NCBI GenBank assembly: GCA_965637545.1
Contig: OZ281497.1
Span: 23,188,001 to 23,252,000 of the forward strand
DNA: 64,000 nucleotides
Direction: 5' to 3'
Origin: Phallusia mammillata
Lineage: Eukaryota
Positions 1 to 64,000 of this stretch are shown here, in pieces (position 1 is the first letter of the stretch; each line of letters begins with the position of its first letter). The notes below the pieces were generated by a model. The model ran no database searches and had not been told where the DNA came from. It saw nothing but the letters and a program-made list of their open reading frames with translations. The translations under genes and the position numbers were made by a program.

Positions 1-511
1 TTAGCGTGTGCATCCTGAGAGGTTACTACAGGTCAATGGTACTCGTTTTGCGAAACAAAGTTAAATGAAAAACAATTTGTTATGTATACACTTGTAGCAA
101 ATTGCTTTTAAAATTTAAAGTGTCTGTAACACAACTGTTACAGCTTTCTAAAAAAAATTGTGTTCAAAATCCGACCTTGGGCGACAATATCTGGGTCAAA
201 GCAAGAGATTAGATTAAAGTATTTGTTACGTTTTTTTAATGTTTTTGTAATTACATTACAATAATAGTGCAAAAAAATAAGAACAATTTGTTTTTTGTTG
301 GGTTAATGCTTTCTAAAAATTTGTTCTTAAAAATCTAAAAATCACCGCAACATTTGTTTACTGTAAATCTGCACAAACGCGCGTGTGGGGACCCATTTGT
401 TTTTGTTTACAAAAACAATCATATGTGTAGATCAAATGATGTGTATAGTAAATTGGTAAATATTGTATAGAATATATAAAATGGAAGTATATCAGAAAGC
501 CACTCTTCTAG

Positions 512-709
512 TTTTATGTTATATCAGTTAGATTGTTTGGACTGTAATGTATTTGTGATGTTCTTGAATGTATTTGGTTTAGGTGGTCAAAAATCCGTTT
601 TAAATCACTGGATAAATACGCGATTAATGTATCGATTCAGGAATCCGGCCCGCCAAGTACTTCATTTTCCCATATCAGGCCTGCCGACTGGAGAAGTTGC
701 CTGCCCCTG
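512..709 (+). mobile_element. Truncated copy (right end) of the hAT-type MITE at 35490-36036
   Basis: Near-identical to about 35848-36036 and ends in the TIR GAAGTTGCCTGCCCCTG; this explains the look-alike ORFs 516-710 and 35828-36130. Confidence 0.85.
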
Positions 710-782
710 ATCTATGCAAACAGATTTTAGAACTGTTTTCAGGACTTTTAGCCATTTTTTGAAAAGGATTTTTTGTCTACAG

Positions 783-3700
783 AATGGCCAAGTAACAAAA
801 CTTCATAAGTTTGAAGCTGACATCTGCAAAACTGCTCCAAGTCTAAAGTTGCAAGAAAGGGATGTCATCTTATTAAAATTGTAAGTTTTTGTTTCCAATC
901 TATAAAAAATATGGCCCATTTTTGTGTGCTGTTTTGTTAAAGATATGTTGTTGAAGTCATCTATCCTCTTTACTTATAAAGAGTTTGTAATATTTTTTGT
1001 TGCACAGGTATGATAAATTGTACGCAGGAATATTGAAACATCCCCAGCCAAACTCAACTGAAAAGTGTCTGCTTTCTCTTTATCTTCTTCTTAAGTAAGT
1101 AAATATGTGTAGCTTTTCTATGTGGCACTGTGAATATTGATTAAACATCCCTTTAATGGGGCACATTTCTTTGCTTGCTTTATATATTTTGTAGTCTAAC
1201 TTTAAAATTGTGTAATGTTGTGGTTGCAAAGAGTGATCCATACTAATTCAAAGTTATAGATTAATACCTGAAGTTATGCACTGTCAATTTTTATCTGGTT
1301 CACCCATTGGTTGAGCAAACAACCCACAAATGTAAAAAAAAATCTGCTAGTGCATGACTTGAGTTTTATGCCTAGTTGTAGTTGTACATTGAGTTGTACA
1401 TTACATAGTACTAAAAATCGTTGTGTTACTTTGAGTTGACTTTTCTTCTAAATTTTGTGTGTGAACAACACTTCTTTTTAGAACACTTCTACCAACTACA
1501 TAACTTTTTGCAAAAACGTTTATTGCTTTTTTATTTATTATACTGTTTATGAAAATCAATACTCACAAATATATATTAACTTGGAAATGTCAGCCATTTG
1601 TCAGATTTCGTCCTTTTTCCTTTTTAGATATATATCATTAAGGATAGAAAAAAGTGCAGAAGAAACTAACCAACTAAATTTATTTAATTGAGTCTATCTT
1701 TTATTTACAGAGACGCTGTGGTTCGGAAGGTTTATGTGCTTCGACTAGGAATGGTCGGAAGATTTGCCTTCTCTGTTGTTGACAACCTGGTTGTTGCCCA
1801 TCACCAAATGTCCAAAGTAAGTGTGGGATTTCTATGGCTTTAATTACCAAGCCTAGATATTGTGCTTCATGTCCTCAGTTGAACAATTATTTAAGATATA
1901 AGCTGCAGACACTACACAACTGTTCTGACCTGTGAGGTTTTGTCAGTGCAGCTGATGACAATACAATTTTGACCTTATGGGCTAGTGTTAGCCTCATTAT
2001 GGCACTAGTTTTTTTGATACTGCTTACCTTCTTAAACTTGCATTCTTAAATTCAATGCCTCTTTTATTTTCTTTAGACCTCTATGTTTTTTGACATCAAA
2101 CTTCCAGGGGTTTCAAAGCAGAATGTTGTTTACCTTGACCCTCTGCTGAACCCGTTGCCAATTAAACCCTTTCTACTAAAAAGCCCTGGTAAGTTTCGTT
2201 TAGTATTTTGTTTAAGCATAGTCATTAAGTTTCTTGCTCAAGGAAACCTAAGTGAATGAGGATTAGAACCCATATTGTTATGAACACAAGGCATGTTTAG
2301 CACTCGGCAAGTGCAGGATATTGTTGTACAACAACGCCGTTTCATCTTGTATTTATTTCAATGGTTAACATTCTTAAAATTTTTAGTGTGTGTTAACTTT
2401 GGTTTAAACACTTTTCATGATCAGTCAATTCGAATTTTTTTAACAAAGCCTGATTTATTTCAGCTTCTGATCTGACATCAAAAACAGCGATGACCAACAC
2501 AGTGTGTGATCTTTGTATCCTTGTTGTTTCAAATTTCTTATTTAATCTTCTTAGTGCCGTTTTTGTGTTTACTTTATTTAAAGAAACTCTTGAGTAGGAA
2601 AACGTAGTTGGGCTTCTCGTTTCATGACTTTGTATTCTATCATATTGTTTTTCTTGACTCTTCCTCTTCTGGAATGAGACTGTGCAACATGGATTGTATT
2701 TCAACCGAACGTGATCATTGATGCAGTGTTGGGATGTATGTGGTACCTGAAACTGGTGTTGAATGAAATGGGAGATATGTTTCAAGACCAGGTGTTTAAA
2801 AATGGATGAGAAAGTTGTGAAATTATTTGCAAAAAATGTTCTGTGGTAATTTTATTGGTAAGGAGTGAAAATGGATTGTTTATTTGGCGATTTTATTTTT
2901 CAGACGGTCCTGGTAGACTTTTTGCTTTTGCGAAAAGCGAGCAAGTCTGCGGTGCTGGACGTTTGCAAGCAAGGTAAAGTATGTTTTTCTCATATAAGCT
3001 ATTACATGTAGAGAATTATAAACCGTTCTTTTTGTCTGTTTATTTGTACTTTATTCCAAAACTATGCGAAAATTTCTCTTTTTTTCCCTAGTCACTCTTT
3101 TTTTCGTTAAAAAAGTGCCAAGTATTACTAATTAACTTGTGCCCCAGTGTCCCCCGGAAACGAAACGCGATTTTGATCTTACGTGTAACTTCTGTTGCCT
3201 CTAACATTACCCGTACAGTATTTTTGCTCTCCACTCTTCCGTTGTTTATCTCCTTGATAACTTTTGTGCATTAGTGATGCCTGACATAAGGTTAGCGCAA
3301 ACGATGTTGTTCACAAGTTTGTGGGTTCAAATCCCGCCGCAGACTCCTATAGAAAACAAACATTATATCGAAATTGCTTCAAGTTGCTAGTTGGGTTGAA
3401 CTGTTTTGTTGCCCAAGCTCAAACTTGCAAAAACACACAACCCAACTGACTTTCGAAAGGCAGCTAAACGACGCATACTTCAATTGGACATGGTTTCGAA
3501 CAAGTGTAAACTGGCTGGCACAAAAGTCTTTACACAACTATTCCCAGTGTAAAACGCTTTAATATTGCGTTTTTACCCTTCAGCAATTTCACCACTGCAC
3601 AAGATCCCGATTACACAAATCGCCAGCATATTTTCGAAAATCAACCAACGATATAAGGACTACATCGACGCTGAGCTAGCCTACATCGAGGTAGATACTT

Positions 3701-6700
3701 AACTATTCTTTCGTAACTAAATTGGAATCTTGGTGTCACTTGTATACGTACCATTATTTATCGGTGTATTGGTTGAGTTCTCTCGAATTTGGAAACTTTG
3801 CTTACTCTACTATTTAGTGTTTATTTAGCTGTCACCAGGTTGAATTAGTTTATAGGCTGGTACCTGAATGCACTGTATCGATTCAAAGGTTATTTGAAAT
3901 TAATTGTATTGTTTTTTGTACCTAATTTCTTTAGCTAGGTTAAACCATCTCAGGTCCACTGAATTGTTACTGTGCAATTTAAGAGATTAAAATGACCAAC
4001 CCATGCATTTTTGGTTCTATGTAAAGAAGGCATTTCAGATAAAAACCCCTTTGAATTTATGTGTATTGGTTTTAGAAATGTGAAACACAGACTGAAACAT
4101 CATCAATACCTTCTCGGCACAGAGATTGGGTGGTTGTGGATCAAAACGACCTCTACGCTCAAGTTTTCTTTCCATTCAGCGAGTCTGAGGAAATCAAAAG
4201 CAGTTTTAAAGTTTCGGTGCTGATCGAATACATCAAATCCCTACATAGCTTTAAAGTTGACATACAGGTTAGTACGGAAAAAGTTTGTTAACAGAGTCGA
4301 AAACTAAACAAACTACAATCCAAAACGCAGTCTGAAATCAATAGTACAATCCCCCAAACTGCTGGCCTGCACTTAAAAATACAAAATTCGAAAGTTCAGG
4401 CCTCAAAACCAGCGCGAACTCGAAATTACAAACCTCAAAACCAACCCAAACTCGAAATTGCAAACCTCAAAACCAGCCCGAACCCGAAAGTACAAACCTC
4501 AAAACCAGCGCGAACGCGAAAGTACAAGCATCAAAACCAGCGCGAACTCGAAAGTACAAGCCTCAAAACCAGCGCGAACCCAAAAGTACAAGCCTCAAAA
4601 CCAGCCCGAACCCGAAGGTATAAGCCTCAAAACCAGCGCGAACTCGGAAAGTACAAACCTCAAAACCAGCCCGACCTCGAAAGTACAAGCCTCAAAACCA
4701 GCGCGAACCCAAAAGTACAAACCTCAAAACCAGCCCGAACCCGAAGGTATAAGCCTCAAAACCAGCGCGAACTCGAAAGTACAAACCTCAAAACCAGCCC
4801 GAACCCGAAGGTATAAGCCTCAAAACCAGCGCGAACTCGAAAGTACAAACCTCAAAACCAGCCCGACCTCGAAAGTACAAGCCTCAAAACCAGCGCGAAC
4901 TCGAAAGTACAAACTTCAAAACCAGCCCGAACCCGAAGGTATAAGCCTCAAAACCAGCGCGAACCCAAAAGTACAAGCCCCAAAACCAGCCCGAATTCAA
5001 AAGTAAAAACCTCAAAACCAGCCCGAACTCGAAATGACAAACCTCAAAACCGGTCCACGGTTAAAACGGGTTTTACCTCTGCGGGCATGAAATCCGTTTT
5101 AAAATGTGAAAAAATGCAACAAGTTATTATGGGTTTGTCTTGCAGAGTTTCGTCTACGAGCTGCTCGTCACGTGTTTGGTAAAAGGCGGTTCATACTTTG
5201 AACTCCAACAACTGATGCTGCATCGGGTCATCGAAGACTCCAAGGAGGTTGCAGCACTCCTGAGGTCACTGGAGGATGAACATCCAAAGATCGATGGACT
5301 TGCTCTCGATATGTACAAGGTAGATTCAGTGATGAAACTAGAGTAATTGTCTTACCGGTACCATTATTGGTATTTGTCATTACCTTCCCGAGATTTTACT
5401 TGTAGTTATACACAGCCATAACAAAAATTAAAGGCTCCTTCACATCAAAACGTTGATGAACTAACAAATAACAAAGGAACATACGTCCTATTTTGGTGTT
5501 AACAAACCCGTTTTAATTCCTAATGCTGTGTCGTAGTACGGTAACTGCGTAGTTTTAAATTTAGTTTAGAAAAAGTTTTAATTTTTTATCTTATACTCGG
5601 CTTAGCTGCACCGAGCATCAATAATTGCGATGCTCGGTACCGAGTACTCTGCTGGTTCTGGCTCGGTTCGGCCCATCCAGAACCGATGTATTAATTTCCC
5701 CTCGGTGTACATGAAACCCGGTCATAAAGTACGAAGCTAAACGAATAGTTTGTTTCTCAACTTGTATTTATTGTGTATTGTTATCTTGTCGTATTTGCAT
5801 TTCTTGTTGTACGCATGGGCATGTAATTTGTATATTTACGTATGTTTTAAGTCTTGAAGCTTGAAGTCCGAATAGTGTTGTAAGTCGCCACACTTTCTTT
5901 ATTACCACAAGTTTAGAGAATCACATTGCAGTTATAGCTTCATATGTTGTTTTTCGCTACTATTTTAAACCTTGTGTTAACTTTTTAAGTAACTTTATCC
6001 TGTTTTACTCTTTCAGCGAATGGCAACCTGCGACCATCAAGTGATTGACATTTTGCTTTCGAAAAAACAGGTTAGTTGTTGATCAAAACAGATTACTAGA
6101 ATTCCAACAACAAACTTATTTCCGCCCGGAACGAAAACTTTAGAGTCCCTGAAATTTGAGCCTCTTTATTCAGCACTTTCTTTCATTACTTTGTTTCTTT
6201 ACAATTAGGGCTTGGGTTTGATACAAAAGATGTTTGATAACATTTCTCCCTTTTCAGTTTCTTTGTTATTTGTTACATTATCGCGTAACTAAGAAAGTTT
6301 TTATTACTGGATTTTTGACGGCGGACATTCTTTGGTTATGGAAACATGTGTCACGGGGCAAAAATGTGGCGTAAAAAACAAGTGTTTTACATTTGGTATC
6401 AGTGAAGTATCGGTAGCTGATGCGAGTGTTGAAGTTTCGTAAATCAAGCACTCCTGTATTCATCAAGAAATCGAAACGTGTCATGCCTGAGCCCAGTATT
6501 ATGATACGTTAACTTTCTCTTCCGTTTTCGCCTAAACGTTTGACCAAACACTATCTCCAAACACTTTGTTTTTGTCTAACACGGATCTGTTTACACGTGT
6601 GGTCAGGAACGAGTGCTTCATACTTGTTTGATTTTCTCCCCCGATGGAAAGGTACCTGCTGTTGCGGCAAAGTATGTCCACAGATCACCAAAACGTAAAC

Positions 6701-7787
6701 AATCGTGTGTTTGAACGTAGAGGCTCGTAGTATTTTACACATTTCAAACTTCCATCACGATATCTTAACACCCTCAATGATGTAAACCCTGGTAAATTTA
6801 TTCTGGGAATCTTTCCCTATTCTATTGCCATTGCCGCAACGATTTGAACCTTTAATTTTATAAATCACAAGTTCGGGAAATGTTTATTTCTAGGCTACAA
6901 CCCTCAATGATGCTTTATGTAAGGATTATAAGTGAGGCATCGCAAACCCGTAGTAGGATGTTTTAAAATCAGGAGTTTGGATTTATGCAAGTTGGAAACT
7001 AGTAATATACCGAAAATTTGAATATTCGGTACATCTCTATTGGAATCAACTTCTAAGTTACAAAGATTTTCTGAACTAGAGATTTACTACTATAATGCAA
7101 ATCCGATTTAATACTCAACCACTTGATTAGGTCATAGCCGCGATTCGTTTTGTTCGTTCTGTTGGAATGTCCGACCTCGTGCCGGCACGTGACTTCTTGA
7201 AAGCGTCCATGCATGACGACATGATGTTTTACAATGTCTACAAATTCTTTGAAGCACGAAATATTCGTTTGAACGGAAAACCAGAGTTCACTGCAGGTAG
7301 GGAAAGTCCCGTGTGTGTGATTTGTATTTCTTTTTGTATTTGTAATAATCTCTTGAACAACTAAGTTTGGTAAATTTATTACATAGAGTTTGTAAAACAA
7401 GTCATTGCCCTAACGAACGTCATTACGCCTGGCAAGTTCAATGCACGAAAAATATCGGAAATGTTTCTTCCTTTCAGCAAAGTGGAATAGTTAAAACACC
7501 TTGGCTCTGATTTTATTCATTGGTTTTGAATACAAACATAATTAATACAGTACTATGGTGGAAGAAACGATCGTAAAAACTTTTTTATTTGCCTTATAGC
7601 CTATTATGTAGGGCTTATAGGCTATTGTTTTTACGATAGCCTACTTGTAAATTACTGATTTTGATCAAATCCAATTCGTCCCAAAGTGCAAACTACGGAT
7701 TTTACAATCTTTTGTATTTTAGCGGAAGTTTGTGATGAGTATATGTTGCATTACGTCACCCGATTTGTTTCTGACGTCATCCAGTAG
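783..7787 (+). CDS. RMC1: Regulator of MON1-CCZ1 complex (RMC1/C18orf8/Mic1), 3' portion; 5' exons not identified in the window
   Basis: Exons 783-880, 1008-1094, 1711-1816, 2077-2188, 2464-2514, 2679-2791, 2904-2973, 3584-3690, 4076-4267, 5146-5319, 6017-6070, 7131-7296, 7723-7787 (TAG), all GT-AG and phase-compatible. Peptides GRFAFSVVDNLVVAHHQ, WIVFQPNVIID, VLIEYIKSL, ALDMYKR and FYNVYKFFEARNIRLNGKPEF match RMC1 motifs as I recall them. Confidence 0.9.
4388..5051. repeat. 32-bp minisatellite, about 20 copies, in an RMC1 intron
   Basis: Unit approximately GCCTCAAAACCAGCGCGAACTCGAAAGTACAA; the 32-aa periodicity of ORF 4458-5006 equals three units. Confidence 0.92.
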
Positions 7788-10706
7788 CAGTTTTGCCTGC
7801 AGTCTGTTTTGAAAATCATTAAACCGTCCAACTGAAGGCGGTTGGACTAAGGAGTGCTGGGCGAAACCTAGAGGTTGAAAGGGATGAACCTCATCAAGCA
7901 AAATGTTTTTCAGTTGACTTGAATTCCAGCAAGGCCATGTAGAAATGTAGTCAATTTACAACCTTAATTTAACATTTTTCAAATTATTTTATGTTTTTGT
8001 CAGTGCAATAAATCCAAAGTTCCACTCGATTGTTGTTTATGTTTCATGTTGTTCGACGAACATACAAAGAATGGTCGATTGTTTTTACTTTTTAAATCTT
8101 TTAGAATGCTTTGCTAAAACCGTAGGTCAAAATTTTTCACTGAGAAATGGATTCACCCCATGAAAAAAGTCTTTTGGATTGACGCAATGTTGTCAGTTTG
8201 TTCAGGTATTTGAATCTCCTTTGCTACTGCAAGGTTAGTGTGTCCAACATTTTCCACTTATGTGTTTTAACCTGATTGAAAGTCTGTGGTGAAAAACATT
8301 GCTGGCCCAGTTCCAGCTAATGCACTATACTATTTTTGCCACATAAAAACATGTTGTTTTGCATAGACGTCGTTGCAATTTCCGTGCAATGCATTGAAAT
8401 GAACAACCCGACGTCATCGTTCTTGCATACCACGTCATAACAGTCCCAACAATGGCTCCCATACAAGGGTATGATCACGGTGTCGCAATCTCAGCTCGAA
8501 GCAAAACAACAAACACGAATGATGAGTTACTTGCCTTTTGCTGCTTGTAATAACATGGGGCCGCAACTGGGATATGGCATTATCTCTGTCCTAACCAATA
8601 GAGGTTTATGTATATGATCTGCCCCTCTCATTTGAAGACAAAATCTTAATGATGACAGTGTTTAACATTTTTTAGCCAAAATTTAAACGTTTTTTAAGAA
8701 CAACCAACGAGAAACATTATTAAGAAGTCTGAACACTTATTCTCAGCTAAAAAACAGAGAAACAAAACTTTCGTTGAAAAGTCGAAAACGAAACCGTAAA
8801 GGCTGATGCACCAACAGTACCACTTCATATATATACTTCGCATTTCATGTTAGAAGTGATCTACATTGCAAAAAATGTACAAAACTGCTTATGTTTGATG
8901 ATAAAGGATATAAGTTATAGATTTACGTATGATTGCCCATTTATTTCCAAGTGCCCCCTTTTATATTGTAAACAACCCACGGGGGCTTGACGCCCACTTC
9001 GAGACGTGGTAGTTGCATGGCGCTTAGCGCTTTCACAAATGCAATGAATCGTCTTATCCCAGGTGGTTCCCCTACGCGTAAGCATTGGCGATGACTGGCG
9101 CAACAGATTCTGTTAAGCGAAAAACGCCTGCAGGCATATGTAGCTAACAAAACCGTTTCTCGAAATAGCGCAATTTCGCAATTAGTGAGGTCAGTTAATT
9201 GGTCAGTAGATGCGCTGGGGGAAAAGCCGTGTAATGATATGCTGGATTACTTAGTAGGCTACACTCGTTGACAAATACTGAATAACAGTAGGCTTATATT
9301 TAGTTATGTAGGCAAAGTTGTATAATAAGCATTGTAAGAGCCAAGTAATGAATTGTGAGTGAGTAAACGGGGAAAAAAATGATTTTATTCGTGTATTGTA
9401 TTTAATTTTGTTGGCATGTTTGAGCTGTTGGCGTTAGGACCGGATCTGTTTAGGCCCAAACAGCCTCTGTTTAACCCACCACCCCCACTGTCTCATTCCC
9501 CTTTTAAGATGAAACTTCAGCATTTTGAGGAAAGTGTACTGTTTCTTCTTAACAATCGTTTCGTTGGTAATTGCGGTTAAATGCCTGCGCTCGTATTTGT
9601 GAGTAAACAAAACCTAATACTTTACGTCTGGCTAACCACAAGGTACAGAAAACGGTTTGGTGAGTCGGTTCAATCCAATATAACCTGACGTATCAGGTTG
9701 CACGGAACTTTTTCGTAACCAATCCTCCTTTGTAAATGACTGGAAAATAGCTCGAGCAGGTGACCTGTGTTCTTACTTTTCAAGAATTGTTACAGATTCA
9801 GTAGCCCGGAAATTCGGCCGAAGAATTTTAGAGTACATGAATCAATTAGCTCATAGCCTATTGGGGGCCATAGTGTTTACTTTGTAGTTAAAAACAGTCA
9901 ACCGTTGCCTGTTTTAAATTACTGTGCGTTTTTTCTAGTCACAAACAATATGTTGCTGTTGAACAGCATGTGTTTGGCTCATGAAGTACACGCAGTTTTC
10001 CCTTCGTGTTTCCTGCCTCAGTGAATGACGTGTTGTCGCTTGGTAGAGAGAAATATGTTTTGTGTCTGTGAATGCGCTGATGTCATTGAATAGTTTGTTA
10101 TGTAACAGGTCTGCACAAGCACGACGGCGTACATGATTTTTTTGTTTTGTTTGGATACTATGAACAGAAATCACTAACCGAAATACTTTTCAATTTTTGT
10201 TGAGTGTAGTCAACTAGGATTTAATCTGGTTATTTTTAGCCCCTATAGGGCAGGGTTGTACCTCAAAAGGTACGAAGCACCAAAAAGGAGGGTACGAGAT
10301 CCTGTGTGAAACTAATTGTACTTTGGACTTATTTAGGAAAAAGTAGAATTTCGGAATGGTTCGGTATCTTTATCAAATAACATGTATAAAACAACACTCA
10401 CATTGAACATGTTTGCCTGTTATTAATTACACTGGTTAATCTCGCTAAAGCTTGAAGGATACAAGCGCAAAAATGGTCAAGAACTGCTGAGTTGAAGGAT
10501 TATGTTACAGTACACGCTTTTGCCTGTCATCTTATTATGACGCAACTGCTGTTTCGCGAACACGGAAAACCAATTGAACTGCTGGTCTTTCTGATTGTAA
10601 TTGTGTCGGAAAAGCTACATCATTTAACACAAGATTTGCTTTTAGCTTTTGCAAGGCAATAGTTTGTCACAACAATACTTACAACTTTGGGAAATGATAT
10701 GACGTA

Positions 10707-12403
10707 ATGACAACCGACGTTCGAGAGTTTTTGAAAGAAGAGTTTCAACTGCGGCGCTTGGGATTTGTTGACTGTGACGCTACTGTTTTTCGACGGCTAA
10801 AGGTTGGTTCGTAGTATTTACTATTTTTCAAAGTATTTGCATATCTTGCTTAAAACAATTCTTTCCACAATGACATGTAAAAACAAAAGTTTGTCTATAA
10901 ATACGAAATAGTCTGACTAACATCGCATATTATAGTTTGTGATGCGGACCGACATTTTGGTCTGCGTTGTTTTTGTGCTATTATTTAGGCATGCTGCCTT
11001 GGTGCGCTTTTGATGCTTCTTTATTAAAGTTTCTGTGTAATGATTACCGCATTTCTTTACAATATAACCCACTTATGAAACACCACAGGGCAAACACTGT
11101 CAAGCATCGATATTGTGCTAAACAGGCGTACTTAGATTTTTACCAATAATTTGTTGTTTTAAACTACCTCAAACAATAATGTTGTTTTTCTACTTGTAGT
11201 GGACTGATCGTCTTTCTATTGTGCTGTTGTATCGTATTTCGGTCGCAGTTTACAGTGTGGGATGGTTCCTAGCCGACATCATTCTTAATCGTGATCCTTT
11301 CTACTACGCTTTCCTTACCCACTGGGGAGAGTTTATTATGTGCCTTTACTTCAGTAAGTCGCTCTCTCTTATGGATAAAATTGTGAATTAAAACACATTT
11401 GTTTTGCTGATTTAAACATATAGTGTGGTCTGCTATATACGCAAATCAAATTTCTGCGTTGTAAAACAAACTTATTTGTTTTTATTATAGTTATAGCAAT
11501 ATTTAACACTGTGCGTCCATCAACTGCGGGATTTTTCAACCCTTTGCCAATCAGATCACCTCCCAATTCTCCACCACTAGGGGGCGTGAGAAATAGGTCA
11601 GAAAACCAACAAAATCCACCAGAAAGTAAGTTATGTGTTTTTGAGAATTTGGAACCATAGTTCTTGAAACGATTTTGAAAACTACAATATTTTGTTGTAA
11701 AACTAACTTGATAAACAAACAAACCATCAAATCGTGTTAATGATAACATATTTGCAATTATGAAGTGCAAAATGGAACCAGTTTGCTGCTAAACTGACTT
11801 TAAACTTTTCGCATTTTATATGCAGACCCTCCCGTTTCGCACGAGCCACTTGACCTCTATTGGACGCACAAGGTCACGTGGGTGCTGTTTAACCTCTACG
11901 GTGACCTTGCGCCTTTCATCAGCATTTTGTATTGGATCGGAGTAACGCATGGCCTTGTGGGAGCCACACCATCAACGTTAGCCATAAATGTTCACGTTCA
12001 CGCTATTAACAGTGTCTTGTTGCTCGCCGAACTTGCCTTGAACGATTTGCCAATCCGCGTGCTGCATTTTTACTTTTCACTTATTTTCGGGCTAGTGTTT
12101 ATTTTTTTCACGCTAATACTGCACTGGGCTGGTGTCATGTCAGCAGTTTACCCTGTGCTGGACTGGTCAAGTGACCCTGGTTCGGCGGTGGGCTTTGCGG
12201 TTGCGGCTCTCGCCAGTTGCTCACTACTCAGCCACGCTGTTGTTTTTGCCCTTTACGCCGCTAAGACTCTACTTTGCCGACGTTACTACTTGGCGCGCGA
12301 GCCGCCGGTGGTCATAACGCAAATAATAGCACCACCACAAGTTGGCGTCAAACAGCAGGAGAAAGCGGAAAAGACCATTCGCATTGAACTGACGTCTCTA
12401 TAG
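10707..12403 (+). CDS. Protein rolling stone-like (FAR-17a/AIG1-related multi-pass membrane protein)
   Basis: Exons 10707-10802, 11200-11353, 11491-11625, 11826-12403 with compatible phases. N-terminus MTTDVREFLKEEFQLRRLGF, motif YAFLTHWG, HAINSVLLLAEL and YPVLDW resemble the rost family. Confidence 0.82.
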
Positions 12404-12851
12404 AAAGTTTGGCTTCTTTTTTAACCCACTGTGAAACCTTCATTCGTATTTGTCAACATTGGATGCATCAGCACATTTATACTGTCTGGAGTTCTTTTTT
12501 ACTTTTGTATCCGCTTTATAAATGAACACCCTTTTTTGTTGTCGATTGCCAATAGTTTTCTTCCTATTTACAATGTAACACATTTGTCAACAGCACAAAT
12601 CTAAAAAATTAACCAATATTATTTTTCTTTTTTTACCACCATTTCACCAACTTTCGGCCTTCTGTTTTTGATACAAATAGGTTTTGGTCGTTTTTCGGGC
12701 TTTACTTTGGCATGATAAACTTAGCGAGGCTTTATTTGTTATGCTGGTAACACTATTTCATAGAACACAAGGTTCCAATGGTATTAGGAAATAATGCTTC
12801 CAAGTGTAATTTTTAAAGAGGTACAAGTTAGAAGTTGCAGAAACGGTTTGT

Positions 12852-14434
12852 TTATAAACGACTCCACTTGGAGGAGAGGACTTTGTAACAAAACACAGCA
12901 CCAGTGTGCGGTGGTTGAATATCTTTGAAGATGACTTCACCGGTGACTGTGTCCTTGTATTCCGAATACAAAACTTCATTGCAAAGTTTAAAACCTACTT
13001 TTTTTGCCAGTTCCTTTGATTTATTTGTATTGGCCACAACTGTGATCATTTCAAAGTTCTTCTCAAGCGCCACATCTTCAAGTCTATGGAACAGAAATGA
13101 TCGTTACTATTAACTTTTAGGTTGAAAAGTGTTGTTTCCATTCTGAAATTAAAGTACCAACGTTCGCATCAACAGCATTGCAAGTCCTCGTCGTTGATAT
13201 TTCGGATTAGCAATTATAATCTCTCCGTTCAGATAAGGCCGTTTATCGACAATTTTAGGTAAATGCTTCAACATGAATTCATCGAACTGAAAAGAGGTTT
13301 CAAGTTTGTAATCTTAAAAATTGACACTCGGTTGTTTTGCATTTTTACATATTTAATTCTGCAATTTTACATTAAATATTACCCTAATATTTCAACGCTT
13401 TTATTATTGTCAATCTTGCAACGTATTTTCAGTGGTAGAGCTACTAACACTGAGCTTGGGCTGGCCCCCGCCCTGAGAACTTCTGGTAGGTGGCGCAAAA
13501 GAGCATAGGCGTTTATGGTGCTGACTCAGCAATTATTCTTACCATAAACGCCTATGCTCTTTTGCGCCACCTACCAGAAGTTCTCAGGGCGGGGGCCAGC
13601 CCAAGCTCAGTGTTAGTAGCTCTACCATTTTCAGTTTACAACGTAAAAATTGGGTTGCAACACGTTGTATATTACTTTTTTATTACGATTTTATTCCAAC
13701 AACTCTTAATTAACAATGCCCACCCTCAACATTTTATCAAGAGAAGGGGTGTTTTCACCCGTGGTAAAAATCTCTGGATGAAAATACTTGTTCCATTTTG
13801 TGACTAAAACACAAGCACACAACGTATTTGATTGAACATCAAAGACTCCAAAAGACACGCTTTGTGGAACAAGAAACTGCAACAAAAATAATTAAACTTT
13901 ATAAATATTCCTTGTTTTACAAACGGCCACGAATATCTGCTTGTTTTCTTTCAACATTACTGATGTTATTGGTTCATCCCATGTATATATCTAATCGCGC
14001 CTGAAAAGTCTAGAAAAATTGCTAACTTGCTCAGATCGAGCTGAACAGGCTGTATGAACATCATACTCAATACTCTTCCCAGCCCCACAAAATCTTTCTA
14101 GCGCAATTTTAAAATACAATTAGTTATAGCAAACGAGTTTTATTTACGCACGGCCGCCAGCAAGTATACTTTATTAAACATATTCACCGCATAAACTCAT
14201 TTCTGCGGCTACAGGTTGTGCATCCCTGCCTTACAGTAAGCTACTCTACTGTTAGTGCTTTTCATTCCCGTTTAACATTACCTTGATACATGTGTCGATG
14301 AAGATATTCTTTTCCGTGTCTGTAAATTGTAAACATTTTGCAGTCACTTCCTCATTCAAATAAAATAACAGCAGTTTGCGGATCTCTGCTGAATCTTCTA
14401 CTGCCAGAAGTCTTGTGCTAAATTGGCCTTCCAT
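12852..14434 (-). CDS. GNAT N-acyltransferase, insect-AANAT-like, copy 1 (intact, ends SKWSRL)
   Basis: Exons 14434-14282, 13876-13724, 13286-13162, 13083-12852 (about 220 aa). Acetyl-CoA motif A NPKYQRRGLAMLLM; C-terminal YSEYKDTVTGEVIFKDIQPPH resembles the insect AANAT tail. Confidence 0.85.
13434..13626. mobile_element. Fold-back Mutator-like MITE (GGTAGAGCTACT family) in intron 2 of GNAT copy 1
   Basis: Perfect 86-bp arms (13434-13519 and 13541-13626), 21-nt loop, perfect 9-bp TSD ATTTTCAGT (13425-13433 and 13627-13635). Confidence 0.88.
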
Positions 14435-15725
14435 TTGTTTCTCATTCAACTAAGTTGACCTTCTGTATCAGCCGCAGCTGTTGAGCTTTAATCTTCAAAA
14501 ATATAAAGAGTTTTAGAAATGGCTGCGAAGTTTTCTTAAAGCATGTTTAAAACTCTTGATTTACAAAATTGCGATGTTGGGCAACTTGACTTTCATAACT
14601 AAGTTTTTGTTTTACAATTGTGACATTTGGCAAATTGACCAAAAACTTAACAGTAGAAAATAGTGGCAGCAAAAAACTGTTAAAACTGTATTCCATATGG
14701 TACGAGTTTGTCTGTTAAACATGATAGATCGTTTGCTTTTCGTTAAGCAAGGATATCATTAATCAGCACACTATTCGGGCAATTTGTATTGATGAAGTTT
14801 CTGATTTCATGTATTTCGTCGTTGCATTTGTTAACTATTTTCAAATACGAATACTGTATAACTCGCTGGCACTCGAAAACTAAGGAACTGTTCATAAATT
14901 CTAATAACACAACGCAGGTATATTTGCAGCCTATTCGAATGACGCAAAACGTATGTGACATTATGTCTACCACATACTTTCTAAAATTTATGGTAAACAA
15001 ATGTTGCCACACGTTAAAAACCACAATTCTTGTACTAGCCCAACTTCTTAGCTACCTGCAACTACATGTCAAGTTCTGCATCGTTCAGCTTGTTTTACAC
15101 CTCGCAGCACAAAAAACCCTTTCCAAGTGGCACACATTTGTTGTGTACGGCCTATATATCAGGCGTGGCTTTTGGAATTTTTGTAAGTTGTTAAAAAAGA
15201 GTGACTATCGGAACTTTGTACTGTCTCCCAACGTTTATGTAGTTGCTAAAAGTAACAATGCTGCTTGGTTTACCAGGTATCGGTAATAATAACATCAAAC
15301 ATTGGTTTTGGTGTCACAATTCTGACAGATTGATCTTCCTTTGTGGTCCCAAGCGCCACTTGATGCTTCATGGACACCGGACATTTTCTACCCGACCCAA
15401 ATCTTATTTGTAAATATCGTAACTTGTTTTCTGTGTTGCTTGTGCTTACTTAGTAAGTCAGCAAACAATCGTCATTTGTACTTTCTTGCTTAAAACTGAG
15501 GATGCCATTAAATCGGCGAAATCGATATCTTAAATTTATTTTTTATTTCTTGCTTAGAACTAAGGATGCCATTACCTCGTCGAAATCGATATTATTTACA
15601 ATACATTGCAAAACGAAAAACACAGATTGATTTAGGTGCATTGAAAGCTTCAGTTTACTAATTGATTTTGTATTGAAGTTACAATAATGTTAATGCAGTT
15701 AAAATGAGCGTTTCAAAATTTCCCT

Positions 15726-18700
15726 TTACAAACGACTGCGCTTTGAGGTGAGTTCTTTGTAGCAAAACGCAGCACCAGTGTGAGGTGGTGGAATGTCTTT
15801 GAAGATTGCTTCACCGGTGACTGCGTCCTTGTATTCCGAATACCGAACTTCATTGCTAAGTTGCCATCCAAGTTTTTTAACCAGTTCTTTTGATTTATTT
15901 GTATTGGCAACCCCGATAATAAATTCAAACTTCTTCTCCAACGCTATGTCTTCGAGACTGTTAAAACATAAAGCATAATTTTCATTGCTAATTGGACAAT
16001 TTTATAAACTAGAGATGTACCGAATCGGCTAATTTTCGAATATTTGTGTTTCGTCAACATTTTAGTTCTGTAGGGTTTAACTTGGCCTTAGGCATGATTG
16101 TCAGCCACCAATAAATTACTGATTTGTTGTCTGTGCGAAAAACAATGTATTGAAAATGTTAATACTTGACGCAATTGGAGTTTTGACGTAGTTTAAAAGA
16201 TTGTACGGTGCCGCATCTAAGGCTGAAAAGACACGTTTTACGCTTTAAATTTGTTTTTATTCGGCCGAAAATTGACAAAGATTCGGTACATCTCTTGTAT
16301 AAACAGCTCGTTTGGAGATCGTATTAAAAGGTAATCTACTCACAGTTGCATTAGATGCATCGCAAGACCACGACGTTGGATTTTCGGATTCGCGACAACA
16401 ATCTCCCCGTGTAGATAAGGCCGTTCATTAATAATTTTCGGTGCGTCTTTAAGCATATATTCATCAAACTGAAAACAGTACATTGTGCAAGTGACATTTA
16501 TGACAGTGCCGGATTGCATATTTCCAAAATGTAATCTATTTCGCATATGGGGCTTTTTTAACCAATCAGAGGGACAGATTTTTGCGGACTTTCGTTACGT
16601 CACGTAGGCCGTTGCGTAGTGGTTTACTTTGCGCATTTTCGATGTTGTAAGGTCGTCACTGCTTTTTCAAGTCAAAATAATATTTTATTTTGAAAATATG
16701 GCGAAAATGGAAGCATTCAGTACAAAAGTGCAGGTAATGACCAGTATATAATGTATTGCAATAAACTAGACTGATTATATTTTTCTCTTTGTAAAATTAC
16801 TGATATTATGCACAGCAGCACACATGCAGGCTACTTTCAGAGAAATATATGCAATTTTGTTTTAGATACCATCGCATCGTGAAAACAACAGCGCGGATAA
16901 AGCAAGCAGCAAGATAGAAGTGTTCATGTTTACTAAAATGCAATGCTTTAAGTTGTATGTAATGGCAACAATGAGGGCTGGTCTTTTATATTTAAAGCTA
17001 CTTTTAAATGACATAAATATCTGAAATCAACATACTGCTTAAACTTCCAAAATGTTTACAGTAATCAGCAGTATAATCTTACACTGCAAAAAAAATTAGC
17101 TAGCTATGAAGTCAAAAAATAAAATGGCTGAATTCAAGCCAAAAACGGTTTGGAATCGCCCATTTTAAAAATCTTTTTAAACATGGCTTATATCAATCCA
17201 GTATCGGCTTGTAATGAGCCATGTTTCTACTTTCACACTGAAAGTTTGTTGGCTGAAAATTAAAAATGGTTTCGGCTCATTTCCAGTCAAAAAATGAGTC
17301 AGTACAGTTAAAGGTTGGTCCTTATGACTCAATAGTGAGCCATTATTTTTTGCAGTGTACTATCAATCTGTAATGAGTTGACATCTTTTGTTGTTAACAA
17401 CCTTTGGATTATACAAATACCCAGTTCAAATACTGTGTTATTTTCTTGTAACGAAGTGTTTGTGGGCGCTATTTTTTCCATTTAGTTTTTTTAATAGCAT
17501 ATAGGCCCACGTCAGTTGATTTGTTGAACTCTCCAATCTGTCCTAAAATTGTTTTTGGCAAGTACAGAACAATAATTGCCTCTGCACCTCCTTCCAAAAA
17601 GCACACATTTAAGTTATGGTGGGGCAAAACACATGTATCAAATCCTGAGGTTCTGTAAAAGATGTTTAAAATGTGTAAACGAAAGCTTTCGTGGTCAATA
17701 GTTGGAAATAACAAAATGAAATACCATCATTCTATTTTAGATTTTGGTATAGATTGTATAAACATGTTGGAAAACTCACATTAATATCCTTGTCAAAAAC
17801 TAGTGTTGTTTATATGGGTATCAAAAGTACTGGTTGCCTTGACCTTGTTGTCATTAAAAAAAATTAGGCCTGAAAAAACTTTTTGTTCACTACCAATTTA
17901 CCCAGTACACCAAAGTTTTCATTTTCTACAGTGTATCCATTAAAGTGTCCTGTATAAGCCTCCTGAATTGCACTGCCTTCATGAGTCTTGTGGTCGTATA
18001 TGTGTAATTAATAAACTGGAAAACGGCAAGCATAATGATGACTTTAAAAAAGGCAGGCATAGTGTTTAACCATAAGCCAGCAGTCAATTTTAATTGTTGT
18101 CTTTTCTTTCCACAAATATCCAAAACCATTTCATTTTTATTAAACAAACATTAATCACATTTTATCACCAATATGAAAACAATACTTTTTATAATCTTTT
18201 GAGACAATACATACAGATTAAAACATTTTTGGAATGCACTGTGTCAATCTGAAATAACTTTTTTTAGACGCCAATTATACTTTACACATAAATTTTGAAA
18301 TGCTTGTGTCAGGGCAGCCAGACTTTTTCTGTGGTCTATCCTTTCCGAAGTTTGATAGTTTTGGCAATGTAGAGGTTCTTTTTTTTTCAGATTTGATACA
18401 TAAATATATACAATCTCTTGTGAAGATTGTTCTATTATGTTATGATATGTTCATGATCAAATTAATAATGACACAAACGTCGAAAATGCTGAGGCTTAAG
18501 CATACTTCCATGCGGCAACAATAAATGTCCTACAATGATACAGCACTCAATCCTGAAATAGTGTGCTTTGGATAAGAGTGGTTGTTGGCAACTGCACTTC
18601 TTCATCTGTTACAAGCAACTTGGTCCTATTTGATTGCATTTGTTAAGTTGCCTCGGTGTTAAGTTTGACTTAAACATTTATAGATACAAGGCATAGAGTG

Positions 18701-20355
18701 TTGAATTTAATTGCACTGGTTTTATGTTGGAATTTTTTAGTACTAAAAAATGTTTGATACACATTCATTGGAAATTAAATCGGTATAAATTAGGGCCCAA
18801 ATTTTGGGTAATTTCATTGACATAGCAACCCCAATTTGGCTTGATACACGGTCAAAATTTGGACCAACCCCCAGTCGTCAGATTGGTTGACCAAACCAAT
18901 TTTTTGACAAAAATTCAAGGTCAAATTTGGATAATTTTTTGCTGGTACAAAGACAACTTGGAATTCCAGCTTGTTTTAGAGATTTCACATGTGTTTCACA
19001 TCTGCAGAAAGACTGTCCACTATATCCAAGCCAATTTGACTATTCTTCTGCTGAAGTTTTTTTCCTCCAAAAAACATTTCGGTTCTTTCTTTTGTTACTA
19101 CCAAACAAGTGCTTCTACGAAATGTTGTGCTTCTATTTTTTGAGTTTTAGCTGCAACTAGGTCTATGGTTTTGCCTACACAACAACTCAAGTTCAGTTTT
19201 TTTAAATTTAATTACCATTACTATAATAAAACTACATGCATAGTACGCTTATACTGGTATTACTATAAACAATGCTATTACCATTAAAACTACATACATA
19301 TGCTTAAACTGGCATAACTCTAAGCAATGCTAATGAAAACAAGCTACACCTGCGAAACGGAACTTAAAATTTAAAATAAGTTGATTGCATGGTTGTCACG
19401 CATCGTGTCCTGTGATTGGTCAAAAGCAAAGTGTTCTCTGATTGGTTTGGACTGCCGAAGCGGCGGTGAAAACGATACCTGTGATTGGTTAAAAAAGCCC
19501 CATATGCGAAATAGATTACATTTTGGAAATATGCTGCCGGATTATAGTCCATGTAATGATGGTTGCTAAATAAGGGTTGCGTTAAAACCCCTGGGGGTCC
19601 GCCAAGCGTTTTCAGGGGGTCCGCGACAACTTTTTAACTCCCGCAAAACGAGATTAATAATCGCAATTTGAAAAAAAAAAACGCTTTGGCGTTTAAAAAA
19701 TAGCATGAAACTTGTTTGAAAACTTTCTACGTAGGCGACAAACCACAATGCATTATGACATCTAAATCCCATTGTGATGCAACAAACGTAAATTGTCAGC
19801 GGAAAACAACGTCACATTACACTGCAATGGCTCTTTCTTGTTGCAATTAAAATTTTTGTCCTGGACTGAATGTGGTTGTAACTTTATGCACCATGTTTTG
19901 GTTGCTTAAAGCAAAAAGGTTGAGAACCACTGGTTTAAAGTAAAAATTTTATTATGTAAAAAGGAAAAAAAAACGCAATCTTACCCTTAGTAACTTGTTC
20001 AGTGCAGGTGTATGTTGACCGAGGTTAAAATTTTCTGGCAGTACATGTTTGTTCCAAGCTGTATTCAAATGACAAGCAAGCATCTCATCCGATTTCTCAT
20101 CAAACACACCAATACAAGTGCCTTGAGGGACAACAAACTGTAAGAAAAGTTGCTGCATGAAGATCTTTAAACGAGAACAAACTTTAGTTATTGCACAACG
20201 ACCTTCAAATACGTATCTACAAAGAGGTCCTTCTCGAAAGCTGACAATTGCAAGCATTTTGCAGTTACTTCTTCATTTATATATAACATCAGAAGTTGGC
20301 GAATCCCAACAGAATCCTCTACCGTCAAACGTCTTGTTCGAAAATGACTGGCCAT
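15726..20355 (-). CDS. GNAT N-acyltransferase, insect-AANAT-like, copy 2 (intact, ends SKRSRL)
   Basis: Exons 20355-20203, 20137-19985, 16468-16344, 15957-15726; motif NPKIQRRGLAMHLM; intron 2 enlarged to 3.5 kb by transposons. Confidence 0.83.
16010..16296. mobile_element. hAT-type MITE in intron 3 of GNAT copy 2
   Basis: TIR (T/A)AGAGATGTACCGAAT; 8-bp flanks TTATAAAC and GTATAAAC (7/8). A right-end fragment of the same family lies at about 7008-7039. Confidence 0.75.
16516..19534. mobile_element. 3.0-kb non-autonomous Mutator-like element in intron 2 of GNAT copy 2
   Basis: Perfect 53-bp TIRs starting GCATATTTCCAAAATGTAATC; perfect 9-bp TSD TGCCGGATT (16507-16515 and 19535-19543); no recognisable transposase ORF. 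Confidence 0.85.
17082..17357. mobile_element. CACTA/EnSpm-like MITE nested in the Mutator-like element
   Basis: Termini CACTGCAAAAAA and TTTTTTGCAGTG, flanked by TA on both sides. Confidence 0.65.
19590..19932. mobile_element. Partial hAT-Charlie-type MITE
   Basis: Right TIR GGTTGAGAACCACTG followed by GTTTAAAG; GGGTCCGC subterminal motifs; left end not found. Confidence 0.6.
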
Positions 20356-23300
20356 TTTTCACCACAACTAATCCAGCTGCTGTGCGATACAACCTAACTT
20401 GTGCGAAACTAGATTGTTTGTTGCCTGAATTCTGTTGAATTAAGTTGTAAAGTTTGACTAAATAGACATGAATCTTCTGCTCAAGACATGTAATGCCATT
20501 AACGCTAATCTTCCAAAGCTACAAAACAGCAGAAGAAATGTTGCTACTGTGACCTACTTAAACTGCTGTGCACTATGTACTGTCCTATGGTGTTTACCTT
20601 CTTCTATCGTTTGTGTTTGATCACAAACCGACCACGAGTGATTTGGAACGTTGACCAGTTGTATGCGGCTTTCGTGCACGAAACATGACTCGCGTGAAAC
20701 GATGTAATGTCAAGGATATTGCTTGGCTGTTTCATCCGAGAAGATAAAATTGTTTGGCATTTTTGGCGTTCTGTTTCACTGATCAAAAAACATCACCATA
20801 CATTCAGTTACGAGTCGTTCTGCTGGGTCATGTTAATGTTTGTCGCTACGAGCTTTGTGATGTAGCATCTAAGTTGGGCAAAGTTTGCTGCACGAACATC
20901 GACTGTGTTTTAAATCAGTTGTTCTTAAACAATTCAAATTCCTTTGCTGATTTAAAATAATTTTGAAATTGTAACATTTTGGTAACAAATATATTCGAAA
21001 TGAGGGTCTAGGCCAGTGGTTCTCAAACAGAGCCCATGTTGTCTTGATCTTCCTTAAGCTTCAATGTATAAGCCTGTCAATCAAACTTCATAGCCTCTCA
21101 ACAACGATTCGGTTCGGGCCGGGTTTTGGACTTGTACTTTTGGGTTCGGGCGGGGTTATGACTCCACTTTCGAGCCCGTTTACAACTCTGGTCCTTATAT
21201 TCCGAATACAGGACTTCATGGCAACGTTGATATGCGAGGTTTTTACTAAGACCTTTTGATTTCTAATTAGCTGACTTAGCTGCGGGCTTACAGCAATGAA
21301 TCATGCAATCCTGTGCGCTAAACACCCCCTTTTGCGTTTTAAACACGCGTGTGCTACGATATGGACATGTTGCCTTTAGCTTATTTCATTCAGTGCCACA
21401 GGACGCGATCGCCTAATTAAGATGTTTTAAATCAGTTGCCCGAAGGTTTGCAAACACAAACCTTAAACAACGTTATTGTTTTCCAACGTAGGAGTGTTGA
21501 CAAACAGTTGTCGAATACTTACTTCATCAGTATTGCTTTGGTATTACATTTAAAGTTGATCACAGTAGGTTCGCTATTCTGGAAGCTGGTGTATATATGT
21601 GTGTAAACACATGATAAATTAAAAGGAACGTTGGTTGCAACCATATTCAAAGTCTGATACCCAAACATTGTGTTGACAAACGGCTTTGTAAGCATATCAT
21701 TAAAACACACACATGACAAAACAGAGATTACCTTGGCATTCGCAATTGATTCTTAAATTAGTTAAATAAACTTAGCATATCTTGTAGTCTCTTTTGCACC
21801 AATCATTTGACATTAAAAATACTGCTGATCATTTCACACTGTCGCTGCACAAGCCTATCGTAGAAATACATCAATTTCTTTTATTTCGAATAAGCGGTTT
21901 TGTGGTGGGGCAGCTTGTTTAGACACCTCTCCTTTAAGTGAATGTTAGAAAATTTATCGAAATCTGATTCTAAATGGTTTATTTGAAGGTACGGCACAAC
22001 TTGCGTTCTTCGTAACGAAGTACGTGGTTCGGTCATTGTAATTTGTATTACGGTTGCTAATTGGACACATATGTTAATCAGGTAAATGGGAAGTTTTGTG
22101 GTTTTGAAAGTGGCTTATTGTAACTTTAAGTGCATTGCAAGGTCTTGACATTAACACAAATTTGCATTAATAATTTCTACGAGTAGATCCGTGATAAAAG
22201 TTTCAGTTTCAAACCGGCCCGCAGTGCAAAAATGTGGCCGACCCCTGTTGCACGTGATAAAAAACTTGTTTGTGTTTTATAGTTGTTTGTTTTACTTTTA
22301 TTTAAATCACTTGGTGGAGTGGAACTTTAGTTCTCGTTTATTGACAGGTTTTATCTTCATAATATAATGTTACTTTAACTAGAAGTCATAATTCTTCCAC
22401 AAAAAGCCATAAAGTAAACTCACGCAATAGTAGAATAACAACGTCATACTTTAAATTAGGTGACGTCATATGATAGCATAAATAGTTACTCAGATTAAAA
22501 AGACTAACTAGCAACGTTACATCAAGTGTGGGGTCAAGTTTATTCAGTACCTGCTGGTGTGGCAATGTATTTTATATTTTTGTGTGTTTTTCATTTTAGC
22601 GGCATATCACACACGTCAAGGCAATTACACCTTTTTTTAAAGTCTAGAGGTCTTGGATGTTGCGTTTTCTAAAATCACACACCCTAACACTTACCCAATC
22701 GCAAAACCGTTCTTTATAGCCGCCTTCGTTGTACAGTAATTAATTCCTTTGTTTCGGAGCGACACTACTTTTGCCCCGAGTTACAAATGCCCTTTGTTAT
22801 GTGACTATATATTTGCGTTTGCTAGTCCAAAAAAATACACTGCAAACTAGACTACTTGGCCAACAGCGATAAAAGTTTACCGTAAGGCCTAGGCAAAGAA
22901 ATCTTGTAGGTCTTTCGTTTGACAGTACAGCATCCGACTTGTTTCAGCTTAGAAACTTAAGTAAATGATTTTTTCTACAAAGAATATTCCTTTCATTGCA
23001 TTAAATAGAAACTTATACAAAGACAAGTTTCATCTTGTACAATCTGTTGGTGTTGCATAATCCAACACAGTCTGGTTGTAATACAGACTTGGGCTGGTTT
23101 CCATTTTCTTTGAAAAGTGATCAAGTTTTCATATACACGCTGAAAGTTTTGTCAATAAATGCAGGATGTCCGGTTGTCCCATGATGGTTTGGTTCTCTCG
23201 GATTGATACACAACGCTTGGTCTTCAGGCTGATAAACAGACTTTTGCGAGGCATTTCGAAATGGCGGATTTTTCTTGTAACTTTTGTAACTTCGTATTAT

Positions 23301-23850
23301 CTTTTAAAAGTGCAAAAACGTATGTCTCAAGCCGAGGAGAGGTATATTACAGCCTCGTCTTAGTTGCATCGAAGCAGATGATTATGTTTAGAGTTGTGAT
23401 TAGTCGCATTGATACTAAAACCTAGACTAAAACTTTGCTAAGCCTAATGTTTATGTCTCTAGTTTCTATAATCGTGTTGTCAATATTTAGGATTGTTATC
23501 AAGCTCCTATCATTGTGCCACGTGGGCTATATCGTAGCTCATTACATTAAAATTAGATGGTGTTGTGTAAAAGGTTGTATGCATTTGAAGGTATTGCCCT
23601 ACTGAAATTATAACTTACCTCCAAGCTCGAATTAATTAGCACTCACAAATCGAAAGGCATAATAGTGAATTCACCTTTGACTAAGCATAAATTGAAAGAC
23701 ATACTCTTTGTTAACGTAAAATTATATGTTAGTTTGTGCCGTCAGTTTAGAACTTAAATAGACATTGTAGTCTTAATGGGCGATAACTTCAAACGTTACA
23801 GTTCTGTTACAGCAAAAAAATTTTGAGCCAAAAAAAAGCGTGTAAAATAA

Positions 23851-25367
23851 ATGGAGGGGCGATTTTTTATGAGACTTTTGACACCAAAGAACAAGAATAT
23901 AATTCGCAAACTTTTCAAGTTTTATTTTGAAGAGGAAGTAACTTTGAAATCTTTGCAACTATCGGAAGTTGAAAAGGACGTTATCATTAAAACTTACATG
24001 AAGGTGGGATTTCCTAATTTTAAGTATTTTAAAAAACAAACCTGTGTAACAAAAACGTTGATGTTAATATAAGTTAACGACGATTTTTCAGTCGGTCGTT
24101 CCTCAAAACTTGTCCGTTGGTGTGTCTGATGTCAAATCGGATGAGATATGTGGATGCGCGTTTGGTTCCATTGGGGATAGTAATCCTGACATGCACAGTT
24201 ATGACACCGATAAGCTCACTCCTTCCCTTGCTAAGCTACTAAGGGTAAGCGAAACGACGCTATAAGCACATTTTAAATATATCTCTTATTTGCAAAATAT
24301 TTATAATGCGTTACCTATAATTAACTCTTATTTGCAAATGCGGCACATTTTAAATATATCTCTTATTTGCAAAATATTTATAATGCGTTACCTATGAACA
24401 AGTCCGTTACCTATATTTTATTCAACTTTGTACTGAATTGTATTGCATTAATTTTGAAACCGGGCATGAAAATGGTTTAAACAGTACAGAAACATTACAC
24501 TAGTGCCACAGAATCGGGAAACGGCAGCAAAAACCTCACGGTTGAAAATGCGCCAAAGCAAAAATTTTTACATAAAAAGGACATAATATTATAAGACGGC
24601 CGCACCCTTAACACTACAGCCGCACCCTTAATACTACGTTTGAAACAGTAAGGTACGAAATTGAAAAATAAGTCAATATGAAAACCAAACACACAGAAAT
24701 TGATTCGTTTTAGTTGTTGCTATTATAATATTTTACCACACATAAAAGCTCAGCTATAAAACATAGCTGCTAGGTTCATGAAATCTATGACACGTAGGTA
24801 TTTACCAAGCCTATGTATTAAATTTTAACCTTCTGCCGAAATATAAACCTTACTATGTTTCAGTTTGAAGAATACATGTTAAAAGACTTGCCACGAATTG
24901 TCAACCAACGACCGTATCTGCACATTGATGATGTGCTTGTGAAAACGAAATATCAACGTCAAGGTCTTGCAATGCACTTGGTGCAAAAGTGAGATTTGTA
25001 TAATCTTTGTTTTTTTGCTGGCACTTCTCAAAAGCATTTGGGTTACAACAATTTTAATGTCATTGCAATATGCAAACCGCATATAGCTGTAAGACCACTA
25101 TAAACTAAAATGACACGATGTTTTTTGTCGTTCAGGCTAGAAGAGATAGCGTTGGAAAATAAGTGCGAATTATTAACATGCGTGGCCAATACATATAAGT
25201 CAAACGGAGTTGCGAAAAAACATGGGTTTCAAATCCACAATGAAGTTCTCTACTCCAAATACAAGGACACAGTAAGCGGAGAAGTCATCTTTAAGGATAT
25301 TCCAGCACCCTATACTGGTGCTGCGTTCGGCTCCAAAGTCCTTTCTCCCCAGGAGAGCTGTTTGTGA
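23851..25367 (+). CDS. GNAT N-acyltransferase, insect-AANAT-like, copy 3 (intact, the only + strand copy, ends QESCL)
   Basis: Exons 23851-24003, 24092-24244, 24864-24988, 25136-25367; motif KTKYQRQGLAMHLV. Confidence 0.83.
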
Positions 25368-26121
25368 TTGGATTTTCTTTAACTGCTAAAACCTTATCTT
25401 AACGGATTGTTGTAATTTTGTGTGGTAATAATTTGGGGTAAACTTGTTTGAAATTTTTTGGACTTGGTTGCATTGCGGCTTTCGCCAACGGACTGCAATA
25501 AGACTGAACCCAGAGAGAACATTGCGATTGTTTGACATAAAATACAAGTAACGCGTTGAAAGAAACTGCGTGCTATATGATTTTGACATTTATAAGTAAG
25601 TGTAGCGACTGCTTAGTGGCTAATATACTGCTATTGGTCAACAGCGAAAAGAGTTACCTGTAAGGCATCAGCATGATATAATTTGTAGGTTCAGCAAAAG
25701 GCCGGAAATGCACAAATTGTTTTTGCAGTTTTTCGCAGAGAAACATTTAGGACTGTGAGTCGACCAATTTTAGAATTTGGCATGGTAAGGAGAATATGAA
25801 ATAAAAAAATTATATAACTTATTACAAACTGGTTAAAGATGTGCTTTCCTAGCACTCAAAACGTAAAATTAAATGAAGCGTTTGTTATAACACAGTAAAA
25901 GGATACACAAAATTATCTCATTGTGCTGATAACCCTCCTTGTCAACATTTTAAAACCGCCCCGTCTTTCGACGTAATTTCATCAGAAGAAGTTGAGGATA
26001 CAAGTTGAAATTATTTCCCAGAATACGAACTTTTAATGAAAAACAATGTCTCTAAAAATTGAACATGAAACTAAGCAATACTTAGATAGTATGATTTAGT
26101 CTATTAAATTCGTGTAACTGT

Positions 26122-26370
26122 TTGAGTTGTAAACGGGCCTGAAATTAGAAAAAAAAACTTGTAAATTAGAGCCCAACCCGACCGGAACTCGAAAGTACAA
26201 GCCCGAACCCAGGCCCGAACCCAGGCCCGAACCCCAATCGTTTTCGGGAAATCCGTTTATGCCCGAAAGATTGATTGCCAGGCCTAGACATTAAAAGCCT
26301 CCGGAAGGACAAAGACAACCAACACAATAGACAATCGGTCTTGAACAAGGCGGGCTATCTCCCCAAGCCT
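26122..26370. mobile_element. Fragment of the AGAGTTGTAA-terminus MITE family, lying where copy 4 exon 4 would be expected
   Basis: GAGTTGTAAACGGGCC terminus, CCCGAACC repeats and AGACAATCGGTCTTGAAC, shared with 45820-46256, 27958-28180 and 21110-21190. Confidence 0.65.
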
Positions 26371-26515
26371 GAACGATAAAAAAGGTTTGCGTTCGTATGG
26401 TTGAGGGTTGTGTCAAAAGCTAAGCAGATTGCGTACAGCAATAACACTGAATTGTTGTAACCGGAAAGCTTTTTGGAAATGCCAGTGAAAGTCTAGCAAA
26501 GATTACAAATCCAAC

Positions 26516-27239
26516 CTTTCCACCAAGTGCATTGCAAGACCTTGACGTTGATATTTTGGATGCACAAGCATATCATCTATATGCAGATACGGTCGTTGGT
26601 TGACAATCCGTGGCAAGTCTTTTAACATGAATTCCTCAAACTGAAACATAGTAAGATTTTTATCAGTTTGAAATGTAAAATAACATGCGTATCTCATTTC
26701 ATCTCATGATTCTAAAAACTATCAGTATCACATATGTATTAAACGTAGCAGTTATAATATGTAACATTTCAGGTATTTTGAGATGTAAATTACTATGAAC
26801 TATATTTTCAAGAGGCACGGCGTTGTTACATTTCGATATTCTTACCCTTAGTAACTTAGCAAGCGAAGGGGCGTGTACATCGATTTCATAACTGTCCATA
26901 TAGAGATAACTGTCCCAACGGGTAGCAAACGTACAAGCACACATCTCATTCGATTTGACATCAAACGCACCAATGGAAAAGTTTTGAGGGACGACCAACT
27001 AAAATAACGACGTTAAAATGTTACATTAACACCAACAATTTCGTCACATAGACTTTATTGAAGAACCTTTATCTTAGAGATCCCACCTTCATGTAAGCAT
27101 TAATAATAACGTCTTTCTCAAGAGGCGATAGTTGCAAACATTTCATAGTTACTTCCTCTTCCCAATAAAACTCAAAAAGTGTTCGAATGACATTCTCGTC
27201 TTTTGGTGTCAAAAGTCTTGTGCAAAATAGGCCCTCCAT
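26516..27239 (-). pseudogene. GNAT copy 4: exons 1-3 open and spliceable, terminal exon 4 not found nearby
   Basis: Exons 27239-27087, 26998-26846, 26640-26516, closely similar to copy 3. I found no exon-4 homologue on the - strand between 25368 and 26515; unspliced read-through stops within a few codons (TAA at 26503). Confidence 0.65.
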
Positions 27240-27436
27240 GTAGATGGTTAACACGTATTTGTTTGGCTTGCGATTTTTTCGCTGTAGCGCAACAGAATGT
27301 ACTATTCCGCTTACTTGTCTTTGTATAACCTAACCTTCGTACGAATACAGTTTTGGCTTTTAACTGGCGGTTTGCAAAATCTGATAGTAGGTTTTACAGC
27401 TTTGATCAAGCCTTGATTGAGTCCCACTTCAAAGCT

Positions 27437-28777
27437 ATGATAGGAATATCGTTTTGTGTATGCTCACGTTGTACCAGACGAAACGCAGAGATTTGCAAAA
27501 AAGAGACTGTAAAGCAACTAAGTCTGTTTAAACATGCATTTCCTAACAAAGTTTCATTTCCCAATATTTAGATCAATATGTATGACAAATTGGATGTTTT
27601 GCTGTCAAAGGAGTCTGCGAAAACAATTTGTACATACCTGGCCTGCTTCACATACAGAGTTTATTCTGCTTAGGCCTTTCAGTTAACTTTTCTCGTCGTT
27701 GACCAATCACAGCATGTGTACATCAAAGACATGTGTGCATTAGGTACTCATTAACTTGATCCCACACTCGGTATGAATGATAATAATCAATAGCATAGTG
27801 TTGTGACGAGCGAATAGGCTGCATTTGTTGTAGTTGTGTTAGTACATATTTATGTATCTTAGTTTTTTAGGTTACAGACCATATCACATGTTTGTGTAAC
27901 CGCGAGTTAATGTTGTAAAAATCAGTTTGGACGTTAGGCTGAAAGCCAAAACAAACCAGAGTTGTAAGTCGGGGCTGGTTTTTCGGGCCAGGTTGGGGTT
28001 CGGGCTGAGGTTTCTTCAAAAAAACTCTCTTGATTCGGGCCTGACTACACTTTGTGTCAGTATTTTTTTTTTGAATAAATTTAACTAGCTAGGTAGCCAG
28101 TTGTTGGACCTGACCTAATATCAAACAGCGCCTTGTTCAAGACCGATTGTCTAGTTTGATATTAGGTCAGGTCCCGCAAATGATTATCATTCATACCGAG
28201 TGTAAGAATAATTGACGAAGCAACAGCGCTTCCTAACCAGAATCAGTCAACAAATGTTATTTAACGATATATATTTCACCCGTAAGGGCATCATCAGTCG
28301 TCTTATGAATAAGATTCTGGTTAGGAAGCGCTGTTGCTTCGTCAATTATTCTTACAGATAATTCACTATTTAATCAGTGATCGTCGACAGAAGATGCCTA
28401 CTATTTTCGGGAAAGATCCTGTAATAAACACTAAATGTCATACCGAGTGTGGGATCAAGTTAATGAGTACCTAATGCACACATGTCTTTGATGTACACAT
28501 GCTGTGATTGGTCAACGACGAGAAAAGTTAACTGAAAGGCCTAAGCAGAATAAACTCTGTATGTGAAGCAGGCCAGGTATGTACAAATTGTTTTCGCAGA
28601 CTCCTTTGACAGCAAAACATCCAATTTGTCATACATATTGATCTAAATATTGGGAAATGAAACTTTGTTAGGAAATGCATGTTTAAACAGACTTAGTTGC
28701 TTTACAGTCTCTTTTTTGCAAATCTCTGCGTTTCGTCTGTTACAACGTGAGCATACACAAAACGATATTCCTATCAT
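27437..28777. repeat. 340-bp near-perfect inverted repeat pair
   Basis: 27437-27776 is the reverse complement of 28438-28777 with one mismatch seen. Confidence 0.9.
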
Positions 28778-29520
28778 TAACTAGTGTAACGGTTGCAACA
28801 TTATTGTGCAATGTTTATGATATCTATAGCATGTTATTACGCAATAACGTATCACACCACGAAAAGGAAGTGTTTACCCTCATTTCTGCAGAGACTAATG
28901 TTTATATTTCCGTTTCTATGGTAGTCATAGGTTATTTTCAGCCATTTTTCGGGTTCCAGAAAGATCTAACAGTAAACATAGTATTTATTCCCTTTTGACA
29001 CATATTTCCGTCGGCATTTTCAGTGTTTCCGCAGTAGTGTTTCGTGTAGAACGCGTTGTTTCTACCCTGTGTAAAAGCATATGGTGTTCACTAAATGGCG
29101 CTATGGCACTATAATTTACATGGCTACCTGAAAATAAATAATATAAGTAATATGAGAAAAAGAATTCGTACACCGACCTATGTTTCGCACTGTTATATAA
29201 GCGTGGACTTTGATGTGTTCAGCAGGCTATTGGTGGCTTCTATTTCCACCGGGAAAGCTTCTATTGGTGGCTTCTATTTCCACCGGGAAAGCTTCTATTT
29301 TTGGTTTCTATTTTTATCCCATGTGGATGTGTAGCTGATTTGGACGTTCGCCTTTAACGTTATTCAAGAATACAAAGAAAGAAGAGACATATGTGTGGCT
29401 GTTAATCAGTCAGCTGTTATTGAGATGCAAAGATCAGACTCACCAAACAATTTCCAATGAACATCATAGTTTACATTGTAGCCGCCTTTAACAAGTCGTC
29501 ATCGAGGCAGGCGTGCTACA

Positions 29521-29631
29521 CTAGCTAGGTAGCCAATTGCGGGACCTGACCTAATATCAAACTAGACAATCGGTCTTGAACAAGGCGCTGTTTGATATTA
29601 GGTCAGGTCCCGCAATTGGCTACCTAGCTAG
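29521..29631. repeat. Perfect 42-bp hairpin with a 27-nt loop
   Basis: Arms 29521-29562 and 29590-29631; 29537-29687 is also an inverted copy of 28030-28179. Confidence 0.88.
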
Positions 29632-29827
29632 TTAAATTTATTCAAAAAAAAATACTGACACAAAGTGTAAAGTCAGGCCCGAATCAATCACTTTATACTA
29701 TCACAAACAGGTATATATTACAAATTGCAGTTTTATATTCCATTTTCTTCAGGTAAACTTTAATAAAAGTGACAAACTTATTCAAATTATTACAATCATT
29801 AAAAAATGATATTTGTTTTACTGGCCC

Positions 29828-31644
29828 TTAAAACGTACATAAATAAAACGGCTGGGCACTTGCAGAAGGATGCACAAAGCGATTAAATAAAAACAATAAG
29901 TGATAAATTACTAATTTAAGGTTTGCATTTAAGCAAATTTTGTACAAATGTATTGGATGAAGAACTTTGTAGCAAAACACTGAACCAGTATGTGGATATG
30001 GAATATCTTTGAAAACTGCTTCACCGGTGACAGCATCTCTGTACACTGAGTAGAAAACCTCATCACTAAGTTGGTAGGCCAATTTTTTCACCATCTCCTT
30101 TACCTTATAAGTATTGGCCACAATAGTTACCATATCGCACATTTTGTTAAGCGCTATTTCCTCGCATCTAAACCATATTGGTAACAGTGTACAGTGCTGT
30201 AAAGAGGAGGAAAATATTACAACAGTTTGTTTGTATTACTGACAGCAATGTTCGGCAATTTTTAACTTAAAACCTTTGACAAAACTAACTAGTTAATTAT
30301 TCCCCGCTACAATGAGTTCAATGCAACGAACTAGATTGCCGCAGTATAGCCTACGGCCAATGTCCTGTCACCAGCTACAATAACATGACCTTCTAGGCCA
30401 GTGGTTCTCAAACTTTTTCATATTTCTTTCAAAACGATCCCTTTGCCATTATTTCGAGGGCTCGCGGTCCTTAAGGCTGAATGTGTATGTCAGAAAAACA
30501 GAAGTTGATTGCAGGATTTTAGCTAGTTATGCAAAATTGGACATTACTAACAAGACGAAAACATTACGATTGTGCGAGAACAATTGCCTTTTGTTAGTTG
30601 TCATGCAATAAAGGCAAATGTTTAGCAATGGAGACAGTTTGTTCTCAATTATACTTTGATTTGAACTGATTCAGTGGCACAAACCGACGCCAAATAAGAT
30701 TATAGAGGTACTTCAACTTTTTCGCGGTCCCCCCAAAATTGCCTGACGGACCCCTAAAGGACCGCGAACCCCAGTTTGAAAACCGCTGGTCTAGGCCAAA
30801 ACGTTGTCGGCAGCTATTTTAATAGGTTACGTTTGGAATTTACATTATATAACGGTTTTGCTGGAAAGGTAGTAAAGAAGATTAAACAGCAAAAAACTGT
30901 AAAATTTAAAATAGAGACTGAAAATTTTGAAATCACCTTCGCATTATGTACATTGCAAGCCCTTGACGTTGAAAATTTGGGCTGACAACCACAGCATCTA
31001 TGTGTAGATATCTTCGTTTGTTTACAAGTCGTGGCATGTCTTTTAACACCACTTCGTCGAACTGAGGTAATTGACACACGTCTACATTTTAGGTCTCAAA
31101 TATCTGTGCAAACTTTCTACGGACTCTTAAAAACTCTTTTTATGTTTTGTTTTTAAAAGTTTATGTTTTTCTAAAAACTAAATACCTTTATGGATTCAAT
31201 TTTAAAATAAAGATTTACAAAAGAGACAAATAAACAGATAAAACTCACTCTAAGGTTTAATTATCGTAAAGCTACATCTCACCCGTAATATCTTAGTAAG
31301 GGAAGGAGTATTTTCATTAATTTTATAATTCTCCTCGTGTGGATAACCATCCTGTCGTGTAGACAAAGTACAAGCGCATAATTCATCTGATTTCACATCA
31401 AACACCCCAAAAGACACACCTTGAGGAACAACAAACTGAAAATATAGAACGGCTAATTACTACCCAGAAAATAAAATAGAAAGCATCTGACCTTCATATA
31501 AGTTTCCATGATAACGTCCTTCTCAGCCGGCGAAAGTTGTAAACATTTTGAAGTCACTTCTTCCTCCCAATAAACCTCACCAATTTTGAGAATTATTTCT
31601 TTATCTTTTGATGTCAAGAATCTCACATAAAATCAACTGTCCAT
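29828..31644 (-). pseudogene. GNAT copy 5: probable pseudogene
   Basis: Exons 31644-31492, 31435-31283, 31061-30937, 30167-29828. Codon 4 is TGA (31635-31633; Arg in copies 3 and 6), and the C-terminus runs on about 36 codons beyond the paralogues' stop. Confidence 0.75.
30399..30788. mobile_element. hAT-Charlie-type MITE in intron 3 of GNAT copy 5
   Basis: TIRs CAGTGGTTCTCAAAC and GTTTGAAAACCGCTG; TSD TTCTAGGC/GTCTAGGC (7/8). Confidence 0.85.
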
Positions 31645-32617
31645 GTTATAAAAATTTTTTTGCTTCTTTTTAAGGTGTTTGATCTGTTAGTTTTTTAAAT
31701 TCGATCGTGGGTTTTACTGCTTCAAAATCTAAAATAAACAGGATTTAATATCATTGACGATGTTAGTTATTTGAAAAAACGTTTCAGCCCAAACTTTGCA
31801 CCAATCACACCTTGACACGACTTTCTTTTCTGGCCTTTCTGTCCATCGCTAACGTTCAATATCTTTTTATCGTGCTTGTTTAGCGACGTGCTGCAACCAC
31901 GGCTACTTATTAACTGGACTCTGCAAGAGATGCTATACAAGCTCAGTGGCAATATCAATAACATACTAAAGACCCTCACAATGCGTCTGAAAACAATTGC
32001 AGTGCGCTATTTGAACAACCACTTTTAGACGGCTACATACTACTTTATATGATTGTTGCTAGTGGACAACATAATGCAATTAAGATTAATGTTGAAATGG
32101 AGAACTTGGTTTAAATTTTAATTCGGGTAACACACATTTATCACAAAAATTATTTCACGAAAACATGATTGATTCATCACAAAGTTTTCTTTTTGTTGTT
32201 ATGCTATGTTGCAAGTTTTTCTATAATTCGTTTCAGCAGATCAACGCAAAGTGTATTTTAGCAGGTCGACGCACTGTGGGTCAACGCAATAAGTTCTCTA
32301 CTCGCGTGGTTCAAACTTCCACAAGCTTTGTCCTGCAACCTTGATTACACAAACCATTACTAAGGTCAGCCAAACATCTTTAACGTCGGTGTTGGCCTAC
32401 TAGTCCAAACTTTGGCAATTTTGTTTACTCTTTTATTCACCGAATGATTGCATACAGCAGTAGCAGAAAATAGCAAATTCCACTTTGCGCTTTTGCGAAA
32501 TGCCGAAACTAATCAAAGCAATTAATTTAGGCGATATGTCGGGTAAGAATCAGTTTGCAAGTTAAAAAATACATTCCGATTAACAGACAACTCCGCTGTG
32601 AAGTAAACACTCTAAAC

Positions 32618-32907
32618 CAGTGGTTCTCAACCGCCGGTCCGCGTCAACTTTTCTGCCGGTCCGCCAAATAAATTACAAATTTATGTCTTAATTTATTTTT
32701 TTATACCTGAAAGAACCGCTGCGTTTAACACGTATGATATCAAACAGACAGCAGCAAACTTGTCATTAAATTGAATTTTTCATACGTCTTTTGAATTACA
32801 TCTTTTTGTCGTAATTGCATTTTGGGTTGTTTTTTAAAGTCCACCGGTCCGCAAAATTTGTTTAGAAAGTTTACCGGTCCGCAAACTTAAAAGGTTGAGA
32901 ACCACTG
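32618..32907. mobile_element. hAT-Charlie-type MITE about 25 bp past the stop codon of GNAT copy 6
   Basis: TIR CAGTGGTTCTCAACC; perfect 8-bp TSD CTCTAAAC; CCGGTCCGC subterminal repeats. Confidence 0.9.
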
Positions 32908-32931
32908 CTCTAAACCAAACCACTGGATTTT

Positions 32932-34619
32932 TTAACCGCCTCGCTTAGAAGACATGACTTTGTAGCAAAACACAGCACCAGTGTCGGGTGGTGGAATGTT
33001 CTGAAAGATTGCTTCACCGGTGGCTGGGTCCTTATATTCCGAATACAGAACGTAATTATGAAGATGAAATCCCATTTTCTTCATCAGTTGCACGGATTTA
33101 TTGGTATTAGCAACTCCAATAACCATTTCAAATTTCTTCTCCAACGCTATATCCTCGAAACTGGTGAAATAAACACATCGAATAATTTTGCCGTTTATCA
33201 CACTGGGTTACATGCCAGAAGTCAATCTGATGGGGATATTCGACTTTTTGATCATTTAAAGAGAAATTATAAACGAATTTGCCTTGTTGTTGTATCGATT
33301 TTTGCACCTGCTAAATATCCGTTTTATTCCCAAATATTTGAAAACATTCCCAATGGGATATTGCGTACGCATGGGTAGATTTAAACGCCACAACACTAAC
33401 CTTTGCATTAGATGAACTCCTAGACCTTGACGTTGGAATTTTGGATTTACTATTATGACCTCCAAGTGCAAATAAGTTCGGTTATTCACAATTCGTGGCA
33501 TGTCTTCTAACATGAATTCATCGAACTGAAAAGTGCTTGCGATAATATTCACGATATTTTCAATGTTAAAAGGCAATATGATTTTAATGAACAATAAAGC
33601 TTGGATCACATTTAATTATCAAAATAAAATCATCGAATCAACTTATAATAAGTCGTTAACGGTCAGTTGTGGCATAAAACAGGTTGACGAGGCACGACTT
33701 TTCAGCTTACTGCTCCCAACAAACTGAAGTGCTGCATTAGCTCATACGACGGATCTTTCGTCACCAGCTGCACTGATGAGACCTTGTAGGTCGAAACAGT
33801 GTGCACTGTCTGCAGCTTAATTAAGCTTGGCTTCTAAGTTAATTGCTAATTTTAACTAGAGCGTTCTTACAAAAATGAAAGCAAACATATAACAGGATAG
33901 AAATATAATTTCAGTGTTGCTTACCTCAATTGTTTTATTGAGAGAAGGGGTGTGTTTGCCAGTTTCATAACTCCCTGGGTGGAGGAATTTGTTCCACTCT
34001 GTGGCAAAAACGCAACCACACATCTCATTGGATTTGAGATCAAAGACTCCTACCGATACGCCTTGCGGGACAACGAACTGTGGTAAAAATCACTGTCAAA
34101 AACGAAATCGCAATACACCGTATGTTTTACAATGGCGTACAATTTCAAAGGGGGCCTAAAAAAGATCAGTATACCAGTTAAATTGACTTTACAGTCGAAA
34201 GTGGGTTTCGCGTATTATGATTTCTGTGTGATTGTTTAGTTCTTGCTGGTCGGTAATAAACACAAAAAGGCTGATCCAAGTAGTGCATAAATGTTCACAT
34301 TGTCATAGTTATATTATTTCTCAATCCAAATTCCATTGCAGTATACCTGTCAAATTTACTAGGCTACGAAAATGATATAACTAAGGGTAAAAAGTTGTTA
34401 AAGATCAAGCTGATATTAAATCTTCAGCTTATGCAGTTGACCAACAAATGTTGTGCAATACATTACCTCCACGTATGTGTCCATAAAGGAGTCCTTCTCA
34501 GTGACCGATAGTTGCAAGCACTTTGAGGTAACTTCTTCATCAAAATAAAGCAAGAGCAGTGTACGAATCTCTGCTGCGTCTTCTACTGTCAACCGTCTTG
34601 TGCTGAAACGGCTGTCCAT
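32932..34619 (-). CDS. GNAT N-acyltransferase, insect-AANAT-like, copy 6 (intact, ends SKRGG)
   Basis: Exons 34619-34467, 34077-33925, 33525-33401, 33160-32932; motif NPKFQRQGLGVHLM. Confidence 0.85.
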
Positions 34620-35489
34620 ATCTTTAAATACTTTTCAATAACCAAAAGCTACAAGGAGGATCAATAAGGTGTTTTTGATCTATAACTGCAATAGTTGAGA
34701 AAAACTTATATCGTTATTGCGTGATCAAAATTCAGTTTCTAAACCTAAAACTATACAATGGAATCGTTAAAGTAATTACTTCCTGTCGTAACTTACATGC
34801 ACGCATACTCGCCAGCTGGCAGTTTTAGCTATAAACGCGAATTATAAATAAGTTCCTTAATACGCATACTTTTCCTCAAAGTCATCGATTTGTTCAACCC
34901 AAAAATGTCTTGACGTTGTTGCACACAAACTGCATATTAGTTGCTCTAATTCTACTGCTGTTGGAATATAACATTTTTTTGTCCTGGCCTTTATCGCTGA
35001 AGTACAATACCTTTTTTTGTGCTTGTTCTACGACATGTCGTAACCGCAGGCAGTCGCAAATTTTGTAGCGATACCGATATAGGCTAATACCTAACACTTA
35101 AATGTTGTTTTTATTGACTGTTTTCTTCTTGTACTGTTTTCTTTTTGTATTGATTTCTTCAATGTTTTTTTGTATTGTATTGACTAATTAAGTATTTGCG
35201 TGACTGGGCGCTTTAACAATGCTCCTGGAAACAACTGCCCACAGCGGTTTGCAGTCCTAAGACAGCCAAAAACCACCATACCTTCTTATCAGAATAAAGC
35301 AAGAAGCGTTTACGAATCTTAACTGCATCTGATACTCAATTGTCCTGTCTGTCTAACAGCTGTCCCATTTTGAAAATCTATTCAGTAACCAAATGTTACA
35401 GCCCAAAGTTTCACCAGTGTAACTTTGATGTGTAACTGCTGGTTGGAAAACTATTGTGTTATCGCTTGATCTATAGCTAGTCTCTACAC

Positions 35490-36036
35490 CAGGGGTGGGC
35501 AACATACGGCCCGCGAAGGGATTTTGAGCGGCCCGCAGACAGTTTCAGGTCTTACATGATAATGTGGCCCGCGGCCACAGTCTGCCTCAATCCCCCACTA
35601 CTTGCTTACTGCGTCAAATTATAGTTGTAACGGACAGTAACTCGCCCCAATAGCAAAACTTTCCCGCCGCTGTTACCATTGCACCATGCGTCCATTGTTA
35701 CGACATAACTGCCAACCGTGTGTGTGGCCTGCTTTCACGGTTTCCTTTGTTTCCACTTTCCACACGTGTAGCCTAGTTAGTGTTTCAGTATAGAATCTAA
35801 GTCTGTTGTGTATGCATTACATTTGCTGTGGTTAATAATTTTATGTTATATCAGTTAGATTGTTTGGACTGTATTGTATTTTTGATGTTCTTGAATGTAT
35901 TTTGTTTAGGTGGTCAAAAATCCGTTTTAAATCACTGGATAAATACGCGATTAATGTATCGATTCAGGAGTCCGGCCCGCCAAGTACTTCATTTTCCCAT
36001 ATCAGGCCCGCCGACTGGAGAAGTTGCCCGCCCCTG
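35490..36036. mobile_element. hAT-type MITE, 547 bp
   Basis: TIRs CAGGGGTGGGCAAC and GTTGCCCGCCCCTG; perfect 8-bp TSD CTCTACAC; GGCCCGC subterminal repeats. Confidence 0.92.
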
Positions 36037-37590
36037 CTCTACACCTAAAAACTTTACAATACACTCATTTAAGCAAAAACTTACAGTAACTTTTTATGCT
36101 TATAGGCTCCTAATGGTCTGGCATATTTAACAGAACTTGGCAGATTTTTTATTTGAGCTCTGCCCTGTTTATTTTGCGGTCAAACTCTGGTTTGCCTTCA
36201 ACGTCATCGTACATAATCCGTAACCATGCTTTACCACTCAATAGAGAATTTAACGCTAAACTCACATTGGTAGTAGACTAGTAGTCTTGCTTCTTTGCTG
36301 GCATATTTGTAATTCAGTGCCTTACGGGCTCTGCACACCAGACGCGGTTGACGGTTGCAGCTAGCGATGCCAGCGGCAGTGGCTGCTGGCTGATTTTCCG
36401 CGTTTATTCTTTTTTTAGTACCTTCAGATTAACAGTTATATGCAGTGGCGGCTCGTGCCTAAAATTTCTGGGGGTGCTGCTCCAAATTTTAGCCTTTATT
36501 GAACTCATATAAGTTGGCAATATATAGAAAAGCCACATTTCTAGTTTTCTAGCCATTGTTTTGTGTAGAAAAACAAGTTAATACAAATCTTAATTGGCAA
36601 CTCCATTGTGACGTAATGGTTGTTACGTAATAATGCGCACGAGTGTAAACAACAGACGGTATCATTGGGGAATTTTGTTTACTTGCACAGCGTCGGATCA
36701 AACTCAATAACATGCAGTAATAATGTGGCACAAAAACGCACGTGACACAGACTCAAAACGAAGCGGTTGTAAATACAGTAAAACACAACAACAGTACATA
36801 CAAAAAAATTAGTAATAAATGAGTCGAAAAAGGTCGAAGTATTTCAGTTGGACAACATTTAAGTAAAACTGGTTATAACAATGACTACCAACTAACACAC
36901 TTGCTATTCAGTCAATAATATGGTCATGTATCAAGTAACTTATAGCCACAGTCAGCATTTTCAACATATTCTATGACACTTCACAGATTATAATTGCCAC
37001 AAAAAAACTAGCCATAAAGCTTTTTATTTGCATCATAACTGACAAATTGAACAAGCACATTTCATTTGCGTCAGAACTTGTTTATTTTATTCAACATCTT
37101 TTTTTAATTTTTGTGTACAACTATTAATTGTTTTTAAGTTTCTTAACTGCTATACTTGCTGGTTTATTTGGTGGCAAATAGCTTATAATTCCTTTTTTGA
37201 AAGTGCAAAACTCTTCAAGCTTTGAAAATTACAACACTCTCACTTAAATTTGAAACATATTATTAAACCTTGTGCTTCTATTTTACAACCAAAATGAATC
37301 ATAAAGTTATAGTTTGAGCAAAATAATCAATAGCTGCTTCCTTGATTTCCAAGCCTCTTTGGAAATAATGGTGTTCCTTAGAAAAGTGTGCATCCTTTTC
37401 AGTGTTGACGAGAACCGTTTTGCCTTTGAGAGACTCATGGAAATTGCTGGCTAACTGGCTTTTCTTTTTAAAAGTTTCAGTAACTTTTCTAACAACAGGA
37501 TATGCTTGGTGGTCACTACTATCTCCCCTGTAGAATGTTCATTCTTAAGAAACATTTCCTGCGAAGCAATTTAGCAGCTACTGTTTAGAG

Positions 37591-38062
37591 CAGCGGTTCC
37601 CAACCTGTGGTACGCGTACCACTAGTGGTACGCGAAGGTCTTTCAGGTGGTACGCGAGTAGATTTCGTTTTTTTCACAAAAACCTGGATTCACAACTTGT
37701 TTTGTTTATCTAGTTTTGTTTACAGAAAAACGTTACCTAAGCCTAATCTTATTGTTACGTAACTACTCCTGTTGTGTCGTATCATTACGATCAAGTCAAT
37801 TGACAACAAGAAGCATAGCTGCTTTGAAAAACCATACAACGCTGTGGTACAGTGGGCGTTAATCATGTCAAGCAGCGAAAATGCAAGAAATAAAAATCTC
37901 ATCAAATTTAGGTATTGTGCTTTGGTGTTATTTTAACAGGCCAATATTATTATTCTCCATAAAATATGATTCGATCAAATTAGTTGTTCTGCAAGAAGTG
38001 GTACGCGTGGCAGTACAGAGCGTCCAAGTGGTACGAGGTCGTAAAAAGGTTGGGAACCCCTG
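37591..38062. mobile_element. hAT-Charlie-type MITE nested in the 36443-41010 element
   Basis: TIRs CAGCGGTTCCCAACC and GGTTGGGAACCCCTG; perfect TSD GTTTAGAG; GTGGTACGCG repeats. Confidence 0.9.
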
Positions 38063-39289
38063 GTTTAGAGAAACAGTACATGTTCATTATATCAATACAC
38101 AAGATTGCACTTGGTTGCAAATACTGTCCACATGGTGTGTTAAGAAACCAAAACTTGAAATTGCCATCACTAAGGTATTTCAAAATTCCTGTTGCTTGTG
38201 CAATTGTTTGTTCTGCATTTAATATTGCCTGAATTTCAGTAAGGCATTTAACTTCACAGTCACAAAGCTATTTTTTCTTTGTTATATCATTCAAAACTAA
38301 AACTGAGTAGTTCTTGTGGTTGCTTATTCCTGCATGACATATTTGAAATAGCAGATGTTTTATCCCAGTTCTCGTAACTTTCTATTCAGGTTTTTATTAT
38401 AAAGGTTAATCGTGACTTTTCAAAGTGTTAGATGACCTTTTTTCTTTTTCAAAGTGGTATATACACTTTTTAATTCAATGATAACTGCAAAAACTGAAGC
38501 CCACTTACAGTCATCTTAAAAATTCACGACTAACCTTTAAACAAATAAATGAAAAGATGGCAAAATAATTATTTAACTGTACTCACAGTCGAACCTAAGA
38601 ATATAGCAAACCGGTTTGGTTTTGGAGCACAGTAGACCCGGAAGCCGGAACAGACAACACAACTATTACAGGCCGGTTTACACGCTGCGTGATTGGTGGA
38701 GCTGCGCGAGCCGCAGCACCCTGTCGCCTATTTCGCCCGGCATATAGCTTTTCCACGTGCGCATGCGCACAAGTGCAAAACGTCATGAAACGTCACGATT
38801 CGTCATGAAACTGGAGGGTAGAGCTACTCAGGGCTGCCAGATAAAAAACGCAGAATAGTGCCAAAAACTCTTAAAAAAGCGCCAAACACAACAAAAAAGT
38901 GCCAAACCAAAAATGTTTGATGCCAAAAATACCGCCAAACGAATTTTACAGAAATAGCAGGATAACGAGTATTATCATCTATAAATATTGCTTAATAGGT
39001 ATTATAAACTGATCCATACTTAAAATCTGGTCAGTAGAGAATTTATAATTATAATATCTACGCATAACCGTTTACCAGTGTACACCGTGCGGTTACAAAA
39101 ATAACAACTTTATTCTCCAGCACGGCCAGAACCAGAAAGATCTAAGAGCACCACCTGACGGTGTACATTTTTAATCAGTTTTACCAACAATTCTTTAAAA
39201 ATCACTCCCAAAACATCGTTTTTGCCTTAAACGCTGCATGCGCACAAAATGCCGCCTTAAGGATTTTGTTTACTCACAATTAAGCATTT

Positions 39290-39768
39290 TACTTCCGGCC
39301 CGCGAGGTCATTTTATCCGGCCCGCGACCACATTTTTTGGTTTGCCAAATCATATTGATAATTTTGTAGCATTTAAAAATTAATCTACTCCTTACGAAAC
39401 TTTTCCTGTCGCGATATGTAGAATTCATGTTACGTAGTGACATAGGATTACAACGCCCAGGGTTGAAACAAAACCAGTTTGTTACGTCACAAACAAGTGT
39501 TAATTGTGCGCAAACAATCGCCTTTTTTGGTTACTTTTGACGGAATATACAAGCATTGTCCTAAATATAAGTCTAACTATACAGTTTAAAAGTCGCATCA
39601 CTGGACTTTAAATGGGTTGGTAGAAAGACCATATCTTGGCGCCCCTATAAAAATCGCCTCGCGGGCTAAGTTTGGAAAGGCAGCGTTGGGGTATGAAAAC
39701 TGTGCGGCCCGCGCGAATCATTATTAAACTTATCCGGCCCGCAGTAAAAAAAAGTTTGGTGACCCCTG
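39290..39768. mobile_element. Partial hAT-Charlie-type MITE inserted into the transposase remnant
   Basis: TIR GTTTGGTGACCCCTG followed by target CCCTAGGT; CGGCCCGC repeats; the opposite TIR is missing, so the start coordinate is approximate. Confidence 0.7.
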
Positions 39769-40044
39769 CCCTAGGTAATCGACTGAACGCATGGCACAAT
39801 GACAAGTCATGCTTACGGCTAGTTGCAATTCGGCTGCTTTAACCTTGTCGTTAATATTTGAATTAGGATTCTTTGTCAGGTTAAGTGTAGCCTGTCCTTT
39901 AAATGGTAATTTTTCCCGGTGGTTTTCTGTCTGTTCGTGCTTTTTGAACTTACTTAACCGTGGCCCAATAGTACGATGGCAAACCTTGCAATATCCGTTT
40001 TCCGAACCGTCAACAGCCTTCTTCAACCACTTAAAAGTGTCCAC
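39769..40044 (-). pseudogene. N-terminal hAT transposase fragment with C2H2-type zinc finger
   Basis: WLKKAVDGSENGYCKVCHRTIGPRLSKFKKHEQTENH followed by VKAAELQLAVSMTCHCAMRSVD; the frame is cut by a Charlie-type TIR ending at 39768. Confidence 0.7.
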
Positions 40045-41484
40045 CTACTTTCTGTTATACTTTCGCTCGCTGTCGTATGATGGTTTCCACTTTTTGCATG
40101 ACATTGTTGAACTTTTTAAACTAAATAAACTCGATGCTACTTGCCGGCGCTGACACGTTTTCTGGAACACAAACTTTATGATGTCCAACAAACTCCTTTA
40201 GCCCACAGTTAATATTTTTTTCTTAATTGTTGCATTGATTTGTCAAAAAGGGCTTGTGTGACGTATACGGGAATTCAATGAAACAGAACCTACCCATTGT
40301 AATGGCGCAGCTAGCGGATTGAAGCAGTAATTTGTTGTTTTAGAAGCGCAAACCTTTGCAAAAAAGCAAAAACGCCAAATAAAACAATTAGGTGCCAACC
40401 ATTTCCATAAACCGCCAAATTTTACAAAAATATCCGCCAAACCGCCAGTTGCTATTTTTGGTGCCAACTACATTAAAAAAACGCCAATTTTGAGGTATTT
40501 GGCGGCAAAACCGCCAAATTGGCAACCCTGGAGCTACTAACACGATACGTTTCTCCTGATCCAAAAGTGCTTAATTTTCGATAGGTGGCGTAAAGAGCTG
40601 AATTATTTATTTAGCGGCTATAAATGGGCTGGGTTGGGAAATATTTACATAAAATTTGTACATTAGTAACTAATTTTTGGGGTTAGTTTTATTGAATTTT
40701 AAGTGCTAATACCTTACCCCAACCCTAATAGCCCTAAGCACTTTTGGATCAAGAGAAACGTATCGTGTTAGTACTTTAGTAGCTCTACCAAACTGGAGCT
40801 GCAGTTCCACCATAGATAACATATTAATGCCATAATTTTTTTTTAAATGAAAAAAATGCCGATCAAGGCGGAAATTATACTTATAAAAATTATACTTAAC
40901 AATAAAAAAATAAGTATCATGAAAGTTATCTTTAATGTTGTGGTAGGAATATTAAGTAAAATATCTAGGGGTGCTGCAGCTCCGCAGCACCCTAGCACGA
41001 GCCGCCCCTGGTTATATGTCTTAGTTAACAGTATATGTGTAATATGAGTTAATAACGTTGCTTGTTTGAACTTTTATTTGACCGAAGCAAAGTATAAATG
41101 AGTCTGATTGGTTTCTAGACTATTTTTAAAAACATGAAAATGTTGGGCTTTATTAACAGCATAGGTTTGTATTAAGGCACAAGTTTTAATTTTTTTTTAA
41201 TTGTTATTCTACAAAAACAAAACTTGCAAACGTCCTCAAAATCTAATGGATGTTTAATATCAACCTCTGCAACAATCATGCCGAATTTGGCCTGGAACGG
41301 TTAAATGGTTATTCAGTTATACGCAATAGGTTTTTAATGTGCCTTGTTAGCTGCAGGTACCTTATATGTAGCCTATGCGTATTTCAGTAATTAAGTTGGC
41401 CCAGGTTTTACATTTTTCGACAAAAGATGGCACATTTGTTATTTTAAAATGGATTAACCTGATCCAACGATGCCTAGAATCCTA

Positions 41485-41717
41485 TGGGGCGCCGTTGTCG
41501 AATAAATTAAGTTGCCGCAAGATAGCTAAGTTGCAGCAAGATAGCTAACCTGCAACGAAACATAGCTAACTTGCAGCAAGTTAGCTAACTTGCAACGCTA
41601 AGTTGCCGCAAGTTAGCTATCTTGCAAGTTTTTTGTTTGTTTTTAAAACGGCCTTAAGGCGCCGTTGTCGAAAAAATTAAGTTGCGGCAACTTAATTTTT
41701 TCGACAACGGCGCCCCA
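41485..41717. mobile_element. MITE with GC-rich TIRs and a 10-bp direct flanking repeat (Mutator-like)
   Basis: Termini TGGGGCGCCGTTGTCGAA; flanks TAGAATCCTA (41475-41484 and 41718-41727); internal tandem AGCTAACTTGCAGCAAG-type units. Confidence 0.78.
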
Positions 41718-44252
41718 TAGAATCCTACCGGCAGCGCGTCACTGAAACAAGTGAAAAGGTCATTTCACGCTTGGTTGCCGACTGGCGCATATGCCGTTCC
41801 AGATGAGCAGTTACTGGTTATTGCAAAAGTCTGAACCGTGTTGCATGAAAAACAATGATATATTTTTTGTATTTTTTTGTATGCGATGCATCATAATTGA
41901 TCAGTGTTCATAATACTACAAAGGTTTTGGCCGACTGTTAATTTTTTTTCATGTACTGTTACTGGTATATTGAAGTTGAATAGATAACAACATTTTTGGT
42001 CATTCGGCCTATATAGTTGGTTTTGCAAATCCTTAAAAGTATATTCACTATGTTGTAACATCCACATTAATTGACAAGTTGTCATTTTGCGAACTTAATT
42101 GTTTAATTTAATAGAAGTTATTGTATAGTGGATGATTTTTTTAACCCCAATAAGCATTATTATTAAAAGCTAAACAAGTAATTTATTGTTTACTTATCTC
42201 AGTATTTGTTGTGTTATTATTATTGACCTAACTCCGATTAGTATGATGTGCTATAAAAGTTGTTAATTTTTTACTGGGTTAGGCAGATATAAAATCATTA
42301 CTGGGTTAGGCCATACAAGGGCCACAAGATTGGTCAGGGTTAAGTTTTATGGAAATCATAATATATTAATGTTCATGAACACTATACGTGTGGTAGGCGA
42401 CATGCTTGTTTAGTATTTACCTTACTTGTTGCACTATATTAAAAACATATTTAATGTAATTCAAAGTGCAAGTTACATGTTGTCCAAACATGCAAGTTTT
42501 TGTTGTATATTGACAGCTGCTATAAAAAGTTTTACTTTCTGTTCAATTATTTGATTTATTCTCTTTGTCTGGAATTTTATTTTAATGTTTGATTTCTTCA
42601 GTTTTTCAAAAAGCAGTTTGTAAATAATGATATCTTTGTAGTGTTTTGCCAGGAAAAAGTTTTTTGAGACTTTATTGTTTGGTTTACAAATCATTTACCT
42701 TTAGGTTTCCTTTTGTATTTTTTTAATGAGCAAGAATTTTTTTGTGGCTGTATGTGGTTTGGTAAAGATAGTATAGTATAGTGTATGGCTGTATGCATGA
42801 CCGATGTATAACCAATAAGATTTTGGTGGACCTACTTAACTATTACAGCTAATGGAAGATTTGCAGTGCTGGATATTTAGTTGTTGCCATAATTTGTTGT
42901 TTCCTCATTTTTCGGTGTAATTAAAACTAAATAATTGAAGAATATCAAACAGCCATAAAAAGATTCCTAGCTATAATCCCAACATAATGTGATGTTTTTG
43001 AAAAGTCCACTTCTTAGTCACGCTTCAATGCACATCAGTTTAACACGAATTCACCATTACAAAATCGTCTGCTAAAGCGTGATTATTTTATTGCAACTGT
43101 ACAAAAAAATCATATTAAGCTAACAACTTCATTACAACGCGTGTAGTCCGCAAATCGCACTATACACAACGTGATTAGTTTTATAACAGGGGGATCCCCT
43201 TTTACTTACGGTGCTGGCAACCGCTCCAAATCAACTTTAATGGAATAGTGAAAATTATTAATATAGGCGTTTAATATGCCAATTCTGATTTGGAATACGG
43301 GGTTAAATTTTGCCCATACATTAAAGGAAACAATATCTGATGTTAGTTCATGACAACTGTTTAAATGATTTTTCAGTTGTTGGGTTGTGGGGATTTATTT
43401 CGCACCGCAAAAATATTCACCGCTCCAGAAGTGGCTGCAAACGAAACAAACTAAAAAAGTAAAAGAACAAATAGTTCGATAGATAGAACCCGCGCTCCAG
43501 TTGCACAGTGTTGCAGTTACTACAAAGCATTGTCAGTAACAGCAAGTTAGTTATCGATTTATTGTTTTTAGATATTGCACTACAGCAAATGTGGTGATTG
43601 TTTTTTTCTATGCCACAACACTGCTACTTTTTGTCCCAACTTTTTCACATAACCTTTACGTAAAAACAAGTTTACTAGCTAGTTGCGCTTTAAACGGAAA
43701 CAGGCAATTAATTGAAACAATTGCATGCGATGGGTTCAGTCTTTGGTTGTTACTCGATTAAAGTCAGCGACTGTAAACTTCAGCATGCAGTTTTGAAACC
43801 TAAACCAGTGCCTGGATAGTGTTCGCTACATAGGCTTCGGCAACGGGGTAATGTTTACACTAAAACAAGAAGGCACAGAGGCATAGTTGCGCGCGGTTGC
43901 TGAACCAACAAGTTGCTTAGGGCAATGTTGCATCAGACAAGCCTAGTTGCCTTATTTGACAGCAGGAGAAATGTTGTTTAATTCAGAGCTTTATGTTTAA
44001 CAGTTTTTCTGTTTTGTCCCTTTAAGATAGGTTGGTGAATTTTGTCGTGTTGCTGAAAAACTTTTTGATTGTACAAGGTGATTTTCGTGTTCGGTACAGT
44101 CATTTACCTTTTGTTTGCATTACAGTTTAACAGGAAAATCTTTGTGTGCATTGCCTTGCGCTCACTCGCTTGATAATGTATTTGGCGACATAGTAAAATA
44201 AAATCTGACCAAAACTGTTGCATCTGTAGTCGGACAATATATCAGGGCAAAG

Positions 44253-45765
44253 ATGGGGGATTCCCCTAAAAGTGGAAGCAGTGAGGTAATTTCCGCTAAA
44301 GGAGAACCGACCGAGGACAAAAAAGAGGAAAACAAACGACTTATACCTCCTTTCGTGGGCTTCGGAATTCTGTGTTGTATTTTTTCGTCTGTTATGGTAG
44401 CTTTGAACTCTCTCGTAGTTAAAATGATAAGTTCCATCGACGCAATTCAGATTACAGCGTCGCGATGTTATGTGCAGTTGCTAATTCTGCTGCCATTTGC
44501 GACATACAGGACTTGCACAACGGGTCAAAGCTTTGTTGGGCCAAAGGGCTCCTTCTGGTTTTTGGTGCTGAGAGGTTTAGCAGGTTCTACTGGCGCGATG
44601 TGTGAACACCAAGCGATCGTTCGTCTTCCTGTAGGAGACGCAGTGACAATTTCCTTTACCAACACAATATTTACGATGTTATTCGCCTGTCTGTGCTTGG
44701 GCGAGTCGTTGACTATTCTCGACGGATTTCTATGCGTTTTAACCCTTACCGGCGTTTTCCTGATGGCAAAGCCGCCGTTTCTAATGGGAACCGCGGAATT
44801 CGATACCGAAGTCTTGATAGGAATACTCTTTGGGATCACCAGGGCAGTGCTCCTAGCAATCACATATATCATTGTTAGAAAACTTGCCCGTACGCCGCCC
44901 ATGTTGAACATCATATATTATTCCATAATTGGTTCGATCACGACAACCATTCTGACTGCAGCAACGGGATCATTTCGCTTCCCTTGCTGGTCGGACTTGC
45001 CTTTTGTGTTTGTAATGGGTTTGATTGGAGTTCTTGGACAACTCGGAATGACAATAGGACTTAAATACGAACGAGCGGGAACCTTTTCGGTGGTCAGAGC
45101 ATTTCAGATCGTTCTAATCTTTATACTGCAGGTAAGTAAACATACACCCAGAAGCTTAATGTTAAACGTAATACGACTTCTGTACTATAACTAGCCTACT
45201 GAATGTAGCATAATGAGCAAGGTCGTTAAACTCATTACTTTTGCTTACCTGTCGGCAGAGTTTGAAGAAATTTAATAACCAGTTTTTTAACACACTAGTC
45301 TAACACGCCTACTAAAATTTGATGACTTTTATGGTACCATGGTGATGGTACTACCATTTCATGTCAAAAAAGATTTATAACAAAACTGTTTTCTCTTTTA
45401 AGAATACTGTTAAATCAAAGAAAAATAAGAATCTAGGTTTTATGGAAGATTACATGTCATGTATTGTAAGGTGGGATAAAATATGTTCTTTCAGGTATAA
45501 CAAAAACATTTTTAAAAACAAAATTTTTCAGTAGATTATATGAGCTTATGTTGTACTTTTTCTGTATTTAATAAACGTAAAAATGTGTCAAATTCATCTA
45601 TTAGTACAGTTTGTTCAATCCATCTTCTTCTTTCAGGTGATTGTTCTTCATGATATTCCAACAACACTCAGTCTTATTGGTGCAAGTCTCATTTTTGCCA
45701 CAGTGCTCATAATTGCAGTGCGAAAACTGTACAACCAGAAAAGGAAAAACAACAAATCAGATTGA
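44253..45765 (+). CDS. SLC35G-like EamA/DMT-superfamily transporter, about 335 aa
   Basis: Exons 44253-45131 (phase 0) and 45637-45765; about 10 hydrophobic segments with FLVLRGLAG, RLPVGDAVTISFTNTIFT and GQLGMTIGLKYERAG. Confidence 0.85.
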
Positions 45766-45819
45766 TACGTTGTGCTTATCACCGCCTGGTGGCGTAACAG
45801 TGCTGGTAGGGTTTGGTTC

Positions 45820-46256
45820 AGAGTTGTAAGTCGGGCCAGGTTCGGGCTTAGGTTTCTGTGAAAAAAAACGGGTTTGACTCGGACCTGATTTTACACTTTG
45901 TGCCAGTTGCTGGACCTGACCTAAAGTCCCACAGCCTTAAAACGCTATGTTCAAGACCAATTGTCTATTGTGTTTGTTGTCCAGATCTTTCCTGTGAATT
46001 AAATTCTTCGGGCCTAAGCGGGCTTCTGAAAAAACGATTTGGGTTGGGGCTCCAATTTCAGGCCGGTTTGGTAAATTCGAATGAAGTAACGTCTGGATGA
46101 AAACTTTTTGACTTTCGGGTTGTAAGTCGGGCCCAGGTTTTCGGGTTGGGTTTGTGCTGAGGTTGCTTGACTTGATTCGGGTCTGACTTTAAACTTTACA
46201 TTTGTGACATATGTTCGCTAGGTTTAGGCTTCAATTTTGGGCCCACTCACAACTCT
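45820..46256. mobile_element. Most complete copy of the AGAGTTGTAA-terminus MITE family
   Basis: Termini AGAGTTGTAAGT and ACTCACAACTCT; internal GGTTCGGGC repeats; TSD not resolved. Confidence 0.65.
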
Positions 46257-46618
46257 CTGCCGTTAAACTTATAGGTTTGATTCTAACTTTCCTGTTGCAT
46301 TTTTGTTATACTTTGCGTGACTACAGTTTTGTCTTATGAAATCCATTTAGCGATTAGTTTTTTCATGTTTAGTTAAATGTCTACGCAATCGTAATCCCTT
46401 AATCATCCGAATCTTCCCGCTTAGTATAGAATGTGCAATCGAACATGAATGGTGCTTAAAAGAGTCTGTGCGATGTTTTAGGTCCATCTCATGTCAATTT
46501 TCGTTCAAATGCGTTTATTTTCATGTCGTCGTCACTATAAAGTGATATTAGGTGTTAATTCACGAGTGTTAACCGTACTTTCAAAAGCATGTTCATGTAA
46601 ACTCGGCAGGGTCTATTG

Positions 46619-46867
46619 CAGTGGTTCCCAACCTTTATGTACGAATTCCTCACAACAATTCAAAACATTCTCATTCCTCCCCAATAGACTACATAGCAGA
46701 TGCTAAACTATACAAAGATCATTTCAAAAATTGGGTCTTTCAACTTTACAGGTTTTATTTCCAGTGCTAAAGTGTCTGTTTACAAACCACACGTATTTAA
46801 AAAAATCATCCCCCAAAGTTGTAAATTCTTCCTTTGGGAGAAATTCCTTCCCGATTGGGAACCACTG
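46619..46867. mobile_element. hAT-Charlie-type MITE
   Basis: TIRs CAGTGGTTCCCAA and TTGGGAACCACTG; flanks GTCTATTG/TTCTATTA (6/8). Confidence 0.75.
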
Positions 46868-47426
46868 TTCTATTAAATTAGTATTAATCTGAGTGTAGTA
46901 TTTATATGTTTTAAATTGATTTATGCTAATCGTTTTGTGTGTCAAGTTCCAACTAATTTGTTTGGATACAAAACAAATCTATGCGAAGTTTATTTTTTTC
47001 TAATAATGTTAATAAATTTTAGTGAAATGTAGCCTTGTATTGTGTTGTACAGTAACTACCGGAACCGATATTTCGGTTTAGCGAGTTTTAAAATGCCCTT
47101 CAACTTGTTAATTCAACCTATATTGCAAAATTACTGAAATAGCTTTTTTAGTTTTATTTAAACTTACGTAAAACCATAGCAGTAAAAACAGAAACATTTT
47201 GGAGCTGCACAAATTCAATACTGCGTGACGTGGTGTACACACTACAAAGCAGCAACTTGAAATCTTTGGATCATAATTGAGGTCAGGCGGTGGAATTATT
47301 GGCGCATAGTCTACTGACCGGGTGGCATATTTCCTGTCAAACGTTTACAACATAACCACATGATTTTCAACGTGATTTCAAGCAACATTATAAAACAGTA
47401 ATCTGGTCTATTTAAAGTGTCTAGTC

Positions 47427-47964
47427 CAGTGGTTCTTAACCGGTGGGAAATTTCCCACTAGTGGGAAATTTAATGTTTTTAGAGGGAAATTATGTGAGTC
47501 AGAAGTCATCAAACTCGGGCCCGTGGGTTGAAATCAACCATTGAAAGTTAATTTAATACAATATTTTACGCAACAACATGTAAGATTAACTTCACCTAGT
47601 TTTACAAGGCGCATAAAAATCTAAAAATCGTTTGTTACGTCACAGACATTACTAAAAGCATCAATGACTTTGTTATTGTTCGCGAATAAATGCATTTGGT
47701 CTGTTGATTGTGATGCGATAAATGACTATTCCAAGCACCTGAGATTTTTCAAAATCCCACACAATTTTACTTACCCACGAAATCACTAAATAAGATTTCA
47801 GTGTGCCTTTGAGGTTTCGACCAAATCGCTTCACAAAATTATTTTGATTAAAGAATCATTTTTTGTTGGACACAAAACATCATTATAAAAATAACAGAGT
47901 GGGAAATTCGGACTTGGTGATTTACTTTAGTGGGAAACCACACCAAAAAGGTTAAGAACCACTG
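47427..47964. mobile_element. hAT-Charlie-type MITE
   Basis: TIR CAGTGGTTCTTAACC on both ends; TSD GTCTAGTC/GTCTAGGC (7/8); GTGGGAAA subterminal repeats. Confidence 0.85.
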
Positions 47965-48471
47965 GTCTAGGCCTTTTCACTCGATAACGTCTACTCGTGC
48001 AGTTACATAATAACAAAAGTTGCGGTCCCAGTATGTGACAAGAAATTATTCTATTCAGAATACTTTTGTTTGAACATGTTACTTAAAATCACGTCTGACT
48101 TTCGTTGCCATGACAGAAACAAACAATAGCAACGTCATAATACAACGATATGCATCATTAAGTTTACGAGCACTGGCATTGCGGTTTCGAGTTTTGAGGC
48201 AGAAAAATTAAGTTTTAAAGCATTTTACAAATACACGAAAAAACATAAAACACACGAACAAGATGGAACTACTGAAAATCCTACGCATACTCTAATGCAC
48301 AGACGCGTCACCAAATAACCTTAGTGGTTGCAGCTGTGATAAAAGTAAAAAAGGTGGCTTTAAAAGTAATAGAAAAATAAAAAGAGAACATTTTTAGCAC
48401 AATGAGGCTTTGGCAACTTGGTTGGGGAAGACTTGCAAAGCGGTCAGAGTGCTCTAGATGGTGCTGTGACG

Positions 48472-51400
48472 TCATAATGCGACTTGCATAAGGAACCACA
48501 TGGCACCTGCACTGATCAGTCCGGAAACTGGCACAGTCACGAACCAGGCCACGCCTATGTTCCGGGCCAATGACCAATCAACGGCCTCACGTGACCTCCA
48601 CCAACCAATCGAAACAACGGCTCCAACCTGACGAAAAAACACATAAAAATGTTTAATGTATGCTCTTCCTTAGTTGCAAAATACTAACACAGGTTATGTC
48701 CAACGTCTTTCAACACCTTAATACTCGTGGGAAATAAAGATCTATGTATAGGCTCTATTCCCAATATCTGGTCTTATTGCTTTTAAACGTATATTGGGGA
48801 TTAACACTCTTTGGAAACCACATTATGTGAAAGAGAGGAAAGTGTTTGAACCGAACAGTATATTGGATATTCTATACTGGACATGAAATAGAATAGACCT
48901 TCCACAACGTATGAAAAAGATGTTACTGTACCTTGCAATGCGTAGTAGATACAGGCAATCCCACATTTGAAGCTATCAGCACTGTAATGGCGGTCATGAG
49001 TTCAATACAAAATCCCCTGTAAGAATATGGAGGGTTATGAAAAAGTACAAATTTTTAGTGGTAAAAATTGTATAATAAAAAAACACTGGTATAGCTTTGT
49101 TTTCTTTCGCAGCTAACTCACATGCAAGCCGTTATCGTGAGGTTTGTTACAACTTCATGAAACTTGGTTCATTTCCAAGAAACAAAACACCGAAATATGC
49201 ATAAAAACCACAAATAGCGTGAGAACGCTGTCCGCAGGTTGGCGCTGGCGGTCGCCGTATCTTACCGTGAGGGCGTTACTTTAGTAAGGTTTGATCCAAT
49301 GGTTTCAATGACACGCCTTCCAAGTAACCAGAGGCCAACGCAAATCCCCAGGCCGCCGTACACCAACAAGTACCAGGGTGTAAACGCTTTCTGTACGACC
49401 TCTCCAGACCAGAATACGATCCACAGGGCAATGAGAGGACCAATTGCGTTGCTGAAATAATACAAGGGAGTATTTCATGAACTACAGTGCACCGGAGATT
49501 AAAGTGACATCTGGTGGGTAATATAAAGATGCGTTTACCATATTTTTTATAAAGAATTTTTCTTTGATCCTTTATTGTTTGCTTTTATGCCAGTTAAAAG
49601 CACAAAAAAATATTTTAAACAATTTTCATTTCCAACAAAACAACCTATTTTACACCCCGGCAACATTTCTTTAGTTTCTCAAAATGCTGCTTTAACCTCA
49701 CAAATATTTCGCACTCCCTAAGTGGTCCTCAAAGCTACGTTCAGCTTCGGTTTAAAAACTTGAATCACAATTAGCTTGTTCATAATTCGGAGGATTTTTT
49801 GTTCACAGTTCGGTGGATTTTTTTAACCTTTATTGCACTTGTTTCCCTAAAGTTTTCGTTAAATTTCTTGTGCAATATCTACTATGACTGACAAATGGAA
49901 CTTCGTAATTGACATGAATTTCGGAATAGAAATTAAACTTTTCACCTAACCAGTGGTGTTTTGTGTTATTCAATAAATGTTTTAAATCCTTTTGAAACTT
50001 TACGATTTCCCATATAGTCATACAACAGTCGCTGCTTTAAATTTTTCTGGTAACCCCTGCGTGGGTACTTTTACTCCTGATTAAGAATCCTTTGGCAAAC
50101 GAATCATGCGATTCTTACCTCACATCATTTCCACCGTGAGCGAAACTTGCAAAACAAGCAGTCAGGACTTGTAGAGAGGAAAATAGCTCCTGAACCTCTG
50201 GAGCCTCCAACTCTTCTTCTTCTTCTTCGTCATCGTCATCTCCTTTTTCTTTTTTCTCTTCTTCATCTTTTTTCGCTTTTTTATCTTTTTTCCCTTTTTT
50301 GTTCTAAAACGGGGAAAAGACTTACTGCAAATTATTTGTATTGTTTTATGCAGAAGAATCCAGTTTCGCCTAGCGTCCTAGGCGTAGTTGTGTATTACAA
50401 AAGTCGGTTAATCGAATAATACTTGTCGTAGCGTAAGATTGTGTTGAAAAAGTCGGTTAATCGGGTAATGTGCTTGATGGCACAAAAAAGCGCAGTAAAT
50501 TGCATATTCGATAAACCGGATTTGTAAGTATCGGCCAAATTTTGTGTACAAGAAAGATTGAAATTACCTTTTTGTTTAATTCCACCTCACTAACATCGTG
50601 TTTAATCAATTCTGTTCGACTGTTGTCGTGTTTCCAGGGATCCTAAACATGAATTTAGTTATAAGTTACGTGTATGTTGTGTACCAACATGTTCGGAATA
50701 TAATGGTTCACAACATCGACTACGCCTTAAACTTAGCAAAGTATTATGTGAATAAATATCAGCATATACGAGATAAAAGATAAATCAGGTTCTAGTCGAC
50801 CAATGTTTTTAGCCCGACAAAAAATGATCCCAGTAAACGTACATGTACATTTCATACATATAACAGGATCTGATGTGTTTTAAAAAGGTAATAAAATTAG
50901 TAAAGAGTTGTGAAAACTTACCTCGTCAACGGGAGTGGATAAATCGGTTGATTTCATGGAACCTGCACAGAAAGATTTATTTTTACTTAAATAGTAATCT
51001 AAGACCCAAGTTTAACTTCAAAAGTTTGTACGTGTCGAAAATCATAGGATAGTAAAATGTTGCCAAAACCTCCACACCAAATACTTTAGTTTCAATACAT
51101 CATCATAATAGTATTTTAAATATTCTTTGAGTTATAATTTTAGTTTAAACATTTACTAATGCAAACATTGTTGTAAGTAGTGTTTCGGAATGTTAAAGTT
51201 GTTTGTATTTCTTATCGAGTATATGACGACAAAGATACGTCATTGGAGTTTCAAATCCGAATAAGGTACAAGTACATTGGGTGTAACACCCCAGGTGGCA
51301 CAGCATGTACAAGCTGGTGTGCGTACTTGCATTTCTTACACCATATGTCACATAAAAACCTTTTTGCGTGTTGCCATATCAGGGGTGTGGGACTGTTTAC

Positions 51401-54400
51401 CAGCGATAAAATTACGATCGCTGGCGCGTACACTGTTTATATGGATTGTATCTGTTTGTTAAGCAAAAAGGGAACGGCTACACTGTATCTGATTCTGCTG
51501 GAGTCAGACACCATAATTTATGCTTTGTTTCAACTGCAAACAAAACGGTTGGTGATGCGGTGGCCTTGTTACTTGGCATCTGGGCCAGTTTTATACAATT
51601 TAGTGAGGAAAAATAGGGTTTGAACACTCAAAGCCTTTCAAATGGTTTTTATTTCGATTCTAAAGCGATATACTTGTCGGGTATGTTTGTCTTTATAGGT
51701 CAATGTTGCAGTTTCGGAAAAAAACATTTATCAAATGGGAACTGTAACTAACAAAACACAAACTCTTTTGAAGCAATGTTAATCAAACCCGTACAGGTAT
51801 CTGCCTTGGGTTCGAATTTCAGTCCGCATTTGTTAATTAGGAAGTCTCTAGCATACTATAATGTCTCTAGTATGATTTATACCAAGATGTGTAGTTGTGC
51901 GTTCACGTTAACGCCCCTTTACACTAGCATGTTGCAGTTAAACGTACTAAAAATTGCGCTTTTCAGTTTAATTCACGTTTCAAACGGACATCTGGTTACA
52001 TTTAGAATAACGACCTCCGACCTGATCTCTATAACCAAACGTCAGCTTCCCGACGCGTGCACAGGGCGTTTTCGGGGGCGTGCCCGGCAATCGAGAGTTC
52101 AACGAACCCAATTGTAAAGTGGATTTGGCTGTAGTTGTGAAATTCCACTTCAACAAGACCGAGTTTACCGTTGCGTCAAGACACAAATTCACCACGGGAC
52201 AAAGTCTAACCCTTAAGTATGTGGGAAGACGAAGGGCTGTGACGTCAATGTTGCGAAGTTATTTTCAGCGTCGATATTGCATTAGTGCAATTATGTTGCT
52301 ATGTTTTCTTCCAGAGAAGAAAGGAACACATCTCAAAGTGCTTTAAAAACATAGTTAAACGAAAATGCCACCAATAAAATTTACAACACAAATTTATATT
52401 TTAAAATGGCCGTAACCAAACTGTTGAACCGTGTGTCGAACAATGGTTACATACATATAAGTGGGTTGTAAATGTCTGCTAAAGTAATTTCTTGTGTTGA
52501 CCGATCGTAAACTATTTTGAAGGCCAATAGAGCGCAAATATTTTGTTTTCGGTCAACCGTAAACCAGCTCGTCCGTTTAGCAAATATTTTGCAATGTCGC
52601 ATTTTGAGATTACAACGGGATGAACCGCTTGAAAAATACATGAGCTGTAATACTAACGCTGTTTAGTGTTATAATTTCTTTCTTTGAAACGTTTTGAGGA
52701 ACAATATTATATAACCAAACCTTTTACTTGACCTTTTTTTCGCCAATTCAACTCGTTAAAAATACAAATTAAGTTATGGAATTGTTTCTTGTGATTGCAT
52801 AAAGCCGAAAGCAAAAGACCTAATTACAATAAAAAAGGTTGCAAACGGACGTTTTAGCACGCCCCCTAAAGTGCCAACCCAATACCAATGCACTCAAATG
52901 GGCATCCAAAGGGCGAAGCACCTTTTGCAAGTCCTATAAGCTTCATGCAAGGCCACTACATGCAGTCGGACTTAGTACTTCGACCTCGATCGTTATAGCA
53001 GATCGCTGGTAAACAACAAAAAACTATATCTAGGCCATGTTGATAAACACTTGCTGCACACCACTGCAAATATAATACGTGGTATATGTCGAGTTTTTGT
53101 TGACATGGCAATGCAGAACATGCACCCGAATGTATTACTTGTGTAAAATACATGCTGAGTAGCTATTTATACACTATAACTGACACGGCTGTAGTTTGCG
53201 AAAAATTGTTAATTTATCTAAGGTTGTTTTCTGCTGTGTGCGAGTGACATAGATTCCAGATGCTACGCACAGCGAATACCTTTCAAGGTCGGAATTTGTG
53301 CAATGTTTGCAAAAGCGAAATCTGACGAAGGTCTATTGCTGGTTGCTCATCATAGGCATACCAAACACAACCTTATTTGTTTCTGTGTAAGCCCAATTTG
53401 TGACCCTTTTGACGTTGTTTTTGCTTTTGCCGTCATGTTAGAAACAAACACTTAGTTTTTTTACGTTTAGTTAGCACTTCAAGGACCACTTGGTACTTCA
53501 AGGTAAATCTGTAAGCAGGTGTAAAAACCTGGACCCTAATTTGTGATGTACCGAATGAGGCTAGAATGTTAAGTTTGCCAAAATAAAATAGCAACAAACA
53601 TATGGACAGGAGTAAAGTCAGCGCTTTTGTTTTACAAACTAAACCGAACAGCCTTATGTAGGAGTAGAGTTATAGGACAAAAGCAGGTCAAAACGACCAT
53701 GACAACTACATAAGTAAACATTCTTCGTGTGTAAAAGTTTACCTTTGCCTAGGGATTCGGAACTGACCCGAAAGTCATCGGTCTTGTCGGCGGGCAGATC
53801 GTCCCGCTCGTTCACCAGTGACGTGGCGATCGCTGATTCGTTGGCCTGATAATAACAAAACAAATAAAATGAAAATATAAAACATTTTTATGTTACTATT
53901 TAAAATAACCAAGTGAAATGGCACATAAAACTTGCTCTGAACTAAGAGTTAAACAAACTAACCTGCGAAACAAGCCTAGCCTGTATATCTTAGGTCGAGT
54001 TGAAGTTCAGCACGACCTTTTCATACTTGTTTTCACTACTTTATCTAAAGAGTTTTTTTAACGGACAAAACGTTCGCCTGATTGGGCTTAGCGTCGTGGT
54101 CATAAAAATTTGAAATGAAATATCACTTCGGTTTGCTTGTTAAGATTTACAACTGTACAAAGCGCGAATAAACATGTTGATTATTGGCTGATGAAGTTCA
54201 CGTTAAGGTAACTGTTTAGCCCACAGACATACCCTATTGGTTAATACTCAACCAGGTGATAAGTCTATAACGACCAAAAAACATGTACTTTTAGCCTAAA
54301 ATGGTCATCGTTTGGGAGGATTTTTAGAAAATCAACTCCTGAAATCTCATGAGCCGAGATGTTATCGAACTCAAGTTTATTGGCATCTGTTATCTTTGGA

Positions 54401-57400
54401 GTCATAAGAGTCCAAGATTGTCGACATACACAGTTATGTGCTTTATCTGGACCTTATCAGTTACAGGGCGAGTTTTAGCGTCATTGGTGACGTAGGAATG
54501 TTACGTCACTTGGCTGGGAAATTTAAGATATTAATTGGTTGAAAGGCTGTTACTTTCATGGCAATTTTTCCAACGTCCTGTCGTGCGAAACACAAGTTTT
54601 AACAACATATTGTCCTACTTTAGGATGGGTAAAATAACAAAAAAACATTTTGGTGGCAACGTAGCCCAACCGAAACCAGAGCTGAAACTGTAAATGCAAA
54701 GGTAAGCAATTAAGGCTCTTTAACTGCGGTTTGACAAACAACGGCCACACAAAAGCGGGTTCTAATTAAACTTTACGAAGCGACCTGGCACTTATAGCTG
54801 GGTACAAGTTCCAACCTGTTGCACTTCGGCAGTTCGCTGGAAGTGTGTTGGCTGCGTGATGGGGGCGTGTTATGGGCGTGACGGAAATCAGGCCGATGTC
54901 GAAACAATCGTGAGAGCAAATAGTTTATCGCGGTTAACGGCGGTTAAGTATTTACGAGCAAGGCTTAACTTTTGTGATTTCAACGGTTTTGAGGGATCAG
55001 GAATGAAAAAGACGCCGTGAAGGTAAATGTTTGAAAACGGGATGATCACAAAGTTATAAAAAGCACACAAAGTTTACTGGGGAATAAAAAACATGAATGA
55101 AAAAATGTTTTAAAGTGAAAAATGTGGTTTACTGGAAATGTCATGACATGACCCCTTATACTTTTTATACATCCAACACCCGAATCTATTTTTTTAATTT
55201 GTATCCGGTATAATAACACTACAAAACATTAAAAAGTTCGGGTCAACTTAGAGGCAGATTTCCTTAATTATTTGTTTTTTACTGAAATTGTATAAGGGGG
55301 AAAAAGTTGGCATCTTCGTACGTCATTTGAGTAGCTTTAGTTTTCTCGCAAACATTGGACAAGTTTTTCGAAAGTTCAAACATGAACAAGTATTGTCACT
55401 TTACATGGTCATATACGGGAGATCGTGTCATCAAGTTGCGATTCAACTTACTGAGGTGTTCTTGTCGCACGGTGTGTCGTAGCCAGAATCGCAATGACGG
55501 GTGCCATCAACTTTTGACACCATATGTCCTTGTTCCAGTTCCATCGCTTCTGTTAAAAACCAGTATGGTGATATAAAACAGGACTGGAGAACGAAAACAC
55601 TACCAAACCATACTTTATTGAATGTCAGTAAAACCCTTTAGAAGTTAGACCTGTTTTTGATAAATTGGTTTTTTTATGGTTGAGATCAGCCACAAGGTTA
55701 CAATCAAAAATGGACTCATCGAATAACGTTTTTTTTGGCTTTACAAAGGGTTTTTGGTTCTAACAGAGTCTAGCCTACACTAAAAATGTGCAATTCCAAA
55801 GTATGTTGAAGTTCACCAAGTGGAAGAAAAAAAATGCTTATTCTAGTTAATACGCAAAAAGCGTTTGTTTTTGCAAAACCCATTTTAGCAGCTAGTTATT
55901 GACCCCATTTCTGCACCACAACCATGCCACGCGGTCGACACGTGCTATGGGCGTCAAAATCACGTGAAACAACATTCTGGGTTCGTATATTTGCGACGGT
56001 TTTACGATCAACGAAGCGGTTGTATTCAGAGATGGGCAATCATTAACCAGCAGCTGAGGTCGTAACGATACATGAAGATTGGACGAAGATTAAACCACGC
56101 CCATTTTTAATAGGGGTGTGTCTAATCTCCGAACGAGCAAACAAATCTAAGAACTTCTTATGACTTTAACCAAAGTCGAAACCATTATGTTTCAGTACGC
56201 TACTAAACGTACACAATCCCTGGTTAATTCTGAGCAAAAAGATACAAGCCACTATTTGAGTGTAAAACATTAAAACGTTTCGACAGACGATGACAATCGA
56301 AAAATAATTTATTGTGCAGAAAAGATACTTTACTTTTCTAAATTATATCAGTTTACACAAGTCTAGTTATGGGGGGCATAAAGGACTTAAATAACACGTA
56401 AGTGAAACTGATATAGAATACAGCGTAAATCACAGACATATGTCACGTTCGCAATCTCAAATAAGTAGAGCGGTATAGGTGACCTTTCTTTCAAAACCAA
56501 GCAAATGGTTAATAAAAGTTAAGTTAAACCGATCGACGTTGGATTTCTGCTTACCTGCTTTCTTCTGTTTCGCTCTGCGGCGAATTCGTGGCACAGCGAG
56601 AAACTGAACAAGCAAACCAGTGAGAAGTATCGAAGCCAGGCTGATGACCACAATAGCCCAAATTGGCAAGTTGTCGAAGCCGAGTACTGAAAAAAGTCAA
56701 ACGAAGTTTCAAAACGTTTTATTGAAAAGCACATTTTTTTAGAAATCTTTAATACACGATTAGGACGGGCAAACTTTTTTTGTCGTGTCGCACAATGTCG
56801 TTTGCGCGCATAAATGAGTCTTCTATACACTTTTGACTTTTCACAAATGCTTTCTTGTTTTTGGGTTTGCATTGTCATGATGAGTTTGGCACTTCTGGTA
56901 AACATATCTACGTTGGTAAAAAGAATGTATTGGGACAATTTCTGCCTCAAGGAATACGGAAATTTCATCACACAAAAAATGCAGTTATGTAACAGCAGTT
57001 AAGCTGACTTCAAGCGGTTTTAAACCGAGGAGTTGGAACTTACGCGGGGCGCCGGAAAACATGATTGAAAAGAAGTTGATTCCGATGGTCAGACCGTAAA
57101 ACACTGGAAGAAGCAACAGTCCAGTTTTCAGTGGATTTTCCTGTTAATGCAAAATCCATCAAATAAAAAATAATAATTCAAATAATATCGTCCATTGTAG
57201 GAAAATTTCAGCACCGAATGTTACATCAGAAATAAAAATTTATTGTTTACAGGCACTTAAAACTACATAAACAGCACACATGTACATGAAAGTCAATTGA
57301 AATTCATTTGTATCATCACTTCATCCCGTTTTCATCGTTAAACGGTTGCGTACAAGGGCACAGAAAACAACATGGGTTATCGAGTCAAGTGTATTGCTAT

Positions 57401-60400
57401 TTAAAAGTTGCTTCGGTTTTGTGTTCAAGGCATGTTACAGTACATAATAGAATAGGTTAATATCTTCTTTTAATCGTACACAAAAAACTCAAACTATTAT
57501 CAACCCCAAAACTTGGTGTCGACTGCCCCGCCCAGCCTGTCAATGACAGTCACTATACCAAAGTTGTGATCGATTGGGTTGTAAAGTCTACAAATAGCTA
57601 TTTGTGGTTAGGTTTCCGTTTAATAATGCGGCAATAAATATGTATTTTGCACTCAAAGCAATATTATTGGCCTCAACAAATCTTGTTTTCTTTGATCTTT
57701 TAGGCGTTTTATGACCCTTGATTATAGGATGAAAAACCAAACCTGGGAAAATTACACTTTTTGGCACTTTTACGGAGTGTAGCAATATTTATACCTAGTG
57801 CGGTTGCACACTACAAAAGCTTCATTGGGACTTTTAAACTGACGGATGAATCACGCTCAAACAGCCGGATATTTGTCTTTAATATATCGGACAGACGTAG
57901 AACAGAGTTTATTTGTTTTGTCCACAAACAATCTTACCTAAAATCGCTTACATGGCACGCAACAATGTGTGCCTTCATACTGGGGACAAGGCCACTTGTT
58001 TTCAAGGTCAGGATTTCAATGTCAATAGTACGGTCACGTGACAACTTACCCGTCGTAAAACCAGGTGATCAATGAAAACGAATAATGCAATCGCCATGAG
58101 ACCAGATATCACCGGTGAAATAAACCAACTTGCAACTAAAAAACAACAATGACACTCATTAGACACAATTAGATGAGAATGAGATCAACGCCAAGTATTT
58201 CATGCATGTGTTGATAAAACTATTTTAAATTGTGATCAGTCTCTTAAGATGCTTCGCTCACCAATCAGTCCCAGTTTTGTCCAGTTGATTCCAACCGTGC
58301 CCACAGCGACCAATGAGAAGCCGATACAGGATCCCACAATGCTGTGCGTGCCCGAAACGGGGAGCTTGAAGACAGTGGCGACCAACTGCCAAATCGCTGA
58401 GCCTGAAGTGTTGAAATAAAATTTATTAGTGCGTGTTTATTTCGTTTTCGGTCAGTACAACTGTATGGAAGAACTTGTGGGGTAAATGCTGAAGCACATT
58501 TTTTCAAAATCGCATTCTTACTTTATTAGACCCATATGTTTTGGCAACCGAAACGGTTATAAATATTGTATTTGTATAATAAAAGAGATTTGGAATACAA
58601 GCTGCACTGTAACGTGTCACAGTATCCACAAATACCCCAAAGTTCTCACAAATCTTATAGATGTGATAATATATAGCCACGTGTGAGTTGCCTCAAACGG
58701 GCGATACGATGCTTTGTTTGCATCAAGACAGCGCGTGCGCTCTGGTTTTCGCCTTTGCATGCTGCTAGAAGCTCGCAAATTTCCTACCAAACATGGCGCA
58801 CAATTCCCCCAGCATCAGGAGTTCGGCGCCGTTTTCGATGTCGTCGTACATTGTCACATCAGTGATCCCTTTTCTTATCGTCTCACCCACCTTGGCGCCG
58901 AGCAGAAGGGCTCCGCCGGTCTCAAAAATCGTGGCCAGGATGCACGCCTGCAGTCATACTGGGTGTCAGATCAAAGGGGAAGGGGCCGGGCTGTCGCGTG
59001 ACAGCTGATTTGCCCTTTTAGCACTACTTAGGGCTGCAAGATTTTGTGATGAAAGAAGGTAAACTTCAAAAAGGCGGTGATAATTGCGAGGTTGGGCGTA
59101 GAAGGATTAAATTTTCACGACAAAAAATTCCTGGGAACGGCTTTTAAAAGATAAGGTGGAGACCGTAGCGAAGCAAGTTTTGCGATTTGTTTTTGAACAT
59201 TTGTTGGGTGATTTTATGTGTGTATAGCTTGTACGGCGGGGCTTTTGAAGTATCGCAGTTGAAAAAACAATCTTCAAACTTATCTTTCAAGTCGCATGCA
59301 AGTTATCAAAATCTTAACAAAAAAGGATTCTGACTCTTTAGTTTTAAGTTCTAAAGTTAGTTCTAAAGTGTTGAGGTGTTGCCATATTTGAAACAAACAG
59401 CGTTTTTGCGACGAAAAGTTTTTACCAGTGAAACAAGTAAACAGCTAAAACACAACACGACCTCAACTCGTGAAGGTCGTAAAGAGTATTTGCGCTTTCA
59501 CCGTCGTTAACGATATTGCGCCATAAACTCAATTGTTTCCGCAGTTGGCGCTGCACAACAGGGTGACGTCATCATTAAATGACGTGCCCGGATTACAGAC
59601 CACGAGGAACACGCGTGCGCAAACCTAGAAATTCGGTTCCAGCCATATCTTTGTGTGTGGGGAAATGGATTGCGCCATTGGGTTTATCGATTTTTGATGC
59701 CAGTAACAAAATTGCGCAACAGCTGCAGAAAAAAATGTTTTTTCCGCCACAAAATCCCGAAGGCTATTTCGTGAAATAAAGGCGGTGGTCTTTTACCGTA
59801 ACACATACTCACCTGTTTAAGAGTGAGGACTTTTGCCCCGACAGTTGTGCCGAAGCTATTGGCGACGTCGTTTGCACCAACTGCAAAAGACAGTATAAAG
59901 GCCACCACGAAACCGACAACGAGGATCCATATCAACGACTCGTTGTCCCATGGCACCCCAGCAGTAGCTGTTAAAACATAAGGCTGATTACTAAAAGTTT
60001 TAGAGGGAGGCCTGCATGATGCCGCTTTTAGGTTTGGGTTATTGCCTGGTGAATAGGTTTGATGGTACATACCGAATGTTCATGAAATGTGATGCAGGTG
60101 CACTTTAACGGTTCAGTTCGGACATTTTGGAATATGTATTATAGTTAAGCAAAAAGGTTTAGGCACAGTCGCATTTTGGACCTTAAATATAGCAAAATGT
60201 ATAACAAACATTTTTTACACAGATTCATCTACACTCGGATGCGCAGCTCCTCACCGCGTGTTAAAACGCCCACTCAACGCCCAGTTGCCGTTCTTAGCCA
60301 ATCAGATCGCTTCAATCGGCGGGCGGCGCAGCCTAATCACGTGTTTTAACGCGGGAGAGTGCGCGAAAGGCGCAATGTGAAAAAGTGCGCGTTTTTTGCT

Positions 60401-60941
60401 TATTCGGCTCTGAAAGGCGTAGTAAATTTTAGCGCGAATCAGTCATACCGACAGTCGACTATATCCTGTCCTGATCATCCGCCAACTCTTGTTTGTGTTA
60501 TGCCACGACAAACTATTTGTCAAAAAATGATGTACGGTTTGCATGTTTCAAACAGTCTAACCAACGTTTACTGCTTCGTCAGTTACATTTTAAGCAGCGC
60601 AACCGCTAGTGCCCACTAACCACACAACCCATTCATAAACCGGCGCCATTCCTTTGTTCTTTAGCAGAGCGTTTTCGCGCCAAGTCAAGAGTATTTTCAA
60701 GTATTTTTAGGCATGACAGTTGACCAAGCCACAAAGGTAAAGAACAAGGTTATTATGTGCGATCATTCCCATATTTAACCGTACTACAATCTTAGAAACG
60801 TAAACACATAAAAGAATTAAAAATTAAAATACAGTAGAACGTACAGAAAGAACACCTTACTTATCCTCAACAAATGTACTTACTTTCAAAGGCACTCCAT
60901 AGTTGGGTAGCACCCATTGTTACACCAGTTGAGACTTCCAT
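48472..60941 (-). CDS. SLC20A1/2-like: Sodium-dependent phosphate transporter, SLC20/PiT family, about 560 aa
   Basis: Exons 60941-60884, 59967-59813, 58947-58788, 58402-58262, 58135-58050, 57140-57044, 56686-56555, 55549-55452, 53845-53743, 50962-50922, 50303-50119, 49451-49266, 49016-48932, 48627-48472; 1683 nt in total, in frame. Both PiT signatures present ([11 protein letters not shown] and AHGGNDVSNAIGP), plus [11 protein letters not shown] and [11 protein letters not shown]. The first exon and the three loop exons are less certain. Confidence 0.9.
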
Positions 60942-63032
60942 CTTAGAATTGTCAAGTTGTCTGAGCTTCCCTTCTAGCAGAAGTGACTGAAATAGCAGTA
61001 ATAAGCTTTAAGTTTTTTTCCAGTCGTCTTTGACCGGAATGACAGAACAGTGCTGCTTCTGTGCCTTATAACTAAGCACACTCGACTACTTCCTTTGGGC
61101 TGAAACGCAAAACAATTGACGTCATCAGCCATTACGTCGATCAGTCGGCGGCCCATAAGTCCAACGCATGGTAGCTGAAAAAGCCTAATCGCGCCATACT
61201 GTTTTATTGGTCGTTGTGGATGCACTAATTCAACCCGCAGCTCATAAACTTTTATGTCACAAAACCACAATAAACCAGTCTCGTTTTCGCATAAGGTACA
61301 ACATGTACTGCCCTTGGACCCCAACTGCCCAGCAGGTCTACCTGACTCTAATAAAGCGACAGCTGTTCTACGCGTTTAGACATCATCTCTTGCGGGCGCC
61401 GGCACAACGTAACGTTAATGTGTCGTCACACAGACGTGATGACGTCGTGACCCTGGCATGCCTCTGACACGCGGAGACCACGCAACGCTTCACATTTCCG
61501 CGATGGCCCAGCGACTGTAGTGTACCCCTGCATAAGTTAAAAATCGTATTGCGTAACTTTGAATACCAATACGGCGAGTCAAGCAAGATTTCTTTTGTTT
61601 CGATATTAGGAGAAAACCCTGCCACAAGACCTGGTGCTCTTACGCTACATCTTTTCTAAAAAACAGCTCAAATTAAACTGTTTCACAAACACTGATTTGA
61701 TGCTTGATAAACTGCTGTAACAGTGCTGTTTAGTGTTTACAGTTAATGCTACAAATAAAAAATGTTATCCTCTGTACACATTGTTGATGACACAGTTAAC
61801 AAAACAATACAATGATCTTGCCACTTTAAACATGTGTTTGGTGTGTTTTTAAAACAAAAACTGAACGATATAACATCTGTATGTCATGAATCATCGACGT
61901 TTGTTCGTGTACCATTTTCCTTCAATGTAATGGCTTCAACCGTCAAGATGTGGTTTTATGCAAACTCTTTCCTGTTTGTAGCACTCCCCAATGTTGTCAC
62001 TGAATAAAATACATCAAACTCCTGACACCCTTGCACTGCAGAAATCTATTAGGATAATTATTGATTTCTAATAAAATTGCGAACGGTGTGGATTTTGAAA
62101 CATTGATAAAGGTTAAGTTTACCTTAACAAAACACGACAGGGACAGCGCCCATTTTAAACTATCCGTAATGGCCAGGCTAAGTAGAATGTCGAATGATAG
62201 TACATTAAATCAAGAATACAAATGCACATCCTCTCGCGATAAATACAAATTCATCAGAGGATATTTGCAACACACCCTTAATACTGTGCATTACAAAAGA
62301 AATGGGATTATAGGCTAAATAACACAATGGAAAAATAGCTTAATGAATTTTGGCGATTTTTTCTAGCAGCACTATAGGCTACCAGTGCATTAACACTTGT
62401 GTTTTTTTTAATTTGCGAAGTCCTAATTGTGCAGCGCGTCGCGAAAAATTCCCTATCAGGGCCGCGGAATGCGTGCTGGAGACCCCTGGTTTAAAGTGAA
62501 GTATATTAACTAAGAGTGTGGTGAATGTGCTGTGAAAGGTTAAGCGCAACAACATGCAGGTCAGCATTCAATCGTGTCGCAGTGAAGCATGTGAAATACC
62601 CGTCGTGAAATTAGTAGGGCCTGTGAACAGCTTCAAGCGCCGGTACCGGAAATTAGAATAGGTCAGCGTAAATTTGGTTTGTAGCTTTTGTTTCTTTATT
62701 GTTTACAAAAATAAAAAACTTTTGTTTTATAAACACATTTTACTCTTCAGCTTAAAACCTTTGGCAAACCGATCCGAATTCCTTGCAAATAACTCTACTT
62801 CGTCAAAAAGCAAACGAATTGCTCGATAGCGCCACTTAACGACTTAAATCAAAGTATAAATTACGAAACAGTTTATTTCTCCTCAAACATACATAATTTT
62901 TGTTTTCTTGGGATTAGTTGGTGTTTATTGCAAAAAAATAAGGATAAGCCGTTCGTTTGAATTAATTTTGTAATAAAGGACTGATTAAATTTATTGTTTT
63001 CATATTTGAAAACATTTTTATTTTGTTTTCTG

Positions 63033-63511
63033 CAGTGTTTCATACCGGAACGGAACGAAACGAAATAACGTTATTCGTTCTGAGCATATTATTTATTTCG
63101 TTATTTCGTTCTGGACCGATATTTTCATTTCGTTCCGGTCTGACCGAAATAAATTTATAACGGTATTTTTCGGTATTTCGGTCTAAACAAAAGAACATTT
63201 CTCTCTGGTCTTTAAGCGAAAAAAGAAAGTTGCAACACACAAAAATTATTGTCGATAGTTGTTACGTCACATAACATTTGTCAATGATGGTCAAACGAAT
63301 GTAAATTGTAAGAGCTTAACGGCGCGAAATTTTCAGCAATTGTTTCATGTCAAATGTTCAGAACGAAATACCGGAATAAAAAATAACGGTATTTCGTTCC
63401 GTTCCTGTATTTTGAATTTTTTTATTTCGGTATTTCGTTCCGGTATTTGAGCCAAAAATTATTTATTTCGTTCCGGTATAACGTTCCGTTCCGTTCCGGT
63501 ATGAAACACTG
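63033..63511. mobile_element. hAT-type MITE, 479 bp
   Basis: TIR CAGTGTTTCATACCGGAACGGAACG; perfect 8-bp TSD GTTTTCTG; many TTCGTTCC/GAAATA subterminal repeats. Confidence 0.9.
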
Positions 63512-64000
63512 GTTTTCTGATTCGGGTCCATATTTGCATGCTATTGGTTGAAAACATATTTTCTATTTAATGCGACCGCAAAATTACAGGTTGAAAATAA
63601 AACGATCTGTCAAGAGCGTTAACAGAAAAAGCATTTTTATAGGACAACACACCATATCAAAAAGAAGTTTCATTGGAAAACGTATCCTGTTGCTAATTAA
63701 GACATTTGAATCGCCCCTCGCATAGCCCGTGGTAGTTTATGTTCCTGTATACCTTTTTACTAAGCTTTTAAATTTTCCTGTTACGGTACAACATTGTTTC
63801 GTCATGGCATTGCGTAACTATTTCGTCAGAAATAAATGCTGTGTCACTGTTGGGTTACCTGATGCGTGACGGTGACCGGGCAAAATTGCAGGATGTTTTG
63901 GGTTTGTTGCGAAACGAAACCATTAAGTCATCAATTACCGGTACTTTAACAGCACTTTATAGCAGAGGGACTTTGGTCATATCCCCCAGTTAAGGCATGC

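Follow-up and report, generated by a model that had tools for sequence, protein, structure and literature searches.

A tandem array of insect-type AANAT-like genes in the ascidian Phallusia mammillata

Background

The closest described relatives of the genes reported here are the insect-type AANATs (iAANATs), a subfamily of the GNAT enzymes whose known repertoires in insects are far smaller than about 70 genes. In Dm-AANATA, Arg-153 is paired with the Asp of the conserved DEPLN motif. The Glu of the same motif (Glu-47 of Dm-AANATA) is the general base, and its role in insects has been described (PMC6070697); a C-terminal His (His-220 of Dm-AANATA) is only "relatively well conserved" (PMC6070697). 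Insect-type aaNAT has also been reported in urochordates and hemichordates, in Ciona intestinalis and Saccoglossus kowalevskii respectively (Hiragaki et al. 2015, PMC4394704); the same survey counted 2 iaaNAT genes in Ciona, and the vertebrate/non-vertebrate AANAT lineage (VT-/NV-aaNAT) is reportedly missing from tunicates (PMC4394704).

We analyzed a stretch of 64,000 nucleotides (the window) in which an initial annotation had recognized six copies of an insect-AANAT-like gene in a probably non-arthropod genome, perhaps that of an ascidian. The host is indeed an ascidian, Phallusia mammillata. We interpret the locus, with a probability of about 0.8, as a tandem birth-and-death array of iAANAT genes, of which four are intact and transcribed, two are damaged and one is a relic.

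Results

The six paralogues lie at 12852-34619, as originally claimed, with copy 3 on the plus strand and the other five on the minus strand. A seventh, partial copy consists of part of exon 4.

12852-14434, minus strand: copy 1, intact (frames and splice sites, spliced contigs); exon 4 12852-13083 (stop included), exon 3 13162-13286, exon 2 13724-13876, exon 1 14282-14434
15726-20355, minus strand: copy 2, intact (frames, public protein, spliced contigs); exon 4 15726-15957, exon 3 16344-16468, exon 2 19985-20137, exon 1 20203-20355
21143-21262, minus strand: exon-4 relic, cut short beside a short repeat (tblastn E 6.6e-6)
23851-25367, plus strand: copy 3, intact (frames, splice sites, public protein P0083); exon 1 23851-24003, exon 2 24092-24244, exon 3 24864-24988, exon 4 25136-25367
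26516-27239, minus strand: copy 4, truncated, exons 1-3 only (frames, splice sites, tblastn); exon 1 27087-27239, exon 2 26846-26998, exon 3 26516-26640
29828-31644, minus strand: copy 5, probably a pseudogene (exon 1 DNA alignment, translations); exon 1 31492-31644, exon 2 31283-31435, exon 3 30937-31061, exon 4 from 30167
32932-34619, minus strand: copy 6, intact (frames, splice sites, public protein P0082); exon 4 32932-33160, exon 3 33401-33525, exon 2 33925-34077, exon 1 34467-34619

Exons of 153, 153 and 125 nt with intron phases 0, 0 and 2 had been proposed for the whole set, and this structure is present in 6 of 6 copies, with AG...GT at every junction. Amino-acid identity between copies is 50-71%. 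For full-length analyses, copies 2, 3 and 6 were represented by their public proteins, and for copies 1, 4 and 5 identities were summed exon by exon. Copy-against-copy tblastn E values range from 1e-15 to 1e-32, so the likeness among the copies is not due to chance. The flanking genes are Rost, an EamA transporter and a PHO4 exon; these neighbors suggest no pathway link.

The acyl-CoA-binding motif A, Q-R-R/Q-G-L-A/G, is found in all six copies, as NPK(Y/I)QRRGLA, KTKYQRQGLA, HPKYQRQGLA, SPNFQRQGLA and NPKFQRQGLG, in agreement with the initial annotation; its first residue is Gln in every copy, compared with an Arg, perhaps the counterpart of Arg-153 of Dm-AANATA, in the aligned insect enzymes. 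The predicted C-terminal tail, Y-S-E-Y-K-D-x-x-T-G-E-x-I-F-x-x-I-P-P-P-H, was likewise confirmed. A further proposal, that an EEVT motif replaces the insect DEPLN, also holds on alignment: the second Glu of EEV falls on the Glu of DEPLN, and the position of the general base is kept in 6/6 copies within (N/D/E)-E-E-V-T (E29 in copy 2). DEPLN has otherwise diverged, with Val in place of Pro, Thr in place of Leu, and N, D or E at the position of the Asp. At the position of the C-terminal His, copies 1, 2 and 5 keep the residue, copy 3 has Tyr and copy 6 has Asp; copy 4 does not have that exon.

Membership in the insect-type AANAT family, as first suggested, is upheld by profile searches, with which Foldseek and the ESM Atlas agree. 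A profile built from tunicate sequences only gave full-length matches to every solved insect AANAT, with E values of 2e-25 to 1e-19, including Aedes aaNAT2 (4fd5, 2.1e-25), Tribolium AANAT (6v3t, 3e-20) and Drosophila Dat (3te4, 1.7e-19). The best generic GNAT scored 1.7e-4, a gap of at least 10^5 to the insect AANATs. The copy 2 protein P0002 matches Pfam Acetyltransf_1 at 22.3 bits (cut-off 20.7), and a profile of exon 4 alone, searched against 1.84 billion proteins, matched Lucilia (blowfly) AANAT-like 2 (E 2.4e-6). The copies are no more than 16-21% identical to the insect enzymes. The AlphaFold2 model has a pLDDT of 93.2, from an alignment that included a few insect sequences, and shows the insect-enzyme fold with its additional N-terminal helices and C-terminal strand. 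In a Foldseek search of the PDB, the best 23 chains all belong to the insect-type AANAT family (TM 0.76-0.82), with the next matches at 0.58 or below. ESM Atlas features and the Atlas's own, independent model led to clusters of arthropod aralkylamine N-acetyltransferases, the model with TM 0.85-0.87. The lineage is also distinct from vertebrate AANAT, as had been stated: 1cjw and 1l0c rank 33-37 in Foldseek (TM 0.52-0.56), and vertebrate AANAT is absent from the tunicate-profile matches at E <=0.01.

Exon-by-exon Pfam searches produced just a sub-threshold GNAT match, on exon 3; exon 1 alone had no match in the PDB; and a word-index search with the intronless paralogue L011 had no match. The same kind of search with the tunicate profile returned tunicate proteins only and is for that reason uninformative on taxonomic range. 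In the representative search the top match was a stick-insect protein of 2229 aa, aligned in 34 short stretches, and was discarded as a low-complexity repeat artefact.

Family membership does not reveal the substrate class, since polyamine and agmatine N-acetyltransferases are also among the solved relatives. The copies might act on polyamines, diamines or agmatine rather than on arylalkylamines, a possibility that we consider rather unlikely. They have full-length matches to Drosophila agmatine NAT (5k9n, 7ciu), to Aedes aaNAT5b/spermine NAT (4fd4, 5yag) and to the chlorella virus A654L polyamine acetyltransferase (3qb8, E 1.4e-13). The tunicate profile nevertheless scores far better on arylalkylamine-type enzymes (aaNAT2 2e-25, Dat 1e-19) than on the polyamine and agmatine types (7e-12 to 2e-11), a ranking that is weak evidence because it reflects similarity and not orthology. 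Arylalkylamines are the leading guess as substrates.

The C-termini raise another alternative, in which part of the family, perhaps with copies 1 and 2, would be peroxisomal and would join peroxisomal acyl-CoAs (medium- or long-chain, or xenobiotic) to amines, as a GNAT-based counterpart of the vertebrate peroxisomal acyl-CoA:amino-acid N-acyltransferases. In the window, the proteins of copies 1 and 2 both end in -SRL. The sister paralogue P0003 and one Styela member end in -SKL, and -SKL or -SRL is found in several clades of the intronless paralogues (8 of 35 intact ones). Long-chain acyl-CoAs are used by some insect members (PMC6070697). The tail is, however, polymorphic: in run X1 copy 1 ends in -SRS and copy 2 in -SCL, and the deposited copy 2 protein likewise ends in -SCL. 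Neither copy 3 nor copy 6 carries a tail of this kind. We regard such a peroxisomal role as unlikely.

Several features might instead suggest that the array is in decay and no longer functional. Copy 4 is truncated: no exon 4 was detected by tblastn, or by blastn with intron 3 plus exon 4 of the five other copies, in the 1.15 kb towards copy 3 (25365-26517), and the start of its intron 3 aligns to that of copy 3 (70% over 163 nt). Copy 5 keeps its ATG and has an early stop, TGA, at codon 4 (31633-31635); its usual stop is missing and the frame continues to 29828, and it is probably a pseudogene. The relic at 21.2 kb retains 78% nucleotide identity to copy 2 exon 4 over 21191-21262, and repeats have invaded the array. 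The 3.5-kb intron 2 of copy 2 contains repeat or transposon sequence.

Against decay, the four remaining copies (1, 2, 3 and 6) have intact frames and splice sites and are transcribed and correctly spliced. The splicing evidence for copies 1 and 2 consists of RNA contigs, drawn from two to four studies independent of one another. Spliced contigs of copy 1 (runs X1 and X5) skip 13084-13161, 13287-13723 and 13877-14281, which are all three introns. Introns 2 and 3 of copy 2 are spliced; the joint 15957/16344 is present in four runs, and a loose end running from exon 3 to exon 2 maps to 19986. Copy 2 differs by 3 residues from a deposited P. mammillata protein, P0002 (CAB3263283.1), and copies 3 and 6 are matched by the public P. 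mammillata proteins P0083 and P0082, the latter with splicing as predicted. An alternative acceptor of copy 3 at 24074, 18 nt upstream, yields a 171-nt exon 2, as in the deposited mRNA-derived protein with an extra LTTIFQ. Between copies dN/dS is 0.18-0.45 and dS exceeds 1 for most pairs, so that these are old duplicates under purifying selection; for the four intact copies dN/dS is 0.18-0.3 despite saturated dS. Decay of the array with loss of all function is very unlikely. The deposited proteins that match copies 2, 3 and 6 are labelled "uncharacterized", and the Phallusia records take their names from Ciona LOC genes.

A reading of the copies as enzymes that acetylate protein N-termini or lysines (NAA20-like), or as generic GNATs not specifically linked to the insect family, is hardly credible and is largely rejected by the profile and Foldseek comparisons. 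NAA20 is among the weak single-sequence matches (E 0.018) but reaches only 2.5e-4 with the tunicate-only profile, against 1e-19 to 1e-25 over the full length for insect AANATs, and Naa enzymes have TM scores of about 0.5 against about 0.8 for the insect AANATs.

The lineage-specific expansion proposed for the six copies is borne out at the level of the genome, in which we found about 74 loci. The family forms tandem clusters on many chromosomes and includes intron-bearing and intronless subfamilies, the latter with at least 35 intact ORFs in this genome; the array described here is one sub-cluster. Members were seen in three tunicate genera, and in the tree the tunicate rows group apart from the insect rows. 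Horizontal transfer from insects was rejected on the basis of the introns, the wide chromosomal and generic distribution, and this separation in the tree.

Discussion

The array is real and expressed, and it is only moderately new, being one small part of a family that had already been reported in sea squirts. The initial annotation had offered it as a candidate undescribed locus. As one of many clusters among about 74 loci it is not singular, and the occurrence of the family outside the arthropods is not new, given that the Ciona and Saccoglossus genes were published in 2015 (PMC4394704). The scale of the family (about 74 loci, with 35 or more intronless ORFs intact) and its peroxisomal-type -SKL/-SRL tails are another matter: no description of them was found in the literature, and searches on AANAT in ascidians or on dopamine N-acetyltransferase in tunicates found nothing relevant.

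Each intact gene encodes a soluble enzyme of about 220 residues, which by analogy with the characterized insect enzymes should bind acyl-CoA first, through motif A (Q-R-R/Q-G-L-A), and a primary amine second. General base catalysis would fall to the conserved Glu of (N/D/E)-E-E-V-T, and attack of the amine on the thioester would yield an N-acyl amide and CoA. The data establish the gene structure, transcription and splicing, purifying selection, family membership by sequence and fold, and the conservation of this Glu and of motif A, and from these we infer the chemistry; synthesis of N-acyl-arylalkylamides or detoxification of amines is a candidate role.

A broader scheme, which we consider doubtful, would have the family grown to about 70 genes in ascidians, with several clades sent to peroxisomes by -SKL/-SRL. 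Peroxisomal and cytosolic GNAT-based enzymes might then form a previously undescribed system that conjugates acyl-CoAs to biogenic, dietary or xenobiotic amines, producing N-acyl amide signaling lipids or serving detoxification in a filter feeder, and the array would be one evolving module in which the targeting signal segregates as alleles.

The four intact genes that the array adds overturn nothing known. Should tunicates produce N-acetylserotonin or melatonin, or use acetylation to inactivate monoamines, the insect-type family is the obvious candidate. With about 70 loci and tandem birth-and-death clusters, it is a chordate counterpart to the iAANAT radiation of insects, and its enzymes can readily be screened for new N-acyl amide chemistry.

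Comparison with known systems

The most similar characterized enzymes are Aedes aegypti aaNAT2 (4FD5/4FD6) and Drosophila AANAT1/Dat (3TE4 and others), which like the copies have about 215-222 aa and are collinear with them over the full length (TM about 0.8). They share with the tunicate proteins the position of the catalytic Glu, motif A and the tail Y-x-x-Y-x-D-x-x-G-E-x-x-F...P-P-H. The differences are an identity of only 18-19%, (N/D/E)EEVT for DEPLN, Gln for Arg in motif A and the loss of the His in copies 3 and 6. The tunicate array genes further differ in their three introns and chordate host, and some family members carry -SKL/-SRL tails.

The iaaNAT genes of Ciona and Saccoglossus (PMC4394704) belong to the same family as the array, and Ciona to the same animal group; the 2 genes reported in Ciona contrast with about 74 loci in P. 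mammillata. Agmatine NAT (5K9N/7CIU), aaNAT5b/spermine NAT (4FD4/5YAG) and A654L of PBCV-1 (3QB8) have the same subfamily fold (TM 0.74-0.81) and match the profile over their full length at E 1e-11 to 1e-13, but score below the arylalkylamine-type enzymes and act on agmatine or on aliphatic polyamines. Vertebrate AANAT (serotonin N-acetyltransferase, 1CJW/1L0C) has the GNAT fold and the same overall reaction in common with this family, but belongs to a different GNAT lineage.

Organization of the array

Six paralogous genes lie between positions 12852 and 34619 of the window, which is eukaryotic DNA with a G+C content of about 37%. The flanking Rost, EamA-like and PHO4-type genes have no evident tie to the array.

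Array members, numbered by position, and flanking genes
11882-12403, final exon of a gene for a rolling-stone (Rost) family membrane protein, array flank
12852-14434, minus strand, copy 1
15726-20355, minus strand, copy 2
21143-21262, exon-4 relic, adjoining a short repeat also present at 4.5-5.0 kb
23851-25367, plus strand (the only copy so oriented), copy 3
26516-27239, minus strand, copy 4
29828-31644, minus strand, copy 5
32932-34619, minus strand, copy 6
44253-45194, EamA-like transporter, single exon, 313 aa, array flank
59684-60070, PHO4-type phosphate transporter, one exon, array flank

The initial annotation described six paralogues with shared exon lengths and intron phases, and the reading frames and splice sites of every copy confirm this: exons 1, 2 and 3 measure 153, 153 and 125 nt in all six, the intron phases are 0/0/2, and every boundary is canonical (AG acceptor, GT donor). 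Amino-acid identity between copies is 50-71%, and the copies fall into three groups (copies 1, 2 and 6; copies 3 and 4; copy 5). For most pairs dS is saturated (>1) and dN/dS ranges from 0.18 to 0.45, which argues that the copies are old duplicates under purifying selection; the youngest pair is copies 3 and 4, with a dS of 0.35.

Complete frames are present in copies 1, 2, 3 and 6. Of copy 4, exons 1-3 remain, and the first part of intron 3 can still be aligned to that of copy 3; no sequence similar to exon 4 was found in the 1.15 kb separating copy 4 from the tail of copy 3. Copy 5 has kept its ATG, its fourth codon is TGA, and loss of the usual stop extends its frame by 45 codons. The array, with four intact genes, two damaged genes and one relic, is a case of birth-and-death evolution.

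Several repeats were also seen in the window. At 4458-5006 is an open tandem repeat of 182 codons, with a period rich in proline and lysine (K-P-A-R-T-x-K-Y-K-P-Q-N-Q...); it has no match in Pfam. Fragments of this repeat adjoin the relic of exon 4 (21.1 kb) and also occur near 26.2 kb, in the region where the last exon of copy 4 is missing. Between copies 4 and 5 is an inverted repeat (27353-27686 and 28528-28777). Its two arms carry the same 50-residue ORF, which points to a recent origin, by a transposon or by palindromic duplication. Within intron 2 of copy 2, the stretch 16516-18011 is transcribed, and a GT..AG joint on the plus strand links 16731 to 16864; the loose ends of the transcript have no place in the window, except for one that maps inverted at 19458-19477. 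Similar ORFs lie at 16340-16546 (minus) and 19381-19569 (plus). The stretch probably represents an inverted-end transposon, which enlarged the intron to 3.5 kb.

Public records and splicing

The genes of the window are already in public databases, labelled as uncharacterised proteins. We searched 1.84 billion representative proteins with an exon-4 profile, A1, built from the window copies and three paralogues. It returned the Phallusia mammillata protein CAB3263283.1 (P0002), recorded only as "uncharacterized protein LOC108950041". This is the product of copy 2: its splicing is precisely the predicted one, and three residues differ. A second search returned P. mammillata proteins of copy 6 (P0082) and copy 3 (P0083). 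That the host is an ascidian, which had been left conditional, is thus settled by the matching records. For exon 2 of copy 3 there are two acceptors, at 24074 and 24092, both in frame and separated by 18 nt; P0083 uses the upstream one, adding 6 residues, whereas the downstream one had been assumed. One residue of this exon differs between P0083 (Phe) and the window (Ser). All full-length analyses rest on the deposited proteins of copies 2, 3 and 6.

Contigs from four studies were placed on positions 12700-18699. In contigs of two studies copy 1 is spliced at the predicted bases for all three introns, and contigs of all four lack intron 3 of copy 2; the exon 3-exon 2 junction of copy 2 is recovered through a contig's loose end, which maps to 19986. 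The runs carry no RNA label on record, but the splicing of their contigs shows them to be RNA.

Relationship to insect-type AANATs

The initial annotation proposed HMM and structure searches; these were run, and solved insect AANATs lead both. Taken one by one, the exons give almost no signal in Pfam, whereas the full-length copy 2 protein exceeds the Acetyltransf_1 threshold. Exon 4 alone matches Aedes aaNAT2 in register (E 0.014), and with the exon-4 profile nearly all solved insect AANATs are matched in register; the profile also reaches a blowfly "arylalkylamine N-acetyltransferase-like 2" (E 2.4e-6 in 1.84 billion proteins). A further profile, A3, was restricted to nine proteins from Phallusia, Styela and Ciona to avoid circularity. 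Its full-length matches have E values of 2.1e-25 for Aedes aaNAT2, 3e-20 for Tribolium AANAT, 1.7e-19 for Drosophila Dat, 1.4e-13 for chlorella virus A654L and about 1e-11 for polyamine and agmatine N-acetyltransferases; the best unrelated GNAT reaches only 1.7e-4.

The fold agrees with this kinship. In a Foldseek search of the PDB with an AlphaFold2 model of copy 2 (pLDDT 93.2), the best 23 matches are members of the insect AANAT (iAANAT) family or the Ebony C-terminal domain, with TM scores of 0.76-0.82; generic GNATs score at most 0.58, and vertebrate AANAT is likewise more distant (0.52-0.56). As an independent check, the ESM Atlas, which draws on a separate model and on language-model features, leads to clusters of arthropod aralkylamine N-acetyltransferases and of nematode GNAT-family proteins.

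Catalytic residues

In insect enzymes the Glu of the DEPLN motif is the general base, a C-terminal His is fairly conserved and an Arg is conserved (PMC6070697). In each of the six copies the second Glu of (N/D/E)-E-E-V-T falls on the DEPLN Glu in the alignment. Motif A reads Q-R-R/Q-G-L-A/G, opening with Gln where the aligned insect enzymes have Arg. In the P-P-H tail, copies 1, 2 and 5 retain the His, copy 3 has Tyr instead and copy 6 has Asp. Judged from the alignment, the aligned Glu and motif A, set against the His and Arg changes, indicate that the copies keep the predicted core needed to bind acyl-CoA and deprotonate the amine, and that second-shell residues have drifted. Binding would be ordered, acyl-CoA first and the amine second; the Glu would deprotonate the amine through a water, and the amine would attack the thioester, yielding an N-acyl amide and releasing CoA. 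Arylalkylamines are the leading candidate substrates, since enzymes of that type score best against A3; the iAANAT family also includes polyamine-type and long-chain acyl-type members.

Genome-wide family and peroxisomal-type tails

A3 gave 99 exon-level matches in the P. mammillata genome, which we assign to about 74 loci; these are spread over at least seven chromosomes and mostly form tandem clusters. The top match of the tunicate-profile search lies near C4:8.89 Mb. At least 35 loci are intact intronless ORFs. Phylogenetic analysis places copies 2, 6 and 3 in one clade (SH-aLRT 98), sister to a cluster at C6:7.57 Mb with identical intron positions. All tunicate sequences fall apart from the three insect sequences used as outgroup, in a sample whose composition is biased by how its members were retrieved. 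With this bias, the tree and the number of loci support the lineage-specific expansion originally suggested.

Ends in -SKL or -SRL occur in 8 of the 35 intact intronless ORFs, in the C6:7.57 Mb protein, in a Styela protein and in window copies 1 and 2, and these tails suggest that part of the family may be imported into peroxisomes. In sequencing run X1, however, the tail of copy 1 (12855-12857) becomes -SRS through 12856 A>G, and that of copy 2 (15729-15737) becomes -SCL through 15734 G>A and 15732 A>G. The deposited copy 2 protein also ends in -SCL; three other runs keep -SRL in copy 2. The signal in these two copies is therefore polymorphic and not under strong constraint. Tandem intact intronless paralogues at G000:C6:9533693-9554782 (loci L024-L026) end in -SKL in five of seven ORFs, the others in -TKL and -TRL, and those at G000:C6:8636270-8638923 (L015) do so in both ORFs. 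These two clusters are the best candidates for peroxisomal members.

Comparison with known families

Our literature search turned up no account of how large the ascidian expansion is or of the peroxisomal-type tails, and no biochemical characterisation of any tunicate member. A peroxisomal or novel-substrate reading, if true, would make the array of greater interest. The initial observation is confirmed and its interpretation is supported in its main lines. Insect-type AANATs in a non-arthropod are real here; as a novelty the claim does not stand, because Hiragaki et al. (2015, PMC4394704) reported two insect-type aaNAT genes in Ciona and four in Saccoglossus and stressed that the family is not restricted to protostomes, so that the headline was already known in outline. 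With the genes of the window, an already known enzyme family gains new members in a lineage from which it had been noted before.
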